A DNA stretch of 64,000 nucleotides, taken from positions 3,007 through 67,006 of the forward strand of contig JAJDYQ010000036.1 in NCBI GenBank assembly GCA_022825085.1, read 5' to 3'. The stretch comes from Gammaproteobacteria bacterium. GTDB taxonomy: Bacteria > Pseudomonadota > Gammaproteobacteria > JAJDYQ01. The notes beneath the pieces were generated by a model. The model was given only the letters and a program-made list of their open reading frames with translations. It made no database searches and had not been told where the DNA came from. Positions 1 to 64,000 of the stretch are shown here, piece after piece. The position numbers and the translations under genes were made by a program. Within the stretch, counting starts at the first letter, position 1. The number at the start of each line of letters is the position of its first letter.

Positions 1-177
1 CAGCGAGATCAGGGAACCGGAAAAGCCAATCACGGCGGAATGGATCAGAAGGGCATAGAGATCAAGATCAACACCATTTTCCTGCAACAGGCCGCCTATC
101 CCCAATAAGCTGAACGTGATGCTCAGGATAAACATGACAGCGATGTTTGTAGCCAGAAATAAACCAACTCTCATCAT
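1..177 (-). CDS. htpX: Membrane protease HtpX, N-terminal part only (gene runs off the left edge)
   Basis: Not in the ORF track because there is no stop inside the window. Reverse translation from ATGATG at 177-172 gives MMRVGLFLATNIAVMFILSITFSLLGIGG..., the N-terminal TM pattern I remember for E. coli HtpX (MMRIALFLLTNLAVM...). Confidence 0.7.
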   Translation of the reverse strand, partial: MMRVGLFLATNIAVMFILSITFSLLGIGGLLQENGVDLDLYALLIHSAVIGFSGSLISL

Positions 178-242
178 GGGTTGCACCTTTACAATACCGG
201 ACGCGCTGGATTATAGAGGCGCGACAGGCCTAATCAAGACCT

Positions 243-800
243 TCATTTAAGTCTCAGGACAATACTTTCAATATCATTGCTGTTCAAGCGATGGCGTGTT
301 GCCTCAAGGTGTCTGAGTGACTCAAAAGGCCCCAGCATGACGCGATGCCAAGTCTTGTTTCCATGAGTAACTTTTTCAATTCCGGCCTCCAGGCCAAGGA
401 TTGAAATGCTGGCACGTCGCCGCTCGGCATCCTCCGGCTTGCGGAAAGAGCCGGCTTGCAGCCGGTATGGTTTTGCCTTGTCGGTTGTGGTGCCTGCCGA
501 ACCTTCACGAATCTGTTGACTGATAGTATGCGGCTCCACGCGCTCCTCACGGCTGGGCAGCAGTTTGTAAAATTCAATGGGAAGACTTTCCAGGACATCT
601 TCTTCCGGCGTATTCACTTTCGCTTCTGTCAGGGTGGTATCGCTGTCGGGGTTGCCGGTCAGGTTTTCCGGGATAATCGTGCCACTCATAACCAGCCAGC
701 AGCCGAGTATGCCCACGATAACTCCTGATAATCCACTCTTCCAGCAGAATCCGCATTGCCGGTTATGTTCGGGCAGTCTGACTTTCTTTGGAGCGGGCAT
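243..800 (-). CDS. SPOR domain membrane protein (FtsN/DedD-like peptidoglycan binding)
   Basis: 185-aa ORF with one N-terminal TM helix (GVIVGILGCWLVM). The C-terminus is SPOR-like: YRLQAGSFRKPEDAERRRASISILGLEAGIEKV...WHRVMLGPF. Confidence 0.6.
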   Translation of the reverse strand: MPAPKKVRLPEHNRQCGFCWKSGLSGVIVGILGCWLVMSGTIIPENLTGNPDSDTTLTEAKVNTPEEDVLESLPIEFYKLLPSREERVEPHTISQQIREGSAGTTTDKAKPYRLQAGSFRKPEDAERRRASISILGLEAGIEKVTHGNKTWHRVMLGPFESLRHLEATRHRLNSNDIESIVLRLK

Positions 801-814
801 TCGAGATGGCTATG

Positions 815-2587
815 TCAGTCGCGGTGCATTGCATCCGGGGCACTGACGCCGATAATGCGCAGGCCGTTGCGGATGATCTGCTGTGCTGCCCTGATCAGAC
901 AGAGGCGGGCATTACGCAGGCGTTCATCATCAACTATAAACTGGTGGGCGTTATAACAGGAATGCAAAGCCTGGGCGAGTTCACGCAGATAATAAGTAAT
1001 CTGATGTGGTTCATGCCGGCTTCCTGCGTTGGCGATCAGCTCTGCATAATTGCACATGACCCGGATTAGCTCCTGCTCCTGCTCCTCGGCAAGACATTCC
1101 AGATTATTCAGGCCCTGTTCCATATTCCAATGCAGGCCACGCTCCTTCAGTTCACGGAATACACTGCTGACGCGGGCATGAGCATACTGGATGTAATATA
1201 CTGGATTCTTGTTAGATCGGGATTTTGCCAGATCAATATCAAAATCCAGATGCTGGTCTGGTCGGCGCATGACATAGAAAAAACGGGTAGCATCATTGCC
1301 GGCATTTTGGCGCAGCTCACGCAAGGTGACGAAATGACCGGAGCGGGTTGACATTCTGACCTGCTCACCGCCTTCATAAAGACAGGCGAACTGCACGAGC
1401 ATCACCTCTAGCTGATCCGGTTTGGCACCCAGTGCCGTCATGGCAGCCTTGACACGGGCGATATAGCCATGATGGTCGGCTCCCCAGATATTGATCAGGC
1501 GATCATAGCCACGCTCCAGTTTATTGATGTGGTAAGCGATATCCGAGGCGAAATAGGTATGCAGCCCGTTATGGCGTTGCACGACGCGGTCTTTTTCATC
1601 GCCATAGGTGGAAGACTTGAACCACAATGCACCATCGCGTTCTTCAATATTGCCGGACTCCAGTAATTGGTTAATCACCCCCTGAATGGAGTGGTTCTCC
1701 ATGAGAGAAGACTCCGCAAACCACTCATCATACTGCACACCGAACTCATGCAGGTCGCGTGCGATATTGGCGGTGACTTCCGTCAGTCCCTGTTGGTGTA
1801 CCAGCCGGTAGTGTTCTTCGCCGAGCAGAGACCGACAACGGCTGATCAGTGCATCAATGTATAACTCCCCATCATCGCCCGGCCCATCAGTGGGCAGGTC
1901 GGCAGTAACAGATTCAGCCGGATGACGGAACGCATCGCCATTTTCCCGATGCAGGGTCGCGCCTATATCCCAGACATAATCACCCTGATAGCCGCTTGCT
2001 GGAAAGGGCAGTTGTACACCGGCCAGCTCAAGGTAGCGTAGCCAGACACTGACCGCGAGTATATCCATCTGCCGTCCGGAGTCATTCACATAATATTCAT
2101 TGTGTACCGAATAACCGTTGGCCTGCAGCAGGCTGGACAAAGAAGCTCCATAGGCAGCTCCCCGGCCATGACCGATATGCAAAGGCCCGGTCGGATTGGC
2201 CGAAACAAACTCGATTAGAACCCTGGTGCCTCTGCCTGACTCATTGCATCCAAAGGTATCGCCCTGCTCCAGGATCTGATTGATGATACTGCTGACCGGA
2301 CCGGACTTCAGAAAGAAGTTAATAAATCCCGGCCCTGCAATTTCTGTTTTTTCCAGCCAGTCAACACCAGGCATGGAATCGACAATCCTGTGTGCCAGAT
2401 CGAGCGGACTCATATTGGCAGACCGGGCCAGTACAAGTGCGATATTGCTGGCCAGATCGCCATGAGATGGATCGCGGGAGCGCTCCACTTTCAGAGGAGG
2501 GATATGGTCAATGTCCAGGATGCCCTGTTCCCTGAGCTGGTTGACCGCTGCACTCAACAATTCAATAAGCCGATCTTTCACATTCAT
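815..2587 (-). CDS. argS: Arginine--tRNA ligase
   Basis: 590-aa ORF with the class I HIGH motif (ANPTGPLHIGHGRGAAYG). Full-length ArgS-like layout, including the C-terminal anticodon-binding region. Confidence 0.95.
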   Translation of the reverse strand: MNVKDRLIELLSAAVNQLREQGILDIDHIPPLKVERSRDPSHGDLASNIALVLARSANMSPLDLAHRIVDSMPGVDWLEKTEIAGPGFINFFLKSGPVSSIINQILEQGDTFGCNESGRGTRVLIEFVSANPTGPLHIGHGRGAAYGASLSSLLQANGYSVHNEYYVNDSGRQMDILAVSVWLRYLELAGVQLPFPASGYQGDYVWDIGATLHRENGDAFRHPAESVTADLPTDGPGDDGELYIDALISRCRSLLGEEHYRLVHQQGLTEVTANIARDLHEFGVQYDEWFAESSLMENHSIQGVINQLLESGNIEERDGALWFKSSTYGDEKDRVVQRHNGLHTYFASDIAYHINKLERGYDRLINIWGADHHGYIARVKAAMTALGAKPDQLEVMLVQFACLYEGGEQVRMSTRSGHFVTLRELRQNAGNDATRFFYVMRRPDQHLDFDIDLAKSRSNKNPVYYIQYAHARVSSVFRELKERGLHWNMEQGLNNLECLAEEQEQELIRVMCNYAELIANAGSRHEPHQITYYLRELAQALHSCYNAHQFIVDDERLRNARLCLIRAAQQIIRNGLRIIGVSAPDAMHRD

Positions 2588-2687
2588 CCTTGTGGTGAAA
2601 GTCCGACAGAATAATACACAGGAGGACGCCGGTCCCAGCCCGTTGCAGCCGATGCACGGGTATGGCAGCAGCGGTACCGGATGCGGG

Positions 2688-3158
2688 CTATCGGTAAGCC
2701 CCTGCTGTAATGAACTGGCTGAAAGTTTCGCACCAGACTACGGCGGTGGTGTAATCATCCGGGTCGATATTGTCCGGCATCTCCACAACAAAATTTTCAA
2801 ATGTTTTCACATCACCGACCTGTGCAGACCGACTTTTTATTGCCTTGAATTGTTCCGCGTCCTCGACATACTTTGGTGCGAGATACAACTTGTAATCAGG
2901 GCCGGGTGCCAGCTTGCCCATAAATGAAATGGTGTCCTGACCGATGGATAGAGAGCCATCTCCCCAATGAAAGGGATCGCTGCCTTTCAGATCTCGCCTG
3001 AATGTCGTGGTATAGCTTGCTCCCTGGGCGCTCCTGCTGACCTCGGCCTGATCGGGCCCCTTTGGTGCGATCAAAATGGGCAGTGTATAGATTCCGACAG
3101 CGAAGCCCAATGAGAAAACGGCCCCGTGTGAGATGAAAAGTAGAATCAATTTTTTCAT
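2688..3158 (-). CDS. DM13 domain-containing exported protein
   Basis: The ORF track starts at 3284, but a signal-peptide-like MKKLILLFISHGAVFSLGFAVG begins at the ATG at 3158. The C-terminal half fits the DM13 pattern (HWGDGSLSI...GKLAPGPDYKLYLAP...). Confidence 0.55.
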   Translation of the reverse strand: MKKLILLFISHGAVFSLGFAVGIYTLPILIAPKGPDQAEVSRSAQGASYTTTFRRDLKGSDPFHWGDGSLSIGQDTISFMGKLAPGPDYKLYLAPKYVEDAEQFKAIKSRSAQVGDVKTFENFVVEMPDNIDPDDYTTAVVWCETFSQFITAGAYR

Positions 3159-3214
3159 GTGTCTAAAAGCAGATGATTGTCGATGAACCATTGGAGCATA
3201 TTTGCCTCGGCGGT

Positions 3215-4861
3215 TCAACTGTCTCTGAAGAGGCTGCTGACCAGCAGCCCTATCCCGGCGATACCGACAAGGGCCGGGATCCATGGTGCCAGTGATGTTG
3301 TTGCCGGCAGAATAGCGGCACCGATGAACAGGCTGCTACCGGCAATAGCTCTGCTGCGTCTGTTGCCGTTTGCAGCAATATGACTTTTAATCTCCTGCAG
3401 AGCCTCATCGTGTCGGTCAGTTTTCAGCTTCCCTTCATTGGCCTGTTTTAGAAACTCATGGGCCAGCAGGGGCAGTTGCGGAAGCTTCTCTCCCCACAAC
3501 GGCAGGTCATGTCTGAGTTGCCTTATCAGGGCACGATATCCGACCTGATCTCGCATCCAGCTTTCCAGAAAAGGTTTGGCGGTAACCCACAAATCCAGCT
3601 CGTCATATAATGTCCGTCCCAGGCCCTCTATATTTAACAGGGTTTTTTGTAACAGCACCAATTGTGGCTGTATTTCCATATTGAAGCGGCGGGCAGTTTG
3701 AAACAGACGCAATAACAACTGACCGAAGGAAATATCTTTTAGCGGCTTTTCAAAAATGGGCTCACAGACAGTACGTATTGCGGCCTCGAACTCATCGACA
3801 CGGGTATCCTCCGGCACCCAGCGTGAATCCACATGCAGTTGTGCCACACGGAAATAGTCACGCTCAAAGAAAGCGATAAAATTCTCGGCCAGATAACGTT
3901 TATCAGAAAGTGACAGGCTGCCCATAATGCCGAAATCCACGGCCATATAGCGCGGCTTTTCCGGATCCCTGACATCGACAAAGATATTGCCCGGATGCAT
4001 GTCTGCATGAAAAAAATTATGGGAAAACACTTGTGAGAAAAAAATTTCCACACCACGTTCAGAAAGTTCACGGAAATTGACGCCGGCGGTGCGCAGGGCA
4101 TCCATGTCGCCTATAGGCACACCACGAATCCGCTCCATGACCATCACATCCCTGCGGCAGAAATCCCAATACACCTCCGGCACATAAAGTAAATCTGAAC
4201 CCTCAAAATTACGCTTTAATTGTGCAGCGTTGGCGGCTTCTCGCATCAGATCAAGCTCATCCATCAGGGTTTTTTCATACTCCTGCACGACCTCGATGGG
4301 CCGCAGGCGTTTACCCTCGCTCCAATAACGGTTGGCCAGTCTGGCAATGGTATAAAGGATGCTCAGATCATGCCTGATCCAGCGCTCAACATCGGGCCGT
4401 AATACCTTGATGACTACCTCACGACCATCTTTCAGCCGGGCCGTATGTACCTGAGCGATAGAAGCCGAAGCCAGAGGTACCTCGCTGAACTCATCGAATA
4501 ACTGGTCAATCGGCTGCTTCAGGCTGCTCTCGATAATGGCCCGTGCCTGATTGCCTGGAAACGGAGGTACCCTGTCCTGCAACAATGCCAGCTCCTCGGC
4601 AATGCCGGAAGGTAACAGATCCCGACGAGTGGAAAGCATCTGCCCGAACTTGATAAAGATCGGCCCAAGATCTTCGAGTGCCCTGCGAATTCGCTTGCCG
4701 AGGGTCTCCTTGTGGTGAGAGAACCAATTCCAGGGCGCAGCATGGACAAGAAAGTGTAAGGGCCTGAGGATATGCGTCTCCAGCACAATCTCATCCAGAC
4801 CGTGCCGAACCAGAATACGATTAATGAAAACCAGACGAAAAAACTGTCTCAGGCCGAGCAT
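3215..4861 (-). CDS. ubiB: Ubiquinone biosynthesis regulatory kinase-like protein UbiB
   Basis: 548 aa with an ABC1/UbiB kinase-like core (ASIAQVH, FFHADMHPGNIF) and C-terminal TM helices. It sits downstream of ubiE-ubiJ. Confidence 0.9.
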   Translation of the reverse strand: MLGLRQFFRLVFINRILVRHGLDEIVLETHILRPLHFLVHAAPWNWFSHHKETLGKRIRRALEDLGPIFIKFGQMLSTRRDLLPSGIAEELALLQDRVPPFPGNQARAIIESSLKQPIDQLFDEFSEVPLASASIAQVHTARLKDGREVVIKVLRPDVERWIRHDLSILYTIARLANRYWSEGKRLRPIEVVQEYEKTLMDELDLMREAANAAQLKRNFEGSDLLYVPEVYWDFCRRDVMVMERIRGVPIGDMDALRTAGVNFRELSERGVEIFFSQVFSHNFFHADMHPGNIFVDVRDPEKPRYMAVDFGIMGSLSLSDKRYLAENFIAFFERDYFRVAQLHVDSRWVPEDTRVDEFEAAIRTVCEPIFEKPLKDISFGQLLLRLFQTARRFNMEIQPQLVLLQKTLLNIEGLGRTLYDELDLWVTAKPFLESWMRDQVGYRALIRQLRHDLPLWGEKLPQLPLLAHEFLKQANEGKLKTDRHDEALQEIKSHIAANGNRRSRAIAGSSLFIGAAILPATTSLAPWIPALVGIAGIGLLVSSLFRDS

Positions 4862-4966
4862 ACGGTGTCAGCCTCGGTCCATTCAGGCGGGAGTTTTATG
4901 ATGCGACTCTTTTCAGAAAGGTCTTGAATATCAGGCCCCTGTGTCAGGTCTATATCCGTCACCGGT

Positions 4967-5566
4967 TTATAATCCATCGCTACCAATCCGGTGATGTAAT
5001 CGTTGTACACGCATTGCAAAGCGTTCGACATCCGCCCGCAGCTCATCGACACCACGGACAAACTGCTCAACTTCATCCCTGACAGGCAGCTGTCGAGTCT
5101 CGGTCTGTAGATAATCTCTCAGGTCTTCGGCAAAAGCCTGTTTGGCTTGTCCCCCCCACTGTCGGCAATAACGAATTGTTTCACCGATATGAAAAGCGAT
5201 GGCATCCCCGGTATAGCGGGATAACCATTCCTCCCAGTCAAGATCAATGCCCTGCAGTAAATCTCCGAATGCCCGAGCGGCCTGCAGATCGCCGTCGAAT
5301 CGGAGATCGCGAGTATTGTTGCCGGAACCTGCACTGGCCAGGGCCAGTGGTGTGCCGGATATAGTGGCATCAGCACACTGCTCGAATTCATCCAGCAAAA
5401 TAACGTGGTCAGCAGTGAACCGGAAGAACAATGCCAGATCGACACCGGTCAGGTTAAGGCAGATACACCGACCATCCAGAGCGGGACAGATCAGGTCGGG
5501 TTGCTCCATAAGCAAACGATTAAAAGTGGCTTCAATACCAGCGAGGATAACGCCGGGCAGTTTCAA
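4967..5566 (-). CDS. ubiJ: Ubiquinone biosynthesis accessory factor UbiJ (SCP2-like)
   Basis: 199 aa located between ubiE and ubiB as in E. coli yigP. It has an N-terminal SCP2-like region and a C-terminal amphipathic helix. There is a 4-nt overlap with ubiE. Confidence 0.7.
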
Positions 5567-6336
5567 AACCGGTAACCCCGATGTACGGCGACGATGCCGC
5601 CTGCCAGATTATAGAACTGACAGCTCTCAAAGCCGGCTTCCTGCATCATGCACTTCAGTGTCTCCTGATCCGGGTGTCGTCGGATAGATTCTGCCAGATA
5701 GCGATAACTCTCTTCATCGCCGGCGATAGTCCGGCCCATTTTGGGCAGCACAGAAAAGGAATATAAATCATATAACCGGCTCAATCCCGGCACAGTGGGT
5801 TTTGAAAACTCCAGCACCAGCAAGCGCCCTCCCGGTTTCAGGCAGTGATACATGGAACGCAGAGCATTTTGCTTTGCCGTGACATTGCGCAGACCAAAGC
5901 CAATAGTAATGACATCAAAAAAGCGATCCGGGAACGGCAATGACTCGGCATCGGCCAGTACATATCTGACATTGCCGCTGATGCCCTCATCAATCAGACG
6001 GTCACGACCATTGCTGAGCATGGCAGGATTAATATCGGCAACGACCAGTTCGCCGTTATGGCCGATTGCCGACCACATGCGGGCAGCCAGATCGCCGGTA
6101 CCACTGGCCAGATCCAGCACGCGGTTGCCCGGCTTGAGCTGGCACAGGCTGACAGTAAAACGCTTCCAGAGACGATGCAGGCCACAGGACATGATATCGT
6201 TCATTACATCATATCTGTCGGCGACAGAATCAAAGACCTGCTTTACCCGCCGGGATTTTTCATCGTAGGGCACATCCTCGTAGCCGAAATCGACATAGCA
6301 TTTTTTGTCTGTAGCATCAACCATTTGACACAGCAT
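5563..6336 (-). CDS. ubiE: Demethylmenaquinone/ubiquinone C-methyltransferase UbiE
   Basis: SAM-binding motif [11 protein letters not shown] and full-length UbiE/MenG-like sequence. The true start may be a few codons inside (MVDATDKK). Confidence 0.9.
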
Positions 6337-6349
6337 GAAATAGAACTTG

Positions 6350-6718
6350 CTAAAGCTCCGGATGCTTATGCCCGGCCGCCTTTAATGCAGCCAGATATTT
6401 CTGCCAGTTACTGTTCTGATTCGTGCCCAGGCTATAAAGCCAGTCCCATGAAAAAATACCGGAATCATGTCCATCATCGAACACAATGCAGACCGCATAG
6501 CGGCCTACGGGTTCGATTTTCTCGATTTTTATATCCCTCTTGCCGATTTGTAATTTGTAAGATTCTGGCCCATGGCCCTGGACCTCTGCGGAAGGCGAAT
6601 GCGTGCGCAGATATTCTGCTGACAGTTCAAATACACTGCCTTCATCAAAACTGACGGTGAGCAACCTTGTTGCAGCATCATAATTCAATTCGGTAGGAAC
6701 AGGGCTATTGCTGGACAT
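6350..6718 (-). CDS. DUF971 (gamma-butyrobetaine hydroxylase-like N-terminal domain) protein
   Basis: 122 aa with the typical DUF971 pattern ([19 protein letters not shown]...[27 protein letters not shown]). Confidence 0.7.
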
Positions 6719-6729
6719 AATGACTGGCT

Positions 6730-8064
6730 CTATAAAATATAACGACTGAGATCTTCGTCCCTGGAAAGCCCGGACAAATTATGATCAACAAATGTACTGT
6801 CAATGCAAATCAGGGCTCCTTCCATATCCGATGCCTTGAACGAAACATCCTCAAGCAGGCGCTCCATAACAGTATGCAGGCGGCGGGCCCCGATATTTTC
6901 AATTCTTTCATTAACGGAATAGGCTACCTCAGCGACCTGGCGAACACCATCCTCGGCAAACTCGATATTGACTCCCTCAGTGGCCATCAGAGCAACATAC
7001 TGCTCGGTCAGGCTGGCATCCGGTTCAGTCAGGATTCGCACGAAATCCTCTGTTTTCAGTGCATCGAACTCGACCCGGATGGGCAGGCGGCCCTGCAGTT
7101 CGGGGATAAGGTCAGAGGGTTTGGAAAGCAAAAATGCGCCGGAAGCGATGAACAACACATGATCAGTCTTCACTATGCCGTATTTGGTGTTGACAGAACA
7201 ACCTTCAACCAATGGTAACAGATCGCGCTGTACACCTTCGCGGGATACATCCGGCCCATTTTGTCCGCCGTGTCTGGCTACCTTGTCGATTTCGTCGATG
7301 AAGACAATACCGTTCTGCTCTACATTTTCCAGTGCATGAAGCTTGATTTCCTCTTCATTGACAAGTTTGGCGGCCTCGTCATCCTGCAACAACTGACGGG
7401 CATTGGAGACTTTCAGGCGCCGGTTGGACTTCTTTGTATTAGACAGATTCTGGAACATACCCTGTAACTGACTGGTCATCTCTTCCATGCCAGGTGGTGC
7501 CATGATCTCCACGCCGATGGTTGTTCCGGAGACCTCAATCTCAATCTCCCTGTCCTCCAGCTCACCGCGATGCAGCTTGGAACGAAACTTCTCGCGGGTT
7601 GTATTATTCGGTCCATGGTCGTCGATATTATCAAAGCCCGGTGCATGGGGTGTGGGCAGCAAGGCATCAAGTATGCGTTCTTCGGCTTTGGCCTCGGCCT
7701 GCTTCCTGACATTTTCCATGGCGCTTTCGCGTGTCTGTTTTACTGCGACATCGACAAGGTCACGGATGATTGAATCAACTTCTTTGCCGACATAGCCAAC
7801 TTCGGTGAACCGGGTTGCTTCCACCTTGATGAATGGGGCATTTGCCAGTTTTGCCAGACGGCGGGAAATCTCTGTTTTGCCGACGCCGGTAGGCCCGATC
7901 ATCAGGATATTCTTGGGAGTGATTTCATTACGCAGCTCTTCATCAAGCTGCAAACGGCGCCAGCGGTTGCGCAGAGCGATAGCCACAGCACGTTTGGCGG
8001 CCTCCTGACCGACAATATGTTTATCGAGCTCGGTGACAATCTGTTTGGGATTTAATTCAGACAT
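6730..8064 (-). CDS. hslU: ATP-dependent protease ATPase subunit HslU
   Basis: Walker [13 protein letters not shown] and full-length HslU similarity. I take the start at [10 protein letters not shown] (8064) rather than the longest ORF (8121). Confidence 0.95.
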
Positions 8065-8104
8065 AATGACACATTCCTTGAGGTGTCGGGGCCATAATAG
8101 TGAC

Positions 8105-8641
8105 CTATCCCAATTCCTCAATCGTCAGGCTGGAGTTGGTATAGACACAAATACCGGCGGCGACGTTCAGGCCCTTTTCCACAATAGTACGCGCCGGCAG
8201 CTCTGTATTCTCAAACAGTGCGACAGCCGCAGACAAAGCGAACATGCCACCGGAACCGATAGCCATAATATCATTTTCGGGCTGAATGACATCACCATTA
8301 CCGGAAATAACCAGAGATGCCTCAAGGTCAGCGACAGCCAGCATTGCCTCCAGTCGTCTCAGCATACGATCAGTTCGCCAATCCTTGGCCAGCTCGACCG
8401 CAGCCCTTAACAAATTCCCGCCATGGGTGTCCAGTTTGCCCTCAAAGCGTTCAAACAAAGTAAAGGCATCGGCGGTGCCACCCGCAAATCCGGCAAGCAC
8501 TTTTTCATTATACAGGCGGCGTACCTTGCACGCATTACCCTTCATAACAGTACTGCCTGCCGAGACCTGTCCGTCTCCGCCGACGGCGACCCGACCATCG
8601 CGGCGGACAGACAGGATAGTAGTGCCTTGAAATGGTTCCAT
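8105..8641 (-). CDS. hslV: ATP-dependent protease subunit HslV
   Basis: [22 protein letters not shown]... is collinear with E. coli HslV. The start is taken at MEPFQG (8641), giving a short propeptide before the catalytic Thr. Confidence 0.95.
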
Positions 8642-8784
8642 ATATTGAATGTCCCGGATACAAAGGGGAGGCATTCTACATGAAAGTGTACAACCCGGAC
8701 ACAGCGGTGGAATGCCTTGTATCTCTCTGGAATTTTTATCAGAAAACCAGCGGGGCGGTCATGCGGATTGAACGGGCAATGCCA

Positions 8785-10569
8785 CTATCTGACGGTGTCA
8801 TCCGCCATGCTCAGAGGCAGCGTAATCCAGAAAGAACTTCCCTCGCCGGGTACGCTCGACATGTCAATTTCACCGTCCATCATCTCCAGCAGCTTCTGCG
8901 TCACCGCCAGACCGATACCCGTACCTTCAATGCCGGAAATATGGTCAATTCCGGCCCGCTCAAACGGCTGAAATATGGATGACTGCTTCTCTTTTGCTAC
9001 GCCTTTTCCGGTATCTGAAATAGTGATGCGCAGCCGTCTATCGCGGGTCTGCTCAGAGACGACCGTAACCGAACCATTGATCCGATTATATTTGATCGCA
9101 TTAGACAACAGATTGATCAATATCTGCTTCAGTCGTCGTCTGTCGGCCTGCAATGCGGTTTCCCCGTCATTCGAGAACCGGCTGCTGATTTGGATATTCC
9201 CTTTTTCAGCAAGTGGGCGGGTCAGCTCGATACATTCCATGACAAGCGGCTCGATATCGACTGACTCGCTCTCCACCTCAAAATGCCCGGCCTCGATTTT
9301 GGACAGATCCAGGACATCATTGATCAGTGCCAGCAGATGCTCTCCGGCCACAAGAATCTGCCGTACTGAAGCGATATTTTCCTCATCCTGCAGGCTCATT
9401 TCGAGCAACTGGGAAAAACCCAGAATAGCGTTCAGGGGGGTGCGTAACTCATGGCTCATACTCGACAAAAACTCAGACTTGGCCCGGTTGGCCGACTCGG
9501 CCTCATCCCGTGCATTAATGAGCATCTGCTCATACTGCTGGCGTTCTGTCATATCGCGTAACAGACAGGAAATAATGATTGTATCCCTCAATTTTATTGG
9601 TGTTGTGACCAGCTCAACCATAAATTGATGACCGTCGTGATGAGTGGCAGTGGTTTTGATATGCCGGGAAGCTCTGGTATCAATCTCCGGCAAAGTCAGC
9701 AGCTCACTGATCTTGCGATGCTGGAGTTCCGCGCCCTGATAGCCGAACAGCCTCTCTGCGGCGGTATTGGAAAGCAGCACACTGCCCTGATTGTCCAGAG
9801 TAATCAGGGCGTCAGCCATATCCGACAACAGATTCCTCTGGAAAATACTGCTGTACTCCAGATGCTTTCCTTTCTCAATGGCTTCCAGCCGGGTCTTGAT
9901 ATTAGTCAGAGTGACGTTATAGACCCTCAGGGCGGTGAGAGAGAGAAACAGGATGGAATAGGACAACACCGCCGCCAGAGCATAATTCAGGTACCCGCCT
10001 TGTAGCAGCATCATGATATCAAGTGGCAGTATGGTCAGGACAATAAGAGCGACCGACGGCTGCCACTGAAAGGCATGTGTTGCCACCGCGCCGGCACTGA
10101 TAGCGAACACAGTAAAGGCCAGGGCAACCTGCAATACGGCGGAGCTATCAGTAAAAAACCACAAGGCCCCCAACCCCCAGATAAGACCCGACACGACCGC
10201 CCCGGACATAAACAGTCTCTGCCAGACCGTGTCGGAAAACCGGGAAGCCTCCTTGCTGAATAAAAACGCGAACAACAACCGGCTACAGGACACAGCCATC
10301 AGCATCACAAGCCAGACTAACAGTTCATTATGCGACGAGAATGGCCACATAAAGGTCACAAACAAGAAGCCGGCGACAATATTGCTGAAGCCGCTGATAA
10401 ACAGCGATTTGTAAAGCAGAGCTATCTGCTCATGCAGTACATCGCGCTGATGGGTCTCGCCGGACAAATCATAATCGAAAGGCCGCATGGATAGATGACC
10501 AGGCATTTCAGCCGGGCTATCGTGAAGAACTGTATTGGCCACATCTGCACCATTGTGTTCAGAGACCAT
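8785..10569 (-). CDS. Membrane sensor histidine kinase with PAS domain; no response regulator adjacent
   Basis: N-terminal multi-TM region, then a PAS-like segment, an H-box SHELRTPLNAILGF and HATPase_c motifs (NAIKYN, DTGKGV, GTGIGL). Confidence 0.85.
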   Translation of the reverse strand: MVSEHNGADVANTVLHDSPAEMPGHLSMRPFDYDLSGETHQRDVLHEQIALLYKSLFISGFSNIVAGFLFVTFMWPFSSHNELLVWLVMLMAVSCSRLLFAFLFSKEASRFSDTVWQRLFMSGAVVSGLIWGLGALWFFTDSSAVLQVALAFTVFAISAGAVATHAFQWQPSVALIVLTILPLDIMMLLQGGYLNYALAAVLSYSILFLSLTALRVYNVTLTNIKTRLEAIEKGKHLEYSSIFQRNLLSDMADALITLDNQGSVLLSNTAAERLFGYQGAELQHRKISELLTLPEIDTRASRHIKTTATHHDGHQFMVELVTTPIKLRDTIIISCLLRDMTERQQYEQMLINARDEAESANRAKSEFLSSMSHELRTPLNAILGFSQLLEMSLQDEENIASVRQILVAGEHLLALINDVLDLSKIEAGHFEVESESVDIEPLVMECIELTRPLAEKGNIQISSRFSNDGETALQADRRRLKQILINLLSNAIKYNRINGSVTVVSEQTRDRRLRITISDTGKGVAKEKQSSIFQPFERAGIDHISGIEGTGIGLAVTQKLLEMMDGEIDMSSVPGEGSSFWITLPLSMADDTVR

Positions 10570-10694
10570 CTGGGTACACTTCCAACGACCAAGCCCGATC
10601 GCCGGGTCAGGGTAGATACTTGGAGAGGACGACTACAAAGCCTGTGACTGTTGCCGGGTCGCCGAACAATCGCCGGCGCAGTGCCATCATGTAC

Positions 10695-10973
10695 TTATAA
10701 CAGCGCATCTCTGATACCGGTTGCCTCATCCTTAAGCTCAATCCTCAGCTCGCCCGCTTTTGCCCTGACTTCAATGATCCCGGCTTTCAGCTCAAGTTGG
10801 GCTGCTGCCATTCCGGCTCTCACTTCTGATCGTGGTTCAGCGATATCGATTCGTGTGGTCGCTACCTCGGTTTTGTGATACTCCACCAGATCTTCTGCCA
10901 AGGTGCGGATCTGTTCCTCAGGCATGCCGAACCTGTCCAGTGCATCATAAATTTCCGACTGAATAATATTCAC
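10695..10973 (-). CDS. Hypothetical small coiled-coil protein
   Basis: 92-aa ORF rich in heptad-like E/K/A repeats. I recognise no motif. Coding status rests only on ORF length and isolation. Confidence 0.35.
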   Translation of the reverse strand: MNIIQSEIYDALDRFGMPEEQIRTLAEDLVEYHKTEVATTRIDIAEPRSEVRAGMAAAQLELKAGIIEVRAKAGELRIELKDEATGIRDALL

Positions 10974-11150
10974 ATTAAGCCTTATGCTGCCATTAATATA
11001 CTGGTAGCTTATTATTCTAGCATAAAACGGGTATTATGTACCTTCGCCCCTGAACTAATCAGGATCGGGTTCGGGAATAACGATGTTGCAAATCAAAGAA
11101 CCAGCCAGTACAGCATATGGTTGGCAGGCAGTTCCCCCTTTCTCTAATAG

Positions 11151-12164
11151 GTGTTGCCAGACAGTCAATCCTGGAAAGGTTCTTCTATGTTAATGTCTAG
11201 AAACAGATCCAAAATAAGCCTCAGAGTAGTTTCTCGTAACAAGGCGAGGGTGCGTGTTGCAATGCAAGTTCTCAAGGAGGTATTATTCGTCTATCGAAAT
11301 GCGGTCAATACCGACATTATCATTGTGGACTGGAAATGCTATCGCCCCGTTGGTCCATCATTGAATGCCATGGTTGGTATCGCATGGTTTCTGGAAAGAT
11401 GGGGCGTCACTCTGAAGTTTAAGCATCCTTCCAATGCAATGTGGCGACATTTCGAGAATAATACTCTGGCTAACTCAACGAACAGAGCAGAGCAAAAATA
11501 CCGTTCCGCCCGGCGGGTTATTATGTCTAGTTATATAGACTATATTGGGCATCGCTTTATTTCTTCCAAATATGGGCACAAAGTGCTCACCCAACTGTCC
11601 ATTAAGAAAGACCCCCAAAAGTCTGCGGATGAATGGTTTGCAAGCCATATCAAGGGGGATTGGGTGACCGTCCATTATCGTGGTACAGATGTAAGGAAGT
11701 ATAAGGACGGGTGGTGTAAAAGGAGATACAAAATAGATCTCAAGTCGTATGTTACCTATTTAAAGGCAGTGCTGGACAGTCAATGCAGCATTTTTGCCTG
11801 TTCGGATCAGGCACAGTTCATTGATGAGATGAAGGCGGCATTTCCAGGGTGAGTATTCGCACGAGATATAAAACGTTCTTACGATGACAAGCATCTTCAT
11901 GTTGATAGTGTCCCATTTGTGAACCCCAAGAGACCAGTGATAGATGCCGTGGTATATGCTCAGGAGAGAGATGCCTTGATAGATATTTTGGTATTGGCAA
12001 AGGCCGGGTTAATTTATACAATCGGTTCGGGGTTTATCAATGTGGTCAGATATTTCAATCCAGAGATTAAAGTTGTATCGCTGGACGGAAGAACAATAGG
12101 GAGGGGAAAAAACAATATGCCTATTCCTAGACAGGATTTATTCAAAAGATTGTCTTTGCTTTGA
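11151..12164 (+). pseudogene. Fucosyltransferase-like glycosyltransferase, paralogue 1, interrupted by one in-frame TGA
   Basis: ORFs 11151..11852 and 11919..12164 are in the same frame. The only interruption is TGA at 11850-11852, where paralogues 2-4 have Arg (AGA, CGA, CGG). The rest is collinear with the intact copies. Confidence 0.65.
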
Positions 12165-12251
12165 AGGGGTATGATGTGGCTGCCAGCTACCATATACATT
12201 CGATGGTGTCCGTATATCGCATAAGATTTTAATCCAAATCAGGTATTTGTA

Positions 12252-13184
12252 ATGTCTATTTCAAAGATTCGGCATACGGTCAGGCTTAATATAGCAAGGA
12301 TGTCGCTGGTAAAAAGAATATTATTATTCTATTGGGAGACTGTCGGTGTCGACAGTATCACTATGGGTTGGAAACGGTGTCGCCCTATTGGCCCGTCATT
12401 GAATAGTATGATTGTTGCCGCATGGTTTGCGGAAAGACGAGGCAAGCTTCTGAGATTTAAGCCTTCTCCTAATACAATATGGCGATATTTCGAGAATGAT
12501 ACCCTGGTCAACGCAATGAACAGACTAGGACAAGAGCACTGTTCTTCCCGGGAGATTCTCAGGATGAATTCGCTGTCTTGTCTTGGTCCTCTTATGTCCT
12601 CTGCATATGGATATAAGGTACTCACCCGGTTGTCCATCAAGGAAGATCTCCAAAAATCTGCTAACGAATGGTTTGAAAACCATATCAAGGGAGATTGGGT
12701 GGCTGTCCATTATCGTGGTACGGATGTATGGGGGGAGCCCAAGAGAGGGTTGAATAAAAGATGCAGATTAGAACTCAGGTTGTATGTGACTTATCTGAAA
12801 GAGGTGCTGGGAACCCAATGCACCATTTTTGCGTGTTCGGATCAAGCACAGTTCATTAATGAGATGAAAGTGGCATTCCCAGAGAGAGTGTTCGCACGCA
12901 ATATAAAACGCTCTTACAGTAACAAGCCTATTCATAATGATGGTCATCGACCGACACATCACGATAATAAAATATTCGAGCAGGAGGCAGATGCTTTGAT
13001 AGATATTCTGGTATTGGCAAAGGCCAGATTAATCTATACAACCGGCTCAGCGTTTGTGGATGTGGTCAGATACTTTAATCCAGAAACTAAAATTGTATCG
13101 CTGGATGGAAGAACAATAGGGAGGGGAAAAAACAATATGCCTATTCCTAGACAGGATTTATTCAAAAGATTATCCTTGTCTTGA
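12252..13184 (+). CDS. Fucosyltransferase-superfamily-like glycosyltransferase, paralogue 2
   Basis: 310 aa carrying three motifs in the order and form of the alpha-2/alpha-6/O-fucosyltransferase superfamily. They are VAVHYRGTDV (HxRxxD), IFACSDQAQF (xxSD/TD) and ADALIDILVLAKARLIYTTGSAFVDVVRYF (D..L....fIgT.sS.F). Confidence 0.6.
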   Translation: MSISKIRHTVRLNIARMSLVKRILLFYWETVGVDSITMGWKRCRPIGPSLNSMIVAAWFAERRGKLLRFKPSPNTIWRYFENDTLVNAMNRLGQEHCSSREILRMNSLSCLGPLMSSAYGYKVLTRLSIKEDLQKSANEWFENHIKGDWVAVHYRGTDVWGEPKRGLNKRCRLELRLYVTYLKEVLGTQCTIFACSDQAQFINEMKVAFPERVFARNIKRSYSNKPIHNDGHRPTHHDNKIFEQEADALIDILVLAKARLIYTTGSAFVDVVRYFNPETKIVSLDGRTIGRGKNNMPIPRQDLFKRLSLS

Positions 13185-13377
13185 GGGAACTCTGCATGGT
13201 TGCTGTCAGGTTGTCAGTTACCATTCCTTAGTCAAATCAGTTCACATCAGTTTAAGTCAATGACACAAAATTATGAACGCTACCGAATAACGGTGTCGCA
13301 AATCAAAGAGCCAGTAGTGTAGTATGTTGTTGGTGGGCACTGCCTCTTCTCAGTTATGCCAAATGCTTTCATGAATA

Positions 13378-14307
13378 ATGATTCAATCGATTATCAAGGA
13401 TAACAAAGTAAGACTGCAGCTTGCTAAAGGAATTTTGGGGGAGGTGCTACTGCTCTATTGGAACATAACCGGCACTGACAGTGTCACTCTGGATTGGAGA
13501 GGGAAAAATTATCGCCCTGTTGGCGCATCATTAGATTTCATGGTTGCCGTGGCATGGTTTATAGGAAGACGCGGCAAATTGCTGAGGTTTAAGCGGCCTT
13601 CTTATGCAATGTGGCGATACTTCGAGAATGATGCTTTGGATAGCTCAACAAACAAACTGGAGCGAAAATCCCGCCCCTCAAAGGAGGTTGCTGCAGGCTA
13701 TCCAGTGCTTTATCTTGCTCGTTTTATTTCCTCCGAGTATGGACATAAAGTGATCACTCGATTATCTATCAAGGAAGATTTTCAAAAATCTGCTAATGAA
13801 TGGTTTGCAAGCCATATCAAGGGAGATTGGGTGGCCGTCCATTATCGTGGTACGGATGTAGCGAAGATTAAGGACGTGTATAAAAAGAGATACAAAATAG
13901 ACCTCAAGCCATATGTGACTTATCTAAAAGAAGCGCTGGGCAGTCAATGCAGCATTTTTGCCTGTTCGGATCAGGCACAATTCATTGATGAGATGAAGGC
14001 GGTATTTCCAGGGCGAGTATTCGCACGAGATATAAAACGCTCTTGCGATGACAGGGCTATTCATAAGCACACTGCCCAATGTAAAGAGCAAGATATTTAT
14101 GATCAGGAGAGGGATGCCTTGATAGATGTTTTAGTATTGGCAAAGGCCGAATTAATCTATACAACCGGTTCAGGGCTTGTGGATGTGGTCAGGTATTTCA
14201 ATCCAGAGACTAAAATTGTATCGCTGGACGGAAGAACAATAGGGAGAGGGAAAAACAATGCGCCTATTCCTGAGCCGGATTTATTCGAAAGATTATCCCT
14301 GCCTTGA
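13378..14307 (+). CDS. Fucosyltransferase-superfamily-like glycosyltransferase, paralogue 3
   Basis: 309 aa with the same three motifs. The 3' third and about 65 nt of 3' flank are nearly identical to paralogue 4. Confidence 0.6.
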   Translation: MIQSIIKDNKVRLQLAKGILGEVLLLYWNITGTDSVTLDWRGKNYRPVGASLDFMVAVAWFIGRRGKLLRFKRPSYAMWRYFENDALDSSTNKLERKSRPSKEVAAGYPVLYLARFISSEYGHKVITRLSIKEDFQKSANEWFASHIKGDWVAVHYRGTDVAKIKDVYKKRYKIDLKPYVTYLKEALGSQCSIFACSDQAQFIDEMKAVFPGRVFARDIKRSCDDRAIHKHTAQCKEQDIYDQERDALIDVLVLAKAELIYTTGSGLVDVVRYFNPETKIVSLDGRTIGRGKNNAPIPEPDLFERLSLP

Positions 14308-14475
14308 GGGTCGCTGTATGATTGCTGTCCAGTTTATGATATCCAAGGTGTTGCTATCTCTTCCCTGAAGTCAGAGGTTATTCCTCGATCTGAGCACGGT
14401 GTATCCCGAAGCCACATTTCAGAAAATGCTCTGAAAGTTTTATACCGGCTGAGCAAGGCCGGGTATGACGCCTAT

Positions 14476-15651
14476 ATGGTGGGTGGTGCCGTGCGGGATT
14501 TGTTATTGGGGCATCATCCAAAGGATTTCGATGTGGTGACTAATGCCACACCGGAAGAGATCAGGCGATTGTTTCGGAATTGTCACCTGATCGGTCGTCG
14601 CTTTCGGCTGGCTCACATCCGTTATGGGCGGGAAATAATTGAAGTGGCCACCTTCAGGGCTTCCCATGAGGGGGCGCATAAAGGTCATGCAAGTCAGTTG
14701 AGTGATGGTCGTATTCTTCGCGATAATTCCTATGGGGATATCGACAGCGATGTTATGCGGCGTGACCTGACATGTAATGCACTGTTTTATAACGTTAAAG
14801 ACTTCAGTATCGTTGATTATGTGGGTGGTGTTGCAGATATAAATGCCCGGCAGATTCGTGTTATTGGCGATCCTGAGACGCGCTATCGTGAAGATCCGGT
14901 CAGGATGCTGCGGGCACTGCGTTTTGTGGCCAGACTGGATTTCCATCTGTCCTTTGAATCGGCGCAGCCAATCAATGATCTGGCCCCCATGCTGGATGAT
15001 ATTCCTGCTGCCCGTTTGTCTGATGAAGTATTAAAGCTGTTTCAGAAAGGCCATGCCCTGCGCAGCTTTGAGGTTCTCAGGGAATACGGGTTGTTCGGCT
15101 ATCTGTTTTTACAGACTGAAGAGGCTCTGGATATGGACTCCGATCATTATATTGAATCTTTTGTACGCGCAGGTCTGGAAAATACGGACAAGCGGGTTGA
15201 CAGTGGCAAGCCGGTGAATCCGGCATTTTTATATGCTTTTCTGCTTTGGGGAAACCTGAGACAGGCAATGTATGATGAGGCGCAGGGTGATATGGGCAAT
15301 ATTGCCATGATGAATGCAGTGGCTCAGGATATATTTCAGGGACAGGTTGAGCAGACGGCGATGCCTAAGCGTTTTTCAATTCAGGCGCGTGAGATATGGA
15401 CCTTGCAGCCAAGGTTTGAGCAGCGTCGTGGCAAGCGTCCTCTGAGACTATTAAGCCATCCGCGCTTTCGGGCGGCCTATGATTTTTTATTGTTGCGTAA
15501 TCAGGCAGGTGAAGATCTTCAGGAGCTCTGTGAGTGGTGGACAGATTTTCAGGAACAAGAGGCCGATCATGTACAGGCGGCACAGAACAACAATCGAAAT
15601 CGTCGACCGCACAGGCGCTCTCGGAGAGTGCGAAGGCAGGTGGCCGGGTAG
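14476..15651 (+). CDS. pcnB: Poly(A) polymerase I; true start probably upstream at a non-canonical codon
   Basis: MVGGAVRDLLLGHHPKDFDVVTNATPEEI is the PcnB nucleotidyltransferase core. In-frame upstream sequence (from 14377) still reads [33 protein letters not shown], which is conserved PcnB N-terminal sequence. Confidence 0.9.
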   Translation: MVGGAVRDLLLGHHPKDFDVVTNATPEEIRRLFRNCHLIGRRFRLAHIRYGREIIEVATFRASHEGAHKGHASQLSDGRILRDNSYGDIDSDVMRRDLTCNALFYNVKDFSIVDYVGGVADINARQIRVIGDPETRYREDPVRMLRALRFVARLDFHLSFESAQPINDLAPMLDDIPAARLSDEVLKLFQKGHALRSFEVLREYGLFGYLFLQTEEALDMDSDHYIESFVRAGLENTDKRVDSGKPVNPAFLYAFLLWGNLRQAMYDEAQGDMGNIAMMNAVAQDIFQGQVEQTAMPKRFSIQAREIWTLQPRFEQRRGKRPLRLLSHPRFRAAYDFLLLRNQAGEDLQELCEWWTDFQEQEADHVQAAQNNNRNRRPHRRSRRVRRQVAG

Positions 15652-15656
15652 CCGGC

Positions 15657-16175
15657 ATGTCAGTCAGAACCCATATTGGCCTCGGCAGCAACCAAGGTGC
15701 TTCGATAGATACCCTGTTGATGGCGATTGAGTCGATCAGGGATTATGCGCGGGATGGCCTGATTGATGTATCACGGTTTTATCAAACCGAGCCGGTTGGT
15801 CTGCCGAATCAACCTGACTTTATCAATGCGGTGATAGCGCTGAGAACCGAACTTTCCCCCGAGGTCTTGCTGGGCAAGCTGCAGCTGATAGAAAAACGGC
15901 ATAAACGTCAGCGTGGCAGTGAGCAGTGGGGGCCTCGCACCCTTGATCTCGATATACTGCTCTATGGTGGTCGTACAGTAGAAAGCGAGGCGCTGATGAT
16001 TCCTCATCCGCGAATGACGGAAAGGCGTTTTGTATTGAGACCCTTAATGGATATTGATCCAGATATTGAAATTCCTGGTCATGGTATGGCACGGACCTGC
16101 CTGTGCAGATGTGATTCTTTGAGGATGGAAGAAATTAAAATGTCTGTCGGAAGACCATATCCAGATGCTTTATAA
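15657..16175 (+). CDS. folK: 2-amino-4-hydroxy-6-hydroxymethyldihydropteridine diphosphokinase
   Basis: MSVRTHIGLGSNQG...YQTEPVG...GPRTLDLDILLY...IPHPRM are HPPK signatures. The start is taken at 15657, just after the pcnB stop. Confidence 0.9.
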   Translation: MSVRTHIGLGSNQGASIDTLLMAIESIRDYARDGLIDVSRFYQTEPVGLPNQPDFINAVIALRTELSPEVLLGKLQLIEKRHKRQRGSEQWGPRTLDLDILLYGGRTVESEALMIPHPRMTERRFVLRPLMDIDPDIEIPGHGMARTCLCRCDSLRMEEIKMSVGRPYPDAL

Positions 16176-16235
16176 TGGCGCTGTCCATCCCTGCTGGAAA
16201 TCAAGCACAGAAGATATTGTATATCCCCGGATATA

Positions 16236-17051
16236 ATGAATTTGAGCACTCAAACCAAACGTCTGGCAATCACTGATCTTCGCGCCATGAAGCGTGAGGG
16301 CCGGAAAATTGCCTGTATGACCGCTTACGATGCCACTTTTACAGTGCTGCAAGAAGAGGCGGGAATGGATGTCATTCTTGTCGGAGATTCATTAGGGATG
16401 GTGGTGCAGGGGCATGACAGTACACTGCCGGTGACGGTGGATGATGTTGTTTATCACCTGAAAAGTGTCAGCCGCGTCAGCCGCTGCGCATTTATCATTG
16501 GTGATATGCCCTTTATGAGCTATGCCAACCCGCAACAGGCGATTGAGAATGCCGCTCGTTTGATGCAGGAAGGCGGTGCCCATATGGTCAAGCTGGAAGG
16601 TAGTGAAACACAGCTATCAGTTGTACCTGAGTTAAGTCAACGTGGCATACCGGTCTGCGCCCACCTGGGCCTGCAACCACAGGCTGTACATAAGATGGGT
16701 GGATACCGGGTGCAGGGGCGCGATGAATCCAGTGCCACCGGCATGTTGCGCGATGCCCGTGCGCTTGCGGAACACGGAGCTGATATGTTGCTGCTGGAAT
16801 GTGTGCCGGCAGAGTTGGCAAAATCCATTTCCGGGGCAGTTGAAATTCCTGTCATCGGGATAGGTGCAGGTGGCAGTTGTGATGGCCAGATACTCGTATT
16901 ACAGGATGCGATTGGCCTGACTGTTGGGCGCATGCCCAGATTCGCAAGGGATTTTTCAGAGCAGCAGCAACATCCGGCCCAGGCAATACGCGCCTATATC
17001 AAAGCGGTGAAGGATGGTAGTTTCCCTGCGGATGAACACTGCTTCACCTGA
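16236..17051 (+). CDS. panB: 3-methyl-2-oxobutanoate hydroxymethyltransferase
   Basis: 271 aa, MTAYDA...ILVGDSLGMV...VKLEG...HLGLQPQ, full-length PanB pattern. Confidence 0.95.
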   Translation: MNLSTQTKRLAITDLRAMKREGRKIACMTAYDATFTVLQEEAGMDVILVGDSLGMVVQGHDSTLPVTVDDVVYHLKSVSRVSRCAFIIGDMPFMSYANPQQAIENAARLMQEGGAHMVKLEGSETQLSVVPELSQRGIPVCAHLGLQPQAVHKMGGYRVQGRDESSATGMLRDARALAEHGADMLLLECVPAELAKSISGAVEIPVIGIGAGGSCDGQILVLQDAIGLTVGRMPRFARDFSEQQQHPAQAIRAYIKAVKDGSFPADEHCFT

Positions 17052-17072
17052 GCAATATCTCCCTCCTGGTTC

Positions 17073-17921
17073 ATGTTGACCGTATCTTCGATAGCCGGGC
17101 TGCGCCGTATCATTGCGGAATATCGTAAGATGGGACAATCTGTCGGGTTTGTGCCAACCATGGGTAATCTGCATGCAGGTCATCTGATGCTTGTTGATAA
17201 AGCCGACTCCCTTTCAGACCGTGTGATTGCCAGTATCTTCGTAAACCCTACCCAGTTCGGCCCGAACGAAGACTATGAGGGCTATCCCCGCACCGAAGAA
17301 GAAGATGCGAAAAAGCTTGAAACGCATGCTGCCGATGTTCTTTTTCTGCCTTCAGTAGAGACCATGTACAGTGATGTGAACAGCACGACGACAGTAAGCG
17401 TGCCTTATCTGTCTTCTACACTGTGCGGCGAATCACGCCCGGGCCATTTCGATGGAGTAGCGACTATTGTGACCAAGCTGTTGAATATTGTGCAGCCCGA
17501 CATTGCCGTATTCGGAGGAAAGGACTACCAGCAGCTGGTCTTGATTCGGCAGATGGTGAGCGAGCTGGCAATACCGACGCAGATTGTCGCCTGCGATACC
17601 TGCCGAGAGGAAGACGGGCTGGCCATGAGTTCACGCAATATTTACCTGAGCAGGGAGCATCGCCGTATTGCGCCGGGGTTGTATCAGGAACTATGCCGGG
17701 CAGTCGATATGATCCGGCGGCGAAAAGCCGGTTTTGATGAGATAAACCTGCAAACAAGAGCAAATCTGGAGCAACAGGGCTTTCAGGTTCAATACATTGA
17801 AGTCAGACGTCAGGGCGACCTGCGGCCACCGGCAGCAGAAGATAAATTGCTGATCATATTAGGTGCTGTCTGTCTTGCTAGCACCCGTCTTATCGACAAC
17901 ATTATTTTCGAACTGGATTAA
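17073..17921 (+). CDS. panC: Pantoate--beta-alanine ligase
   Basis: 282 aa, VPTMGNLHAGHL...FVNPTQFGPNEDY...GHFDGV, PanC signatures. Confidence 0.95.
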   Translation: MLTVSSIAGLRRIIAEYRKMGQSVGFVPTMGNLHAGHLMLVDKADSLSDRVIASIFVNPTQFGPNEDYEGYPRTEEEDAKKLETHAADVLFLPSVETMYSDVNSTTTVSVPYLSSTLCGESRPGHFDGVATIVTKLLNIVQPDIAVFGGKDYQQLVLIRQMVSELAIPTQIVACDTCREEDGLAMSSRNIYLSREHRRIAPGLYQELCRAVDMIRRRKAGFDEINLQTRANLEQQGFQVQYIEVRRQGDLRPPAAEDKLLIILGAVCLASTRLIDNIIFELD

Positions 17922-18106
17922 ACTCAAGTATTCTGGCCCGGGCGAGAAGAGCTCAGGCGGCATGGTCCTGGCTCGAAATCATCGTCATGATCGCCTGTTA
18001 TACGTTTGCCAGAAGTTTGGGATGAATACAAATCAGTGACGCCCTGCACGCTTTTCGCTATATTTCGTGCCCGGCTTACAAACTATGAAATAGAGGTCTG
18101 AACGAA

Positions 18107-18304
18107 ATGAGTGCTCAAGATGATTTTACCCGGGTGTTTATCTGGATATTAGGTTTGCTGGTATTATTTACCATTGTGGTTGCGCTGGTTGCCCGTTCCA
18201 TCGGCACAGACGAAAACAGCGGTCCTATGAGTGATAAAGATATTGACAGGCGCACCATGCCCTACGGCAATGTCAAGGTTGCCGGAGACAAAGGAGGCGG
18301 CTGA
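18107..18304 (+). CDS. Small membrane-anchored protein resembling only the anchor/linker of membrane-bound cytochrome c5
   Basis: 65 aa with one TM helix, then DIDRRTMPYGNVKVAG, similar to the linker (ERLRPVGTVAV) I remember from anchored c5-type cytochromes. No CxxCH follows. Confidence 0.3.
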   Translation: MSAQDDFTRVFIWILGLLVLFTIVVALVARSIGTDENSGPMSDKDIDRRTMPYGNVKVAGDKGGG

Positions 18305-18445
18305 GAATCTGTGCTGACAGATCGGCATAAAGCAGCAGTGAAGCTGTAGGTGATGAAGTGACCCATTGTTCTGGCTGCTTGAGTGTTCCCTGATTGTCCA
18401 TGGCCGGATGCCGTATTGCGGACATGAAAATACTATAACCTGACC

Positions 18446-18916
18446 TTGATGGTATTGCTGCCAATGACAGATGCCGCCTCCAATATCACGACCGCAACTT
18501 TTCTGCGCAGACTCGGTGCGATGCTGTACGACGGCCTGCTGCTGTCTGCTCTGCTGATGGTGGCCGCCCTGCCGGTGGTGCTTATTGCCGGAGCAAACAG
18601 CGAATTTTTTAAAAGCCCGACCTATACATTGTATTTATATGTGATCAGCTTCTTGTTCTTTGGCTGGTTCTGGACCCACGGTGGGCAAACCCTGGGGATG
18701 CGTAGCTGGAAATTGCAGGTTACCTGCGACGATGGCTTTAAGCTTGGCTGGGATAATGCCTTGATGCGTTTTCTAGGGGCCACATTATCCCTGTGTGTAT
18801 TCGGTATCGGCTTTTTCTGGATATTATTGGACTCCGAGAGACTGGCATGGCACGACCGTCTTTCCAGAACCCATGTTCTGCACAATCCAGACTCAGGGAA
18901 AATACCGATTGATTAA
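18446..18916 (+). CDS. RDD family membrane protein
   Basis: 156 aa, RRLGAMLYDGLLL...GQTLGMRSWKLQV...WHDRLS, RDD-domain pattern with three TM helices. Confidence 0.7.
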   Translation: MMVLLPMTDAASNITTATFLRRLGAMLYDGLLLSALLMVAALPVVLIAGANSEFFKSPTYTLYLYVISFLFFGWFWTHGGQTLGMRSWKLQVTCDDGFKLGWDNALMRFLGATLSLCVFGIGFFWILLDSERLAWHDRLSRTHVLHNPDSGKIPID

Positions 18917-19045
18917 AAAACGGCTGCATGATCAACGGACTACACAGATACGTCACTCAGGCCCATCTTTTATGAGACAAACCTCCAGATTTATTCTGCA
19001 TATTGTACAATGGCGATCAATCCATGGATTGGCGGGATATGCTCG

Positions 19046-20140
19046 ATGGTTGGATTTGTAAATACGCCGGATTATGAACACGGAACCCGGGGCGTTACAG
19101 GTATTTTGCTGACGAATCTGGGTACCCCTGACGAGCCCAGGGCCAGCGCATTGCGTCGCTACCTTGCCGAATTTTTATCGGACCCCCGTGTGGTGGAATT
19201 CCCGCGCCTATTATGGATGCTTGTCCTGCATGGCATCATTTTGAATATCCGCCCGCGTCGCTCTGCTGAGGCCTATGCCAGAGTATGGACCAATGAAGGT
19301 TCTCCACTGCGGGTCATTTTGGAGAAGCAGGCGATAGCTGTTGAAACAGCCCTGCAGGCCAGAATTGATGGACCTGTCAAGGTCGAGCTGGCGATGCGCT
19401 ACGGCAAGCCTTCTATTGCCGATGGTCTGGAAAAGCTCCGTCAGGCCAACTGTACTCGCCTGCTGGTATTGCCGCTTTACCCGCAATACTCCGCAAGCAC
19501 ATCGGCTTCTACCTTCGATGCCGTTGCTGATACGCTGAAAACCTGGCGCCGGGTGCCGCAATTCCGCATGGTTATGGATTACCACCGGCATGACGCCTGG
19601 GTGGAGGCGGTCGCTCGCTCTATCCGCGAGCACTGGCAGAGACATGGCCGCAAGCAGAAACTCTTGATGTCGTTCCACGGTTTGCCGAGGCGCTTCCTGA
19701 CCAATGGCGACCCCTATCATTGCCAGTGCCATACCAGCGCCCGCCTGATTGCAGAAAAATTGAAACTGGCCGATGATGACTGGCAACTGGTTTTCCAGTC
19801 CCGCTTTGGACGGGAAGAGTGGTTGAGGCCTTACTGTGACCATACTCTGAAAGAGTGGGGAGAGAGCGGTGTTGAAGGTGTTGATGTAGTGTGCCCCGGC
19901 TTTTCTGCGGATTGTCTGGAAACACTGGAAGAGATTGCTATGGAAAATCGTGATATATTCCTCTCTGCTGGTGGTGGGCAGTATGCTTATATTCCGGCGC
20001 TCAATGACCACCCGGATCATATTGACGCCCTGACCAGCCTGATTGAGCAGAATCTCGCTGGCTGGTGTCTGGAGAGCGAACCGATCGAACAGCTACAGGC
20101 ATCCCGCAGCCGTGCTCTGGCCTGTGGTGCGCGGCAATAG
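19046..20140 (+). CDS. hemH: Ferrochelatase
   Basis: GILLTNLGTPD...RRYLAEFLSDPRVVE...LPLYPQYSASTS...FSFHGLP, HemH signatures. The start is taken at MVGFVN (19046). Confidence 0.9.
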   Translation: MVGFVNTPDYEHGTRGVTGILLTNLGTPDEPRASALRRYLAEFLSDPRVVEFPRLLWMLVLHGIILNIRPRRSAEAYARVWTNEGSPLRVILEKQAIAVETALQARIDGPVKVELAMRYGKPSIADGLEKLRQANCTRLLVLPLYPQYSASTSASTFDAVADTLKTWRRVPQFRMVMDYHRHDAWVEAVARSIREHWQRHGRKQKLLMSFHGLPRRFLTNGDPYHCQCHTSARLIAEKLKLADDDWQLVFQSRFGREEWLRPYCDHTLKEWGESGVEGVDVVCPGFSADCLETLEEIAMENRDIFLSAGGGQYAYIPALNDHPDHIDALTSLIEQNLAGWCLESEPIEQLQASRSRALACGARQ

Positions 20141-20181
20141 CGAGTAAAACTTTGGTCTAGGACATATACGGAATACTTCTT

Positions 20182-21195
20182 ATGAATAATGAGGAAAAAA
20201 TCAGAGCTGTTGAACTGCGTGATGAAGGAGAAACCTCCATGCGAGAAATTCACCCTCTATTGGAATCTCTGGATTTACGCACGGGTTACAGCAATAACAT
20301 TCTGATCCGCATGGTGATTATTGCGGGGGTAATTGCCGGCCTGGTGATCTGGCAACTTGATCTGATAAAGGATATCTACATTCGCCATCAGATTGAAGGT
20401 ATTGGCCCGCTGATTAACAGTAGTATCCTGGTGCTGTTTGCTGCGGGGTTACTCAAGCTGGTAATGATGTTCACACGCTATTCAAGGGAGGAGGCAGCCT
20501 TGAATCGTTTTATTCGCAACATCAGCCGGGACTCTACGGATCCAGTCAGGCGCGTGCCGATGAATTCACTTGTCTCGCGCCGCTACATGCTGATGCAGGC
20601 GATGTATGAGCAGCGTGTATTGATTAATCACAGCGCGCTGGCTTCCATGCTGCTGGCCAGTGAGAGCACCCGTACCAGCATGGCGAGATTCATCAACAAT
20701 ATTCTTATCCTGGCCGGGGTATTCGGCACAATCGTTTCGTTGTCCGTTGCCTTGTTGGGAGCTTCTGACTTGCTGACCGGTACGGATGGCACGGATGGTA
20801 TGTCAACCGTGCTCTCCGGCATGTCAACGGCGCTGTCAACCACCATTACGGCGATTATATGTTACCTGTATTTTGGTTATTTCTTCCTCAAGCTGCGGGA
20901 TGTGCAGACCAATGTCATAAACAGTATCGAACAGGTTACTGCGGCACTGCTGATGCCGAAATTCGGCCTGCGAAGTGATACGGTTATGCAGGATATTGCC
21001 TCTCTGGTACACAAGATGCAGAGTCTGGTTGGCAAGCTGGAAGAATCTCAGGCACGTTATTCGGCCTCGGGCCAAAAACTTCTTGATGCTGTCAGTAGTT
21101 ATGGTATTCGGGGCCAAACCATTTCCAGCGACATCAGCACCATAAAGCAGCTGCTTCGCTCCGGTTTCAGGCTGCATGAAGATGATGAAAATTAA
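20182..21195 (+). CDS. MotA/TolQ/ExbB-family proton-channel-like membrane protein
   Basis: 337 aa with four predicted TM helices. The C-terminal pair carries the family pattern: AGVFGTIVSL ... GMSTALSTTITAIICYLYFGYF (compare LGLLGTVxGM ... ALxTTxxGL). Confidence 0.6.
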   Translation: MNNEEKIRAVELRDEGETSMREIHPLLESLDLRTGYSNNILIRMVIIAGVIAGLVIWQLDLIKDIYIRHQIEGIGPLINSSILVLFAAGLLKLVMMFTRYSREEAALNRFIRNISRDSTDPVRRVPMNSLVSRRYMLMQAMYEQRVLINHSALASMLLASESTRTSMARFINNILILAGVFGTIVSLSVALLGASDLLTGTDGTDGMSTVLSGMSTALSTTITAIICYLYFGYFFLKLRDVQTNVINSIEQVTAALLMPKFGLRSDTVMQDIASLVHKMQSLVGKLEESQARYSASGQKLLDAVSSYGIRGQTISSDISTIKQLLRSGFRLHEDDEN

Positions 21196-21232
21196 ATACA
21201 GACTCGTGCCGGAATAGACAGGAGCAAACCCA

Positions 21233-22174
21233 GTGTTTACTGATGGCTTTACCGACCTTCGTATGAATCGCCAATCCGGTCAGGGTGATGATAGCTTCTG
21301 GCCGTCATTTACCGACATCATGACCGTGATCGTAATGATTTTCCTGTTGGCCATGGTAGTTGTGATGATTCGCAACAGCGAGCTGATCGTGAAGCTGAGG
21401 ACTACCATGGAGGCTGAACGTGAGCAGGCTGAACTGGTGCGTAAAACGGCTTCGGAAAAAGAGGGCCTGGCAATTCGCCTGATTGAGGTTGAACAATTGC
21501 TGTCCATGCTGCGCATGGAAAGTATGAAGATCACGGAACAACGTGATCTGGCACGCAAAAGTCTGGCAACACGCGATGCCGAACTGCATCAGGCGCGTTC
21601 CGATCTGGTTTCGTCCCAGGCATCTCTTGAGTCAACACGCAGCGAACTGGCACAGACCAGTGAAACCTTGCAGCAGACCAATACCCGCCTCGAACAGACC
21701 ACACAACAGCGTGATACCCTGTCCACTCAGCTTGCGGACAGTCGCAGCAGATATGCCGGCCTGCAAAGAGACTATCAGCAGCAGGGGCAGCAGCTACAAT
21801 CTGTCAGGCTTGATGCCGAGAACGTGAGCAGCAAACTTGCCGTGCTGGGTGGAGAGTATGATGATCTCAAGGAGAAATACGACAAACTGGTCAGGCCGGC
21901 CCGCACACCACGCGGCAAGACAGTAGTTGAAGTTCGTAAGACCAAGGTTGACGGCAATGAGCGGATCGCCATCAAACTGCCCGGTGAGGATGGTTTCAAA
22001 ACGGTCAATGAGCCTCGAATGCACAAAGAATTGGCCTCTCTGAAAGAAAAGTTTGACAAAACACTTTACGTCAAGATCATCTTTCCGGAAGACAGCGGTC
22101 TTTCATATAGCGAAGCCTGGGGCTTTACCAGCCAGCTGCATAATAAATACGATTACTACTTTCAGGAACAGTAA
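21233..22174 (+). CDS. MotB/ExbD-like TM anchor fused to a long coiled coil and an ExbD/TolR-like C-terminal domain
   Basis: GTG start. The N-terminus WPSFTDIMTVIVMIFLLAMVVV has the stator B-subunit pattern, with the Asp in the helix. Roughly 170 heptad-rich residues follow. The C-terminus VVEVRKTKVDGNERIAIKL...LYVKIIFPEDSGLSYSEAWGFTSQL resembles the ExbD/TolR periplasmic fold. I see no OmpA-like peptidoglycan-binding motif. Confidence 0.5.
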   Translation: MFTDGFTDLRMNRQSGQGDDSFWPSFTDIMTVIVMIFLLAMVVVMIRNSELIVKLRTTMEAEREQAELVRKTASEKEGLAIRLIEVEQLLSMLRMESMKITEQRDLARKSLATRDAELHQARSDLVSSQASLESTRSELAQTSETLQQTNTRLEQTTQQRDTLSTQLADSRSRYAGLQRDYQQQGQQLQSVRLDAENVSSKLAVLGGEYDDLKEKYDKLVRPARTPRGKTVVEVRKTKVDGNERIAIKLPGEDGFKTVNEPRMHKELASLKEKFDKTLYVKIIFPEDSGLSYSEAWGFTSQLHNKYDYYFQEQ

Positions 22175-22212
22175 GCGGCAGGGCAGTACCTCTCGGTGAT
22201 GAGCACCCCACC

Positions 22213-23343
22213 ATGAAATCATTGCGTTGGATAGCGCCGGTCACTTTTTTGCTGGCGATAGCGGTTGCGATCATGCTGGTCATCTCGAAACCGAGGGCAA
22301 ATACCGTGACCAGTACCGAGCCGGTCCGTCTGATTAATACCGTAACGATTCAACCGGATGTTCATTCGCCGTCCCTGCCGCTGTTTGTCAGAGTATCCAC
22401 ACCAAACCACGCCAGACTGCGCTCCGCCATTACAGCAGATATTAAAGAGATTATTGCGCTCGATGGAGACAGGGTAAGCAAAGGCGAAACACTGTTGCTG
22501 CTTGATGATCGGGAGGCGAGGCTGACGGTTCGGCAACGCCGGGCCGATATTCAGGACAGCCAGTCGCAGATTGATGCCGAGAATCTTGACCATAAAAATG
22601 AGATGTTTGTTATACAAAACGACGATGGCGAAGACGCCAGACGCAATCGTGAGCAAATTATCGAAAGACATAAAATCCGCCTGCGCGGGTTGGAGTCCCA
22701 AAAGCTGCGTGCCGAAGTTGCTCTCGAACTGGCCGAGCTGGACCTGCAGCGCACAGTGATTACCGCACCATTCGATGGGCAGGTCACACAGCTACATGTC
22801 TCTGTCGGCGACCGTGTCTCCCCCGGAGATCGCCTGATTGATGTCTATGACCGCCGATCCATGGAGCTGATTGGGCCCATACCGCGTCGTTATCAGGCGA
22901 CTTTGCAACAGGCGCTGGATAATGGTGAGCCACTGGCGGCTGTTTCCATCGATTCGGATACCATCATTCAAGCTGAACTTGTTCGTCTGGGTGGTGAGGT
23001 CAATGAGCGCAGCGGTGGGGTTAATGCCATATTCAGCATTACACAGGGTGGTGAATCTCTATCTCTGGGGCGCAGCCTCAGAGTTCAGCTACAGCTCCCG
23101 GCTGTTGCCAACAGTTTTGTTTTGAGCAATGCCGCCCTGTATGGTGCTGATACCATTTACCGGGTCGTCGATGGCCGCTTACAGGCTGTCAGGGTAAGTC
23201 GCCTTGGTGATTATATCGACAAAGAGCAGCCAGACGGCTCCCTGCTGCTCAGTGGAGAGGTGCGGGCAGGTGATGTTATTATGACCACACAGCTTCCCAA
23301 TGCGTCTGAGAACCTGCCTGTAAAAATCAGTAATCCATATTGA
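22213..23343 (+). CDS. Efflux RND transporter periplasmic adaptor (MFP/HlyD family)
   Basis: 376 aa with a TM anchor, a lipoyl-like hairpin (GDRVSKGETLLLLDD ... VITAPFDGQVTQLHVSVGDRVSPGDRL) and a coiled-coil insert. Confidence 0.85.
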   Translation: MKSLRWIAPVTFLLAIAVAIMLVISKPRANTVTSTEPVRLINTVTIQPDVHSPSLPLFVRVSTPNHARLRSAITADIKEIIALDGDRVSKGETLLLLDDREARLTVRQRRADIQDSQSQIDAENLDHKNEMFVIQNDDGEDARRNREQIIERHKIRLRGLESQKLRAEVALELAELDLQRTVITAPFDGQVTQLHVSVGDRVSPGDRLIDVYDRRSMELIGPIPRRYQATLQQALDNGEPLAAVSIDSDTIIQAELVRLGGEVNERSGGVNAIFSITQGGESLSLGRSLRVQLQLPAVANSFVLSNAALYGADTIYRVVDGRLQAVRVSRLGDYIDKEQPDGSLLLSGEVRAGDVIMTTQLPNASENLPVKISNPY

Positions 23344-26300
23344 TGTCTGACTTCAAGCATCGCGGTAATATTATCGGCACCTTCGCGCAGCATCGTGTTG
23401 CAGCCAATTTGTTAATGGTCATTATGATCATGTGTGGTTCTTTGGCACTATTCTATATTAACACACAGTTTTTTCCGGGCTATACCCTTGAAACTATTAA
23501 CGTGCGTGTTGCCTGGCGCGGTGCCAGTCCAGAAGAAATCGAAGATGGTCTGACCAATCGAATAGAAGAGGCGTTACGCACCCAGGAAAATCTGCGCACC
23601 ATGACCTCAACTTCGGTCGAAGGAATTTCTTCGATCACGCTGGAATATGAAACCGGTACCGATATGCCACGCGCTCTCGATCAGGTGCAGGAAAAGATCG
23701 CGCTGATCCGCGATTTACCTGCCGATATCGAGCAACCAGAAATTACCCGGATGACGATTTATGAACGTGTCGCAAGGCTGTTAATCTGGAGTGAGCACGA
23801 TGCACGCGCCTTGCCAGAATTGGCGCAACGACTGCAAAGAGAGCTATTGGACCGTGGCATATCGAGCGTTGAGATGACTGGATTGGAAAAGCAGGAAATT
23901 GCCATTCAGCTTTCTATCGAAGACATGCAGGAAATGAATATCTCGCTGGATCAGCTTGGGCGGCATATTGCCCGGCTCAGTGCCGAAGCACCGGTCGGCA
24001 ATATCAACCGTGATCTGTTGAGCCAGCAACTACGCAGCCCGAATAAAATTAAACAGGTCGAAGAATATGCCGAAGTACCACTGAATTTTGCAGGACAGAC
24101 CCTGCGCCTGGGTGATGTTGCCAATATCGAACGCCGTGCCCGTGATAATGAGACTACGATGAGCTATCGGGGATATCCGGCTATTGAGCTGCGCCTGCTT
24201 CGTATCGAAGGTTTTGACAGCCTGAAATCGGCACGCATCCTTGCAGAGTGGCTGGCTGAAACCGAACCCACATTGCCGCCTGGAATAGGCATACGGGTCT
24301 ATGATGAGCGCTGGCAGTACATTATGCAGCGCATCGGCCTGTTATTGGAGAACGGCCTTACCGGTCTGTTACTGGTTATTGCCATTTTGTTTTTCTTTTT
24401 GCGTGGCCCGGTAGCGTTCTGGGTTGCGGTCGGCATTCCGGTTTCCTTTATGGCGGCGCTGGCGGCGCTGTATGTATTTGGTGGTTCGATCAACATGGTC
24501 AGTCTGTTTGGCCTTATCATGGCTGTGGGTATTATCGTTGATGATGCTATTGTGGTGGGTGAGGATGCCATGACCCACTATCAGATGGGTGAGTCACCAC
24601 TCTCCGCTGCCGAAGGCGGTGCCTGGCGTATGCTTGCGCCTGTCATTTCTTCATCGCTAACAACGGTTGCCGCCTTCATTCCTTTGATGATGCTCGGCGG
24701 TTTTATTGGCAAGCTGTTATTTGCCATCCCGTTGGTAATTATCTGTGCCATACTGGCTTCGCTGATTGAGAGCTTTTTGATTCTGCCCGGTCATTTACGC
24801 TATTCCTTTGAGCGTATGCGTTCGCTCGGAGCAATCTCGGATCGACGCCGGCAAATGGAAGGCTGGTTTGACCACTTCCGTGATGGACACTTTCGTCGCT
24901 GGGTTGAATGCTGTATCGCCCACCCATGGCATACCCTGATGATTTTACTGGCTGTGGTTATCGTTACCATTGGTTTATTGGCCGGCAAGCGTATTCCATT
25001 TACTTTCATGCCACAAACAGAATCCGGTCAGATATCAGCCAATATCCAGTTCGCTGCCGGTACGCCGCGCCATATCGTCCGTGACTACGTGGCGACCGTG
25101 GAAAGGGCGCTGGATGATATGAATGAAGAGTTTCCCGGTGTCATTCTGCTGTACTCCAGTCGCCTCGGTGAAAACCTCAGCCGTCACAGCCGCAGCTCGC
25201 AAAGAGGTGACCGCTACGCCAGCATCCTGATCGAACTGACTCCCTCCGATGAACGTGATATGCGCAACCCCGAGTTCATCCGCCAGTTGCGTTCACGTGT
25301 CAATGAACCGGCGGCATTGGAAAATCTGCTGATTACCAGTCGGCAGGCCGGGCCGGGTGGACGCGATCTGACCTTTCAGTTAACCGGCTCATCACCACTG
25401 CAACTGAAGCAAGCGGCTGAGGCATTGAAAGAGATTCTGAATAATACCCGCTCGGTATTCAGTGTCGATGACGATATGCCATACGGTCAGACCCAGCTTA
25501 TCTTCAAACTCAATGCACAGGGTAAATCGCTGGGCATTACTACCGAGGCGATCAGCCAACAGATGCGAGCGGCGTATGATGGCTTCATCGTGCAAATCTT
25601 CCAGGACGGTTTTGATGAAATCGAGGTGCGCACTGTATTGCATGATGAACAGCGTAATGGCTTTTCCATGCTGGAGTCATTACCCATCATGCTGCCGGAT
25701 GGCGAACAGGCTGTGCTGGGGTCACTGGTTGATTTCCATCATCAACGCGGCTTTGAAATACTGCGCCATGAAAAAGGCCGACTGGCGCTCGAAGTCTCGG
25801 CCGATATCGACGAGACACAGGGCAATGCCAATGAAATCACCAATGAGATATTGACTCATGCGCTGCCCGGTATTGCTGCACGCTATAACATTGAATTTGC
25901 CGCCGTTGGTAATGCCGCCGATCAGCAGCAGACTTTCAGTGAGATGAAGATCGGTTCGCTGTTCGCATTGGCGCTGATCTACCTCATACTGGCCTGGATA
26001 TTTTCGTCCTATGGCTGGCCGCTGGTAGTGATAGCGATTATTCCATTCGCCATCATCGGTGCCATACTGGGACATTGGTTGACCGGTATCAACTTAACGA
26101 TTCTTTCACTGTTCGGTCTGTTTGGACTCGCCGGCATTGTCGTCAACGACTCAATCATTCTGGTGACATTTTACCGGCACCTGCGCAAGGAAGGCATGCC
26201 GCGACAACAGGCCATTGTGGAAGCCTCGGTGCGACGCCTGCGTGCCGTATTGCTCACGTCACTGACCACGATTGCCGGACTGACGCCACTTTTATTTGAA

Positions 26301-26471
26301 ACTTCGGTGCAGGCACAGTTTTTAATCCCCATGGCCACCTCCATCGTTTTTGGGTTGGGATTTTCGACGGTACTGGTTTTGGTTCTGGTGCCGTTGTTGC
26401 TGAATGCGTATGAAGCTCTGGCGGAGAAACTGTCAGGTCAGGCATCGGTAGCAGCGCCTGTGGTGAATTAA
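23340..26471 (+). CDS. Efflux RND transporter permease (AcrB/AcrD/AcrF family)
   Basis: 1043 aa with a 12-TM pseudo-repeat architecture and the conserved VGIIVDDAIVV / AGIVVNDSIIL TM4/TM10 motifs. There is a 4-nt overlap with the adaptor gene. Confidence 0.9.
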   Translation: MMSDFKHRGNIIGTFAQHRVAANLLMVIMIMCGSLALFYINTQFFPGYTLETINVRVAWRGASPEEIEDGLTNRIEEALRTQENLRTMTSTSVEGISSITLEYETGTDMPRALDQVQEKIALIRDLPADIEQPEITRMTIYERVARLLIWSEHDARALPELAQRLQRELLDRGISSVEMTGLEKQEIAIQLSIEDMQEMNISLDQLGRHIARLSAEAPVGNINRDLLSQQLRSPNKIKQVEEYAEVPLNFAGQTLRLGDVANIERRARDNETTMSYRGYPAIELRLLRIEGFDSLKSARILAEWLAETEPTLPPGIGIRVYDERWQYIMQRIGLLLENGLTGLLLVIAILFFFLRGPVAFWVAVGIPVSFMAALAALYVFGGSINMVSLFGLIMAVGIIVDDAIVVGEDAMTHYQMGESPLSAAEGGAWRMLAPVISSSLTTVAAFIPLMMLGGFIGKLLFAIPLVIICAILASLIESFLILPGHLRYSFERMRSLGAISDRRRQMEGWFDHFRDGHFRRWVECCIAHPWHTLMILLAVVIVTIGLLAGKRIPFTFMPQTESGQISANIQFAAGTPRHIVRDYVATVERALDDMNEEFPGVILLYSSRLGENLSRHSRSSQRGDRYASILIELTPSDERDMRNPEFIRQLRSRVNEPAALENLLITSRQAGPGGRDLTFQLTGSSPLQLKQAAEALKEILNNTRSVFSVDDDMPYGQTQLIFKLNAQGKSLGITTEAISQQMRAAYDGFIVQIFQDGFDEIEVRTVLHDEQRNGFSMLESLPIMLPDGEQAVLGSLVDFHHQRGFEILRHEKGRLALEVSADIDETQGNANEITNEILTHALPGIAARYNIEFAAVGNAADQQQTFSEMKIGSLFALALIYLILAWIFSSYGWPLVVIAIIPFAIIGAILGHWLTGINLTILSLFGLFGLAGIVVNDSIILVTFYRHLRKEGMPRQQAIVEASVRRLRAVLLTSLTTIAGLTPLLFETSVQAQFLIPMATSIVFGLGFSTVLVLVLVPLLLNAYEALAEKLSGQASVAAPVVN

Positions 26472-26535
26472 AGAGTAAGCTGCTGTTTCGCAAAATATCA
26501 ATGTAATAAATAGTTTAAACGAGTTATAATGTCCG

Positions 26536-26567
26536 CTTTCCCCAAAAGGCATTGCGGGAAAGTTTTT
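26536..26567 (+). terminator. Candidate rho-independent terminator after the RND gene
   Basis: CTTTCCC (26536-26542) pairs with GGGAAAG (26556-26562) and is followed by TTTTT. The loop is long (13 nt), so this is only moderate. Confidence 0.4.
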
Positions 26568-26616
26568 AATTCATGATATTTAACAATCAATTCTGGTGCT
26601 TTAAAAAGATTTCAAA

Positions 26617-27546
26617 ATGATCCTTACCAGAATCATACCTACAAAAGAAAGGGTGCGGTTTGCAAAATTAACTTTGCGGCACGCATTATTATTCTTGCGA
26701 AATACAGTGAGTGCAAACAGTATTACTGTGGATTGGAGAGAGAATTACCCTGTTGCTACAGCATTAGATTGCATAGTTGCCGCGGCATGGCTTCTGGAAA
26801 TACGGGGCATCACCCTGAAGTTTAGGCAGTCCTCCAATGCAATGTGGCAGCATTTCGAGAGTGATACTCTGAGCAAGGCAACGGACAGGTCAGAGCAGGA
26901 ATCCAGCTCTTCCCGGGAGGTTATTCTGGCCAAATCGATGGCCTATATTGCGACGATTTTTATTTCCTCCGAGTATGGACATAAAGTAATTACCCGATTG
27001 TCTATCAAGGAAGACCTCAGAAAGTCTGCCAATGAGTGGTTTGAAAACCATATCAAGGGAGATTGGGTAGCCGTCCATTATCGTGGCACAGATATAAGGG
27101 AAAATCGGAATGGATATTGTAAAAGCAGATACAGGATAGAGATGAAGCCGTATGTGAATTATCTGAAAGGGGTGCTGGACAGTCAATGCAGCATTTTTGC
27201 CTGTTCGGATCAGGCACAATTCATTGATGAGGTGAAGGCGGCATTTCCAGGGCGGGTGTTCGCGCGAGATATAAAACGCTCTTACGATGGCAAGCCTCTT
27301 CATCTTAACTTTGTCCCGCTTGCGGAGAGTCACGATTATGATCAGGAGAGGGATGCCTTGATAGATGTTTTAGTATTGGCAAAGGCCGAATTAATCTATA
27401 CAACCGGTTCAGGGTTTGTAGATGTGGTCAGATATTTTAATCCAGAGACTAAAATTGTATCGCTGGACGGAAGAACAATAGGGAGAGGGAAAAACAATGC
27501 GCCTATTCCTGAGCCGGATTTATTCAAAAGATTATCCCTGCCTTGA
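26617..27546 (+). CDS. Fucosyltransferase-superfamily-like glycosyltransferase, paralogue 4
   Basis: 309 aa with the same HYRGTD / IFACSDQ / ERDALIDVLVLAKAELIYTTGSGFVDVVRYF motifs. The last ~70 residues are almost identical to paralogue 3. Confidence 0.6.
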   Translation: MILTRIIPTKERVRFAKLTLRHALLFLRNTVSANSITVDWRENYPVATALDCIVAAAWLLEIRGITLKFRQSSNAMWQHFESDTLSKATDRSEQESSSSREVILAKSMAYIATIFISSEYGHKVITRLSIKEDLRKSANEWFENHIKGDWVAVHYRGTDIRENRNGYCKSRYRIEMKPYVNYLKGVLDSQCSIFACSDQAQFIDEVKAAFPGRVFARDIKRSYDGKPLHLNFVPLAESHDYDQERDALIDVLVLAKAELIYTTGSGFVDVVRYFNPETKIVSLDGRTIGRGKNNAPIPEPDLFKRLSLP

Positions 27547-27705
27547 GGAGGCGCACTGTATGATTGCTGTTAAACTGCCTGTTTTATGATTCAAGGTATT
27601 GCTGTTGCTTCCTTACCACCAATGTTCTTGAAGAAATACCGGTGCGTAAAAATTTCGAAAATCCGGTTATAATATTAAGCCTTATCAAATTCGGTTACCG
27701 GTTGT

Positions 27706-28635
27706 ATGCGACTTGTTCGTGGTTTGGTGAATCTGGCTGAGGGGGCAGTTCCCTGTGCGCTGACAATCGGCAATTTCGATGGTCTGCATCTTGGTCATCA
27801 GGAAATCCTTCGGTCACTGGTCGTTGCGGCGGAAAAGCGGAATCTGCTCGCCTCGCTGATGATTTTTGAGCCGCAGCCACTGGAATTTTTCCTTGGAGAG
27901 AAGGCACCGGCTCGTCTGTATCGGTTTGCGGACAAGCTGCGAGTGTTGGGGGAGATACCGCTCGATCAGGTGATTGCGATGGACTTTAACCGCCATCTGG
28001 CGGAAATGTCTGCCGGGGACTTTATCCGGCATATCCTTGTCGGGCGATTAAATATGAAATACCTGCTGGTTGGTGATGACTTTCGCTTTGGCAGGGACCG
28101 GGCCGGCGATTTTGAAGTACTAAAGGCTGCGGCAGATCGATATGATTTCGAGCTGCAAAGAATGGATAATGTGCTGGCATCCAGGCGTCGGGTGAGTAGT
28201 ACGGCCGTTCGTGAATTGCTATATCGTGGAGACATCGAAGCCGCGAACCGGCTGCTGGGGCGTCCCTATACCATGTGTGGCCGGGTTGTACATGATCGCA
28301 AGCTGGGGCGTGATATTGGCTGGCCGACCATTAATATCCCGGTGCGTCGCCGACATTCACCGTTATCCGGGGTTTATGCAGCACGTGTATCCGGTGTGGA
28401 GGATGATGTTATTTTGAATGGTGTGGCCAGTATTGGTACCCGGCCAACGGTGAACGGCGTGGACTGGATGCTGGAGGTATTTTTATTCGATTGGTCGGGT
28501 GACTGTTATGGTCGGCGGGTCAATGTGGAGTTTATAAAACATCTGCGCAAGGAAGAAAAATTTGAAAATTTACAGGCAATGACATTACAGATTGAACGTG
28601 ATGCAAAAGCTGCCAGAGAAGCACTGGATATATGA
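27706..28635 (+). CDS. ribF: Bifunctional riboflavin kinase / FMN adenylyltransferase
   Basis: 309 aa, [15 protein letters not shown]...FEPQP...VGDDFRFG...GWPTINI, RibF signatures. Confidence 0.95.
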
Positions 28636-31466
28636 GCAACGAAAACAAAATGAATTACAAGGCAACTTTGAATCTGCCAAAGACAGCGTTCCCGATGAAG
28701 GCCGGTTTGGCACAGCGCGAACCGGAAATACTGAAGTTCTGGGACGAGATTAAGCTTTACTCGAAGATGAGAGAGCAGAGCAGGAACAGGCCGAAATATA
28801 TTTTGCATGATGGGCCGCCTTATGCAAACGGCGATATCCATATTGGTCATGCCGTCAACAAGATACTGAAAGACATTATCATTAAATCAAAGACACTGAG
28901 CGGCTTTGATGCCCCTTATATTCCGGGCTGGGACTGCCATGGCCTGCCGATTGAACATCAGGTTGAAAAGAAAAAAGGCCGTCCGGGCCGGAAAATCAGT
29001 ACACGTGAATTTCGCGATGCCTGCCGTGCATACGCCGATAAGCAGATCGACAGACAGCGGCAGGACTTTATACGCCTGGGTATAACCGGTGACTGGCAAA
29101 AGCCCTACCTCACCATGAACCATGATTTTGAGGCAGACATTATACGCTCGCTTGGCCGGCTGATTGAAAATGGGCATCTGCACAGAGGGCATAAGCCGGT
29201 TTACTGGTGTACCGACTGCTGCTCCGCTCTGGCCGAAGCCGAGGTGGAATATCAGGACAGAATATCGCCGGCGATTGATGTGCGTTTTCAGGTAGAGGAC
29301 ATGGCGGCATTCCACTCTGCAACGAGTGTCAACACAGAAGGAATGCCCGCCAGCATTTTGATCTGGACTACCACACCATGGACACTGCCGGCCAATCAGG
29401 CGGTATGCCTCCATCCCGATTTGGAATACTCCATAAGCAGGATCTGCATCGATGGCGTGGAGGAAATCATCGTGCTGGCCGATACATTGAGTGAAGCCTG
29501 CCTGAAACGTTATGGGGCTGAAAACAAGGAAGTGCTGTCCCGTGTGGCGGGCGACAGACTTGAGGGCCTGCTGTTGCAGCACCCGTTCTATGATCGCCGG
29601 GTGCCCGTGATACTGGGTGAGCACGTTACAACGGATGCGGGTACCGGTGCCGTTCATACAGCCCCTGGACATGGGGCCGATGATTTTAATGTTGGACAGA
29701 AATATAACCTGCCGATCGATAATCCGGTAGGCAGTGATGGCTGCTTTATTGAAGGCACCGGATTATTTGCAGGTCAATTTATTATGAAGGCCAATGATGC
29801 GATAATGAATGTGCTCAGTGAGCGTGGCCGATTACTGCATGTCGCCGAACTGTCGCATTCCTATCCGCACTGCTGGCGTCACAAGTCCCCGACCATTTTC
29901 CGGGCAACACCCCAGTGGTTTATCAGTATGGATCAAAATGGCCTGCGTAAAAATGCGCTGAAGGCCATTGATCAGGTCCATTGGACTCCGGACTGGGGTC
30001 AGGTACGTATTCGCGGCATGATTGAAAATCGTCCGGACTGGTGTATCTCGCGTCAGCGCACATGGGGAGTGCCCATCCCGATTTTTATTCACAAGGACAC
30101 CGGAGAACCGCATCCGAACGCCATTGAATGGATCGAACAGATTGCAAAAAGAGTTGAAAAGGATGGTATTGATGCCTGGCTTGAACTTGAACCGGAAGAA
30201 TTGCTGGGAGATGCCGCCGGTCAGTACATCAAGGTGACCGATATACTCGATGTCTGGTTTGACTCTGGTTCCACGCATCACGGTGTACTGGAGCGTCACG
30301 ATGACCTGCGCTACCCGGCTGATCTTTATCTGGAAGGTTCAGACCAACATCGCGGATGGTTTCATTCTTCCCTGTTGACGGCTGTCGGCATGAATGGCGT
30401 GCCGCCCTATAAAAATGTACTGACACATGGATTTGCGGTTGACAAGGATGGCAGGAAAATGTCCAAGTCTCTTGGCAATGTGGTACAGCCACAGAAAGTA
30501 GTAGGACAGTTGGGAGCTGATGTTCTGCGCCTGTGGGTGGCGGCCACAGATTACCGTAATGAGATGCATGTTTCAGATGAAATTCTTAAGCGGATATCCG
30601 AATCCTATCGTCGTATGCGGAACACAGTCCGTTATCTGCTGGCCAATCTGGAGGGCTTTGACCCGGCCAGCAACCGCATTGACGTGGAGAATATGCTGTC
30701 ACTGGATCGCTGGGCAATCAGGCGTACGGCCCAACTGCAACAAGAATTGATACAGTCTTATAATGACTTCAACTTTCACCTGATCTACCAGAAAGTACAT
30801 AATTTCTGTACCGTGGATATGGGCTCGTTCTACCTCGATATTCTCAAAGATCGAATCTATACCATGCGCACCGACTCAACTGCCCGCCGCTCTGCACAGA
30901 CCGCCATGTTTGATATCGCCGAGGCATTAGTACGCTGGCTGGCACCCATCCTGAGCTTTACGGCCGAGGAAATCTGGAAGCACATGCCCGGAGAGCGGAA
31001 TGAATCGGTCTTCCTGAACCAATGGTATGAGCAAATGGCAGGGCATGATGAACAGGTATTCAATGATCAATTCTGGGCCGGCATCATGTCGATACGTGAT
31101 CAGGTCTCCCGTGAACTGGAAAAGGCACGCAAGGAAAAAATAATAGGCTCCTCTCTGGAAGCAGAAGTTGATATTTACTGCGATGACCGCACCATGGAGA
31201 TGCTAAGCCAATTCGGTGACGAATTGCGCTTTGTATTCATTACCTCTTATGCACGAGTACATCCGCTGGACAAAAAACCGGATGAAGCTGTGATGGCAGA
31301 AGGCAGGGATGATTTATGGATGACGGTCAAGGCGACCAGCCATAATAAATGTGAGCGCTGCTGGCACCATCGTGAAGATGTTAGTTCGCACCCTGACCAC
31401 AAGACCCTGTGCGGGCGCTGTGTCGAAAATGTGGATAGTGACGGTGAACGCCGTTTACATGTTTGA
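28632..31466 (+). CDS. ileS: Isoleucine--tRNA ligase
   Basis: 944 aa with HIGH ([13 protein letters not shown]), KMSKS (KMSKSLGN) and the C-terminal zinc-finger cysteines (CERCWHH...CGRC). Confidence 0.97.
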
Positions 31467-31975
31467 TGTCGAAAGTTTCTGCAACACGATGGCCGTATGC
31501 CAGACACTGGCTGCTGCTGTCTTTTCTGGTGGTCATGCTGGATCAACTGACCAAGTTATGGGCCCAGTCTGCGCTGCAATATCACCAGCCCATACCGGTT
31601 ATGCCCATGTTCAACTTAACCCTGGCATACAATACCGGCGCGGCCTTTAGCTTCCTGAGTGATGCTGGCGGCTGGCAGCGCTGGTTCTTCATCGTACTGA
31701 CCCTCATTATCTGTGGCATCATACTGCGCTGGATATGGAACATGCGGGCCCAGGAAAGGCTACATGCGGCGGCGCTGGCACTGATTCTCGGTGGTGCCAT
31801 TGGCAACCTGATTGACCGTGTCTGGCTCGGTTACGTGATCGACTTCATTGATATCTACTATCAGCAATACCACTGGCCGATATTTAACATTGCCGATTCA
31901 GCGATTACAGTCGGCGTGATTTTACTGATATATGACCTGTTCGTTAATCAGCGCCATGGAACCGATGATGAGTGA
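31463..31975 (+). CDS. lspA: Lipoprotein signal peptidase II
   Basis: 170 aa, DQLTK...NTGAAFSF...[10 protein letters not shown]...DFI...WPIFNIADS, LspA signatures. Confidence 0.93.
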
Positions 31976-32402
31976 AATCGCACCAGGCAGCCGCATCACC
32001 ATGCACCTTTCACTCACCCTCGAAGACGGCACGGTAGCAGAAGACACGTTTGACGGAGAACCACTGGAATTTACGATGGGCGATGGCAGCCTGAACGAAG
32101 GTCTGGAAATGGCACTGTATGGCCTCAGGGCCGGCGACGAACAAACCGTGACCATGACGCCCGATCAAACATTTGGTTTTTACGACCCGGAAAACATCCA
32201 TGAAGTACCCCTGAGCGATTTTCCCGCCGATGCCCGACCTGAAGAAAACCAGATTATTGTCTTTACCACACCATCGGGCGATGAAGTAGCCGGAGCCATC
32301 AGGAAAGTTTCAACGGATACCGTGCTGGTTGACTTTAACCACCCACTCGCCGGCCATGATTTGCTGTACAGGGTAAAAATTCTGAAGGTTGCCCGCATTT
32401 AA
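31968..32402 (+). CDS. fkpB: FKBP-type peptidyl-prolyl cis-trans isomerase (FkpB/SlpA type)
   Basis: ITMHLSLTLEDGTVAEDTF...EFTMGDGSL...LEMALYGLRAGD...VDFNHPLAGHDL, FKBP with an IF insert. The start is taken at MSEIAPG. This is the usual position after lspA. Confidence 0.85.
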   Translation: MSEIAPGSRITMHLSLTLEDGTVAEDTFDGEPLEFTMGDGSLNEGLEMALYGLRAGDEQTVTMTPDQTFGFYDPENIHEVPLSDFPADARPEENQIIVFTTPSGDEVAGAIRKVSTDTVLVDFNHPLAGHDLLYRVKILKVARI

Positions 32403-33670
32403 GAACAGGCGGCAGCATGGATTGTGAGCAGTAACTCGGACTCATCAATCAGGCGATATTCCGGCACCTTCCCGGATAGCTGTTCGCTTTTATCGAGGAT
32501 AATCGACACCCCTTCCCCCCGTTTATCCATAATATGCGTGCGATGACTGACGAGGCCATCCTGCGCAATCGGACAGCGTGCCAATTGGCTGGTAATTGCT
32601 TCATTTCTGGTGGCCTGCCGAAGTGGCAGACTTTCCGGAGTCATCGTATTGACCAGAAGCCCCGGCGTGTATAACTCCAGTCGATCATCAAATAACCGAA
32701 GCCGTACCTTGCTGCCCGACATGGAATAGTCCCGATGGGCTACCGCGTTGGTGACCGCCTCAAATACAGCAGTCATGTCATACTGGGGAATATCCTCGCG
32801 TCCACCCCCGGAATTTTTTCTCGCCGCCACCCGCATATTTTTTTCAACAAACCGACATGCCTCAATGATCTGCTGATCCAGCGGCCCGGCTATATCCTGG
32901 GCATCGCGCTGATATGCCTCCTCCGAACCTGCGGATATCGCGGTTCCACGGTATGCGACTGCCTGAATGAAGGCATTGGAGAGAAACTGTTGGGGTTGTC
33001 TGGAGGCTAACAGCACGCCAGCTATCGTGGGTCGCCAGACACCAGCGTCATCCTGGAAAGCCATGCCGAGTTTGGAGAGAAACAGCCCGGTCGAATCAGT
33101 TGTGAGTGGCGTCGCAAAGCGCTGCCACAGCGCCTCATCCAGATCATCAAGTGTCGCAGTGGGAACGGGTATTTCGTCATACCGGATAAGCCTGGACTGG
33201 CTGCGCTGCTGAAATAATCGCTGCAGTTGTTCAGGAGAGACGGGTCGCTTTGATGAGCCGACACGATGAAAATAACCCCCCGGACTTTGGTGAACAAACA
33301 GGCTTCGGGGAATCTCCACACGCACTACTGGCCTCTCAGTCCCGGTACTATCCGGCAGGTTCATGCGTTCGATAATGGGAGTTGCAGGCGGTTCCAGAGA
33401 ATCTTCACAAGCCTGCCTCACCAGTGCTTCCACTGCATCCAGTCGCTCAACAGGAATTCCTGATACTTCGCGCTCGTCATCGACCCCTAAAAGGAGCACA
33501 CCCCCGCGTGAGTTGGCAAAAGCAGCGAGTTCATCGGCAAGGGCATCCCGCCTCGGTCCCCGTATCTCACCACCTGCAAAGCGAACTTCCTTCAATTCCA
33601 GAAAGCAGCCTTCCCCAAGACTGATTTTTTTCAGTAATTCACTGCGTGTCGCGTACATGTCAGATCTCAC
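32399..33670 (-). CDS. AlbA_2 (Schlafen-like, 'divergent AAA') + HATPase_c_4 domain protein
   Basis: 423 aa with a GTG start. The N-terminus LELKEVRFAGGEI...LADELAAFANSRGGVLLLGVDDEREVSGIP shows the AlbA_2 pattern. The C-terminus (FEAVTNAVAHRDYS...VRLRLFDDRLELYTPG) shows the HATPase_c_4 pattern. Confidence 0.65.
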   Translation of the reverse strand: MRSDMYATRSELLKKISLGEGCFLELKEVRFAGGEIRGPRRDALADELAAFANSRGGVLLLGVDDEREVSGIPVERLDAVEALVRQACEDSLEPPATPIIERMNLPDSTGTERPVVRVEIPRSLFVHQSPGGYFHRVGSSKRPVSPEQLQRLFQQRSQSRLIRYDEIPVPTATLDDLDEALWQRFATPLTTDSTGLFLSKLGMAFQDDAGVWRPTIAGVLLASRQPQQFLSNAFIQAVAYRGTAISAGSEEAYQRDAQDIAGPLDQQIIEACRFVEKNMRVAARKNSGGGREDIPQYDMTAVFEAVTNAVAHRDYSMSGSKVRLRLFDDRLELYTPGLLVNTMTPESLPLRQATRNEAITSQLARCPIAQDGLVSHRTHIMDKRGEGVSIILDKSEQLSGKVPEYRLIDESELLLTIHAAACS

Positions 33671-34185
33671 GACCTGAATGAACCCAACTCGAAGGCATCA
33701 ATCTGCCGTTTCAATCCCTTGAGCGTGTCGCGTCCGGCGACTCTTGAAATCGGTTGGTCAGGTTCGCGGCGCTTGAAAATAACGTACTGCACCATGCTTT
33801 CGCCGAGAAATTGCAGGCCCATCTGGTTTTCATGGTTGTCCTTCCAGACAGCGCGTAGATTGCCGTTATCCATCAACACCAGATTCCCCCTGCGTAAATG
33901 GGGTTCTGACTGGATAAAGCGCCAGAAGTCGGCCTCGGATGCGCTGCTCAATGAATACCCGTCATCCGCCCCAAGATCGCGCAGTTCGCTGATTCTCGTT
34001 GAGTATGCTTGAGATTGAGTTTGTTGCAAATCGATCAAAGCAAAAGCAGTGCCGGAGAGGGTTGAAATCGAAGAATTGCTATCGCATTCAGGTGTTTGAT
34101 GATCCCTGATTATTCGGATTGCAGCAACCTGTGCGGTTCCGTCCCAGAGGCGGCTCAATGTTAAATGTGGGTTTAATCTCCACAC
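33667..34185 (-). CDS. Hypothetical protein (start uncertain), translationally coupled to the AlbA_2 gene
   Basis: The stop TGA overlaps the GTG start of the downstream gene (GTGA at 33670-33667). I recognise no motif. The first ~33 codons overlap the 70-aa ORF in another frame. Confidence 0.35.
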   Translation of the reverse strand: MWRLNPHLTLSRLWDGTAQVAAIRIIRDHQTPECDSNSSISTLSGTAFALIDLQQTQSQAYSTRISELRDLGADDGYSLSSASEADFWRFIQSEPHLRRGNLVLMDNGNLRAVWKDNHENQMGLQFLGESMVQYVIFKRREPDQPISRVAGRDTLKGLKRQIDAFELGSFRS

Positions 34186-34300
34186 CCAGTTTGCTCAGTT
34201 CCCGCTCCAGTTGTTCGTGGGCAGAAACGACTGCCTTGTCGATGTTCTTGTTTTCTTTGGCAATTTTTTTTAAGTTCCCCAATTTTCTTTGATCTCGCAT
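34088..34300 (-). CDS. Hypothetical small protein downstream of the SDH-family protease
   Basis: 70-aa ORF starting 2 nt after the protease stop. It has a charged helical N-terminus (KLGNLKKIAKENKNIDKAVVSAHEQLERELSKLG) and an odd tail (GRNRTGCCNPNNQGSSNT) lying in the overlap with the next ORF. Confidence 0.3.
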   Translation of the reverse strand: MRDQRKLGNLKKIAKENKNIDKAVVSAHEQLERELSKLGVEIKPTFNIEPPLGRNRTGCCNPNNQGSSNT

Positions 34301-34301
34301 G

Positions 34302-35159
34302 CTAAAAATACTCCTTTGTATGAATGAAGGATGGATGGTTCTCGCGAACCATATAGTCTGTCAATAGACCAAAGTATGCACGAACCTGCTTATAAAGCTT
34401 AGCATTATCTTCAAGGTTGTCAATTTTTAGTTTGACCTCATCCCCACGTAGTGTTTCTCTATCAATGGCGCGACCGTGAGAATGCCACCTTTCGGGGTTA
34501 TTAAGCAGCGCAGCAATCTTTCCGGCTCGGTCTTCTTTCATTTTCTCGGTTACATTTTTTTGACGTCTCTCCGTTTTCTCCCAGTTCTTAAATTTATATT
34601 GGGTTAGCCACTTAATGAGCAGCTCAATCGACAGCTCTCTTGCTTGTTCGAATTGATACAATTCACCCAAGTCCAGCTTATTCAGCAATGCATACTCGGC
34701 GGTTGTAAGCGCCCTTTGCTTCGCCTTCTCGTTTAATCGCTCATACTGATTCAAATAAGATAACGCAGGAACGAGCTTTCCATCTCTTTCAATCTGTGGA
34801 TCAATCGGGCCCAAGCATGACAAGTGATCCATTATTATCCGGTCTGCACTCAGAGCAAAAATTGTACCCGCAGACATTGCTTGATCGGGTACGATTACTG
34901 TCATATCGTCATAGAATGATCGAATCGTCGTCACCATTCGTTCCACAATCTCGACTATTCCGCCAGGAGTGTCCAAAATGACAGCGACTGGTTTTTGGTG
35001 CGATAAGCTTTCAATTGCGACACGAAGCTTCAACTCTAATCCATGTAGTATAGGGCTTACTACAGTAACGACTTCCGCATCGATAGTTTTGCCAATTTGG
35101 ATCAATTGCCGATTTAATTCGCTTTTAATGCAGGTGTCTAAAGGTCTCATGATTGTCAC
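34302..35159 (-). CDS. SDH-family Clp-fold serine proteinase (ClpP/SppA-like)
   Basis: 285 aa. VAVILDTPGGIVE (compare ClpP INSPGG) and DQAMSAGTIFALSADRIIM (nucleophile-Ser strand), then a helical C-terminal extension. The start is GTG at 35159 or ATG at 35150. Confidence 0.6.
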   Translation of the reverse strand: MTIMRPLDTCIKSELNRQLIQIGKTIDAEVVTVVSPILHGLELKLRVAIESLSHQKPVAVILDTPGGIVEIVERMVTTIRSFYDDMTVIVPDQAMSAGTIFALSADRIIMDHLSCLGPIDPQIERDGKLVPALSYLNQYERLNEKAKQRALTTAEYALLNKLDLGELYQFEQARELSIELLIKWLTQYKFKNWEKTERRQKNVTEKMKEDRAGKIAALLNNPERWHSHGRAIDRETLRGDEVKLKIDNLEDNAKLYKQVRAYFGLLTDYMVRENHPSFIHTKEYF

Positions 35160-35368
35160 TATAACAAGATCAAAACTATTGTCGATATCACTCCGGTGTT
35201 AGTATCACAATGCACGTCTTATCGCAAACCGGGCTTCTATAGTACAGGTTCTTAGGCAATTCTTCCCGGCACAATGGGTGATGCGACGGACAGCCAATTC
35301 CGGGGGTGTATCTCGATTGCGAATGCGGGCTGTCGCTTTGCTTCTTCGTTTGCTGCTCATCATATCAG

Positions 35369-36523
35369 TCATGTGTCCGCTTCCAGCAGATGGAACATGA
35401 GGGAGGTGGTCAGGTTGTCTGCGGCATGTGACCCGCGCATTGCCAGTTTGGAATTGGTATGCGCTGACTCGACAATGTTTGTGAATTGTTGCTGTTGCTT
35501 CAGTGGGGGCACGGTAATCCAGATATTCTTTATGTCTTTATCGGATACTGCCGGGTAGTTTGCTCCCCTGACTTGTGACGATATTGTTTCTACGAAAAAC
35601 GGTGATGTGACATGGCTGAATAGATAAAGTGGTTCTATCAATTTACGGTTCGCTCGCAGTACGCAAAAGCCGGTTGATGCAATTTCACGATTCAGTTCAT
35701 CTGGCACGATTGCAACGGCATTCAGATTCGGTCTGACCGACGATACAAGGATATCATCCGTCCGAATTTCCTTTCTTGCCCGACTTGGCGCATCTTTGCC
35801 GAGCAGCAATCGGGTGGCGGCAATTCTCTTCTGAACGGTGTCAATACCGGAAATATCGACATAGCGAAATTGAGCTGAGGGAGTTTCTCCGGGGTTGCGG
35901 GTCTCTGTCTGCACGCAAACCTGCCCTATCCTGCATTTCGTCCACCCCATCGGATTGTCTGTCGGGTTGCCGAACATTTTGATGAACAGGGCCGGGATGA
36001 ATTCCTGCAGGCGTTCCTGTGCCTGTTTGCGCAGCCGCTCGATTTTGGCCGCCCGGTTCAGGATGTTGACGATGCGGCGTTGTTCGTTGAGCGGGGGGAG
36101 GGGAATTTCCAGATTTTGAACATCCCGCAACGTAATGCCCTTGACAGTCGCGCCTGTTCCCTTGTGTTCGATCTCTGGGCCAAGGTACTTCAGCGACCAG
36201 AACAAGAACTCGGGTAGCAGGCCTTCAGCAGGCACAACGGCCTTGATGTCTTGGTTTATCGCAAGATCGACATCGGCTATTGCGACTTTACCTAGACCTA
36301 CCCTTGTTACAAGGAGAACAGTCCCCGACGAAACAATTTTCGACGCCGAGTTATCCAGCCCTTCCTGAGAAATGAACTCATCCGTTTGCGAGATTCGATC
36401 TGCTCGAAAATCCTTCACGGTCGCCCACGGAATGTGTCCATTCCAATATTGCCGAATTTTCCGGGATGGTGTTCCCCCGCCCATGAATTGGCAAATCTCA
36501 CCGAGTGAGGTCGTTGATATCAT
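35369..36523 (-). CDS. hsdS: Type I restriction-modification specificity subunit HsdS
   Basis: 384 aa with two TRD halves, each ending in a conserved helix (PLPPLNEQRRIVNIL... / VPPLKQQQQFTNIV...). There is a 4-nt overlap with hsdM. Confidence 0.9.
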   Translation of the reverse strand: MISTTSLGEICQFMGGGTPSRKIRQYWNGHIPWATVKDFRADRISQTDEFISQEGLDNSASKIVSSGTVLLVTRVGLGKVAIADVDLAINQDIKAVVPAEGLLPEFLFWSLKYLGPEIEHKGTGATVKGITLRDVQNLEIPLPPLNEQRRIVNILNRAAKIERLRKQAQERLQEFIPALFIKMFGNPTDNPMGWTKCRIGQVCVQTETRNPGETPSAQFRYVDISGIDTVQKRIAATRLLLGKDAPSRARKEIRTDDILVSSVRPNLNAVAIVPDELNREIASTGFCVLRANRKLIEPLYLFSHVTSPFFVETISSQVRGANYPAVSDKDIKNIWITVPPLKQQQQFTNIVESAHTNSKLAMRGSHAADNLTTSLMFHLLEADT

Positions 36524-38151
36524 TGGGAAGTTGTTCTCCGAACCGCCTCGGCCAACCCCTCAGTCTCCCCCAGAATCTCCGTCTCAATCGCCCGCAATTC
36601 CTCCAGAATTTCCAGTGGGTCGCGGTGTTCTACCCTGGCCCGGTTTTGTGGTCGGTGGCGGTTGGCGCTGAGGTTGTAGTCGGCGGTGCGGATGGCGTCG
36701 GTGTCGGCGAACCACCATTTTTCTGTCCAGTCGGTGTTCGGGTCGCGGTCGTGCCATGTTATCCATTGTGCCTGCCGGTTGCGGAATGCTTCGGTCAGGG
36801 CGGGCAGGTCGTCTTCTTCGATGGGCTGGTCGTGGTTGGCGTCCAGTTTGAAGCCGTCGTTGTCGGCGTGCAGGAACATCACCCGCTCGGTTGTGCCGCC
36901 CTTGCGGAATATCAGTACCGAGGTTTTGACGCCGGAGTAGGGGTTGAATACGCCGCCCGGCAGTGACAGCACGGCTTCGATGGTGTTGTTTTCGAGCAGT
37001 TTGCGCCGCAGTTCGCGGTGTGCGCCGGTGGAGCCGAACAGTACGCCTTCCGGGACGACGACCCCGCAGCGGCCGCCTTCCTGCAACTGGTTGAGCATGT
37101 ATTGCAGGAACAGCAGTTCGGTCTGCGCCGTTTTGCCGATTTTCACGTCTTCGACAATGCGGTCCTTGTCCAGTCGGCCGGAGAATGGCGGATTGGCGAG
37201 GATGACATCGAATCCATTGGCGGGCAGGCCGAGTTCCGCTCTGGCGGTGCGGTCCAGTGAGCGGGTCAGGGCGTCACGCCGCAATATGTGGACATGGTCG
37301 AGGCCGCGCAGGGTCAGGTTCATGGTGGCGAGGCGTACCATCTGCGGATCAACATCGGTGCCATAGAAGGTGGCCTCGTGTAGCTGTCTGACCGCATCGC
37401 GGCTGAGTATGTCGCCCAGCCCGCGCCGGATTTTCTTGCCATCCGCCTCCATTTCTTCAATGCCGTCGGGCGAGGAGTTGGCGAGCCGGATGTGGTCCCA
37501 GGCGCCGACCAGAAAGCCGGCGGTGCCGGCCGCCGGGTCGTATATCGTTTCGCCAATGCGGGGATCGACCAGTCGGATCAGGGTGCGGATGACATGGCGC
37601 GGTGTGCGGAATTGGCCGAGTTCGCCGGCCTGCCGGATCTGGCGCAGCACATGCTCGAACAGGTCGCCCTTGGTATCTGCATCCACGCGGTGCAGATGCA
37701 GGTCGTTGAGCTGGCTGACTACCTGGGTGAGCACGGTCGGTTCGTCGATGATCAGCCGGGCACCGTCCATGAAGTCAGTCGCGCCATTGGCAGCGATTGC
37801 GGCATGGAATGCGAAGACTTCTTCGCGTACCCAGTTGACCAGCCGCTCGCCGTTCAGTGCATTCGCCCAGGATGACCAGCGCAGCCGTTCTCCCGGCACG
37901 GTGGTCTCGCCCGATTGGGGTGCATTGCGTGGGTCGCGCAGGGTCCATTTGTCTTTGAAGGCGCTGTTGTAGGGTGCGGTGCCCGGTCGCTTTGCCGCAC
38001 GTACCCGCGCCGCGTCTGCTGCTTCGTACATATAGAAATAGATCAGAAAACTGAGTTGTTCGGCGTTTTGTGCGGGGTTCGGGTAGCCGCCGCCGAACAG
38101 GTAATCGCGGATGCGGTCGATGCCGCGCCGCAGTTCGGGGGTCATGGGCAT
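36520..38151 (-). CDS. hsdM: Type I restriction-modification DNA methyltransferase HsdM (N6-adenine)
   Basis: 543 aa with motif I (YDPAAGTAGFL) and motif IV (ILANPPFSG). An HsdM N-terminal helical domain is present. Confidence 0.93.
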   Translation of the reverse strand: MPMTPELRRGIDRIRDYLFGGGYPNPAQNAEQLSFLIYFYMYEAADAARVRAAKRPGTAPYNSAFKDKWTLRDPRNAPQSGETTVPGERLRWSSWANALNGERLVNWVREEVFAFHAAIAANGATDFMDGARLIIDEPTVLTQVVSQLNDLHLHRVDADTKGDLFEHVLRQIRQAGELGQFRTPRHVIRTLIRLVDPRIGETIYDPAAGTAGFLVGAWDHIRLANSSPDGIEEMEADGKKIRRGLGDILSRDAVRQLHEATFYGTDVDPQMVRLATMNLTLRGLDHVHILRRDALTRSLDRTARAELGLPANGFDVILANPPFSGRLDKDRIVEDVKIGKTAQTELLFLQYMLNQLQEGGRCGVVVPEGVLFGSTGAHRELRRKLLENNTIEAVLSLPGGVFNPYSGVKTSVLIFRKGGTTERVMFLHADNDGFKLDANHDQPIEEDDLPALTEAFRNRQAQWITWHDRDPNTDWTEKWWFADTDAIRTADYNLSANRHRPQNRARVEHRDPLEILEELRAIETEILGETEGLAEAVRRTTSQ

Positions 38152-40277
38152 TATCCTTTCTCCATGCGGGAATCGTCCGGTTTGCCAAACACGGCGGCAT
38201 TGAGTTCGGTGATCAGCCGCTCCAGGGATTGCTCGCCGCCGAACACGCGCCGCGCCTGGTCGTAGCCTCCGAGTGCAGTGAACGGGTGACCGTCAAAGTC
38301 CCATTCGCCAAACGCATCCATCATGTCTGTCTTGACACGGCTGCCGATCAGCCCTACCCAGCGCATCTGTTCGGTGTTGAATCCTTTGTGTTCGCTTCGC
38401 CATGCCTCAAATTTCATGCCGATGGCAGCAGCGCGTGCTTCGTGTTCCGGCGGACGCACGATCCGACCGCTTTCGTCCAGAGTGAGCCAGTCGCGGCTCA
38501 TCGGGTCGATGTGGTCGTTGACATCCAGGGTCAGCAGTTGGTGGGGTTCACCGGGGGTGTAGCCGGGTTGCGTTTCGTGGATATGACTGCCGCTGACTGC
38601 TGCATCGTCGTCGCCGTGAAAATCGGTCACGCCGACAAAGTCGAAGATCGTGAATCCGGTCTTGTCGATATGCGGTGCCTTGCGGGTGCCGCGCCCGCGC
38701 ATCTGCCGGTACAGGATGGTGCTGCGGGTGAATCGCGCCATGACCAGATTGACCACTTCCGGGCAGTCAAAGCCGGTATCGAGCATGTTGACGCTGACCA
38801 GGATTTGCGGGAATTCTTCTTCCTTGAAGCGTTTGATGATGGCACCGGGATCGGGTGCCGGACCCCCACCGACATCGCTGACCACGAAGTCGGCGTAGCG
38901 CGTCGCCGGATGTGGTTTTTTGTCGGCGAAGTGTGCATCGAACATTTCTGCCAGTGTTTCGGCATGTCGTTTGGTCACCGCGAACACGATGGTTTTGCCC
39001 CAGGTGGGCCAGCGTCGGATGCCGTCGCGGCCCATGAAGCCCTTTTCGTGCGCATCACGAAATTCCCTTACCAGGGCGCGGTTGCGTTCGGGGATGGTGA
39101 ACCGGCGTTCCAGGGTGCGCGGATCGACCGTGATGGTGTCCTGGCCCAAACTGGCGAATTGTTTTTCAAATTCGGTACGGGTCTGTTCGTCCATCGCGCT
39201 CCAGTCGAGTTCGTTGCGGCTGACCGGGAATCCACCTTCGGCAGCGGTTTTGACGGTCATGGCCCGGTATATGCGGTAGGGGACCAGATGGCCTGCATGG
39301 ATGGCGGTGCGCAGGGTGTAGCGGTAGGTCGGTTCGGTGAGTTCGAAAAATCGCAGTGTGTCGCGCACGAATTGACTGTCTTCCGGGTCGGGGGAGTGGT
39401 CGGCCTCCGCGGTGCAGGGGGTGGCGGTCAGGCCGAGTTGAACGCCATCGAAATGTCGCAGTACGCCACTCCACTGGCCGTAGATGGAGCGGTGGCATTC
39501 GTCGGTGATGACCAGATCGAAGTAGCCGGGGGAGAGGTTGCGGTAGTCTGCAATCAGGGTTTGCAGGGTGGCGATGGTGATGCGTTTGGCGCGGTCAAAG
39601 CCACGACCGGGGCGCAGCACATGGCAGGGGTAGTCGCGCAGGTGGTCGGTAAAGGCGTCTTCGGCCTGCCGCGCCAGGGCGATGCGATCCACCAGAAACA
39701 GTACGCGGGTGATCCTGCCTGCCTCGAACAGTCGCTTGATGAAGGCGGTCGCTGTGCGGGTTTTGCCGGTGCCTGTCGCCATTTCGACCAGCAGTTTGCG
39801 TCGTCCACGGGAGACTTCGGCAGACAGTGCTTCAATACATTCTATCTGGTAGTCGCGGTTGACGATTTGCCGGTCGATGGCGATTGTGGCGAGGTCGCGG
39901 CGGGTCTGTCGTGCTGCGATGTGCCGTTCGAGATCGTCCTGGGCATAGAAGCCAGCGATTGGGCGGGCGTGGGCGTCTGTTTCCCGGTCCAGAAATCGCA
40001 CTTCTTCGCCATTTGACAGGAATACGAAGGGTACATTGAGCTGTTCGGCATAGTGGCACCCCTGGTCCTGCGCTGTTATGGGGTCGGTGCTGGCCCGCTT
40101 GGCTTCCAGTATTGCCATGGGCCGGCCCTGTCGGTCGCACAGCACATAGTCGGCCTGGGTGCCGTCGGGCAGGGTGTGTTCGAATAACACGCTGGAGCCG
40201 TCAGTCAGGTTCCAGCTTGCATCCTTGAGCAGGGCATCGATCTTGACTCGTGCGAAGGCTTCGGTGGTGCCGCTCAT
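38151..40277 (-). CDS. hsdR: Type I restriction endonuclease subunit HsdR (short form)
   Basis: 708 aa. N-terminal PD-(D/E)xK nuclease (DYVL...ILEAKRAS), Walker A MATGTGKT, DEAD-box ITDECHRS, helicase C motifs (MRGRGTR). Confidence 0.9.
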   Translation of the reverse strand: MSGTTEAFARVKIDALLKDASWNLTDGSSVLFEHTLPDGTQADYVLCDRQGRPMAILEAKRASTDPITAQDQGCHYAEQLNVPFVFLSNGEEVRFLDRETDAHARPIAGFYAQDDLERHIAARQTRRDLATIAIDRQIVNRDYQIECIEALSAEVSRGRRKLLVEMATGTGKTRTATAFIKRLFEAGRITRVLFLVDRIALARQAEDAFTDHLRDYPCHVLRPGRGFDRAKRITIATLQTLIADYRNLSPGYFDLVITDECHRSIYGQWSGVLRHFDGVQLGLTATPCTAEADHSPDPEDSQFVRDTLRFFELTEPTYRYTLRTAIHAGHLVPYRIYRAMTVKTAAEGGFPVSRNELDWSAMDEQTRTEFEKQFASLGQDTITVDPRTLERRFTIPERNRALVREFRDAHEKGFMGRDGIRRWPTWGKTIVFAVTKRHAETLAEMFDAHFADKKPHPATRYADFVVSDVGGGPAPDPGAIIKRFKEEEFPQILVSVNMLDTGFDCPEVVNLVMARFTRSTILYRQMRGRGTRKAPHIDKTGFTIFDFVGVTDFHGDDDAAVSGSHIHETQPGYTPGEPHQLLTLDVNDHIDPMSRDWLTLDESGRIVRPPEHEARAAAIGMKFEAWRSEHKGFNTEQMRWVGLIGSRVKTDMMDAFGEWDFDGHPFTALGGYDQARRVFGGEQSLERLITELNAAVFGKPDDSRMEKG

Positions 40278-40699
40278 GTTGCCGTCCAGGGATCGATGAC
40301 TTCTACATCCATGCCCTCGAAGTCGCGGATGTTGCGGGTGACCACTGCCATTTCCTGCGAACGTGCGATGGCAGCTATCTGGCAGTCGATTGGTGCGATG
40401 GGGCGACCGATGGCGCGGTGCATGGCGGCAATGTCTGCATATTGGCAGGCTGCAGCGCGGTCGAAAGAAAGGATTCGACCATTGAAATCTTCTCGCAAAA
40501 TTGCCTCGACCACGAGAGCAAGCGCATCCCGGCGTCGGCCCATAGGTAGAGTCGCAACACCATAGCGCAACTCCGCTTCACCAACCGCCGAGAAATATAA
40601 ATCTATCGCTGAACGTTCCTCGACCCACGCCTCTACCGCCGGATGCAGCGACGGACGCAGGAGTTCGGATACGACATTGGTGTCAAGCAGCCAGGACAC
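40274..40699 (-). CDS. vapC: PIN-domain ribonuclease toxin VapC (FitB-like)
   Basis: LLDTNVVSEL...AVGEAELRYG...DCQIAAIA...VVTRNIRDF, PIN acidic residues. I place the start at GTG 40699, 10 nt after the vapB stop. The stop overlaps the hsdR ATG (ATGA). Confidence 0.85.
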   Translation of the reverse strand: MSWLLDTNVVSELLRPSLHPAVEAWVEERSAIDLYFSAVGEAELRYGVATLPMGRRRDALALVVEAILREDFNGRILSFDRAAACQYADIAAMHRAIGRPIAPIDCQIAAIARSQEMAVVTRNIRDFEGMDVEVIDPWTAT

Positions 40700-40709
40700 G
40701 GTCGTATGC

Positions 40710-40958
40710 TTAATCGAAGGAAGGCAGTTCACGCCCCGGGCCGCGTGGTGGCAACTCCAGGTCCACTCCACCGAGGGGCTCGATCCGGGCTCGGATGATA
40801 CTCACAAGATTCCGGCAATCCGGTTTGTGACCGACAGCTTGGCGGAGGATCTGTCGGGCTTCCTCTTCCATTGAGCGGTGATGTTCCGCAGCCTGCACGC
40901 GCAGACGCGCCTTTACATCGTCGTCGAGATTGCGAATCGTGATGCTTGCCATGGTCAT
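40710..40958 (-). CDS. vapB: Antitoxin VapB (FitA/Arc-like ribbon-helix-helix)
   Basis: 82 aa, MASITIRNLDDDVKARLRVQAAEHHRSMEEEARQILR, a typical RHH antitoxin N-terminus. Confidence 0.8.
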   Translation of the reverse strand: MTMASITIRNLDDDVKARLRVQAAEHHRSMEEEARQILRQAVGHKPDCRNLVSIIRARIEPLGGVDLELPPRGPGRELPSFD

Positions 40959-40994
40959 GTCCCCTGATGGTTGCAGCGGTTTAATTTACACCTC

Positions 40995-41009
40995 GATTGC
41001 AGTGCAATC
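40995..41009. promoter_or_regulatory. Perfect inverted repeat upstream of vapB, candidate VapB operator
   Basis: GATTGC-AGT-GCAATC, located 37-51 nt upstream of the vapB start on the minus strand. Confidence 0.35.
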
Positions 41010-41103
41010 AAGGCATCGCAAGCCTGCCATGATGGTCTGTTTCGGGATTCCCTGCGTAAAACCCGTTATCCCGGACAGGTTCATGCTCTATAATGACCGC
41101 ATC

Positions 41104-41643
41104 ATGAAACCCCTGCTCATACTTGCCGGATTTATCGACCGGCTGAACGCCTGGGTCGGCAAGTCAGTAAGCTGGCTGGTCCTGGCCGTTGTTGTGGTGA
41201 CGTTTGCGGTGGTCGTCATGCGCTACGGCTTTCAGTTTGGTCGCATCTGGATACAGGAGAGTTATCTCTGGATGCACGCCGTTGTTTTCATGCTTGGTGC
41301 TGCATGGACCTTGCAGGATGGGGGGCATGTGTGTGTCGATGTGCTGCACCGTAAATTATCCCCTCGTGCTCAAAGCCGGATTAATCTGCTGGGCGTTATC
41401 CTGTTGCTCGTACCGACTTGTACATTGATCCTCTGGATCAGCCTGCCTTATGTGGTGACTTCCTGGCAGCTCATGGAGGGTTCCAGACAGACAGGCGGCA
41501 TCCCGGCGATTTTTCTGCTGAAATCGATTATTCCATTAGCGGCCCTGCTGTTGTTGTTGCAGGGTATATCCATGGCTATCCATAACGCCGCACGCATCAT
41601 GGGGCTGGAGGATTTCCCCGCAGACTGCGAGAGTAAGACATGA
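41104..41643 (+). CDS. dctQ: TRAP transporter small permease (DctQ/FcbT2 type)
   Basis: Start taken at MKPLLILAGFIDRLNAWVGKSVSWLVL (41104). Four TM helices, with a 4-nt overlap with dctM. Confidence 0.85.
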   Translation: MKPLLILAGFIDRLNAWVGKSVSWLVLAVVVVTFAVVVMRYGFQFGRIWIQESYLWMHAVVFMLGAAWTLQDGGHVCVDVLHRKLSPRAQSRINLLGVILLLVPTCTLILWISLPYVVTSWQLMEGSRQTGGIPAIFLLKSIIPLAALLLLLQGISMAIHNAARIMGLEDFPADCESKT

Positions 41644-43022
41644 ACGAATGGATGGCGCTGTGGTTGTTCCTGACCGTGTGTCTGGTTCTGCTGGCAGGCT
41701 TCCCGGTGGCATTCAGTCTGGCCGGCACCGCCATTCTGTTCAGTGGTATCGGCATCCTTACCAATACGTTTAATCCCGGTGATTTTGGCTTTTTGTCCGG
41801 GCGGCTGTTCGGGATAATGACCAATGAGACGCTCGCCGCCGTGCCGCTGTTTGTCTTTATGGGGGTTATGCTGGAACGTTCCCGTGTCGCCGAAAATCTG
41901 CTGGATACCATGGCGATGCTGTTTGGTTCCCTGCCCGGCGGATTGGGTATATCCGTCACCATTGTCGGTATGTTGCTGGCGGCCAGTACCGGAATCGTCG
42001 GGGCAACCGTGGTCACCATGGGTCTGTTGTCTTTGCCGACCATGCTGCGCCGCGGTTATTCACCCGCTGTTTCCTGTGGCACGATCTGTGCGTCCGGCAC
42101 CCTGGGGCAGATTATTCCGCCTTCCATCGTGCTCGTGTTGCTCGGTGATGTGCTGTCCAGTGCCTATCAGCAGGCGCAGCTTTCCCTGAATATCTTTTCT
42201 CCCGAAACGGTTTCGGTCGGTGATCTCTTTGCCGGTGCGCTGATACCCGGTTTGTTGCTTGTCTTTATGTATATCGTCTGGCTGGTACTGGTCTCGATCA
42301 TCAAGCCTGAGGCCATGCCTGCCATACCCGCCGCCGAACATACCCTGAATCGCCGGCAGTTGTTGTTGCAGACATTGCATGTGCTGGTGCCGCCCACGAT
42401 GCTGATTTTCGCCGTGCTTGGTTCCATTCTGGCCGGCCTGGCAACACCGACCGAGGCGGCTTCTGTCGGTGCCGTCGGTGCCATCCTGCTCGCTGTCGGT
42501 CAGCGGCAGTTCAATATGGATATATTGCGGGATGTTGTGCGCACCACCACCCGGATTTCCTGTATGGTTTTTCTTATCCTGATCGGTGCTTCCATTTTTT
42601 CGCTGGTATTTCGTGGTTTTGGCGGGGATGATGCGGTGCATCGCCTGCTCAGCAGCCTGCCCGGTGGCGTGTTTGGTGCCATGCTGGCCGTCATGGTGTT
42701 GATGTTTCTGCTCGGGTTTGTACTTGATTTTATCGAAATTATCTTTGTCATTGTGCCCATCGTCGGCCCGGTCCTGCTGACCATGGGCGTCGACCCCGTC
42801 TGGCTGGGTGTGATGATAGCGATCAACCTGCAAACTTCATTTTTGACACCGCCATTCGGCTTTTCTATTTTCTATCTGCGCGGCGTCGCGCCCGCCGGTG
42901 TGACGACGACCCAAATCTATAAAGGCGTGCTGCCCTTTATTGTGATCCAGTTGCTTGCTTTGATCATACTCTCGGTCTGGCCTCTACTCGTCACATGGCT
43001 TCCTGAAATTATTTACGGGTAG
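41640..43022 (+). CDS. dctM: TRAP transporter large permease (DctM/FcbT3 type)
   Basis: 460 aa, polytopic, with the typical DctM N-terminus (MALWLFLTVCLVLLAGFPVAFSLAG) and C-terminal FYLRGVAP motif. Confidence 0.9.
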   Translation: MNEWMALWLFLTVCLVLLAGFPVAFSLAGTAILFSGIGILTNTFNPGDFGFLSGRLFGIMTNETLAAVPLFVFMGVMLERSRVAENLLDTMAMLFGSLPGGLGISVTIVGMLLAASTGIVGATVVTMGLLSLPTMLRRGYSPAVSCGTICASGTLGQIIPPSIVLVLLGDVLSSAYQQAQLSLNIFSPETVSVGDLFAGALIPGLLLVFMYIVWLVLVSIIKPEAMPAIPAAEHTLNRRQLLLQTLHVLVPPTMLIFAVLGSILAGLATPTEAASVGAVGAILLAVGQRQFNMDILRDVVRTTTRISCMVFLILIGASIFSLVFRGFGGDDAVHRLLSSLPGGVFGAMLAVMVLMFLLGFVLDFIEIIFVIVPIVGPVLLTMGVDPVWLGVMIAINLQTSFLTPPFGFSIFYLRGVAPAGVTTTQIYKGVLPFIVIQLLALIILSVWPLLVTWLPEIIYG

Positions 43023-43037
43023 TTTGCCACATCCTGT

Positions 43038-43142
43038 TTTCAGATGGTGATTCTCTTCTTCGAGTTCTCTGGGATAGGCTGTCATTGAGGTATCCATGCC
43101 ATTCAACTCGGAGAGCTGCTTCTGAACAGTGGCATAAATAAG
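43038..43142 (-). mobile_element. Degenerate fragment of an IS3-family orfA transposase
   Basis: Minus-strand translation LIYATVQKQLSELNGMDTSMTAYPRELEEENHHLK resembles the conserved FYTWRKKYGGMEVSEAKRLKALEDENARLK segment of IS3/IS407 OrfA. It is truncated on both sides. Confidence 0.35.
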
Positions 43143-43186
43143 TGGCTGTATTTTTTCTCGGATGCCTGACGCCTGACTGAGTAGCG

Positions 43187-43237
43187 GCAATGGAGCGCAG
43201 CAGAGTTGCCGTCCGAGTGCAGCGCCTTGTTAATTGC
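43187..43237 (-). repeat. Cassette-junction repeat, copy A (left-hand attC-like half only)
   Basis: Plus strand GCAATGGAGCGCAGCAGAGTTGCCGTCCGAGTGCAGCGCCTTGTTAATTGC. It matches 46727-46768 in blocks of 22 and 14 nt. The TAA of the TTAAC core is the stop codon of the methyltransferase. Confidence 0.4.
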
Positions 43238-44780
43238 TGGCTCTGGCTTTGTACTTCGATTTTGATTCTGCAATACTCAGCTCGATCTGCCCTGTCAGGG
43301 TATCCACTTGTGCCGCTCCATGACTCTGGTATTGAGCAAGCTCACCAAGCTCTTTTGCAACTTCTTTTATTGATAGCCTCCTCAATATTTGTGTTGTTAT
43401 GGGGCGCTTTTCATCCCAGAAAATGATTGAATCAAAAAATTCCTGCGCAGGTTCGGATGTTATTAAGTGATAAACAAATTCCGCCTCTTTTTTTGTGTCA
43501 AATGACAAAAAGTTGACTGTATCGTCAAATACGACGGTTTTTCCGCTTAGTGGCCCTACAAGATTAAACTTTAGTCTTTTGTATAGACCCGATATTGCAA
43601 CTTTCCATCTTTTGAAGGAATATTCTCCAATACCGAAAACTGAAAAATCAGGCTTGTTTTTGTAAATGGAGCTTTTCCGATTATCAAGATATTCTCGGTG
43701 GCTCATCAAATATTCCCATGTATTCGGCGCACTATTCTTTATAATTGCAGTATCTTCTCCAACATGCCTCTGTGTTATTAAAACCACTTTTCGGTATGCC
43801 CCTATTCTCCCGTTCCCTACATCCGAGCTTTTTAATAACGGATAAATATACTCGTCTTCACATTCTATATTTTCGCCAAGCCCATTCTTGTATCCATTAT
43901 TAGATGGCTCTAACTCCATTATTTTTGAGCAGTCATGTTTTATACCCGACCTCCAAATATATTTCGGATCTTGTCCTCTCAGGTGTCTCCATTTTTCATA
44001 TTTGGTTACATCATTGACTACATACCCGTCTCTTTCTCCAATAATATGTGAAGACATTGAGGAGTCCAGGGATTTATATACTTCACAATCCGCATTTCCT
44101 GTATCTGTTGTCAAAATGAACAGACATGCTTCCACTGATGCACCAAAATATGTTTTGGCATTGACAGGGTATATATGACCGAAGAAACGATGATTTGGGT
44201 TTTGCCTTACTTGCCGCATGACTTTTCTGGCAACAGAGTATTTACAAAGAAATGCTATTGCGCCTTCTCTTTGCGAGAGCCATTTCACATGTTGCAACAG
44301 CATCCATTCTGAAATATCAAAATTTGCGGAACCTGTAATAGCTTCGATGCCTTTCCTGTTTTGAAAGTTAGATTTATCTGGCAGATTCTGGCTATTGAGC
44401 AACCCTAGTTCGCTGCTTGTCACCCAGGGTGGATTGCCAATTATGAGAAGGTATCCAGGCAATCCAGCAATCACATTATCCCAATTTGTACTAAAGAAAT
44501 CTGCCTCATTGACTATCGGACTATTTTTACCAGAATCCGTCCCTGACAATGATCTCGCTTCTTTTACATAAAGAGGATTAATTTCAAAACCAAGAATTTT
44601 TGATTGTTTAAACCCTTCATGAGAGGCATGAATAAATGCGCCTTTTCCACACGTTGGTTCTATAATAACATCCGGATTTATTCCATGATTTCGTTTCAGA
44701 ATATCAACAACCTTTCTGGCTAAATCAATGGGGGTTTGAAAATCTCCAAACTGCCATTTATTAATGGTCTTCTTTGCCAT
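43230..44780 (-). CDS. Type II N6-adenine DNA methyltransferase (gamma class, TaqI/Eco57I-like)
   Basis: 516 aa with motif I IIEPTCGKGAFI upstream of motif IV IIGNPPW. The C-terminal half is a presumed target-recognition domain. Confidence 0.85.
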   Translation of the reverse strand: MAKKTINKWQFGDFQTPIDLARKVVDILKRNHGINPDVIIEPTCGKGAFIHASHEGFKQSKILGFEINPLYVKEARSLSGTDSGKNSPIVNEADFFSTNWDNVIAGLPGYLLIIGNPPWVTSSELGLLNSQNLPDKSNFQNRKGIEAITGSANFDISEWMLLQHVKWLSQREGAIAFLCKYSVARKVMRQVRQNPNHRFFGHIYPVNAKTYFGASVEACLFILTTDTGNADCEVYKSLDSSMSSHIIGERDGYVVNDVTKYEKWRHLRGQDPKYIWRSGIKHDCSKIMELEPSNNGYKNGLGENIECEDEYIYPLLKSSDVGNGRIGAYRKVVLITQRHVGEDTAIIKNSAPNTWEYLMSHREYLDNRKSSIYKNKPDFSVFGIGEYSFKRWKVAISGLYKRLKFNLVGPLSGKTVVFDDTVNFLSFDTKKEAEFVYHLITSEPAQEFFDSIIFWDEKRPITTQILRRLSIKEVAKELGELAQYQSHGAAQVDTLTGQIELSIAESKSKYKARASN

Positions 44781-44783
44781 AAC

Positions 44784-45449
44784 TCATCGAATCCTTGTGA
44801 TGCCAGATACCTCTCCAGCTTTCTGTATAATTCGACTATACTGAAGTCGCCACTGAAGAGCATTTGATATCGTCAAGTATCCTTGATTTGGTGGAGATTC
44901 CAGGATTTTGTCTGCAAGCTGTTCTGCACCAATTTCATCTACAGGTAAATTTCGTTCTATGATAAATGCTATTACATCATCCTTGTTTCCTTCTCTTTCA
45001 AGTATCTCCAGAAGCCCTTTGGTGGTTTGAAAATCTGCTGTGCGCTCTTTTTCTGCAAAAATCGTATGCTGCATAGTTAGCCTTCCGGTTCTTCTTTGGT
45101 CATCGTCAGATTTTTCATATACAAACACAAGCAGATGATAGTCCAATCCGAATATTTTCTGTGACGCAGACTTGAAAGGACATGATGACTGAGGTTGTTT
45201 AATACTTGTTGCTTTTATATCAACTCCAAGATCAGGCAAGTCTATCCCCGATGCAGAATTTCCTTGCTCATATTCATATTCTTCTGCGAGATAAGAAGTA
45301 AACTTCTGCTCCAGATATGTGCCCACAGCTTTACCGTCTGTCACGCCATAGAGAGAAGGTTCATCATGCGAGGTCTCCATGCCGGCGAAATTTGACGCCT
45401 CTTCTTGAAGCGCTTCTATTGTCAGTATTTGTTTCATATGTTTCCCCAT
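44784..45449 (-). CDS. Putative type II restriction endonuclease (PD-(D/E)xK), partner of the 516-aa methyltransferase
   Basis: 221 aa ending 3 nt before the MTase start. Candidate catalytic motif SGIDLPDLGVDIKAT (D...D-x-K). The ATG at 45437 has the better RBS (GGGGAAAC). Confidence 0.55.
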   Translation of the reverse strand: MGKHMKQILTIEALQEEASNFAGMETSHDEPSLYGVTDGKAVGTYLEQKFTSYLAEEYEYEQGNSASGIDLPDLGVDIKATSIKQPQSSCPFKSASQKIFGLDYHLLVFVYEKSDDDQRRTGRLTMQHTIFAEKERTADFQTTKGLLEILEREGNKDDVIAFIIERNLPVDEIGAEQLADKILESPPNQGYLTISNALQWRLQYSRIIQKAGEVSGITRIR

Positions 45450-45459
45450 GTTTTTTTGC

Positions 45460-45553
45460 GGCCAATGTCTGGTTCAGCCGTGCACCGAAGGCGCGTTGGA
45501 TGGAGGGGTGCATGCAGCCTAGCCTTGAAACGAACTGGAACCATTTGTTATGC
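45460..45553 (-). repeat. attC-like imperfect palindrome (junction E)
   Basis: Minus strand: GCATAAC-AAATG-GTTCCAG...CTGAAC-CAGAC-ATTGGCC. L'' GTTCCAG pairs with L' CTGAAC, leaving one unpaired C, and both spacers are 5 nt. R' has A instead of the canonical G. The TAA in R'' is the stop of the DUF3800 gene. Confidence 0.45.
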
Positions 45554-46678
45554 ATTCATTATAATGGAGTTATACATCAGTTGTTGACCAATAAACTGAA
45601 TGTATTCATGCATGCCTTCCAGCAAGGGTATTCCTTCCTTCGACCGAGAGTGTAACTCTTGCAGGAGTACCGCGTTTCGTTGGGCTTCCAATTCAGAGAG
45701 ATCAATATAATTGATGTCAGGGAATAAGCTCCCCGGGACTATAATTTCAGAGATATACTTTCTCCATTTTAAGGCATGTTTGTCTGAGTTATTGGTTATG
45801 GCGAAAATGGAAGCTGCTGCTATAGTATCGGCTAGTTGGATGCCATGATAGGTTTTTGAGGCTACCAGCTTAATTGAGCCAGATAAATTAAATGTAATAG
45901 GATGGTCGTCACCAGCAATGCTTAAATATTTTTTATCTTCACGGTTGATCATCACTTTGTATAGCTGCTGATCATGGTGTAATGGTTTAGCATCATCACA
46001 AATGGCCGTGAGCTGTTCATATTCTTGTCCCCACGCTGCTAACAATGTGAACAAAGAGCTATCAGTCAAGTCTAATATCCATTTATCTAGCCCATTATCA
46101 GCCAATGAGTCTAGCTCTTGTTTTATAGATGACTTTTTGTTTTCGGCAAACTCCCGAATCTGTACCAATATTGGTGAATTTTCTGGATGAGTAGAGCTGC
46201 TGAAGATATTTTCTAGGTTTACTTCTTCATCGCTCCTCATCAATGATTCAAACTCTAAAAGTATCTCTTCTGCGCCGGCTCCTCGCGTCGCCAACTCGAT
46301 ATATAAAATGTTTGCAATAAATCTATGGAAATTTATGTCATAAAACATGGAGCTTTGTTCAGATATGCATGGCTCAAAAATGTACTCAAAAAATTTGCTA
46401 GCTAATGCATACTTTTTATTAGAAAGAGATATTTTTATCCTTCCTCTAAATTTTCTCATTATTTCGGATATTGCCTTCCTTCCTTTGCTGGATTTTACAA
46501 GCTGCCTTCCCTTTAATTCACTGTTCTGTATGCTATATTTTTTGATTAGGTACTCAACAAAGTCTTTTGCTTCGTCGTCATTTGTTGCAACGGAACTGTA
46601 TGAAAAAAATTCTTGATTTGGACTTAGGAGGTTATTTCCTGTAAAACCTGATTCATCAAAATATATTTTTTGAGACAT
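45548..46678 (-). CDS. DUF3800 domain protein
   Basis: 376 aa with the N-terminus MSQKIYFDESGFTGNNLL (the DUF3800 hallmark xYxDESG). A single-gene block between two junction repeats. Confidence 0.7.
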   Translation of the reverse strand: MSQKIYFDESGFTGNNLLSPNQEFFSYSSVATNDDEAKDFVEYLIKKYSIQNSELKGRQLVKSSKGRKAISEIMRKFRGRIKISLSNKKYALASKFFEYIFEPCISEQSSMFYDINFHRFIANILYIELATRGAGAEEILLEFESLMRSDEEVNLENIFSSSTHPENSPILVQIREFAENKKSSIKQELDSLADNGLDKWILDLTDSSLFTLLAAWGQEYEQLTAICDDAKPLHHDQQLYKVMINREDKKYLSIAGDDHPITFNLSGSIKLVASKTYHGIQLADTIAAASIFAITNNSDKHALKWRKYISEIIVPGSLFPDINYIDLSELEAQRNAVLLQELHSRSKEGIPLLEGMHEYIQFIGQQLMYNSIIMNA

Positions 46679-46726
46679 CTTGAACTCTATGGTTGTTTGA
46701 ATGCATAATCCCCAAGCTCACCGATG

Positions 46727-46768
46727 GCAATAGAACGCAGCAGAGTTGTCGACAGCACCTTGTTAGGT
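46727..46768 (-). repeat. Cassette-junction repeat, copy B (left-hand attC-like half only)
   Basis: Plus strand GCAATAGAACGCAGCAGAGTTGTCGACAGCACCTTGTTAGGTG. On the minus strand ACCTAAC fits RYYYAAC, and its TAA is the stop codon of the MTase-glycosylase gene. Confidence 0.4.
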
Positions 46769-48730
46769 GTTTTGATTGCGATAGCGATAAAGATACCAAG
46801 CGCCAATGCTTTTATATGGTTCCCAGCGTTTTGATATTTTTATAATTGAATTAATATCATCTTGCGGAACTTTGTAAACACTGCTTATTATCTTCTTTAG
46901 TGCCAAGTCATGTTGAGGGAACACATTAAGCCTAGCGAGCCCAAAAAGCAGGTACATATCTACCGTCCAATCTCCGATGCCTTTTATTTTTTTCAACTCA
47001 TAGCGAACTACATCATCACTTTCAGTTTGTAAATCTCTAAGTATCAGGCTTTTATCATTTATCTTGGTGCTGAGGTCATAAATATACTCATACTTTCTAT
47101 CTGATATGCCAGATGATTTAACATTTTCTCTGATTATTTTAAGGAAATTACATGCTGAGATGCTTTTGCCGCTGAATAATCCCTTAAATTTCTTGATTAT
47201 TGAGTCGGCGGCTAATTTTGATAACTGCTGACTAATGATCGCATCAACAAGAAATTCAAACCCGGTATGATTGCCAATCAAGTTGCATGGCCCTACCTCA
47301 TTTATTATTTTAGCTAATTTTTTATCTTCTTTGTGCAAGTAAAAGATAATATCTGCATAACTGCTTTCTTCTACGCCATTCGATGTGTTACTCAATCGAG
47401 AGCTCGAAGCATTGTTTCTGAGAAACCATTCTTGAGAAAATCTTCTTAGCTCATCTGGAGAGCATTGTGGGAGAAAAAAGGAAAAATCGTAAATAGTACT
47501 ATGATTCGGATTTGGGTAACTTGGGGAATGTTCATTATCCATATCTAGTGAACCAAAAAGAGTTTGCTGCTTGCTATTAATCCTTTTGCCAAGAACCTTT
47601 TTGGGGGTGACAAAATCTCCCATAGGTTCCAGTCCTTTCTCAAAGCGATTAAGAGTCGTCTTAATCGCCTCAATACTGTTGTCAACTCCAATCCAGTTCC
47701 TCTGCATTTTATCTGCCACTGCAAGGGTAGTGCCTGACCCTGCAAAGCAATCAAAAATTAAATCTCCAGGATTAGATGATGCTGATACTATTCGTTTCAA
47801 TAAGTCTGGATTCTTCTCGGTAGGATACCCGGTTATTTTCACGTTTTGATTGTGCGCATCACGAAAGTCTAGCCAGATATCCTGTACTCCAACGCCAGAG
47901 TGTTCATCCAAGTATATTTTTCTTCGAGGATTTCCGTTTTTTGACCAGTAAATTTCGCCTCTGACATCCATTTCATCTAATAACTTAGGCGTATACTGCC
48001 AATGTTTGCCAGGCGGTGGCATTTTTCCTCGCCAAGGCTTACCCGTTTCACCATTTCGTGTACCGGGTGCATGAACTGGAACCTTCATAAACCTGCGACC
48101 TGTATTTTCTTCGACATATTGATATTCTTTCTGGCTTTCTTCTGATAAGGGTACAGTCTGTTTGTTCCATATGTAATTTCTGGTTTTCGTATAGAATAGG
48201 ATGAAGTCTGCAATATTCCCATATGCTTTACGAGTGTAATTTTTCGGATTGCATTTTTTACGGATAATTAAATTTCTATAGTTTTCTGATCCAAATATCT
48301 CATCCATTATAATTTTCATTTCGAAAATCATTTTTTCATCTAAGTGCAAATATATAGAACCATTATTAGATAGGAGTTTATGCAGTAGAATAAGACGTGC
48401 CCGCAAGAATTCTACGAAAGCCGCGCCAGACAATGTGTCATCATATGCTTGCGATTGTTTTCGAGAAAGAAAACGACTTTGGGTTGCAAATGGTGGATCA
48501 ATATAGATAAGACTAATTTTTCCACAAACTGCCTTATCATCCAAAAGCGTCCTTAACACATCAAGATTATCTCCAAAATACAGCCTTTTCCCGGTTGTGC
48601 TTGAATTGAACGCATCAAAACAGGGGGGTTGTATTTTTAGCAATTCTTCTTCGCTTATCTTATCTTTGTAGGCAAGATGTACCTTGCCATTTAATTTTGC
48701 GTTATCTTTCTTTGGAATTCCTGTTGCCAT
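46763..48730 (-). CDS. DNA methyltransferase (beta class, N6A/N4C type) fused to a C-terminal AlkA-like HhH-GPD DNA glycosylase domain
   Basis: 655 aa. Motif IV SLIYIDPPF lies near the N-terminus and motif I DLIFDCFAGSGTT at about residue 325. The last ~190 aa read LKKIKGIGDWTVDMYLLFGLARLNVFPQHDLALKK (HhH + Gly-rich loop + Asp), as in AlkA/3-methyladenine glycosylase II. Confidence 0.8.
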   Translation of the reverse strand: MATGIPKKDNAKLNGKVHLAYKDKISEEELLKIQPPCFDAFNSSTTGKRLYFGDNLDVLRTLLDDKAVCGKISLIYIDPPFATQSRFLSRKQSQAYDDTLSGAAFVEFLRARLILLHKLLSNNGSIYLHLDEKMIFEMKIIMDEIFGSENYRNLIIRKKCNPKNYTRKAYGNIADFILFYTKTRNYIWNKQTVPLSEESQKEYQYVEENTGRRFMKVPVHAPGTRNGETGKPWRGKMPPPGKHWQYTPKLLDEMDVRGEIYWSKNGNPRRKIYLDEHSGVGVQDIWLDFRDAHNQNVKITGYPTEKNPDLLKRIVSASSNPGDLIFDCFAGSGTTLAVADKMQRNWIGVDNSIEAIKTTLNRFEKGLEPMGDFVTPKKVLGKRINSKQQTLFGSLDMDNEHSPSYPNPNHSTIYDFSFFLPQCSPDELRRFSQEWFLRNNASSSRLSNTSNGVEESSYADIIFYLHKEDKKLAKIINEVGPCNLIGNHTGFEFLVDAIISQQLSKLAADSIIKKFKGLFSGKSISACNFLKIIRENVKSSGISDRKYEYIYDLSTKINDKSLILRDLQTESDDVVRYELKKIKGIGDWTVDMYLLFGLARLNVFPQHDLALKKIISSVYKVPQDDINSIIKISKRWEPYKSIGAWYLYRYRNQNT

Positions 48731-48743
48731 TTCTCACCTATGC

Positions 48744-49613
48744 CTAAGATTGTAACCAATCTTCCGTGATTCGTTCTGAGAACATTCTCAATGTCACAAC
48801 TTTTACCTTTCCATCCCATGAGTTCTCAATATAGGCATAGTCACGCCACATAGAACCGAGAAGTAAACCTGGGCCGTCATTTAGGAATATGACCTTGAGG
48901 TTCATGCCTTTAGATTCGGCATAACCAAGAATCTCACTGGCACAATCACGATATTGGCCAGTTCGGTCATCTTCTTGTGCACCCCCTCTATCTGAATCGT
49001 AGCGAGTAAGGCCTACTGCGACTGGATTGCCATCATTAATCAATACAAAGTCTACTGGGCGGTCAGGCTTTGGATAATCGCCAAATAATTCGCCTAGAAT
49101 TACATCTTTTCCTGCTCGTTCTGGCCCAATTATATCTAAATGTGAATATTGCTCTCGAACGATATTAAATAGCCGTTCTGTCAGATCGTAACCTTTCTTA
49201 CCCCTATCCTTATACTCCCAGAGTACGGCGCATAATGCCTCATCTGGCATTGGACGAGATTTAAATTTTGACTGCACTTCAGTAATTGGTCGAAATCTGT
49301 AACCAAATTGATCGCATATGCTTTGGGCGGCAGATTTCTTTTTCAACATTTCCACAGGTGTTTCCGGGCTAGCATATTTTCTGAACACTCGATATAGCTG
49401 TATTCGCATCCACTGTGGTTTCGTTTCTGATATTTCCAGAAATAAATTGGTAGAGGAATGAGATGACTCCAATAAATGCCCAAATGTAACCAACACAGGT
49501 TTATATAATTCACATGCTCGTGGTAACACATCAGGGTAATACTCTCCAGTGGATAAAGTAATCCAAATATGTCCATCTTCCTGATAATCGCCAAATGATT
49601 TTTCTCTATTCAA
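48744..49613 (-). CDS. Hypothetical protein in the endonuclease position of the MTase-glycosylase cassette
   Basis: 289 aa with a TTG start, ending 13 nt before the MTase-glycosylase start. I cannot name a motif with confidence (PVDFVLINDGNPVAVGLTRYDSDRGGAQEDD is the most conserved-looking stretch). Confidence 0.4.
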   Translation of the reverse strand: MNREKSFGDYQEDGHIWITLSTGEYYPDVLPRACELYKPVLVTFGHLLESSHSSTNLFLEISETKPQWMRIQLYRVFRKYASPETPVEMLKKKSAAQSICDQFGYRFRPITEVQSKFKSRPMPDEALCAVLWEYKDRGKKGYDLTERLFNIVREQYSHLDIIGPERAGKDVILGELFGDYPKPDRPVDFVLINDGNPVAVGLTRYDSDRGGAQEDDRTGQYRDCASEILGYAESKGMNLKVIFLNDGPGLLLGSMWRDYAYIENSWDGKVKVVTLRMFSERITEDWLQS

Positions 49614-49643
49614 TTCAAGCTCTATCCTCTGGTTTTATATGCC

Positions 49644-49729
49644 TAGCAACCATATTAAGGGGCGACTCACCGCGAAGCGGTGAGACATCCCAGCAGCCAA
49701 AGGTTGTGCCTTGAATTATTTGTTAAATT
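49644..49729 (-). repeat. attC-like imperfect palindrome (junction C)
   Basis: Minus strand: ATTTAAC-AAATA-ATTCAAGG...CCTTAAT-ATG-GTTGCTA. ATTCAAGG pairs with CCTTAAT, leaving one unpaired C. A perfect 8-bp hairpin CTCACCGC/GCGGTGAG lies in the centre (49666-49684). The right spacer is shorter than canonical. Confidence 0.4.
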
Positions 49730-49730
49730 C

Positions 49731-50105
49731 TTAATCAATGGATCTTCCAAGTAGCTTCGAAATTAAACTTACCAAGCTGCATTCTTCCCGGCGAGCGTTA
49801 CTGCCTAAGTGGTAATTTCTTACTGCGAAATACAGGCCAATGAGGCCTGTGGCTATGCCGACCCACTGAAGCCAATGCAGGCGACGAGCAAAGGCTGCTT
49901 CCAGTATTGGGTAGTGCATATTGCTTCCTTGCTCTTGGAGAATTGACCCTATCCAAGATGGCAACACGAAGTAAAAGGTGACAAATGATATGCCTCCGAG
50001 CCAAAGAGCGCCTGACCAGCTTGCCTTTGATCCGATAACGGCTACATCTCGAACTATTGATGAGGCATAGCTTCTTCGTCTGTATCTATGACGGTATCCC
50101 ATCAT
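49731..50105 (-). CDS. Hypothetical small membrane protein (first cassette)
   Basis: 124 aa with a basic N-terminus (YRHRYRRRSY) and two clear TM helices. RBS AAGGAAGG precedes the ATG. Confidence 0.4.
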   Translation of the reverse strand: MMGYRHRYRRRSYASSIVRDVAVIGSKASWSGALWLGGISFVTFYFVLPSWIGSILQEQGSNMHYPILEAAFARRLHWLQWVGIATGLIGLYFAVRNYHLGSNARREECSLVSLISKLLGRSID

Positions 50106-50124
50106 CCTTCCTTGGCTTGCTTGA

Positions 50125-50195
50125 GCTTAACGACCGAGTTCAGCCGGGACGGCACGCGAAATGAGCCGGATGCCGGTTGGAACGATTGGTTCTAT
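50125..50195 (-). repeat. attC-like imperfect palindrome (junction D), best match to the canonical layout
   Basis: Minus strand: ATAGAAC-CAATC-GTTCCAACCGG...CCGGCTGAAC-TCGGTC-GTTAAGC. R' fits GTTRRRY. L''/L' pair with unpaired bases. About 70 nt in total, starting ~59 nt after the dctP stop and ending 20 nt before the next ORF. Confidence 0.5.
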
Positions 50196-50253
50196 GGCAT
50201 CCGGCTGATGCGATGCAAAGGGCCAGCCTTTCAGGTCAGTTCATGCCCGGTGC

Positions 50254-51381
50254 TTAGCTCCGGGCATTCATGTAGGCGCGTTCCGAAATATCATGCCATG
50301 CTTTGGCCTGGTCCCTGAATGACACAAACGATTCATAGACCTTGCGGCTTAACGGGTCTTTGGCGGCGGCTTCGGCTACTACTTCGTCGGAAATTGCCTT
50401 TAATTTTGCCAGTACTTCATTCGGGAATTTGCGCAGGTCAACACGGTGTTCTTCCACCAGGGATTTAAGTGCCTGATTGTTGCGCGCCGTGTATTCAGCC
50501 AGCATGTCCTGATTCGCTACGCGGCTGGCGTTGGTCACTATGCTTTGCAGGTCATCTGGCAGGGCCCTGAAGGCATCTCTGTTGATAAAGCATTCCATCG
50601 TCGAACCTGGTTCATGCCAGCCGGGATAGTAGTAGTGTTTTGCTGCTTTATACAGGCCGAAGGCCAGATCGTTGTATGGGCCGACCCATTCGGTCGCATC
50701 AATGGCACCGGATTGCAGTGATGGAAAAATCTCGCCGCCCGGCAGTGATACCGGTGTGCCGCCGGCACGTTTCAGGACTTCGCCTCCCAGTCCGGGGATG
50801 CGCATTTTCAGGCCCTCAAGGTCGGCAACGCTGTTAATTTCCTTGTTAAACCAGCCACCCATCTGCACTCCGGTGTTACCGGCGGCGGTAGGTACCAGTC
50901 CGAAGGGGGCATAGACCTCTGCCCACAGCTCCATGCCGTTGCCATGGTAAAGCCATGAGTTCATTTCCTGGCCCGTCAAGCCAAAAGGAACGGCAGTAAA
51001 AAACTGCGCGGCTTCCGACTTGCCCTTCCAGTAATAGGCGGCACCATGCCCCATTTCAGCCGTGCCCTGGGAAACGGCGTCAAAAATTTCAAAGGCGGGA
51101 ACCAGTTCTCCGGCACCATAGACCTTGACCGTGAGACGGCCACCGCTCATCTCGCCAATCAGCTTCGCCAGATGATTGGCACCTGTGCCCAAACCCGGGA
51201 AGTTCTTCGGCCAGGTGGTGACCATTTTCCATTCCATGGTTTCCGATCCGGTCGCCGGTGCAGGCTCCGGGGCGGAAGTTGATACTTCCTGTGTGCTTTG
51301 TTCCGCTTTGTCACAGGCTGCGACAGAACCGCCCAGTAATGCGGTTACTGCTGCGTTTTTAATAAAACCACGACGTTCCAT
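50254..51381 (-). CDS. dctP: TRAP transporter substrate-binding protein (DctP/FcbT1 type), Tat signal plus lipobox
   Basis: Start taken at MERRGFIKNAAVTALLGGSVAAC (51381, RBS GGAGGA). The rest is DctP-family (YYWKGKSEAAQFFTAVPFGL...). Confidence 0.85.
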   Translation of the reverse strand: MERRGFIKNAAVTALLGGSVAACDKAEQSTQEVSTSAPEPAPATGSETMEWKMVTTWPKNFPGLGTGANHLAKLIGEMSGGRLTVKVYGAGELVPAFEIFDAVSQGTAEMGHGAAYYWKGKSEAAQFFTAVPFGLTGQEMNSWLYHGNGMELWAEVYAPFGLVPTAAGNTGVQMGGWFNKEINSVADLEGLKMRIPGLGGEVLKRAGGTPVSLPGGEIFPSLQSGAIDATEWVGPYNDLAFGLYKAAKHYYYPGWHEPGSTMECFINRDAFRALPDDLQSIVTNASRVANQDMLAEYTARNNQALKSLVEEHRVDLRKFPNEVLAKLKAISDEVVAEAAAKDPLSRKVYESFVSFRDQAKAWHDISERAYMNARS

Positions 51382-51458
51382 TTCAATCCTCCTTTGGGAT
51401 TTCCAGTTCAGGGATGCTCCGGCCAGTTGGGGAGCTTCTCCTGATAGTAAATGAATTG

Positions 51459-51640
51459 TTATATCGGTTGCAAGTCGGCATAGGTGATCACCAGCCATTT
51501 CGGGCCGGCCTCGGCAAAATGGACTTCAATACGCGCATGTGGCCCGGCACCTTCCATATTGGCCACCATGCGCCAGATTTTCTGTGGTTTATCCGCTGGC
51601 CCAGCCTGCAGCACCGCTGTTGCGTCTGATCGACTAAAAA
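51459..51640 (-). pseudogene. Duplicated fragment of the uvrD 3' end
   Basis: 51460-51562 is almost identical to 53129-53231 (two mismatches seen), and similarity decays over the next ~50-80 nt. It encodes ...NMEGAGPHARIEVHFAEAGPKWLVITYADLQPI, the same C-terminus as the intact UvrD. Confidence 0.7.
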
Positions 51641-51790
51641 GGCCGGCATTCCCGCCAGGAAGGGCACTATGGCTTTGCCTGGAGGGAACATCACTGTCTT
51701 GACTAGCAGAGCCCATGCAGTTATTGAACAACATATTAATCTGAAGTAGTATAAATTGATCGACAGGGCTCGGCTTTCGATGAGCAGGAG

Positions 51791-52768
51791 TTGAAAATGA
51801 CAGACGTAAAAGGTCCATTTATCTTTGTCGCGATAGTGATCGTGGGTTGTCTTGGTGCTGGTGTCGCGCTTGCTACCTTCACCGAACAGGTGACCGCGCT
51901 GGTGGTCTCGGTAGTGCTTGCATGCGCTGTTTCCTCACTTCTCTACGGAATTCTGGGTGGTGTCTCACAGGCTGGCTTTAACTTTGGCCCACTCAGTATG
52001 GGTGGCAGCGCAGCAGTGCTTCTCGGCAGCGTTTTCCTGTTTAATAAGGCGCTGGAGCCGCAACTCAGAGAGATTCGCGATTATGATGTGGAGGTGGCTG
52101 TGGAGCAGGCTGTTGCCGCAGCGCTGCAGGATGCCAGGTTCGATTTCTACCAACACGTGGAACCGAACACGAACTGGTTTGCTGTCAACAGGGCGACGGC
52201 AGTTCCGACCAGGATTGAGTTTAGGGATCCTCAAGGGACTGGCTCTGTGAAAGTCGTGCATCGTCCATACAATCCGATCTTGCGTCTGAAGCTTGAGAAG
52301 CAAGACGAAAATTCCTTTTTGGTTCTCGGAGTCAATGCAGATTCGGGCGATAGCCTGGGTTATATCCAGTCGCAACATCTGAGCAATATCATTGGCTCAT
52401 CCGAGGAGCTTACGCCAAGCAGGATATATGGGCCTCAAAAACTGCATCTCTCGCTCGCAGGAGAACTTGCCGAGGATACGCCGCGGGAGTGGGGGTCAAG
52501 TGATCGCTGCCTGGGCAGAAGCCTGCCCATGCAGCTCCGTGTTGTCAGCTTCCGCCGAGGCTACGCAAACTACCAGGTCTCCGTCTGTGGCACCTCTGAT
52601 GATGACGCCGTCAACCACGAATCGAGCCTTTCCAAAGGTGATGCCGAACTCGTTAGCTTTGAAATCGAGGGCGAGACGCGGCATTTCCTCATTGCGGTGC
52701 TTGCGGCCAACCATACGGGGTCCCCGTTATGGTCTAGCTTCCTGGTCATCGAGATGGTGGAAAGCTGA
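51791..52768 (+). CDS. Hypothetical membrane protein (3 N-terminal TM helices + soluble domain) between the uvrD 3' repeats
   Basis: 325-aa ORF with a TTG start. I recognise no motif. Confidence 0.45.
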   Translation: MKMTDVKGPFIFVAIVIVGCLGAGVALATFTEQVTALVVSVVLACAVSSLLYGILGGVSQAGFNFGPLSMGGSAAVLLGSVFLFNKALEPQLREIRDYDVEVAVEQAVAAALQDARFDFYQHVEPNTNWFAVNRATAVPTRIEFRDPQGTGSVKVVHRPYNPILRLKLEKQDENSFLVLGVNADSGDSLGYIQSQHLSNIIGSSEELTPSRIYGPQKLHLSLAGELAEDTPREWGSSDRCLGRSLPMQLRVVSFRRGYANYQVSVCGTSDDDAVNHESSLSKGDAELVSFEIEGETRHFLIAVLAANHTGSPLWSSFLVIEMVES

Positions 52769-53002
52769 GGGACGCCGGATACCGCAAACTACCAGTCACG
52801 GCGTTACGCCCTCTGACGCAGACCACGAGTTGGCTTCGGCGAAGGTCTCTTCTTTGAGAACCTCAAGCTGTGCATATTCAGAATGCCGAGATCACCACGG
52901 CAATGGGCTTGTATTACGGTTGATGCCAACAGGGCTGTGTTGTGCGTTGAATCAGCGCCCCCGGCCCAAGTAAGCCCTTCTCTATCGGATCGTCGAAAAG
53001 TA

Positions 53003-53095
53003 TTGCCCGGTATTTACGGCTCATCTGGCGGTGCCGTGAAGGTAATTGCCCACATCGAAGCCCCCACGGTGATCAAGCAGATCCTCTTAATCAGG
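53003..53095 (+). mobile_element. Possible degenerate C-terminal fragment of an IS91-family (Y2) transposase
   Basis: Translation LPGIYGSSGGAVKVIAHIEAPTVIKQILL resembles the CPxCGGxMKVIAxIExPxVIxKIL tail I remember from IS91-family transposases. The Cys residues are lost. Confidence 0.3.
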
Positions 53096-53127
53096 ATTTT
53101 TCGCGCCCGCCAATATTGAACGAGTCA

Positions 53128-55302
53128 CTATATCGGTTGCAAGTCGGCATAGGTGATCACCAGCCATTTCGGGCCGGCCTCGGCAAAATGGACTTCAATG
53201 CGGGCATGTGGCCCGGCACCTTCCATATTGGTTACCATGCCTTCGCCGAATTTTTTGTGATTTACCCGCTGACCCAGCCTGAACGGGCTTTGTGCTGCTG
53301 CTGAAGGCCGGTCTGTGGGCAGGCCATCATGGGCCGCCTGTGTGATGCCGATCCGGGGGCGGATTTCATTGAGGAGATTGGCCGGTATTTCTTTTGCAAA
53401 CCGGGATATTTCCCGATAACCCTCGCTACCGTGCAGGGTTCTGGATTCGGCATAGCTCAACACCAGTTCTTCACGGGCCCGTGTAATCCCGACATAGCAG
53501 AGCCGGCGTTCTTCTTCAAGCTCGGACCCGTCGCCGGAATGGCGTGAGTGAGGGAACAGTCCTTCTTCCATTCCGCATAAAAAAACCAGTTGAAACTCCA
53601 GTCCCTTGGCACTGTGCAGTGTCATTAATTGCACACTGGCTTCTCCCGCAGCACTTTGTCCTTCTCCGGCTTCCAGTGCTGCATGGGTCAGAAATGCGGT
53701 CAGCATATCCATGTCCGGCTGTCCATCCGGGTCATAGCCATGGGTGAACCCGCGTGCAGCACTGACCAGCTCTTCCAGGTTTTCCAGCTTTTGTTCGGCC
53801 TTTTCGCCCTTGCCTTTGGCATAGTGGCTGGATAGCCCGGAGTGTGCAATGACATGGTTCACTTGCTCGTGTAATGGTGCGGTTTCTATCTGCCCGGCCA
53901 TGGAATCAATGAGTTTCAGAAAAGCAAGCAGGGCGTTGCTGGCCCGTGCCGTGAGTCGATCCCCGCCGGTTAACGAGGTTGCAGCCCGCCACAGGGTGAT
54001 GGATTGTTCGCGTGCGACCTGCCGAATGGTTTCCATTGTGCGCTCGCCAATACCGCGGCTGGGCATGTTCACTACACGTTCAAATGAGGCATCATCGTTG
54101 CGGTTGTTAATCAGGCGCAGGTAGGCGAGAGCGTCCTTGATCTCGGCTCTCTCGAAGAACCGCAGCCCCCCATATACACGATACGGTATGTCCTTGGCGA
54201 CGAGCTGCTCTTCAAACAGGCGTGACTGGGCATTGGAACGGTACAGTATGGCGATATCGGCATATGACTGCCCCTTGTCAACCGCCTGTTGTATGCGTTC
54301 GATGACAAAGCTCGCCTCTTCGCGGTCATTCCAGGCAGCATACAGCTCAATCGGTGCGCCGTCGCGGTCATTGGTCCAGAGTTTTTTGCCCATGCGACCG
54401 GAGTTGTTATCGATAAGTGCATTGGCGGCCGCCAGGATATTGCCGGTGGAACGATAGTTCTGCTCCAGTCTGATGGTCCGTGCCTGTGAGTAGTCTTTGG
54501 TAAAATTCAGGATGTTTTCGATGCGTGCGCCGCGCCAGCCATAAATGGACTGATCATCATCCCCCACAACAAAAGGATCGATCTGTTCACCTGCCAGCAG
54601 GCGTATCCAGGCATATTGAATCGCGTTTGTATCCTGAAACTCATCGGCCAGAATATGGATGAAACGTTCCTGATAGTGCTTCAGTAAGTCCGGCGTGTCG
54701 CGTAAAGTCTCCTGTGTGCGCAACAGCATCTCGGCGAAGTCAACCAGCCCTGAGCGCTGACAGGTTTCCTCATAGGCGCGATAAATGTCAATCGTCTGTA
54801 TCTGAATGGGGTCACCATAGTCGTTGAGATGCTGGTGACGGCGCCCTTCATCCTTTTGCGCATTGATGAACCATTGCACCTGACGGGGCGGATAACGCGA
54901 CTCATCCACTTCAAGCGACTTCATCACTCGTCGAATCAGCCGGTACTGGTCATCTGCATCCAGCACCTGAAAATCCTCAATCAGTCTGGCTTCACGCCAG
55001 TGCTGGCGGAGAAAGCGGTGCGCCAGTCCGTGAAATGTGCCAATCCACATCGCGCCGACAGGGTGGCGCAGTATGGCTTCCGCCCGGCTGCGCATTTCGT
55101 GGGCCGCCTTGTTGGTAAAGGTAACCGCCATGATTTGGTACGGGGACACGCCTGCAACCTCAATCAGCCAGGCTATGCGGTGAATCAGGACGCGGGTTTT
55201 GCCGCTGCCGGCTCCTGCCAGAACCAGCACCGCACCATCGGAGCATGAGACTGCTTCACGCTGAGCAGGATTCAGTTCCTCCAATATATGAGAGACATCC
55301 AT
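53128..55302 (-). CDS. uvrD: DNA helicase II
   Basis: 724 aa. MDVSHILEELNPAQREAV...VLAGAGSGKTRVLIHRIAWL is collinear with E. coli UvrD, and the SF1 motifs are present throughout. Confidence 0.93.
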   Translation of the reverse strand: MDVSHILEELNPAQREAVSCSDGAVLVLAGAGSGKTRVLIHRIAWLIEVAGVSPYQIMAVTFTNKAAHEMRSRAEAILRHPVGAMWIGTFHGLAHRFLRQHWREARLIEDFQVLDADDQYRLIRRVMKSLEVDESRYPPRQVQWFINAQKDEGRRHQHLNDYGDPIQIQTIDIYRAYEETCQRSGLVDFAEMLLRTQETLRDTPDLLKHYQERFIHILADEFQDTNAIQYAWIRLLAGEQIDPFVVGDDDQSIYGWRGARIENILNFTKDYSQARTIRLEQNYRSTGNILAAANALIDNNSGRMGKKLWTNDRDGAPIELYAAWNDREEASFVIERIQQAVDKGQSYADIAILYRSNAQSRLFEEQLVAKDIPYRVYGGLRFFERAEIKDALAYLRLINNRNDDASFERVVNMPSRGIGERTMETIRQVAREQSITLWRAATSLTGGDRLTARASNALLAFLKLIDSMAGQIETAPLHEQVNHVIAHSGLSSHYAKGKGEKAEQKLENLEELVSAARGFTHGYDPDGQPDMDMLTAFLTHAALEAGEGQSAAGEASVQLMTLHSAKGLEFQLVFLCGMEEGLFPHSRHSGDGSELEEERRLCYVGITRAREELVLSYAESRTLHGSEGYREISRFAKEIPANLLNEIRPRIGITQAAHDGLPTDRPSAAAQSPFRLGQRVNHKKFGEGMVTNMEGAGPHARIEVHFAEAGPKWLVITYADLQPI

Positions 55303-55561
55303 CAGGCAGGTCTATGTGTCGGGTCCAGTACCCTGATATCCGGGTTGGTATAGAGCAAGCGATTGTAGCCGGGATTGCAGGTCAGGGCTATGGTGCAGTA
55401 ATGCTGTTTCCGGTGGTTGTCAGTCGGCCGGTCTGTCGGATACTGGCCGATTGACGGAAGCCCGGCCAATAACCGTTTTTTAAAGCAGCCAGCAGTCTGC
55501 TATCGGGCAGCACATTGTTGAGCCGGATGCCGGAAAATTATTTTGATTTTTTGTTGCATAT

Positions 55562-55584
55562 GAGAATGATTCTTAATATTATTC
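55562..55584. promoter_or_regulatory. Candidate Fur box upstream of the iron(III) ABC transporter
   Basis: GAGAATGATTCTTAATATTATTC compared with the Fur consensus GATAATGATAATCATTATC (about two thirds identical by eye). It lies ~110 nt upstream of fbpA. Confidence 0.4.
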
Positions 55585-55690
55585 GTTTCATGCTATTCGT
55601 TGACCGTGCAGTGCTGGTGATTCCCGCTTTTTGGATGTGGCAGGCAGGGCGAAAGCACAAATTTATTGAGTATCTAAAATGGAGTTAGCA

Positions 55691-56716
55691 ATGAAAGTAG
55701 AAAATTATCAGGCACTTAAAGTGCTTGCCATGCTGTTATCCGGTGCCATGCTTTCCGTGGCATCATTTGTTGTGACGGCTGCCGACGAGCTGGTGGTTTA
55801 TTCGGCGCGTAAAGAGCATCTGATTAAGCCCTTGTTTGACGCCTATAGCGAAAAAACCGGTGTCGATATCAGATATATTACGGATAAGGCGGCACCCCTG
55901 CTGGAGCGTTTGCATGCTGAAGGTGAGAACTCACCGGCGGATATGTTGATTACTGTCGATGCGGGTAATCTGTGGCAGGCGGCCGAGAAAGGTGTACTGG
56001 CCCCGGTAAAGTCGGATGCGCTGGAGAAAAATATCCCGGCCTATCTGCGTGATGCCGATGGTCACTGGTTTGGCCTGTCGGTGCGTGCGCGTACCATTGT
56101 TTATGCACCTGACCGTGTCAAGTCTGGTGAGTTGACAACCTATGAAGGGCTTGCCGATCCGAAGTGGCAAGGCCGGTTGTGTTTGCGCACTTCCAAAAAG
56201 GTCTATAACCAGTCGCTGATTGCCATGATGATCGCTCAGCATGGTGAGGCCAAAACTGAAGAGATTGTCAGGGGCTGGGTTGCCAATCTGGCGACGGCAC
56301 CATTTTCAAATGACACCAGGACCATGGAGGCAATTGCCGCAGGCCAGTGTGATGTCGGTATTGTGAATACCTATTACTATGGTCGCCTGATGAAGAAATC
56401 TCCCGATACCCGATTGGCATTGTTCTGGCCAAACCAGAGTGATCGTGGTGTACACGTTAATATCTCTGGTGCAGGGGTGACCCGATATGCCCGCCACCGT
56501 GACGAGGCGATTAAACTGATCGAATGGTTGTCCGGTAGCGAGGCGCAAGGGATGTTTGCCGGCCTGAATCTGGAGTATCCGGCCAATCCCGATGTGGCCC
56601 CCGATGCCGCTGTACTGGCCTGGGGTGACTTCAGGCAGGATCGGTTGAATGTCTCAAAGGCTGGTGAATTGCAGGCTGATTCAGTGATGTTGATGGACCG
56701 GGCAGGTTATAAATAG
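55691..56716 (+). CDS. fbpA: Fe(3+) ABC transporter substrate-binding protein
   Basis: Signal peptide, then [20 protein letters not shown]...TVDAGNLW...NTYYYGR, FbpA/AfuA pattern. The start at 55691 follows GGAG. Confidence 0.85.
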
Positions 56717-56811
56717 TGGTTGCTGTCCGGCTCCGATCAGGAATCTTTGTTAAAGGTTGCTACAATGGGAATCGATGAAAGCCGGACTTTTCACCGGCAA
56801 ATCCGTTCGGG

Positions 56812-58428
56812 ATGTCGCGTATAAAAATTTCGGTCTGGAAGATAGCCACGATCATGCTGGCCATGATCGTGGTTTTCCCATTGTTGGTGGTTTTCTCTGG
56901 CTGGATGCAGACCGGCAATACGGTATGGCAGCATCTGGCAGAGACGGTGTTGGCCGACCTGCTGATCAATACGGTCTGGTTGTTGCTCGGCGTTGGTGTG
57001 CTGGTCACCATACTGGGCGTTGGTCTTGCCTGGTTGACGGTGATGTGTGAGTTTCCGGGTTGCAGGCTGTTTGACTGGTTATTGATGTTGCCGCTGGCGG
57101 TGCCTGCTTATGTCATGGCCTTTGTTGCATTGGGCACAATGGATTTTGCCGGTCCCGTGCAGAGTACTCTGCGAAGTATGTTGGGACATGATGGTTACTG
57201 GTTTCCGGAAGTGCGATCAACGGGTGGTGTTATTACTGCCATGTCACTGGTGCTGTACCCTTATGTTTACATGCTGGCGCGTTCATCTTTTCTGACCCAG
57301 GGTAACAGCCTGATTGAGACGGCCCGTTCCCTGGGCTTGTCGGCTTGGGGTGCCTTTTTTCGTGTCAGTATTCCGACAGCACGTCCCGCTATTGTGGCCG
57401 GCTTGTCTCTGGCTCTGATGGAGACGCTGGCCGATTTCGGTACGGTTGCGGTCTTTAATTACGATACCTTTACCACCGCAATCTACAAGGCATGGTTTGG
57501 TCTGTTCAATCTGCAGGCAGCTTCGCAACTGGCTTCTTTCCTTCTGGTGTTCGTTTTGATTGCGCTGACGACCGAGAGGCAGTTGCGTGGTCGCGCCAGA
57601 TACCATGAGACAGGACGAAGCAATCGTATTTTTCGTTATCGCCTCAATGGCTGGAGAAAGTGGGGGGCTGTCATGGCGGCAGGGCTGGTGCTGGTGATTG
57701 CCTTTATTGTTCCCGTGCTGCAACTGGGCCTTTGGGCGTGGGAGGTCATGGCAGAGGATCTGAACAGTCGATACTGGGGGCTGTTGTGGCATACCCTCGT
57801 ACTGGGGGGTATAGCCGCTGCGTTAACCGTCATCAGTGCCATGATACTGGCCTTCGCTCGTCGCTATCGAGCTGATCTGACAATTAAAAGTGCGGTGAAT
57901 ATCGCCACTCTGGGTTACGCCCTGCCTGGATCGGTGCTTGCAGTCGGCATCATGCTGGCTTTTACCAGTATTGATAATTTTATAAATACTCTGGCGGCTC
58001 TTGCCGGGCTGGAAATTTCTGGGCAGATATTGACCGGCAGTGTGTTTGCTCTGATTATTGCCTATGTGGTGCGCTTCCTTGCCGTGGCTTATGGGCCAAT
58101 AGACAGTGGTCTCGGACGCATACGCACCAGTCTGGCCGAGGCAGCGCACGGACTTGGAGCATCGGCGATGACCACCATGTTCCGGGTTTATATGCCACTG
58201 CTCAGGCCCGGTTTGTTGACAGCGGGTTTACTGGTATTGGTGGATGTCATGAAGGAAATGCCTGCTACCATGTTACTGCGCCCATTCGGGTGGGATACGC
58301 TTGCAGTACGTATCCATGAGATGACATCCGAAGGGGAATGGGAACGTGCTGCCCTGCCGGCGATTACTCTTATCCTTGTCGGTCTGGTGCCTGTCATCAT
58401 ATTGGTCAGACGTTCTGCGAGGCATTAA
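56812..58428 (+). CDS. fbpB: Fe(3+) ABC transporter permease (duplicated domain)
   Basis: 538 aa with two tandem BPD-type permease halves, each with an EAA-like loop (ETARSLGLSAW / EAAHGLGASAM). Confidence 0.88.
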   Translation: MSRIKISVWKIATIMLAMIVVFPLLVVFSGWMQTGNTVWQHLAETVLADLLINTVWLLLGVGVLVTILGVGLAWLTVMCEFPGCRLFDWLLMLPLAVPAYVMAFVALGTMDFAGPVQSTLRSMLGHDGYWFPEVRSTGGVITAMSLVLYPYVYMLARSSFLTQGNSLIETARSLGLSAWGAFFRVSIPTARPAIVAGLSLALMETLADFGTVAVFNYDTFTTAIYKAWFGLFNLQAASQLASFLLVFVLIALTTERQLRGRARYHETGRSNRIFRYRLNGWRKWGAVMAAGLVLVIAFIVPVLQLGLWAWEVMAEDLNSRYWGLLWHTLVLGGIAAALTVISAMILAFARRYRADLTIKSAVNIATLGYALPGSVLAVGIMLAFTSIDNFINTLAALAGLEISGQILTGSVFALIIAYVVRFLAVAYGPIDSGLGRIRTSLAEAAHGLGASAMTTMFRVYMPLLRPGLLTAGLLVLVDVMKEMPATMLLRPFGWDTLAVRIHEMTSEGEWERAALPAITLILVGLVPVIILVRRSARH

Positions 58429-58442
58429 ACCGGAGATGGATC

Positions 58443-59486
58443 ATGGCGGGTACGCTGGAAATTAAAAATATTCGATGCAGTTACGGCCGGGAAACTATCG
58501 TTGATAATTTTTCGCTTGATTTCAGTGATGCCACGCTGAATTGTTTATTGGGTCCCAGTGGCTGCGGCAAGACAACAGTACTGCGGGCAATAGCCGGCTT
58601 CGAGCCGATTCAGGCCGGCGAGATTATTCTGGACGGCCGGGTCATATCTTCCAGAGGGATGACTGTGCCCCCTGAGCAACGTGGTATTGGCATGGTGTTT
58701 CAGGACTATGCCCTTTTCCCGCATTTATCGGTAGCAGACAATGTCAGCTTCGGGTTGCACAAGTCGGGCAAAACAGAAAAGCGCAGGATTGCCGAAGAAA
58801 TGCTGGAGCTGGTTGGTCTGGAGGATTATCTGGATCGTTACCCGCATGAGCTATCCGGAGGGCAACAGCAGCGTGTGGCGGTTGCCAGGGCACTCGCCCC
58901 GCATCCCCCGTTAATTTTGATGGATGAGCCTTTTTCAAATCTCGATGTTGACCTGCGAGAGAGGCTGGTTCTCGATATTCGTGAAGTCCTGCGTCAAAGA
59001 CAGACCACGACCCTGTTTGTGACGCACGATCAGGGAGAGGCATTCATCATCGGTGAGCATGTTGGTGTAATGCACAACGGTTGTATCATGCAATGGGATT
59101 TGCCGTATAACCTGTACCATGAACCATGCAATCGTTTCGTTGCGGACTTTATTGGCCAGGGACGCTTGATTGAAGGTGTTTTGGCAGGCCCTGAATCGGT
59201 TAATACTTCTCTGGGGCTGTTAAAGGGTAATTGTGCTTACGCATGGCCGAAAGATACCAGGGTGGATGTATTGTTACGGCCCGATGATGTGCTGCTGGAT
59301 GTTGAAGGTGGGGTGGATTGCCTGATTACAGATCGGCACTTTAAGGGGGCGCAGATCATGTACACACTGCGCACGCCACATGGTGATGAGCTGCTGTCAC
59401 TGATGCCCAGCCATCTCGATATTAACGCCGGTCAGAAAGTCAGGGTTGGTATTGATGCAGAGCATCTGGTGATGTTCCGGCAATAG
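58443..59486 (+). CDS. fbpC: Fe(3+) ABC transporter ATP-binding protein
   Basis: Walker A GPSGCGKTT, signature LSGGQQQRV, Walker B LILMDEP. The start is taken at MAGTLEIKN (58443). Confidence 0.9.
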   Translation: MAGTLEIKNIRCSYGRETIVDNFSLDFSDATLNCLLGPSGCGKTTVLRAIAGFEPIQAGEIILDGRVISSRGMTVPPEQRGIGMVFQDYALFPHLSVADNVSFGLHKSGKTEKRRIAEEMLELVGLEDYLDRYPHELSGGQQQRVAVARALAPHPPLILMDEPFSNLDVDLRERLVLDIREVLRQRQTTTLFVTHDQGEAFIIGEHVGVMHNGCIMQWDLPYNLYHEPCNRFVADFIGQGRLIEGVLAGPESVNTSLGLLKGNCAYAWPKDTRVDVLLRPDDVLLDVEGGVDCLITDRHFKGAQIMYTLRTPHGDELLSLMPSHLDINAGQKVRVGIDAEHLVMFRQ

Positions 59487-59516
59487 TTGGCAGGGAGGCA
59501 GGTCATTAGCGGGGAG

Positions 59517-60797
59517 CTAGCAACGTTCTACAGACTCAACCATGGCATGGCACAGCCTGTTAAGGTCTTCCTCCTCGATGATATAGGGCGGCATGATATA
59601 GATAAATCGGTTGAAAGGTCTTATCCAGACCCCGCGTTCGACAAATATCCGGCAAAGCTCGGCCTGATCAATCGGATTATGGGTTTCTATAACGCCAATG
59701 GCACCCAGCACACGCACATCAAGTACGGCGGATGACTGGCGAGCGGGTTCAAGCCCGACACGCATGATTTTTTCGATAGTATGAACCCGTTGTTGCCAGT
59801 TGCTTTGCAGAAGCAGGTTAATGCTGACACCGGCCACAGCACAGGCCAGAGGATTGGCCATAAAAGTAGGGCCATGCATGAATACACCTGCCGGAGATTC
59901 ATGGATCGCCTGGGCGACATCCCCGGTCGTCATGACGGCCGCCATACTCATCATGCCGCCGGTCAGTGCTTTTCCGAAACAAAGAATGTCCGGTACGACC
60001 CCCGCATGCTGCATTGCAAAAAACTCGCCGGTTCGACCAAAGCCGGTTGCAATTTCATCGAAGATCAACAGCAGGCCATGTCTGTCACATATCCGGCGCA
60101 GACACTGCAGGTATTCTGGATGGTAAAACCACATGCCTCCAGCTCCCTGTGCGATGGGTTCAATAATGACAGCAGCGACTTCATGTTCATGCACTTCCAC
60201 CAGATTTTCCATGGCCTCAAAGTCGAGCCGATCCCAGTTTTCATGGAATCGGCATTTCGGGCGTGGCGCATGGATATTCCGGTTGAGAATGCCTTGAAAC
60301 ATGGAATGCATACCATTTTCCGGGTCACTGACAGACATGGCCCCACAGGTATCGCCATGGTAACCACCAAGAACGGTCAGAAACTTCGTTTTTTTGATAT
60401 GGCCTTTCGCCTGATGGTACTGTACAGCCATCTTCAGCGCAGCCTCCACTGCCACCGAACCTGAGTCAACATAAAAAATAGAGCGTAATGATTGAGGTGT
60501 TATGTCAATCAATGCCTGACCGAGCCGTACCGCAGGCTCATGTGTCAGGCCGCCGAACATGACGTGTGATATCTGATCAACCTGATCTTTGATGGCTTCA
60601 TTCAGGGCCGGGTGGCTGTATCCATGTATGACGCTCCACCAGGAGGCCATACCATCAATCAGTTGGCGACCATCTTTCAGCTTTATCCGGCAGCCCTCGG
60701 CAGACTCAACAACAAAGACGGGATCGTCACTGTCCAGCACCGCATATGGGTGCCATAAATGTCTTTTGTCAAAGTTCTGTATTGTCTCTGGGGTCAT
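59517..60797 (-). CDS. bioA: Adenosylmethionine-8-amino-7-oxononanoate aminotransferase
   Basis: 426 aa. HLWHPY..., class III aminotransferase PLP-lysine region (DEIATGFGRTG...PDILCFGKALTGG). Confidence 0.92.
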   Translation of the reverse strand: MTPETIQNFDKRHLWHPYAVLDSDDPVFVVESAEGCRIKLKDGRQLIDGMASWWSVIHGYSHPALNEAIKDQVDQISHVMFGGLTHEPAVRLGQALIDITPQSLRSIFYVDSGSVAVEAALKMAVQYHQAKGHIKKTKFLTVLGGYHGDTCGAMSVSDPENGMHSMFQGILNRNIHAPRPKCRFHENWDRLDFEAMENLVEVHEHEVAAVIIEPIAQGAGGMWFYHPEYLQCLRRICDRHGLLLIFDEIATGFGRTGEFFAMQHAGVVPDILCFGKALTGGMMSMAAVMTTGDVAQAIHESPAGVFMHGPTFMANPLACAVAGVSINLLLQSNWQQRVHTIEKIMRVGLEPARQSSAVLDVRVLGAIGVIETHNPIDQAELCRIFVERGVWIRPFNRFIYIMPPYIIEEEDLNRLCHAMVESVERC

Positions 60798-60808
60798 GCG
60801 GCTGGTGC

Positions 60809-61258
60809 TTATTGTTCGGAGAGCATGTCTTGTTTCGGGGCAGGGCCTTCGAGTATTTCATAATCGTGGGTGATTTCAGCCGTTTTGCCCAGCATGACGG
60901 ACGCAGAGCAGTACCTGTTTGCCGACATGCTGATACAGCGGGAAACATGCTTTTCAGAAAGTTCCAGACCATAGACGCGGAAATGAATATGAATTCTGGT
61001 ATAGACCCGCGGTATTTCGTCCGTGCGTTCCGCATCAATATCCACAGTGCAGTCGAGTACCTTCTGGCGGGCTTTTTGCAGCATTCGAACCACATCAAAT
61101 GCAGTGCAGCCGCCCAGGCCGAGCAGCAGCATCTCCATGGGGCGGGGGCCCAGATTGCGACCGCCGGATTCGGCCGGTCCGTCCATGGTGATCACATGTC
61201 CGCTGCCCGTTTGCCCCGTAAAGCTGCCTGCTTCGCGCCATCTTATCTGTGCCTTCAT
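60809..61258 (-). CDS. OsmC family peroxiredoxin-like protein
   Basis: 149 aa, GPRPMEMLLLGLGGCTAFDV...CSASVML, the two conserved Cys of OsmC/Ohr. Confidence 0.8.
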   Translation of the reverse strand: MKAQIRWREAGSFTGQTGSGHVITMDGPAESGGRNLGPRPMEMLLLGLGGCTAFDVVRMLQKARQKVLDCTVDIDAERTDEIPRVYTRIHIHFRVYGLELSEKHVSRCISMSANRYCSASVMLGKTAEITHDYEILEGPAPKQDMLSEQ

Positions 61259-61412
61259 GGTATCCCTTTTTCATTTAAGTGCTGGAACTGAAGCCAAAAG
61301 GGTAGCATAATCATAATTTCATATTTGTTGATGGTGCCGGAGAGTTTGCCCGGATATGCCTGAAGAACGTATCAGAGTCACTTTACGGTCCATGTCACAG
61401 AAGGAATCTATA

Positions 61413-62072
61413 ATGCAACAAAAGCTGCCAGTGCAAGGTCGGGGAGAAGGGCAGGGAGGCTATTTGTCCCGATTTCTTACGCACTGCCGCAAGCACCTGT
61501 ATCCCAAGAATGCAACAATTATTGAGGCAGGGCAGAAGCCGGATGTGCTTTATTACATTATTTCCGGTTCTGTAACCGTACTGATCGAAGATCCGGATGG
61601 TCAGAGAATTGTTCTGGCCTACCTGAGTCGGGGGGATTTCTTCGGAGAAATGGGCCTGTTCGATGAAAAGGAGCAGCGTAGTGCATGGGTCCGAACCAGA
61701 GAGAAGTGCGAGCTGGCCGAGATCAGCTACAGCCGATTTCGCCAGATTGCCAAGGACGATGCTGAGGTGCTCTTTGCGCTGGTTGGACAGATAGCGGCTC
61801 GCCTGCGCAAGACCTCCCGCAAGTTTGTCGATTTGGCGTTTCTGGATGTGGCGGGTCGTGTTGCGCGTACATTGCTGGAGCTTAGTCAGGAGCCTGATGC
61901 GATGACGCATCCGGATGGTATGCAGATCAAAATTACCCGCCTTGAGATCAGCAATATCGTGGGTTGTTCCCGTGAGATGGCGGGCCGGGTTTTAAAAGAG
62001 CTGGAAGAACAGGGCCTGATTTCAGCCAAGGGCAAGACGATTGTTGTACATGGAGGGCGAACAACGCCATAG
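61413..62072 (+). CDS. crp: cAMP receptor protein family transcriptional regulator (CRP/Vfr)
   Basis: cNMP-binding GDFFGEMGLF..RSAWVRT and C-terminal HTH RLEISNIVGCSREMAGRVLKELE. The start is taken at MQQKL (61413, preceded by AAGGAA). Confidence 0.88.
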   Translation: MQQKLPVQGRGEGQGGYLSRFLTHCRKHLYPKNATIIEAGQKPDVLYYIISGSVTVLIEDPDGQRIVLAYLSRGDFFGEMGLFDEKEQRSAWVRTREKCELAEISYSRFRQIAKDDAEVLFALVGQIAARLRKTSRKFVDLAFLDVAGRVARTLLELSQEPDAMTHPDGMQIKITRLEISNIVGCSREMAGRVLKELEEQGLISAKGKTIVVHGGRTTP

Positions 62073-62156
62073 TCTAACCAAGTACAGGATATACTGCGGC
62101 CTGCCGAGATGTTGTATTCACTATTTATCTAAGTATTACTGAAGGAGGAAGTTCAA

Positions 62157-62387
62157 ATGCTTTTTTTATCTGCTTTATTATTTTTAGTTGCATGGGTCTG
62201 GATGATTGTCACGGCGTTCAAGTCGGATCAGGTTGTATGGGGGGTGGTAATGATTTTATTTTTCCCGGCGCACTACCTGTACGGTATCCTGCATTGGAGC
62301 AAAGTGACCATCCCGTTTATCATGCTGCTGATATCGACCGGTCTGATGTTCACAATATCGCCCGAGGAAGTGGCGCATCTTCGATGA
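62157..62387 (+). CDS. Hypothetical small membrane protein
   Basis: 76 aa with three hydrophobic helices. RBS GGAGGAAG lies upstream. Confidence 0.4.
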   Translation: MLFLSALLFLVAWVWMIVTAFKSDQVVWGVVMILFFPAHYLYGILHWSKVTIPFIMLLISTGLMFTISPEEVAHLR

Positions 62388-62640
62388 GCTCACAGGAATA
62401 ACCAAGGACCACAGGGCCGCCTGCATAAGGGTTTCTTATGCTTGATATGATAATTCTGAATTGCTTTTGGGCCCTGCGGGGCTATGGTGTGTGTTGCACC
62501 AGTAAGGAGGTGGTTCGTTGCTTTTGTCGGAAACCCGCTGTAAGCATTTGTTTTTCAGCAAGTATTTTGTCAACTGTGCTCGCCAGACAGTCCTTTCGTG
62601 TAAAAAACCTTTTACTGACAGTTAACTAACGGAGTAAATC

Positions 62641-63108
62641 ATGCCTACTTTTGTACGCACCGAAAAGTGTGATGGCTGCAAGGGCCAGGATAAGACTGCT
62701 TGCATGTACATCTGCCCACATGACCTGATGAAACTTGATAAGGATGGTTCGGAGACCGGTCATGCGATGAAGTCCTACAATCAGGAGCCGGAGCAATGCT
62801 GGGAATGCTATTCCTGCGTGAAGATCTGCCCCCAGAATGCCATTGAGGCCCGCCACTATGCAGATATTGTGCCTCTGGGTGGTTCGGTGCAGCCCCTGCG
62901 AGGTTCTGACTCCATCATGTGGACCATCAAGTTCCGTAACGGCACCATGAAGCGTTTCAAGTTCCCGATTCGCACCACCCCGGAAGGTTCCATTGACCCT
63001 TATGCGGGCAAGCCGGAGGCTGATATGGGAAAGATCACCGGGAACGGCTTCTTTGTAGAGCAAAACGGCTATCGTACCGGTGATCCGGGCGAGCTGCTGC
63101 GCACGTAA
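62641..63108 (+). CDS. aprB: Adenylylsulfate reductase beta subunit
   Basis: 155 aa, MPTFVRTEKCDGCKG...CMYICPHDLM...CWECYSCVKICPQNAI, the two [4Fe-4S] cysteine clusters of AprB. Confidence 0.93.
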   Translation: MPTFVRTEKCDGCKGQDKTACMYICPHDLMKLDKDGSETGHAMKSYNQEPEQCWECYSCVKICPQNAIEARHYADIVPLGGSVQPLRGSDSIMWTIKFRNGTMKRFKFPIRTTPEGSIDPYAGKPEADMGKITGNGFFVEQNGYRTGDPGELLRT

Positions 63109-63149
63109 TTGTTGTTATTGTTCAGGTACAAACAATAGGAGAGATTAAG

Positions 63150-64000
63150 ATGGGTGAATTTGGAAATCCCGAAGTTGTCGAGGAAAGCGTTGATATTTTG
63201 CTGATCGGCGGCGGCATGGCCTGCTGTGGTGCAGGTTTTGAAATCATGCGCTGGGTCGAGGCGGCCAAAAAAGACGGTCATGATCTGTCTGTCAAGCTGG
63301 TTGACAAGGCAGCCATGGATCGTTCCGGTGCGGTTGCACAGGGACTGTCCGCGATCAACACGTACATCGGTACAGAGCAGGATCCTGCGGATTATGCCCG
63401 CATGGTCTCCAACGATTTGATGGGTATTACCCGTGATGATCTGGTCTATGATCTGGGCCGTCATGTTGACGAATCTGTACACCTGTTTGAAGAATGGGGC
63501 CTGCCGATCTGGAAAACCGACGAAAACGGTGAGCGCTTCGATGGTTCAAAGGGCATGACGCCTCTGAAGGACGGCGGCAAACCTGTGCGTTCCGGCAAGT
63601 GGCAGATCATGATCAATGGTGAATCCTATAAATGGATCGTTGCCGAGGCCGCGAAAAAGGCGTTGGGCACTGAGCGCATTCAGGAGCGTATTTTTATCGT
63701 CAAGCTGGTCAATGACAAAAATGATAAAAATCGCATTGCCGGGGCGGTTGGCTTTTCTACTCGCGAAGACAAGGTGGTTGTTTATACCGCCAAAGCGATC
63801 CTGCTGGCTGCCGGTGGTTGCGTGAACATCTTCCGCCCGCGCTCTGTCGGCGAAGGTACCGGGCGTGCCTGGTATCCGGTGTGGAATGCAGGTTCGACTT
63901 ACGCCATGGCCGCTGAGGCCGGTGCCGAACTGACCATGATGGAAAACCGTTTCGTGCCGACTCGTTTCAAGGATGGTTATGGCCCGGTAGGTGCCTGGTT
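63150..64000 (+). CDS. aprA: Adenylylsulfate reductase alpha subunit (partial, runs off the right edge)
   Basis: Not in the ORF track because there is no stop in the window. The ATG at 63150 follows AGGAGAG. MGEFGNPEVVEESVDILLIGGGMACCGAGFE... is the AprA FAD-binding N-terminus, and the frame stays open to 64000. Confidence 0.93.
   Translation, partial: MGEFGNPEVVEESVDILLIGGGMACCGAGFEIMRWVEAAKKDGHDLSVKLVDKAAMDRSGAVAQGLSAINTYIGTEQDPADYARMVSNDLMGITRDDLVYDLGRHVDESVHLFEEWGLPIWKTDENGERFDGSKGMTPLKDGGKPVRSGKWQIMINGESYKWIVAEAAKKALGTERIQERIFIVKLVNDKNDKNRIAGAVGFSTREDKVVVYTAKAILLAAGGCVNIFRPRSVGEGTGRAWYPVWNAGSTYAMAAEAGAELTMMENRFVPTRFKDGYGPVGAW

Follow-up and report, generated by a model that had tools for sequence, protein, structure and literature searches.

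A stator-like gene pair with a coiled-coil arm beside an RND efflux pair in a sponge-symbiont gammaproteobacterium

Genes at the locus

We analysed a 64,000-nucleotide stretch of DNA (the window) from contig JAJDYQ010000036.1 of a gammaproteobacterial sponge symbiont (GenBank assembly GCA_022825085.1). Four open reading frames, described earlier from the sequence without database searches, lie on the same strand with gaps of 37 bp and 38 bp and a single 4-nt overlap, a layout that we confirmed. The first two, here termed A and B, encode a stator-like pair, and the second two encode the periplasmic adaptor (MFP) and permease of an RND pump (Table 1). The gap between hemH and A is 41 bp, and an RNA contig at 19914-20687 crosses this junction; hemH is also located upstream of A in loci L001-L005. 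The sequence-only reading had called the four genes an apparent operon. The short gaps are real, but they are weak evidence of an operon, as unrelated housekeeping genes in the window are also separated by 21-93 bp. No terminator-like hairpin was found within the 38-bp gap between B and MFP, and an RNA contig of low depth at 22138-22412 bridges this junction.

Table 1. Genes at the locus and regions of the A and B proteins, in window coordinates
Feature	Coordinates	Strand	Basis or remark
hemH (ferrochelatase)	19010..20140	+	Pfam Ferrochelatase 2.2e-117; neighbour gene, context only
Gene A, MotA/ExbB/TolQ-fold membrane protein, 337 aa	20182..21195	+	
A channel core, TM3-TM4, residues 163-250	20668..20931	+	Invariant columns in alignment; region matched by Pfam, PADLOC and hhalign
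A cytoplasmic helical tail, residues ~262-337	20965..21192	+	Model helix 268-329
Gene B, B subunit, 313 aa	21233..22174	+	GTG start, AGGAG eight bases upstream
B transpore helix, residues 22-47	21296..21373	+	Asp28 at codon 21314-21316
B coiled-coil rod, putatively periplasmic, residues 48-220, ~25 nm	21374..21892	+	Predicted structure; heptad phase
B tip domain, residues 221-313, b-b-b-a-b-a-b	21893..22171	+	Model; family-specific
MFP, periplasmic adaptor of RND pump, separate module	22213..23343	+	HlyD_3, TIGR01730
RND permease, AcrB family, separate module	23340..26471	+	ACR_tran

Gene A encodes a divergent MotA/ExbB/TolQ-fold protein

Gene A encodes a divergent protein of the MotA/ExbB/TolQ fold. 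Its earlier description as MotA/ExbB-like is upheld by its fold and conserved residues but not by its Pfam score. Residues 163-250 matched MotA_ExbB (PF01618) at 16.6 bits (E = 0.0067), below the gathering cut-off of 22.9, two homologues scored 15.0 and 16.3 bits against the same model, and in a whole-genome scan with PF01618 A reached 18.1 bits, again under the cut-off. The match of A to the ZorA models of PADLOC was likewise weak (1.5e-4), and comparison of its core with MotA-like proteins encoded elsewhere in the same genome using hhalign gave P values of 5e-5 to 2e-4. When the AlphaFold model of A was compared with the PDB using Foldseek, about 40 of the 50 best matches were ExbB, TolQ, ZorA, PomA or MotA, mostly with probabilities of 0.97-1.0 and with target-normalised TM-scores of up to 0.60 (8vlw_A), from a model of moderate confidence (pLDDT 65) and with weak E-values (0.0085-0.5).

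We read four hydrophobic segments in A, at approximately residues 41-58, 76-98, 171-194 and 214-236. More than 2000 homologues of A were found, a few of which carry the NCBI name 'MotA/TolQ/ExbB proton channel family protein'. In the alignment the core motifs FINN.LIL.GVFGTI and GMSTALSTTITAI are invariant, as are residues G182, T183, S215, T216, S219, T220, T221 and T223. The tail that follows is about 75-100 residues long and ends in G-F-R-L, of which G328, F329, R330 and L331 are all invariant.

Gene B joins a transpore helix, a coiled coil and a family-specific tip

The B protein consists of a MotB/ExbD-type transpore helix, a continuous coiled coil and a 90-residue alpha/beta tip. It has more than 2000 homologues, and its N-terminus as set by the start codon agrees with theirs. 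The proton-binding-type aspartate predicted for this helix is present as Asp28 in the segment SFWPSFTDIM, its codon read directly, and Asp28 and SFWPSFTD are invariant across an alignment of 15 diverse B homologues. The N-terminus of B matched ZorB/MotB N-terminal models (7e-8), and its PDB matches were the MotB-related chains 8vvn_B and 8vvi_A and ZorB 8qyd_F. The fold of A, Asp28 and the matches of the B helix support the original reading, in which A is MotA/ExbB-like and B, its partner, is MotB/ExbD-like.

The long coiled coil noticed in the sequence measures approximately 173 residues, and residues 26-220 are predicted to form a single helix (pLDDT 93-97). Rod lengths across the B family range from 180 to 488 residues and differ almost exclusively by whole heptads. 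We defined heptad phase as the Asp-to-PAR distance modulo 7. This value was 5 in all 119 close B homologues, in 99 of 100 locus-derived B proteins with 18 distinct lengths, and in 84 of 109 representatives of clusters at 50% identity, against a chance expectation of 14%. Such stepping in whole heptads suggests a rigid shaft for transmitting rotation or force, and points to one with no need of a TonB or TolA arm. The B coiled coil could be a periplasm-spanning arm in its own right, as had been proposed.

For the C-terminus of B, the sequence-only reading had preferred a domain resembling ExbD/TolR to an OmpA-like peptidoglycan anchor. The absence of the anchor was borne out, with no OmpA-family match in Pfam or NCBIfam, but no method gave a significant match to the ExbD/TolR fold. 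The order of structural elements in the tip agrees with our own reading of the TolR sequence of the same genome; hhalign of the tip against TolR and ExbD of this genome gave P values of 0.07-0.3. The best 50 Foldseek matches of the tip included no ExbD or TolR chain, the best E-value (0.015) being to RNase H-like cores. HMMER comparison of the tip with the PDB matched nothing, and the tip had no Pfam match; Pfam ExbD (PF02472) matched one B homologue only (E = 0.033), over the helix region rather than the tip. A profile of the tip searched against 1.84 billion representative proteins returned only 372 clusters, far fewer than expected had ExbD/TolR proteins been detected. Among the 150 clusters listed, the tip is the C-terminal part of proteins that measure about 110-540 aa; the shortest are probably fragments. 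The tip domain is found in the B family only.

The A-B pair is widespread and the pump is an ordinary efflux pair

A and B form an autonomous, vertically inherited, single-copy pair in many gammaproteobacterial families. The two genes are adjacent in 120 of 120 loci, which cover at least 34 families and comprise the 80 closest and 40 from about 36 other families, and apart from this adjacency no neighbouring gene is conserved across families; in other families the pair is flanked by housekeeping genes. Among 401 genomes sampled evenly from Gammaproteobacteria, 56 carry the pair, always in single copy. These carriers span 34 family labels, with both sampled genomes positive in at least 19 families, and a relative is encoded in at least 551 species genomes.

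MFP and RND are an ordinary efflux pair. MFP matched HlyD_3 (1.5e-11; 45.4 bits against a cut-off of 22.2) and scored 94.2 bits against TIGR01730 RND_mfp (cut-off 94.9), and RND matched ACR_tran over its full length (4.5e-166). The lack of an outer-membrane factor in the four-gene cluster had been remarked on as a feature of the locus. None is encoded there, but this is not unusual, as orthologous pumps are alike: at five orthologous MFP-RND loci fetched from genomes without A-B, no ORF the size of an outer-membrane factor lies beside the pump. At least four OEP genes, on contigs C51, C78, C1 and C85, and five or six further RND genes are present elsewhere in the genome, and the pump would probably use an outer-membrane factor encoded at a distance.

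Motor and pump are probably neighbours

Central to the sequence-only reading was a functional pairing of the motor genes with the pump; it named co-occurrence of the four families as a check and a lack of synteny in other genomes as a refuting outcome. That outcome was observed, and the proposal was not supported. MFP/RND genes follow A-B in 6 of the 80 closest loci, all from the window's own clade, and in none of the 40 loci from about 36 other families. At the level of whole genomes the presence of the two pairs is uncorrelated. RND orthologues (41-52% identity) were found in seven genomes without A-B, and, of five such genomes that were fetched, four had an MFP upstream of the RND gene (26-33% identity) as verified by tblastn; conversely, two genomes carry A-B and no close RND orthologue. 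In a tree of A, the adjacency arose once, the window clade forming a single nested branch with 100% support. Within this clade the gene order A-B-MFP-RND is kept down to 73% identity in A and 51% in MFP. Since the adjacency is limited to the sponge symbiont's own genus, motor and pump are probably neighbours and not partners. Our preferred interpretation, in which we have good confidence, is that two independent two-gene modules lie side by side in the sponge-symbiont lineage, A-B being motor-like and MFP-RND an ordinary efflux pair. Neither pump nor motor would require the other. The short gap between B and MFP would permit some read-through transcription, and the two pairs may be co-transcribed or put to a lineage-specific use.

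A rival reading is that the motor was recruited to the pump in the sponge-symbiont clade, the B rod and tip docking on MFP-RND or on its outer-membrane channel to gate, assemble or power it in the manner of SiiAB. We regard this as unlikely. Throughout the clade, in loci L001-L006 and in same-genus genomes, the genes keep the order hemH-A-B-MFP-RND; the short gaps, the MFP/RND gene overlap, the missing terminator and the RNA contig across the B-MFP junction are all consistent with recruitment, and SiiAB provides a published precedent (bioRxiv 10.1101/641415). However, the adjacency has its single origin on a nested branch, it is missing from 74 of the 80 closest loci and from all 40 loci of about 36 other families, and there are genomes in which either module is present and the other absent. 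The B tip of the window clade has the same length as elsewhere, retains the family-invariant residues and shows no obvious change peculiar to the clade. In a sponge metatranscriptome, RNA-contig depth, which is a poor measure of expression, was 5-9 for A and B and 4-14 for the housekeeping genes nearby, but 0-3 for MFP, RND and a glycosyltransferase-like gene, a fall of at least several-fold past B. Finally, hemH is equally close to A, yet is not a plausible motor partner.

A candidate family of 5:2 motors

With two independent modules as the preferred reading, the remaining interest of the region is the A-B pair itself, which is apparently an undescribed family of 5:2-type motors, a relative of the flagellar, Ton and Tol motors. 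We infer a 5:2 stoichiometry, ion coupling and a periplasmic location of the rod. A-B would be a proton- or ion-driven motor of the MotAB/ExbBD/TolQR kind (5:2 complexes), in which a pentamer of A would enclose the paired transpore helices of a B dimer, the ion would bind at Asp28 of B, and the conserved Thr and Ser residues of TM3 and TM4 of A would line the channel. The transpore helix of B would pass, with no flexible linker, into a periplasmic coiled coil of two strands that is approximately 25 nm long and capped by two copies of the small family-specific domain. Without a separate TonB or TolA, this shaft would transmit rotation or force from the inner membrane to a partner located close to the peptidoglycan or the outer membrane.

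We regard as unlikely a reading in which B is a passive coiled-coil spacer or scaffold of the envelope anchored in the inner membrane, with A as its membrane chaperone and no ion-driven movement. A tip without recognisable relatives and rod lengths whose distribution stops abruptly, at its lower end, near the width of the periplasm would suit such a spacer. However, A and B are always co-encoded, and the Asp of the B helix is invariant, as are the TM3/TM4 motifs Gly-Thr, Ser-Thr and Thr-Thr of A; these are ion-coupling hallmarks of the superfamily, and nothing would lead a passive anchor to preserve them. It is very improbable that A-B is a Zorya-like or other anti-phage sensor motor whose ZorC/ZorD were lost or never present: although ZorA and ZorB models are the best profile matches for the two proteins and the helical tail of A has a conserved tip motif, the matches are weak and limited to the shared channel core and transpore helix (for ZorB1, 27 bits where the cut-off is 400 bits), the locus lacks ZorC, ZorD and any other effector, the A tail is far from hundreds of residues, B has no OmpA-like peptidoglycan anchor, and the pair is single-copy and vertically inherited amid housekeeping genes in at least 34 families, unlike defence islands.

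Comparison with known systems

The motor reading of A-B invites comparison with five known systems. Zorya had been excluded from the sequence, and the A tail of about 75-100 residues, the absence of ZorC/ZorD and the single-copy core-genome setting agree with this. Zorya types I-III were rejected as candidates: the long ZorA tail and the effector genes that they need (ZorC/ZorD, ZorE, or ZorF/ZorG) are absent, and the flanks are hemH and MFP/RND. ZorAB shares with A-B the best profile matches, over channel core and transpore helix, and a helical tail on the A subunit. It differs in that this tail runs to hundreds of residues in ZorA against about 75 in A, in that B has no peptidoglycan-binding domain, and in its location in defence islands rather than the core genome.

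In GldLM/PorLM, the motor that drives gliding and type IX secretion in Bacteroidota, the inner dimer is a rigid, periplasm-crossing shaft thought to rotate within a pentamer. The proposed B rod would resemble this shaft as seen in published structures. The GldM shaft, however, is built of folded domains and not of coiled coil, has other charged residues and belongs to another sequence family; GldLM/PorLM is found in another phylum, among type IX secretion genes, and no sequence match between A-B and GldLM/PorLM was seen in this analysis.

SiiAB of Salmonella SPI-4, a MotAB-like pair, shows that a tripartite exporter with a membrane-fusion protein can be served by stator-like proteins (bioRxiv 10.1101/641415); it is counted among the 5:2 motors (PMC12204202) and is the sole known precedent for the proposed coupling of stator and exporter. 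The periplasmic domain of SiiA binds peptidoglycan, unlike B, and SiiAB has as its partner a type I secretion system of the ABC type whose outer-membrane protein is encoded alongside in a single island, whereas A-B lies beside the pump in one genus-level clade only, and elsewhere each module stands alone. A SiiAB-like stator-assisted exporter was rejected as a candidate, as conserved synteny and co-occurrence across lineages are absent: the arrangement has a single origin, and presence is uncorrelated across the genomes examined.

In TPH-vWA systems, a TolQ-like gene is followed by one in which a transpore helix of TolR/ExbD type with an Asp is fused to a periplasmic effector that does not bind peptidoglycan (PMC12204202). 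A-B too has no separate TolR, ExbD, TolA or TonB, and the same genome also carries a set of the TPH-vWA type on contig C63. The periplasmic part of B, however, is a long heptad-phased coiled coil with a small new domain where those proteins have a vWA domain, a single B gene takes the place of a heterologous pair, and the sequence family of A differs.

Nor is A-B a Tol or Ton set, as had been concluded earlier, since TolQRA-TolB and ExbB-ExbD-TonB are encoded at loci of their own in the same genome. In fold, A comes nearest to ExbB and TolQ, the transpore helix at the N-terminus of B bears the conserved Asp, the A gene precedes the B gene, and both kinds of system would form a connection from the inner membrane across the periplasm. 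In contrast to these motors, A is read with four hydrophobic segments, as in MotA, rather than three, and the B tip has no significant match to TolR or ExbD. A-B also has no third protein: TolA or TonB is a separate protein that docks on the side of the motor, whereas the arm of A-B is built into B as a coiled coil that keeps the register of the transpore helix.

Genomic context and transcription of the A-B locus

The A and B genes lie in a long series of co-oriented plus-strand genes, in a 1.95 Mb metagenome-assembled genome (MAG; 87% complete) recovered from a sponge metagenome. The hemH gene ends 41 bp before A, gaps of 37 bp and 38 bp separate A from B and B from the MFP gene, and the MFP and RND genes overlap by 4 nt. 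These coordinates agree with the gaps and overlap given for the four co-oriented genes in the earlier sequence-only reading. That reading had taken the short gaps as a sign of an operon. However, unrelated housekeeping genes in the same run are also 21-93 bp apart, and the short intergenic gaps are therefore a trait of a compact genome and no evidence for an operon.

Features of the A-B locus and its flanks (window coordinates)
Feature	Position	Strand	Description
hemH	19010-20140	+	full-length ferrochelatase
A	20182-21195	+	divergent MotA/ExbB/TolQ-fold protein
B	21233-22174	+	MotB-like helix, coiled-coil rod, tip domain
MFP	22213-23343	+	matches HlyD_3 and RND_mfp
RND permease	23340-26471	+	ACR_tran match at 4.5e-166
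glycosyltransferase-like gene	26617-27546		between RND and ribF

The RND gene is followed by the glycosyltransferase-like gene, ribF and ileS. The closest complete relative lacks the glycosyltransferase-like gene between RND and ribF: in its locus L002, ribF begins approximately 170 bp past RND and a 64%-identical glycosyltransferase-like copy sits upstream instead. The gene in the window seems to be a recent local duplication or insertion.

No terminator-like site or stable hairpin was found in the gaps, including that after B. Just one sponge metatranscriptome held the locus, from a strain approximately 96-97% identical. RNA contigs ran across the junction of hemH and A (19914-20687), through A and over almost the whole of B (21242-22169), and one low-depth contig joined B to the MFP gene (22138-22412). 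Over 20 kb, housekeeping genes had a contig depth, a crude measure of expression, of 4-14, and A and B one of 5-9; depth fell to 0-3 on MFP, RND and the glycosyltransferase-like gene (22300-27600), and was 5-6 again on ribF and ileS. This dip over MFP and RND argues against DNA carry-over, and also against uniform co-expression; it allows weak transcriptional read-through from B.

A has a divergent motor A-subunit fold and B carries a MotB-like helix

The Pfam MotA_ExbB model matched A at residues 163-250 with a sub-threshold score of 16.6 bits (cut-off 22.9), and ZorA models matched at 1.5e-4. By our own reading A has four hydrophobic segments. In an alignment of 15 A sequences the motifs FINN.LIL.GVFGTI and GMSTALSTTITAI, located in the last two hydrophobic helices, were invariant, and we read them as the Gly/Thr-rich signature of the MotA/ExbB/TolQ superfamily. 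When the AlphaFold model of A (pLDDT 65) was compared with the PDB, nearly all matches were A subunits of 5:2 motors (ExbB, TolQ, ZorA, PomA, MotA), the ion-driven complexes of five A-type and two B-type subunits; match probabilities were 0.97-1.0 and the target-normalised TM-score reached 0.60 (TolQ 8vlw_A), with modest E-values of 0.0085 and above. A few A homologues carry the NCBI name 'MotA/TolQ/ExbB proton channel family protein'. A profile search with A against PDB sequences gave nothing useful, and hhalign gave no significant match to TolQ and ExbB of the same genome, in which the nearest proteins to A were two other non-canonical MotA-like proteins. On the basis of the motifs, the model matches and the homologue names, A is a divergent member of the motor A-subunit fold that fails the formal Pfam threshold.

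The cytoplasmic tail of A is helical, approximately 75 residues long, and has an invariant GFRL motif at its end, a putative docking site for a cytoplasmic partner. This motif (window 21165-21192, A residues 328-337) is invariant even though the homologues are only 45-50% identical overall.

Residues 21-30 of B (SFWPSFTDIM) were invariant in homologues, including Asp28, the codon of which was read directly. The N-terminal helix matched ZorB/MotB models (7e-8) as well as solved MotB-related and ZorB chains, and the B profile matched PDB sequences through this helix only. The identity of the pair given in the sequence-only reading holds.

Scanned with Pfam, NCBIfam and PADLOC models, A and B gave no more than sub-threshold matches in the core, and we rejected the others, such as SMC, Rad50 and crescentin, as coiled-coil noise. 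A B homologue from the Solemya pervernicosa gill symbiont (L114) is named 'Chromosome partition protein Smc' in UniRef, and JGI names for others include 'chromosome segregation ATPase' and 'myosin heavy subunit'. Such names are artefacts of the coiled coil, and they mask the family in database entries.

The B rod varies in length almost only by whole heptads and ends in a family-specific domain

Residues 26-220 of the B model form one helix (pLDDT 93-97), and at approximately 0.15 nm per residue the segment from residue 48 to 220 gives a rod of approximately 25 nm. As a measure of rod length we used the number of residues between the helix Asp and the invariant P-A-R motif at the start of the tip domain; this was 194 in the B protein of the window. 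All 119 close homologues gave distances of 5 modulo 7 (8 distinct lengths, 187-243), as did 99 of 100 B proteins from fetched loci (18 distinct lengths, 180-488), where any single class is expected by chance in 14% of cases; distances were taken by simple motif matching, and the few exceptions may be mis-assignments. Among 109 representatives of 50% identity clusters, 84 were 5 modulo 7 and 13 more were 2 modulo 7, the main minority class, which a four-residue 'stutter' in the coiled coil would give. The lower bound of rod length was near 23-25 nm. We conclude from these distances that the heptad register of the coiled coil is constant all the way from transpore helix to tip, with length varying almost only in whole heptads. 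Such a heptad-fixed length fits a rigid two-stranded shaft, and not a floppy linker.

The tip domain (modelled at residues 230-310) has the strand and helix order b-b-b-a-b-a-b, and neither a Pfam family nor a PDB sequence relative was found for it. Foldseek with the full B model gave no significant match, and no ExbD or TolR chain was among the top 50; hhalign of the tip domain against TolR and ExbD of the same genome was likewise not significant (P 0.07-0.3). The sequence-only reading was correct that the tip is not OmpA-like, but the ExbD/TolR-like fold that it proposed was not substantiated beyond a resemblance in topology; this is the one part of its observation that was not confirmed. 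RNase H-like and integrase cores (Foldseek E 0.015-0.1) share just the generic b-b-b-a-b-a-b order, and we rejected homology to them. Searching 1.84 billion representative proteins with a tip-domain profile returned only 372 clusters, and in the 150 clusters listed the domain was C-terminal, in proteins of approximately 110-540 aa, the shortest probably being fragments.

A-B is a conserved pair, probably independent of the MFP/RND pump

In a scan in which each GTDB species was represented by one genome, at least 551 genomes had an A relative. B directly followed A in all of the 80 closest loci, and the two were adjacent in 40 of 40 further neighbourhoods from approximately 36 families. The tip-domain profile was positive, always in one copy, in 56 of 401 genomes sampled evenly across Gammaproteobacteria; these carriers bore 34 family labels, and in at least 19 families both sampled genomes were positive. 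The 40 neighbourhoods come from these carriers. A-B is an invariantly linked, single-copy, vertically inherited gene pair. Full-text literature searches found no paper describing the family, and B proteins are labelled 'hypothetical' or, wrongly, 'Smc'.

No conserved neighbour besides A and B was found in the 40 neighbourhoods, which were flanked by assorted housekeeping genes. In Sedimenticolaceae (e.g. L010, L029), one or two genes for Slp-family outer-membrane lipoproteins come directly after A-B on its own strand; 36 of the 80 closest loci show this. Slp was rejected as a general third partner, since neither the 40 diverse loci nor the window's genome has it there. Likewise discarded were the glycerate-kinase-like gene, LpxH, TsaB, Dtd, HisB and HisH, all lineage-specific housekeeping neighbours.

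The sequence-only reading had coupled the motor pair to the RND pump, and it is this part of its interpretation that failed, on the synteny test that it had named. Among the 80 closest loci, the six nearest (L001-L006, A identity at least 73%) are the only ones with MFP and RND after B, and in none of the 40 wider neighbourhoods does the pump adjoin A-B. The other closest loci, in Thiodiazotropha, Sedimenticola, Chromatiales, one Methylococcales MAG and several invertebrate symbionts, are without MFP/RND; in some Thiodiazotropha the opposite strand carries an unrelated RND (25% identity) some kilobases away. Two cultured species with A-B are Sedimenticola selenatireducens DSM 17993 and S. hydrogenitrophicus SB48 (L053, L068). 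A quick tree built from 99 A proteins placed all seven RND-adjacent rows in a single clade (100% support) that is nested well within the family; the adjacency requires a single origin.

The modules also occur apart. RND orthologues of 41-52% identity were present in seven genomes, all without A-B (G022, G004, G027, G021, G009, G013, G010), and in G019 and G025, two genomes from the same sample, A-B was present and a close RND orthologue absent. An upstream MFP (26-33% identity) was confirmed by tblastn in four of five fetched orthologous RND loci, and none of the five had an ORF of outer-membrane-factor size next to the pump; elsewhere the window's genome encodes at least four proteins of the outer-membrane-factor family OEP and several other RND pumps. 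The MFP-RND pair would normally travel without an outer-membrane factor. On the locus, tree and genome-level presence data, A-B and MFP-RND appear to be independent modules. A coupling specific to the window clade, having arisen there only, would match the adjacency in the nearest loci, and we consider it very unlikely.

Other motor sets in the same genome

The genome also has TolQ-TolR-TolA-TolB and an ExbB-ExbB-ExbD-TonB locus, and A-B is therefore no replacement for Tol or Ton. At a further locus (L086, contig C63:31904-35212) a gene for a TolQ-like protein (272 aa) precedes two for proteins of 353 and 331 aa. Both of these combine an Asp-bearing transpore helix (FLDVM in one, FLDII in the other) with a coiled coil, and the first also matches Pfam VWA_2. 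This set agrees with the 'TPH-vWA' family proposed in PMC12204202 (section 8), whose authors stress that further 5:2-driven trans-envelope systems are still to be found. Another locus (L087, contig C28:12092-15361) encodes a MotA_ExbB protein of 249 aa (31 bits) that by hhalign is nearest to A in this genome (P 5e-5), and then a protein of 202 aa whose N-terminal FTDLLFNALLGF helix is similar to a transpore helix and which has no Pfam domain.

Discussion

A model of A with the fold of motor A subunits, together with a B protein in which the ion-site Asp lies in a MotB-like helix that runs on, in heptad phase, up to a conserved tip, leads us to give an even chance to the following proposal. A-B would be a new class of ion-driven 5:2 rotary motor, in which the axle is itself the driveshaft, a rigid coiled coil in heptad phase that crosses the periplasm and passes torque or tension on to a partner at the peptidoglycan or outer membrane, without TonB or TolA. 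For the mechanism we infer an A5B2 complex, driven by proton or ion flow via the Asp and Thr sites, in which A turns relative to the B dimer. Since B is without a flexible linker or peptidoglycan anchor, either its shaft would turn and work on a partner at the tip approximately 25 nm away, or the tip would be held and the A ring would turn. A cytoplasmic partner may bind the A tail at its conserved GFRL end. That the sponge-symbiont clade has coupled this motor to an RND pump is less likely.

A housekeeping role for A-B in the envelope is plausible, because the pair is single-copy, is conserved in many families, chemosynthetic symbionts among them, and is expressed in the sponge host. The interest of the locus rests wholly on the orphan motor and its heptad-quantised shaft, and the negative pump result spares effort on a coupling that comparative data do not support. 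If the proposal is true, A-B would be a core envelope machine in many sulfur-oxidising, symbiotic and sediment Gammaproteobacteria. The heptad-quantised variation in length offers a natural experiment on the importance of shaft phase and length.

If A and B are as they look, the small set of 5:2 motors (flagellar, Ton, Tol, gliding and Zorya) gains a further member. The nearest functional analogies include TPH-vWA proteins and the GldM shaft, the latter presumably comparable to the B rod. Tol and Ton are like the A-B motor, but in A-B the arm is fused into B. The TonB or TolA arm is mounted on the side of its motor, and the GldM shaft is built of folded domains; a coiled coil continuous with the transpore helix would be a third means of transmitting force through the periplasm.

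Follow-up and report, generated by a model that had tools for sequence, protein, structure and literature searches.

A probable cassette mosaic behind a type I restriction operon in a sponge symbiont, with one intact SDH-type protease and mini-protein pair

Background

Lambda rexAB is the prophage exclusion operon located downstream of cI. The Clp-fold protease 1510-N of Pyrococcus horikoshii cuts the C-terminal region, or tail, of its operon partner stomatin. FS_HP_SDH_sah is a DefenseFinder system, reportedly PICI-encoded and due to Fillol-Salom et al.; Ppl (PADLOC model PDLC02208) reportedly goes back to Gao et al. in 2020. Payne et al. 2024 (bioRxiv 10.1101/2024.01.29.577857) describe, under the term "guilt-by-embedding", genes that lie within Hma, BREX, DISARM and type I restriction-modification (R-M) systems; the main text mentions a protease once, in a generic sense, and has no occurrence of Clp, SDH, AlbA, Schlafen or TIGR04255. 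The literature searched on PF01972, SDH_sah, WP_021518647 and ClpP-like anti-phage proteases yielded no study of function.

Four co-oriented open reading frames on the minus strand lie downstream of hsdS in the window, the whole stretch of 64,000 nucleotides that was analysed, as a sequence-only reading had reported. That reading had proposed that they form a single defence module. We consider it likely, at a probability of about 0.7, that the 3-kb stretch, located where a type I R-M locus of a sponge symbiont changes rapidly at its end, is instead a palimpsest of three unrelated small cassettes: an intact protease pair (cassette A), an orphan gene of the orf172 family (cassette B) and an AlbA_2 gene without its Ppl partner (cassette C). 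Cassettes B and C are broken, and only the protease pair is complete.

Table 1. Positions of the features discussed, numbered along the window
Feature	Position	Strand	Evidence
AlbA_2 (Schlafen-core-like) + HATPase_c_4 protein, 419 aa	32399..33658	-	Pfam; relatives; stop converges on the fkpB stop
Deletion scar	33660..33677	-	Last 15 nt of the Ppl-like ATPase gene (GGTCGTGAGATCTGA) fused to the orf172 3' end
Orphan orf172-family gene, probably 123 aa, TTG start 34038	33667..34038	-	Homology; starts in L125 and P0121
Small partner, 70 aa	34088..34300	-	tblastn; HMM; alignment; AlphaFold2
Recombination breakpoint inside the small gene	34269	.	Comparison of L125, X4 and X2
SDH-type Clp-fold serine protease, 282 aa	34302..35150	-	PF01972; NF047768; alignment
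Spacer, hsdS to protease	35151..35368	-	Promoter-like site at 35185-35158; blastn of L125 against the window
hsdS-hsdM-hsdR, type I operon	35369..40277	-	GC 0.61; context

Gene content downstream of hsdS

The four reading frames and their domains proved real, although three of the starts first assigned to them, those of the protease, the 172-aa ORF and the AlbA_2 gene, had been mis-set. The protease start was placed at ATG 35150 (MRPLD) rather than at GTG 35159 because all homologues begin there and because nucleotide similarity to the homologous locus L001 begins at 35149. The protein scored 74.3 bits against Pfam PF01972 (SDH_protease), above the gathering cut-off of 31.3, in a partial match that aligned residues 47-155 with profile positions 83-188 of 286, and 84.2 bits against the NCBIfam equivalog model NF047768, below its cut-off of 250. 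This match and the motifs ILDTPGG and QAMSAGT bore out the original assignment to the Clp-fold SDH family. Weak matches to models of ClpP-related head-maturation proteases and of SppA were also observed. Ser93 (AMSAGT), His225 (WHSHGR) and the three aspartates Asp103, Asp108 and Asp117 were invariant across an alignment of 23 sequences. AlphaFold2 run with 23 close homologues gave a poor model (pLDDT 59.7), and the candidate triad is thus a feature of the alignment. Homologues of the protease numbered more than 5000, and PADLOC 2.0.0 had no model matching either member of the pair, in keeping with the earlier remark that a protease of this kind is not known from any named defence system.

The small gene begins 1 nt past the protease stop, not 2 nt as had been stated, and the same 1-nt gap was found in most of the homologous loci. 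Pfam, NCBIfam and PADLOC gave no match to its 70-aa product. Modelled alone with AlphaFold2, the product showed a confident helix at residues 22-38 followed by an extended tail, KLGVEIKPxFNIEPPLG, with the family form KPx[FY]xLEPPLG. This tail is the most conserved part of the small protein and was modelled as non-helical at low confidence.

The 172-aa ORF had been described as lacking any recognisable motif, and it indeed had no Pfam, NCBIfam or PADLOC match; its length did not stand. Homology to its family begins only at approximately 34101, and the first usable start, TTG 34038, gives a protein of probably 123 aa. The same start position occurs in the sister strain L125 and in the 93%-identical P0121, which makes the 98-nt overlap between this frame and the small ORF an artefact of a mis-called start. 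For the 423-aa protein described at the end of the stretch, the SLFN_AlbA_2 and HATPase_c_4 domains were borne out while the start was moved to ATG 33658, giving 419 aa (P0243); its relatives are approximately 420 aa long.

The GC content was 0.42-0.45 in the protease and small ORF, 0.52-0.56 in the last two genes and 0.61-0.64 in hsdM and hsdR, which put figures to the compositional shift noted at the outset. The promoter-like site in the spacer had 10/12 matches and a TG extension and was not above shuffle expectation; scans for terminators and promoters likewise returned counts no higher than shuffle expectation.

Turnover between sister strains

Strain L125 has 98.2% nucleotide identity to the window and carries Ppl. 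Its similarity to the window stops at 35346 (blastn), which marks the left edge of a swappable slot. A second edge falls within the small gene, and from this breakpoint toward the 3' end of the gene the strains agree at 93%. Upstream of it the cassette varies: the window has the protease, L125 and sample X4 have an AriA/PtuA-like ATPase, and sample X2 has other sequence. Further sponge samples keep the L125 form, without the protease. In L125 the small gene is intact and stands beside the unrelated ATPase with no protease, an arrangement that fits an antitoxin-like partner, though the small protein could also have a role of its own. As a cassette in its own right, the small gene with the AriA-like ATPase of L125 was unsupported; the only plasmid homologue of the ATPase (Zymomonas) had no small-partner match nearby. 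With regard to the protease and to Ppl, each present in some strains and absent from others, the window and its sister strains constitute natural knock-outs.

The junction between the last two genes is a deletion scar. A stretch of 2,994 bp that is present in the sister strain is missing from the window (blastn, L125 positions 3249/6244 against window positions 33677/33674), and of the Ppl gene immediately upstream of AlbA_2 only the last 15 nt are left. The GTGA overlap had been read as a GTG start coupled to the preceding stop; it is not translational coupling because it sits in the last codons of the deleted Ppl gene. The deletion also changed the last four codons of orf172 (GSFRS* versus GSLLYE*). 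It took the Ppl gene out of this strain and left AlbA_2 behind, intact, as the second gene of a former pair. AlbA_2 is normally the second member of such a pair, with a Ppl-like ATPase gene preceding it in L125, L126, L127, L128 and L130. The 923-aa protein of L125 matched the PADLOC Ppl model at E 1e-125 and that of L126 did so over its full length at 7e-127. L127 carries a shorter form of 557 aa matching the C-terminal part of the model (E 4e-61), and the L128 and L130 partners agree with the Ppl-like ATPase in size and Pfam domains. AlbA_2 proteins had been said to accompany hsd loci; they do, and they were found with BREX and Hma loci as well.

The orf172 family belongs to a different gene set, which usually consists of a TIGR04255 protein, the orf172-family protein and a partner of approximately 150 aa. 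The last of these follows the orf172-family gene in approximately 42 of 47 loci and the TIGR04255 gene precedes it in approximately 20 of the 47. Two loci (L072 and L078) show the set behind hsdM, 83% identical to that of the window, and hsdS. Searches of the window with both partners (tblastn) gave no relevant match, and only the conserved C-terminal domain of orf172 is present here. The gene would then be the surviving domain of the middle member of the TIGR04255 set, and without both partners it is probably non-functional alone. Its truncation is less certain than the loss of its partners, and is not proven, since short forms of approximately 110-150 aa exist among the family members listed.

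Distribution of the protease pair

The small partner, 66-70 aa long, was detected directly behind the protease in 53 of 71 loci by tblastn and in 65 of 71 by HMM, including every locus with an intact protease. The pair retained 52-76% identity across more than 10 phyla, its flanking genes were heterogeneous, and nucleotide similarity to L001 covered 35149 to 34109 only, that is both genes and nothing more. It transfers between phyla as a self-sufficient unit. Many of its neighbours were housekeeping genes.

Whether such proteases are enriched beside defence genes had been raised as a question, and homologues were often found beside or inside methylation-based defence systems, with Hma, type III or type I R-M, or MADS genes within approximately 6 kb in at least 18 of 65 loci. 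HmaA and/or HmaB lie close to the pair in the same orientation in five loci (L014, L018, L020, L026 and L036). The pair is flanked by HmaA and HmaB in L036 and by HmaB and HEC-01A in L026; in L014 it immediately follows HmaA and precedes an HmaB-type methylase. A type III-like methyltransferase adjoins the pair in six loci, and hsdR, mad3 and Dsr1 genes also adjoin it. Two different lambdoid prophages of E. coli carry a pair in the rexAB slot, directly behind cI; its protease, named SDH-type Clp-fold serine proteinase in RefSeq, is a 43%-identical homologue (E 1e-63). The pair was also seen on plasmids and, in one prophage, beside HicAB, and relatives of the protease occur in temperate phages. 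An origin as an integron gene cassette was considered with respect to the cassette array at 43-50 kb in the window and was rejected; a generic repeat search found no attC-like repeat at 34040-34110 or 35150-35370, and orf172 homology starts within approximately 10 nt of the stop of the small gene, which leaves no room for an attC there.

Proposed function and alternative explanations

The pair can reasonably be regarded as a candidate anti-phage cassette, and its context suggests that it most likely acts as a protease-based anti-phage (abortive-infection) or toxin-antitoxin-like unit. The conserved, unstructured tail of the partner (KPx[FY]xLEPPLG) may sit in the protease or be cut by it, and would thereby gate protease activity. 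Methylation-based defence operons, either within them or next to them, and the prophage slot downstream of cI are frequent landing places of the pair. A tentative extension, which we regard as possible rather than probable, is that the protease and mini-protein constitute an immune or toxin-antitoxin module distinct from FS_HP_SDH_sah and spread over many phyla, in which the tail would be a pseudo-substrate lock on an ATPase-independent Clp-fold protease, released by phage infection, and that, separately, Ppl may be a two-gene system with the AlbA_2/HATPase_c_4 (Schlafen-core-like) protein as partner.

A plain addiction module, which would stabilise its island or prophage without acting specifically against phages, with the protease as toxin and the small protein as labile or inhibitory antitoxin, is an unlikely alternative. 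Like type II toxin-antitoxin modules, the pair couples two genes tightly in one operon and includes a small partner, and its 1-nt spacing, plasmid occurrence, HicAB neighbour and the survival of the small gene without a complete protease (L125 and loci with truncated proteases) all agree with addiction. The large-first, small-second order is however less common in type II systems, Pfam, NCBIfam and PADLOC searches of the partner showed no DNA-binding domain, and positions in defence operons and in the rex slot are more characteristic of immunity genes. Another reading, prompted by the recurrent location next to or within Hma, type III and type I systems, that of the window included, is that the pair accompanies methylation-based restriction. 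It would then be a guard that responds to inhibition of R-M, or a restriction-alleviation protease that disposes of restriction subunits upon a change of specificity. Over two-thirds of the loci have none of the recurring restriction or defence gene families within their 8-kb flanks, and the 4-5 kb of flanking sequence displayed on each side of the E. coli copies after cI contain no R-M gene, which makes this explanation improbable.

Still less credible is a non-conflict role inherited from phages, for example in the processing of a phage or host regulator, or as a remnant of capsid maturation. The matches to the head-maturation and SppA models and the relatives in temperate phages speak for it, but no structural phage genes were found near the protease in the 71 chromosomal loci, the phage copies lie in accessory or early regions rather than in the head module, and the coupling is strictly to a 66-aa partner and not to a capsid or scaffold gene. 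Joint action of all four genes as a restriction-linked defence module would account for their tight packing, shared orientation and position directly behind the type I operon. That proposal took conserved linkage of the protease and the 172-aa ORF as its own touchstone, and because such linkage is absent it is already refuted, and we give it next to no weight. The 71 protease loci contained no orf172 match and a single, distant AlbA_2 match, and the 47 orf172-family loci contained no match to the protease, the small ORF or AlbA_2; in other loci each of the last two genes has obligate partners of its own, which are missing here. The pieces have also been swapped independently between sister strains, the overlap of the third and fourth ORFs is a deletion scar, and a GC gap of approximately 10 points separates the pieces. 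Two further parts of the sequence-only reading held up, namely that several acquisitions built the stretch and that it forms the variable, accessory end of an R-M locus within a defence island.

Neither tight packing nor a common orientation nor even an overlapping stop and start beside an R-M operon makes a module, and here the sister strain and the relatives of each gene split the supposed module into three cassettes, two of them broken. The protease and mini-protein are a very widespread, obligately paired set with a strong context (Hma and R-M systems, rex slot) and no PADLOC model. Type I R-M is also accompanied by a gene set, absent from the catalogues, that begins with a TIGR04255 protein. 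The variants in the sponge population show how fast such slots turn over.

Comparison with known systems

The small unrelated cassettes of this locus resemble those nested in or by methylation-based defence operons in the main text of Payne et al. 2024. The protease pair is found beside or inside Hma operons in at least five loci, and the Ppl and AlbA_2 pair is embedded in loci of the BREX, Hma-like and type I kinds; unlike embedded cassettes, the genes of the window follow hsdS rather than lying between hsd genes. Ppl is catalogued as a single-gene system, whereas among the relatives examined it usually travels with the conserved AlbA_2/HATPase_c_4 gene, which follows 1 nt later, and in the sister strain and L126 the protein upstream of AlbA_2 is a full-length match to the Ppl model.

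The E. coli homologues of the protease pair share with lambda rexAB their position and orientation after cI, a positional likeness without any relationship in sequence or fold. The closest solved relative of the protease by sequence is the NfeD protease 1510-N (PDB 3bpp, 2deo; E 0.004), in which the motif of the nucleophilic serine aligns over a similarity of only approximately 80 residues; 1510-N differs in being membrane-anchored, in its Ser-Lys dyad and in having stomatin rather than a 66-aa mini-protein as partner. FS_HP_SDH_sah, among catalogued systems the nearest to the pair, likewise comprises two genes on a mobile element, a Clp-fold protease of the PF01972 (SDH_sah) family and a hypothetical protein. 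The SDH_sah protease gene that this system requires is present in the window. Judged by its name, FS_HP_SDH_sah would have the hypothetical protein first, whereas in the pair described here the small partner comes second.

Organization of the region downstream of hsdS

The region downstream of hsdS, from a sponge metagenome, is a defence-island slot in which three cassettes are layered as a palimpsest; one of them, the SDH-type protease gene and its small partner (pair A), is an intact candidate system. Four minus-strand ORFs follow hsdS after a gap of ~215 nt and the last is positioned stop-to-stop with fkpB. The sequence-only reading had proposed these as a single candidate defence module; the four ORFs and their domains are real, but the single module is not, as the pieces have separate partners elsewhere. 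A profile search identified the protease ORF as PF01972 SDH_protease (74.3 bits), with NfeD1b_N, Clp_protease and NF047768 as weaker matches, and the last ORF (AlbA_2) as carrying SLFN_AlbA_2 and HATPase_c_4 domains, both as originally called. The 70-aa ORF and the ORF called as 172 aa (orf172) had no matches in Pfam, NCBIfam or PADLOC. The GC content of the protease and small ORF was 0.42-0.45 and that of the last two genes 0.52-0.56, compared to ~0.52 for the backbone and 0.61-0.64 for hsdM/hsdR.

Coordinates of features in the window and in loci of relatives (window positions unless a locus is named)
Feature	Coordinates	Strand	Remarks
vapC-like PIN	40274-40771	minus	First in gene order
hsdR, hsdM, hsdS	35369-40277	minus	After vapC-like PIN
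55-aa Arg-rich ORF	35205-35372	minus	Probably no gene
Promoter-like site	35158-35185	minus	TCGACA, 16 nt, TG-n-TATAGT
Protease and 70-aa small partner (pair A)	34088-35150	minus	
AlbA_2/HATPase_c_4 gene	32399-33658		
309-aa gene	26617-27546		
Low-GC block	11282-14364		Three tandem stretches
Fused protease and small-partner frames	L032:8001-9044; L070:8183-8668		
Pair A relative and conjugation operon	L120:2039-4883		Rhizobium plasmid
Ppl-like ATPase and AlbA_2	L125:3487-7516; L126:3180-7263; L128:2198-6263; L130:2222-6272		ATPase ~925-940 aa then, 1 nt later, 420-aa AlbA_2/HATPase_c_4
TIGR04255 protein (~265 aa), orf172-family (~205 aa), ~150-aa protein	L072:4207-6064; L074:4203-6088; L078:3973-5827		Stops/starts overlap
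AriA/PtuA/OLD-like ABC ATPase, 543 aa	L125:898-2529		PADLOC AriAB, E 5e-24; exactly at window protease site, small partner kept intact behind

The ATG of a 55-aa Arg-rich ORF shares nucleotides with the hsdS stop (ATGA). Of the sequence past this stop, only the first ~23 nt are common to the sister strain (L125). A promoter-like site ends 8 nt before the protease ATG and, if used, would give a leaderless or near-leaderless protease mRNA, such sites being no more frequent than the shuffle expectation. Elsewhere in the window, the stretches of a low-GC block are 74-80% identical in DNA to the sister-strain copy of a 309-aa gene and are tandem paralogues of this unannotated gene.

The protease and its small partner

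Together, the protease and small ORF make up a single conserved mobile pair. The family of the protease (282 aa) has more than 5000 homologues, the best 120 of which are 67-78% identical, with Ser93 (AMSAGT), His225 (WHSHGR) and several Asp residues unchanged throughout the alignment. The start was assigned to the ATG at 35150 because the family consensus begins at MRPLD. Scanning one genome per species yielded 71 loci labelled as more than 10 phyla, mostly sponge-associated MAGs, with identities spanning 52-76%. The 70-aa ORF was directly behind the protease in 53 of the 71 by tblastn, mostly 1 nt past the stop, and an HMM built from 50 partners detected it in 65; the six misses were protease fragments or had a divergent small ORF at the same place. 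Nucleotide similarity between the window and one of these loci (L001) extended from 35149 to 34109, that is, over the two genes and nothing beyond.

The small partner has a variable, basic N-terminus followed by one confident helix in the predicted structure (residues 22-38, pLDDT 87-89) and an extended tail with the most conserved residues (G39, P44, P50, P51, L52 and G53; motif KLGVEIKPx[FY]xLEPPLG). In two loci, L032 and L070, the protease frame runs into the small-partner frame by fusion or frameshift. Pseudogenes or sequencing errors account for these cases, which could serve modelling as natural single-chain constructs.

No third conserved gene was present beside the pair among the loci compared. 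The nearest large neighbours included housekeeping genes (FlhB, Ddl, SmpB, UvrA) and also many restriction or defence genes, with representatives of the neighbour clusters matching HmaA (E 0), HmaB (E 0), HEC-01A, type III-like methyltransferases, mad3 and Dsr1. Such a restriction or defence gene was within ~6 kb of the pair in at least 18 of 65 loci, and HmaA and/or HmaB were close by in the same orientation in L014, L018, L020, L026 and L036.

Distant relatives on Methylosinus and Rhizobium plasmids have a small ORF behind the protease with a similar [FY]xLxP[PS][LF][GS] tail. One on a Rhizobium plasmid (L120) is directly behind an operon of multiubiquitin, ThiF-E1 and DUF6527 genes, a defence-associated type of ubiquitin-like conjugation system. 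Temperate phages also carry distant relatives, as do 20 of the 5426 complete genomes of E. coli. Two different lambdoid prophages of E. coli carry the protease (43% identical to the window protease over 221 aa, E 1e-63) and a 56-aa partner immediately after cI and co-oriented with it, a slot which in lambda is occupied by rexAB.

Remnants of two further cassettes

The window AlbA_2 gene is the surviving half of a Ppl and AlbA_2 pair. This ~420-aa family is very conserved (more than 7800 matches, the best 120 being 71-95% identical), and the start was placed at the ATG at 33658 because the database copy of the window protein is 419 aa. The sister strain is 98.2% identical to the window over 11.3 kb (window 33674 to 22399; AlbA_2, fkpB, lspA, ileS, ribF) and encodes, 1 nt upstream of AlbA_2, a 923-aa protein that matches PADLOC Ppl at full length (E 1e-125). 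The ATPase was identified by PADLOC Ppl in L125 and L126 (E 1e-125 or better) and assigned by size and Pfam domains only in L128 and L130. The pair is located behind hsdM-hsdS in L126, is flanked by PglX and PglZ within a Sedimenticola BREX locus (L128) and, in Acidithiobacillus (L130), is flanked by the genes of a DUF1156 methylase and a DUF499 protein; L127 also has the pair, and one relative, L131, lacks the ATPase beside AlbA_2. Ppl and AlbA_2 form a two-gene cassette that recurs within type I R-M, BREX and Hma-like loci.

Alignment of the junction placed 2,994 bp of the sister strain (L125 positions 3250-6243) as missing from the window, where orf172 now runs at its 3' end into the final 15 nt of Ppl (GGTCGTGAGATCTGA), altering the orf172 C-terminus from GSLLYE* to GSFRS*. 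The GTGA previously read as a translational overlap between orf172 and AlbA_2 was created by this deletion fusion.

orf172 is an orphan of a TIGR04255-headed gene set. Its family has at least 444 members, typically ~205 aa with no Pfam domain, which have in common a C-terminal domain of ~125 aa and vary at the N-terminus. A conserved ~150-aa protein is directly behind the family gene in ~42 of 47 loci and a TIGR04255-family protein precedes it in ~20 of 47, while the protease, small ORF or AlbA_2 flanked it in none of the 47. The set adjoins type I R-M genes, in the order hsdM, hsdS, TIGR04255 protein, orf172-family gene and 150-aa protein in L072 and L078, with hsdR also upstream in L072. The hsdM genes of these two loci are 83% identical to the window hsdM, and their DNA similarity to the window is limited to hsdR/hsdM, the hsdS core and the orf172 domain. 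Both orf172 partners are missing from the window. The orf172-family and ~150-aa proteins of the set had no Pfam or PADLOC matches.

Homology to the orf172 family begins at ~34101, a few codons from the stop of the small gene, and the first start codon within the homologous part is the TTG at 34038, which is also the start in the sister strain and in a 93%-identical database protein (P0121). The stretch upstream of this start is in a different reading frame in the sister strain, and therefore the longer 172-aa call, with its 98-nt overlap with the small ORF, reflects a mis-called start at a mosaic junction.

Turnover of the slot between strains

In the sister strain, the small gene and orf172 are intact and an AriA/PtuA-like ATPase takes the position of the window protease, and similarity to the window sets in again at 34269, a position within the small gene. 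In three further sponge samples from the same study, contigs span the backbone, AlbA_2, orf172 and the small gene's 3' part with 90-99% identity; depth is zero over 34417-35220 and low immediately above 34269. Loose ends in sample X4 at 33674, 33689 and 34269 reproduce the sister-strain arrangement, and sample X2 has a different sequence at 34269. Across the sponge samples this breakpoint was joined to at least two, probably three, upstream sequences, which suggests that the conserved part of the small gene is a recombination hot spot.

Proposed mechanism and comparison with known systems

Pair A is characterized by strict pairing with translational coupling, a soluble Clp-fold serine protease without an ATPase, a partner whose conserved part is predicted to be an unstructured tail, horizontal spread, and a location both within defence operons and in a prophage slot that is expressed in lysogens. 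By sequence, the protease is closest among solved structures to the 1510-N NfeD protease (E 0.004), which is known to cleave its operon partner in the tail. In the most economical model, the partner's tail would occupy the protease, or be cut by it, and so control it, and the pair as a unit would serve in abortive infection or in the manner of a toxin-antitoxin system. The small gene remains in L125, where the protease is lost, and in several loci with a broken protease; this is compatible with a neutralizing role, but only weakly, as the protease gene presents a target four times as large.

Catalogues list Ppl as a single-gene system, and the steady AlbA_2 partner in the relatives described here is a variant of note. 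No PADLOC 2.0.0 model matched the window pair, the E. coli pair or the Methylosinus protease. Among catalogued systems, DefenseFinder FS_HP_SDH_sah comes nearest, as a putative relative by model name. The proximity of pair A to Hma and R-M genes follows the same pattern as the 'embedding' of genes in defence operons described in Payne et al. 2024 (bioRxiv 10.1101/2024.01.29.577857), the main text of which makes no mention of Clp, SDH, AlbA, Schlafen or TIGR04255. The TIGR04255-headed set has no PADLOC counterpart.

What the first reader, a model, noticed from the sequence alone, without database searches (positions are those of the whole stretch)
43023..50253. AT-rich run of four gene blocks separated by attC-like palindromes: an integron-type cassette array without integrase, loaded with defence genes
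Between dctM and dctP the composition drops visibly in GC, and all genes point the same way (minus strand). Each block is followed by a structure laid out like an integron attC site: R'' RYYYAAC, 5 nt, L'' ... L', 5-6 nt, R' GTTRRRY, with unpaired bases in L''. Reading the minus strand:
- 50195-50125: ATAGAAC-CAATC-GTTCCAACCGG...CCGGCTGAAC-TCGGTC-GTTAAGC.
- 45553-45460: GCATAAC-AAATG-GTTCCAG...CTGAAC-CAGAC-ATTGGCC, where R' has G->A and may be a fossil.
- 49729-49644: ATTTAAC-AAATA-ATTCAAGG...CCTTAAT-ATG-GTTGCTA, with a perfect central 8-bp hairpin.
Two further junctions (46768-46727 and 43237-43187) share a 22+14-nt repeat that begins with CCTAAC/ATTAAC. In both, the TAA is the stop codon of the preceding gene, a habit of cassette ORFs. 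I could not find a convincing right-hand half for these two. The next ORF starts 10-35 nt after each proposed R', and I spotted plausible RBSs for two of them (AAGGAAGG before 50105; GGGGAAAC before the alternative ATG at 45437). The cargo is a 124-aa membrane protein, a two-gene MTase-glycosylase module, a DUF3800 protein and a two-gene type II R-M. No intI or attI is present in the window, so this would be a CALIN. An IS3 orfA remnant sits at the distal end. Defence genes carried as integron cassettes are known from Vibrio chromosomal integrons. Here the array sits inside a split TRAP operon.
Basis: partly seen in the sequence, partly recalled or inferred. Interest (0 to 1): 0.7.

Follow-up and report, generated by a model that had tools for sequence, protein, structure and literature searches.

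The report
Decayed integron cassette array, no integrase
A 7.2-kb low-GC block between two transporter genes is a string of four integron gene cassettes (two restriction-modification systems, a DUF3800 gene and a small membrane protein) with no integrase nearby and mostly mutated recombination sites, which is a known kind of element and probably no longer mobile.

Summary
Window 43023-50253 is a low-GC block (35-43% against 55-60%) with all genes on the minus strand, lying between the convergent genes dctQM and dctP.

All five junctions are attC sites or attC relics.
- A covariance model I built from real class 1 attC sites ranks 50125-50192 first in the whole 64-kb window (24.7 bits).
- The other four junctions fail the model. 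Homologues of three of the four blocks are cassettes elsewhere, flanked by canonical attC sites and cut at the same G|TT points.
- The two "half" junctions belong to an attC family with intact members on Citrobacter and Geoalkalibacter plasmids.

Four of the five core GTT triplets are mutated (GCT, ATT, ATT, GTC), and none of the five folds like a real attC. I read the array as a fossil that lacks an integrase (CALIN-like) and is probably immobile.

Cargo: a BstEII-like REase with an MTase::HhH-GPD fusion, an NspV-family R-M pair, a DUF3800 gene and a 124-aa protein. No IntI is encoded in the window.

- The R' of the 49.7-kb site is GCTAGGC.
- The TRAP genes are convergent in relatives, so no operon is split.
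- The closest relative carries different cargo at the same spot.

This is a new member of a known kind, of modest interest.

The parts
50125..50195 (-). attC site c1, at the head of the array. Layout: R'' ATAGAAC, spacer CAATC, L'' GTT(C)CAACCGG ... L' CCGGCTGAAC, spacer TCGGTC, R' GTTAAGC. It is the only site with an intact GTT core.
   Evidence: Best covariance-model hit of the whole window in both models: R1 24.7 bits (E about 4e-4) and R2 18.2 bits. Left half p=1.8e-6 and right half p=3.6e-7 by weight matrix. R'' is degenerate and the MFE fold does not pair the R boxes.
49731..50105 (-). Cassette 1 ORF: a 124-aa hydrophobic protein of unknown function. The cassette spans 50130-49647.
   Evidence: ORF. 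No Pfam, NCBIfam or PADLOC hit. Distant homologues (30-39% identity) occur on plasmids, one within a run of small co-oriented ORFs each followed by TAACAAG.
49641..49728 (-). attC relic c3. Layout: R'' ATTTAAC, spacer AAATA, L'' ATT(C)AAGG ... L' CCTTAAT, spacer ATGGTT, R' GCTAGGC (core GTT mutated to GCT).
   Evidence: Half-site p=1.4e-5 (left) and 2.1e-5 (right). The R' register is fixed by homology: L163 and L164 share the cassette from (G/A)|TTAGGCATGG onward, 45/45 identical, but differ upstream. The window has G|CTAGGCATAT at that place. Not detected by R1 or R2.
48744..49613 (-). Cassette 2, gene 1: BstEII-like type II restriction endonuclease (289 aa).
   Evidence: PDB 9ibq (BstEII), E 1.4e-83 over residues 5-288. 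Thousands of homologues; the best 120 listed are 73-85% identical.
46763..48730 (-). Cassette 2, gene 2: a 655-aa N6/N4 DNA methyltransferase fused to a C-terminal HhH-GPD glycosylase-like domain. The cassette spans 49646-46709.
   Evidence: Pfam N6_N4_Mtase 1.1e-46 and HhH-GPD 1.4e-7. PADLOC MTase_II 6.8e-140. The same two-gene unit with a 652-655-aa fusion occurs in L163-L166.
46703..46768 (-). attC relic J4. Layout: R'' ACCTAAC (contains the MTase stop codon), spacer AAGGT, eroded L'' GCTGTCGACAA, L' TTGCCATCGGTGAGC, spacer TTGGGG, R' ATTATGC (core GTT mutated to ATT).
   Evidence: Aligns with intact family members on plasmids pGSUB1 and pLNU-11. R'' matches AATACCTAAC of the L163 cassette. 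TTATGC matches the start of DUF3800 cassettes elsewhere (GTTATGC, GTTATAC). No model hit and no fold (z +1.4).
45548..46678 (-). Cassette 3 ORF: DUF3800 protein (376 aa). The cassette spans 46708-45466.
   Evidence: Pfam DUF3800 2.7e-8. Homologues 50-67% identical are flanked by model-verified attC sites in at least 10 metagenome loci.
45460..45553 (-). attC relic c2. Layout: R'' GCATAAC (contains the DUF3800 stop codon), spacer AAATG, L'' GTT(C)CAG ... L' CTGAAC, spacer CAGAC, R' ATTGGCC (core GTT mutated to ATT).
   Evidence: Left half p=1.8e-6. AATGCATAACAAAT is identical to the end of the L098/L101 cassette. TTGGCCGCAAAAAAAC aligns with TTAGCTGCAAAAAC, which starts the NspV-type cassette in L157, L159 and L160; their upstream sequences are all unrelated. 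No model hit; fold z 0.0.
44784..45449 (-). Cassette 4, gene 1: NspV-family type II restriction endonuclease (221 aa).
   Evidence: PADLOC REase_II 1.7e-99. NCBIfam NF052465 6.5e-105. Homologues carry PF27258 NspV and are 83-85% identical in L157-L161.
43230..44780 (-). Cassette 4, gene 2: DNA methyltransferase (516 aa). The cassette spans 45465-43170.
   Evidence: PADLOC MTase_II 2.1e-167. Homologues are 70-77% identical, many with Pfam N6_Mtase, and always lie next to the NspV-type gene.
43164..43235 (-). attC relic J5. Layout: R'' AATTAAC (contains the MTase stop codon), spacer AAGGC, L'' GCTGCACTCGGACGGCAA, loop, TTGCCG plus eroded L' CTACTCAG, spacer TCAGGC, R' GTCAGGC (core GTT mutated to GTC).
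   Evidence: The left half is about 90% identical to attC sites on plasmids pGSUB1 (R1 28.4 bits) and pLNU-11. It is homologous to the attC after the same MTase in L159 and L160. Half-site p=2.9e-6 (left) and 1.5e-4 (right). No model hit; fold z +0.4.
43026..43163 (-). Tail of the block: a possible IS3-family orfA remnant that abuts the dctM stop codon.
   Evidence: Only weak support: tblastn E 0.03, 56% identity over 32 aa, to ISXac2-type IS3 transposases. No Pfam or NCBIfam hit.

Best explanation
Window 43023-50253 is a horizontally acquired, low-GC array of four integron gene cassettes, arranged head to tail on the minus strand.

Order along the minus strand: attC c1, a 124-aa membrane protein, c3, a BstEII-like R-M pair, J4, DUF3800, c2, an NspV-like R-M pair, J5.

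Each cassette has the canonical layout. It begins with TTRRRY, carries its ORF or ORFs, and ends in an attC whose R'' box holds or abuts the stop codon. The cassettes were once moved by an integron integrase that cuts between G and TT of the folded bottom strand.

Here there is no integrase or attI. Four of the five GTT cores carry a point mutation and the stems have eroded. [quoted passage not shown]

The ORFs are full length compared with their homologues, so they are probably still in use. Two of them are complete type II restriction-modification systems, which both defend the cell and resist their own loss.

Expression is inferred to come from read-through from dctP, which lies directly upstream on the same strand, and from promoters inside the R-M units.

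The array lies in the 3'-3' gap between the convergent genes dctQM and dctP. Related genomes hold different DNA, or almost none, at this spot.

- **Shown:** cassette homology and boundaries, absence of IntI in the window, the core mutations, the loss of folding, and the variable site.
- **Inferred:** immobility, the route of arrival, expression, and the defence function of the R-M pairs.
For: **Composition and orientation.** Low GC and one strand throughout.

**attC signal in the window**
- c1 is the top attC-model hit of the window in two models.
- In 1.4 Mb of unrelated loci the best hit was 24.2 bits, a single chance hit inside an ORF. That gives roughly one false positive per 1.4 Mb at this score.
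- A left-half attC matrix ranks c1, c2, J5 and c3 as the four best minus-strand positions in 64 kb.

**DUF3800 cassette.** Homologues in at least 10 metagenome loci have model-verified attC sites directly before and/or after the gene. 19 of the 20 hits are on the gene strand. The stop codon lies inside GCATAAC or GTATAAC, and the cassette starts at G|TTATGC or G|TTATAC, as in the window.

**NspV-type R-M cassette.** L159 has a 29-bit attC upstream and a canonical attC downstream. L157, L159, L160 and the window share sequence only from TT(A/G)GC(T/C)G onward.

**BstEII-type R-M cassette.** L163 and L164 are 45/45 identical after (G/A)|TTAGGC and unrelated before it. L163 has a canonical attC after AATACCTAAC.

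**J4 and J5.** Both align with intact attC sites on pGSUB1 (28.4 bits) and pLNU-11.

**Integrase.** No IntI1-like sequence in the window (tblastn E > 1).

**Decay.** The cores read GTT, GCT, ATT, ATT and GTC. Fold z-scores run from -2.1 to +1.4 with no R-box pairing, against canonical folds for plasmid and most environmental attC sites.

**ORFs intact.** Window versus homologues: 376 vs 376, 516 vs 516, 655 vs 655, and 289 vs 291 aa.

**Transcription.** No terminator-like site on the minus strand within the block.

**Variable site.** The closest relative, L002, breaks homology exactly at the two stop codons and carries other genes there. Other relatives have a 36-110 bp gap.

[quoted passage not shown] R-M and other defence cassettes in integrons are described (bioRxiv 10.1101/2024.07.02.601686 and 10.1101/2024.07.02.601719).
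Against: - Only one of the five junctions passes either covariance model. An IntegronFinder-style run might therefore report a lone attC or nothing.
- My models are home-made. They missed bona fide sites (the dfrA14 attC and the attC after the L163 methyltransferase), so their negatives are weak, and their calibration is rough.
- c1 has a degenerate R'' (ATAGAAC). A competing 10-bp hairpin wins its MFE fold.
- The 124-aa cassette has no close homologue in a verified cassette context.
- The matrix used includes attC sites of homologous cassettes. With class 1 sites only, J4 is not significant and the right half of c2 is weak.
- I could not search the rest of the genome for intI. Immobility has not been tested.
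Confidence: 0.85

Rival explanations
1. The array is still a working cluster of attC sites. An integron integrase encoded elsewhere in the genome, or arriving on a plasmid, can still excise and reshuffle these cassettes despite the sequence changes.
For: - c1 keeps GTT and scores within the range of real divergent attC sites (24.7 bits, against 22.8-31 for dfrA27, arr-3, gcuC and VIM-4).
- AAC of R'' is kept in all five sites, and the L-box 3-bp + bulge + 2-4-bp design is kept in c1, c2 and c3.
- Cury et al. note that half of such clusters lie in replicons or genomes that also encode IntI, and that integrases tolerate divergent sites (PMC4889954).
Against: - GTT is invariant in all 24 real sites I aligned and holds the cleavage point. 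It is mutated in four of the five sites here.
- None of the five bottom strands folds into the R/L-box hairpin in the MFE structure.
- With only one usable site, no cassette can be excised by attC x attC recombination.
- No intI is present in 64 kb.
Confidence: 0.1
2. This is an ordinary defence island brought in by an IS3-family element or by homologous recombination of the flanks. The attC-like motifs are chance look-alikes, terminators or other palindromes, with no integron ancestry.
For: - Four of five junctions fail the attC models and do not fold.
- There may be an IS3 remnant at one end.
- The same intergenic spot holds non-cassette DNA in relatives: DUF502 plus a REase-ARP gene in L002.
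- No attC hits were found in the other relatives' inserts.
Against: - Three of the four blocks have homologues bounded by canonical attC sites at the same nucleotide positions, with unrelated neighbours beyond G|TT.
- J4 and J5 are about 90% identical over 46-48 nt to model-verified attC sites on two unrelated plasmids.
- c1 is the best model hit in the window.
- The junctions have no T-tracts, and the scan calls no terminators on the gene strand.
- This rival may still be right about how the ready-made array arrived here.
Confidence: 0.04

Closest known systems
[quoted passage not shown] 2016, PMC4889954)
   Same: - Co-oriented cassettes, each an ORF or ORF pair followed by an attC.
- No intI nearby.
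- Five sites, which is about the reported average size.
- Cargo unrelated to antibiotic resistance.
- A possible insertion-sequence remnant next to it.
   Different: - Only one site is detectable by my covariance models.
- Four of the five sites have lost the invariant GTT and the hairpin. The block may therefore fall below the operational definition of at least two detectable attC sites, and is probably immobile.
Defence cassettes of sedentary chromosomal and mobile integrons (Darracq et al., bioRxiv 10.1101/2024.07.02.601686; Kieffer et al., bioRxiv 10.1101/2024.07.02.601719)
   Same: - Defence genes, including two-gene methyltransferase-nuclease units, are packaged as single cassettes.
- Those papers also counted cassettes in clusters that lack an integrase.
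   Different: - The two R-M cassettes here are large (2.3 and 2.9 kb), full-size type II systems. They are not the streamlined mini-systems emphasised in those papers.
- They sit outside any integron platform.
Cassette insertion at non-att genomic sites by IntI (attG sites and lone cassettes; Loot et al., bioRxiv 10.1101/2022.09.11.507474)
   Same: Cassettes lie in a chromosomal intergenic region away from attI. They are oriented so that a host gene (dctP) could drive their expression.
   Different: That work describes single cassette insertions. This is a five-site array headed by an attC, with no recognisable insertion scar. Arrival of the array as one piece is at least as likely.
attC family of plasmids pGSUB1 (Geoalkalibacter subterraneus, NZ_CP010312.1) and pLNU-11 (Citrobacter freundii, NZ_KX863568.1)
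   Same: J4 and J5 share the R''-AAGGC-GCTGCAC...TTGCCGCCGGTGAGC-TTGGTC-GTT layout. Identity is about 90% over 46-48 nt.
   Different: The plasmid copies have perfect stems and an intact GTT. J4 has lost its left arm and J5 its right arm, and both have lost the core.

Membership tests
CALIN / integron cassette array | At least two attC sites detectable by the attC covariance model, clustered within 4 kb of each other | tested here: inconclusive
   The official model was not available. My proxies R1 (10 sites) and R2 (24 sites) detect only c1 (24.7 and 18.2 bits). The same models miss verified attC sites (dfrA14 in L094 and the site after the L163 methyltransferase), so the four negatives are not decisive.
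CALIN / integron cassette array | No integron integrase gene nearby | tested here: met
   tblastn with IntI1 against the 64-kb window gives no hit better than E 1.5. The genes flanking the block are dctM and dctP.
CALIN / integron cassette array | attC layout of R'' (RYYYAAC), spacer, L'' ... L', spacer, R' (GTTRRRY), total length 57-141 nt | tested here: inconclusive
   All five junctions have the layout, with lengths of 66-94 nt, and AAC is kept in 5/5. GTT is kept only in c1. The others read GCT, ATT, ATT and GTC.
CALIN / integron cassette array | Bottom strand folds into an imperfect hairpin that pairs the R and L boxes, with extrahelical bases | tested here: not met
   MFE folds with DNA parameters pair none of the R-box positions in any of the five sites; z-scores run from -2.1 to +1.4. 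Most plasmid and environmental attC sites pair 5-7 R-box positions, with z of about -1.7 to -12. The L-box bulge design survives in c1, c2 and c3 by inspection only.
CALIN / integron cassette array | Cassettes are discrete mobile units: the same cassette is found elsewhere with different neighbours, with the break at G|TT | tested here: met
   - L163 versus L164: 45/45 identical after (G/A)|TTAGGC and unrelated before it.
- L157, L159, L160 and the window share sequence only after G|TTAGCT.
- DUF3800 cassettes share sequence only after G|TTATRC.
- Not shown for the 124-aa cassette.
CALIN / integron cassette array | Co-oriented ORFs, each followed by its attC, with the stop codon in or next to R'' | tested here: met
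   All ORFs are on the minus strand. The stops of MT655, DUF3800 and MT516 lie inside R'', and the stop of the 124-aa ORF lies 3 nt before R''.
Complete integron | intI, attI and the Pc promoter next to the first cassette | tested here: not met
   dctP, not intI, lies upstream of c1, and there is no IntI homologue in the window. attI and Pc cannot be searched without knowing the integron class.
Type II restriction-modification system (both R-M cassettes) | Adjacent restriction endonuclease and DNA methyltransferase genes of matching families | tested here: met
   - Pair 1: BstEII homologue (PDB 9ibq, 1.4e-83) next to an N6_N4 MTase.
- Pair 2: NspV-family REase (NF052465, 6.5e-105) next to an MTase_II (2.1e-167).
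- Both pairings are conserved in all homologous loci.
- Enzyme activity and recognition sites were not tested.
IS3-bounded transposon | IS3-family transposase genes or inverted repeats at the ends of the block | tested here: not met
   There is only a 32-aa stretch with E 0.03 to ISXac2-type transposases at one end. There is no profile hit and nothing at the dctP end.

The most novel reading that the evidence does not exclude
The loss of the GTT core in four of five sites may not be neutral decay. It could be the mark of selection for locking useful, addictive defence cassettes into the chromosome. If so, many cassette-derived defence islands would be invisible to attC-model-based tools. A second open point: DUF3800, shown here to be a widespread integron cassette gene, might be an uncharacterised defence gene.
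Probability: 0.12. Interest if true: 0.55.

Novelty: new member of a known kind. Interest (0 to 1): 0.33.

Why it matters
- **Undercounting.** Integron cassettes can end up as a fixed chromosomal island whose recombination sites have decayed below the reach of covariance-model tools. Only comparison with homologous cassettes reveals the origin. Surveys that rely on attC models probably undercount cassette-derived DNA, including defence genes.
- **Documented cassettes.** Two full-size type II R-M systems (BstEII-like and NspV-like) and a DUF3800 gene are documented as cassettes shared across distant bacteria.
- **A hotspot.** The gap between the convergent genes dctM and dctP is a recurrent site of variable DNA in this gammaproteobacterial lineage.
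- None of this changes how integrons are thought to work.

Tried and rejected
- **Rfam scan** of 40-54 kb at E <= 10: no hits. Rfam holds no general attC family, and the DUF3800 RNA motifs are absent here.
- **Metagenome scan with the single DUF3800 protein:** 54 pattern matches, no true relative. It succeeded only with an alignment of homologues.
- **Broader covariance model R2:** it did not rescue c2, c3, J4 or J5.
- **MFE folding as a stand-alone test:** it separates real attC sites from the window's junctions, but cannot tell a relic from a chance motif.
- **Terminator explanation** for the junctions: rejected, because the scan calls no terminator on the minus strand within the block.
- **'Split operon' idea:** rejected after relatives showed the convergent arrangement with a 36-110 bp gap.
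- **Other relatives' inserts** at the same site: no attC-model hits, so the site is not an integron platform.
- **Rest of the 73-kb source contig**, to look for intI: one look-up returned only related strains and the other found nothing.
- **IS3 remnant:** profile searches were negative and only a weak tblastn match was found.

Full report
**1. What is in the sequence**

Between the stop codon of dctM (43022, plus strand) and that of dctP (50254, minus strand) lie 7.2 kb. GC falls there to 0.34-0.44, against 0.53-0.63 on either side. All long ORFs in the block are on the minus strand.

Read 5' to 3' on the minus strand, the ORFs are:
- **124-aa hydrophobic protein** (49731-50105). It has no family hit.
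- **289-aa BstEII homologue** (48744-49613). It matches PDB 9ibq at E 1.4e-83.
- **655-aa methyltransferase fusion** (46763-48730). It combines N6_N4 methyltransferase and HhH-GPD domains.
- **DUF3800 protein** (45548-46678).
- **NspV-family restriction enzyme** (44784-45449). It matches PADLOC REase_II at 1.7e-99 and NCBIfam NF052465 at 6.5e-105.
- **516-aa methyltransferase** (43230-44780). It matches PADLOC MTase_II at 2.1e-167.

The shared junction repeat is 26 nt, 88% identical, and has no further copy in the window.

**2. The site**

Covariance and weight-matrix tests needed a background, so I fetched 80 loci around dctM relatives.

The closest relative, L002, is a complete 2.5-Mb gammaproteobacterial MAG (OZ243932.1). 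Its flanks are 91-95% identical in DNA. Homology stops exactly at the two stop codons. Between them L002 holds 2.6 kb of other genes: a DUF502 protein and a PF22558 REase-ARP gene with a partner.

In L004, L005, L007, L009, L024 and L040, dctM and dctP are convergent and only 36-110 bp apart. Other relatives have inserts of 0.3-7 kb at this spot.

The TRAP genes are therefore not a split operon. The block fills a 3'-3' intergenic gap that varies across this lineage.

**3. Testing the attC claim directly**

Rfam has no general attC family, and the Rfam scan found nothing. I therefore collected real attC sites from class 1 integrons on plasmids. I found them with IntI1, read them from annotated arrays, and built covariance model R1 from ten of them.

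*Model results*
- With all filters off, the best hit in the whole 64-kb window on either strand is 50125-50192 on the minus strand, which is c1. It scores 24.7 bits, E about 4e-4.
- attC sites the model had not seen scored 30.8 bits (VIM-4), 29.9 (gcuC) and 53-66 (aadA-like sites). The dfrA14 site was missed and dfrA15 reached only 11.8 bits.
- In 1.4 Mb of unrelated loci the best hit was 24.2 bits, inside a 723-aa ORF, and so a chance hit.
- c1 is therefore credible, at roughly one false positive per 1.4 Mb. The model clearly misses real, divergent sites.
- The other four junctions score below 7 bits.
- A broader model, R2, built from 24 sites, also finds only c1 (18.2 bits).

*Folding*

With DNA parameters, plasmid attC bottom strands give the canonical R/L-box hairpin with z of -2 to -9. 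Most environmental attC sites give z of -2 to -12. The five window junctions give -1.0, -2.1, +1.4, 0.0 and +0.4. None pairs its R boxes in the MFE structure. For c1, a neighbouring 10-bp hairpin wins the fold.

*Sequence-only half-site matrices*

These tell a different story from the models.
- With 24 real sites, the four best left-half scores on the minus strand of the whole window are c1, c2, J5 and c3, with p of 2e-6 to 1e-5 against 2.8 million background positions. J4 is weak on the left (p 6e-4).
- All five junctions have a right half with p <= 5e-4 at a distance of 66-94 nt.
- With class 1 sites only, c1 and the left half of c2 stay strong. c3 and J5 are moderate (about 1e-4). J4 is not significant.

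**4. Comparative evidence, which decides the matter**

*DUF3800.* The protein has hundreds of relatives 50-67% identical. In metagenome loci, R1 finds attC sites directly after the gene in L105 (36 bits), L106, L112, L115 and L121, and directly before it in L099, L105, L106 and L120. L129 and L130 have a site on both sides. 19 of the 20 hits are on the gene strand.

In these cassettes the stop codon lies inside GCATAAC or GTATAAC. The cassette starts at G|TTATGC or G|TTATAC, 20-35 nt before the start codon. The window has AATGCATAACAAAT at the gene's end, identical to L098 and L101. It has A|TTATGCATTC at the gene's start, compared with G|TTATGCATTT in L104.

*NspV-type R-M pair.* Relatives 70-85% identical always keep the two genes together. 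In L159 the pair is preceded by a 29-bit attC ending TTTGGTC-GTTAGCT-GCAAAAAC. It is followed by a canonical attC: AGCTAAC-AATGC-GCTGCACTCGGAC...GTTAACC. L157, L159, L160 and the window are 75-90% identical from TT(A/G)GC onward and unrelated before it. The window's R' is therefore ATTGGCC.

*BstEII-type pair.* L163-L165 carry the same two genes, including the 655-aa fusion. L163 and L164 are 45/45 identical after (G/A)|TTAGGC and unrelated before it. That is a cassette seen with two different neighbours. The window has G|CTAGGCAT at that place. This moves the R' of c3 to GCTAGGC (49647-49641), after a normal 6-nt spacer. After the methyltransferase, L163 has a well-paired attC beginning AATACCTAAC. 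The window has AACACCTAAC.

*J4 and J5.* A DNA search with the tail of the block found matches of about 90% identity, 46-48 nt long, on two plasmids: pGSUB1 of Geoalkalibacter and the IncP plasmid pLNU-11 of Citrobacter. There the sequence is a complete attC with a perfect stem and an intact core: CAAC-AAGGC-GCTGCACCGGCGGCAA-loop-TTGCCGCCGGTGAGC-TTGGTC-GTTGGGC. R1 gives 28.4 and 15.9 bits. In the alignment, J5 keeps the left arm and J4 keeps the right arm.

*The 124-aa cassette.* It has only distant plasmid homologues. One lies in a run of small co-oriented ORFs, each followed by TAACAAG, on a Pseudoalteromonas megaplasmid. R1 calls no attC there. This block is bounded by c1 and c3 but has no independent support.

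**5. Interpretation**

Three of the four blocks are integron cassettes by homology and by their exact boundaries. The head site passes an attC model. No IntI-like sequence is present in the window. The block is therefore a cassette array lacking an integrase, of the kind called CALIN (PMC4889954).

Its sites are decayed. The cores read GTT, GCT, ATT, ATT and GTC, whereas GTT is invariant in all 24 real sites I aligned. The stems no longer fold. With a single usable site, no cassette can be excised, so the array is most likely frozen. This step is an inference and was not tested.

At the divergence seen here (15-35% at the protein level from the nearest homologues), losing one base of a 3-nt motif in four of five sites is about what neutral drift would give. 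Selection need not be invoked.

The ORFs are as long as their homologues, so they are probably functional.

dctP lies directly upstream on the same strand, and no terminator-like site is called on that strand within the block. Read-through expression is plausible but inferred.

How the array reached this gap is open. Cury et al. list four routes: integration at a secondary site by an IntI encoded elsewhere, loss of intI, rearrangement, and an unknown cassette-creating mechanism. IntI-driven insertion outside att sites has been shown experimentally (bioRxiv 10.1101/2022.09.11.507474). I favour arrival as one piece, for two reasons: GC is uniformly low across all four cassettes, and the block starts with an attC rather than with a cassette. 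I cannot show this. The putative IS3 remnant at the tail is weakly supported.

**6. Comparison with what is known, and novelty**

Clusters of attC sites without an integrase are common. R-M and other defence genes in cassettes are documented.

What is particular here:
- the degree of decay, since four of five sites are invisible to covariance models;
- the size of the two R-M cassettes (2.3 and 2.9 kb);
- the location in a convergent intergenic hotspot.

I class it as a new member of a known kind, of modest interest.

**7. Limits**

- The attC models are home-made, with rough calibration and demonstrated false negatives.
- The matrix includes sites from homologous cassettes.
- I could not scan the rest of the genome for intI.
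- The recognition sites of the R-M systems are guessed from their namesakes.

Noticed in passing
window 51460-51608 and 53129-53281: The 3' end of the uvrD-like helicase gene is duplicated (about 91% identity over about 150 nt). The two copies bracket a 1.5-kb insert that carries a 325-aa ORF (51791-52768, plus strand) with no family hit. The relative L002 has the same arrangement. It looks like an old insertion into the gene's 3' end with a target duplication.
   Followed up: partly
window 35369-40958: A complete type I R-M system (HsdS 35369-36523, HsdM 36520-38151, HsdR 38151-40277) and a PIN/FitA-RHH toxin-antitoxin pair (40274-40958) lie immediately upstream of dctQ. The cassette array thus sits in a defence-rich neighbourhood that is shared with L002.
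   Followed up: yes
L002 11383-14007: The closest relative carries different cargo in the same dctM/dctP gap: a DUF502 membrane protein on the plus strand, and a PF22558 'REase-ARP' nuclease with a 287-aa partner on the minus strand. No attC hit was found. The gap is a recurrent site of variable DNA.
   Followed up: partly
window 46763-48730; L163 4371-6338; L166 5946-7904: The methyltransferase that partners the BstEII-like enzyme is always a 652-655-aa fusion of an N6_N4 MTase with a C-terminal HhH-GPD glycosylase-like domain. It may be a built-in repair activity for damage at methylated bases. Its function is untested.
   Followed up: partly
L099, L105, L106, L112, L115, L120, L121, L129, L130 (DUF3800 loci): DUF3800 genes are frequent integron cassettes. 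Weinberg et al. 2017 (PMC5737381) described 11 unrelated 'DUF3800 RNA motifs' near such genes. I did not check whether any of those motifs are attC sites. None is detected in the window by Rfam.
   Followed up: no
L167 (pLNU-11) 5980-7891: A group II intron reverse transcriptase gene (ltrA, 6566-7891) lies next to the J-family attC on this IncP plasmid. This recalls the known association of group IIC introns with attC sites.
   Followed up: no
window 50165-50205 (minus strand): A 10-bp hairpin, GCCGGATGCC...GGCATCCGGC, with a 21-nt loop encloses the R''-L'' half of c1. It is the most stable local structure (z -2.7 to -3.6). It may be a weak terminator of dctP or a leftover of an earlier structure.
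   Followed up: partly
L098/L101 5900-7190; L160/L161 after the methyltransferase: Other copies of the DUF3800 and NspV-type cassettes also sit outside arrays, with weakly folding or truncated attC sites (next to ArdA/RadC genes, and next to TPP-enzyme genes). Fossilised single cassettes of these families may therefore be common.
   Followed up: partly
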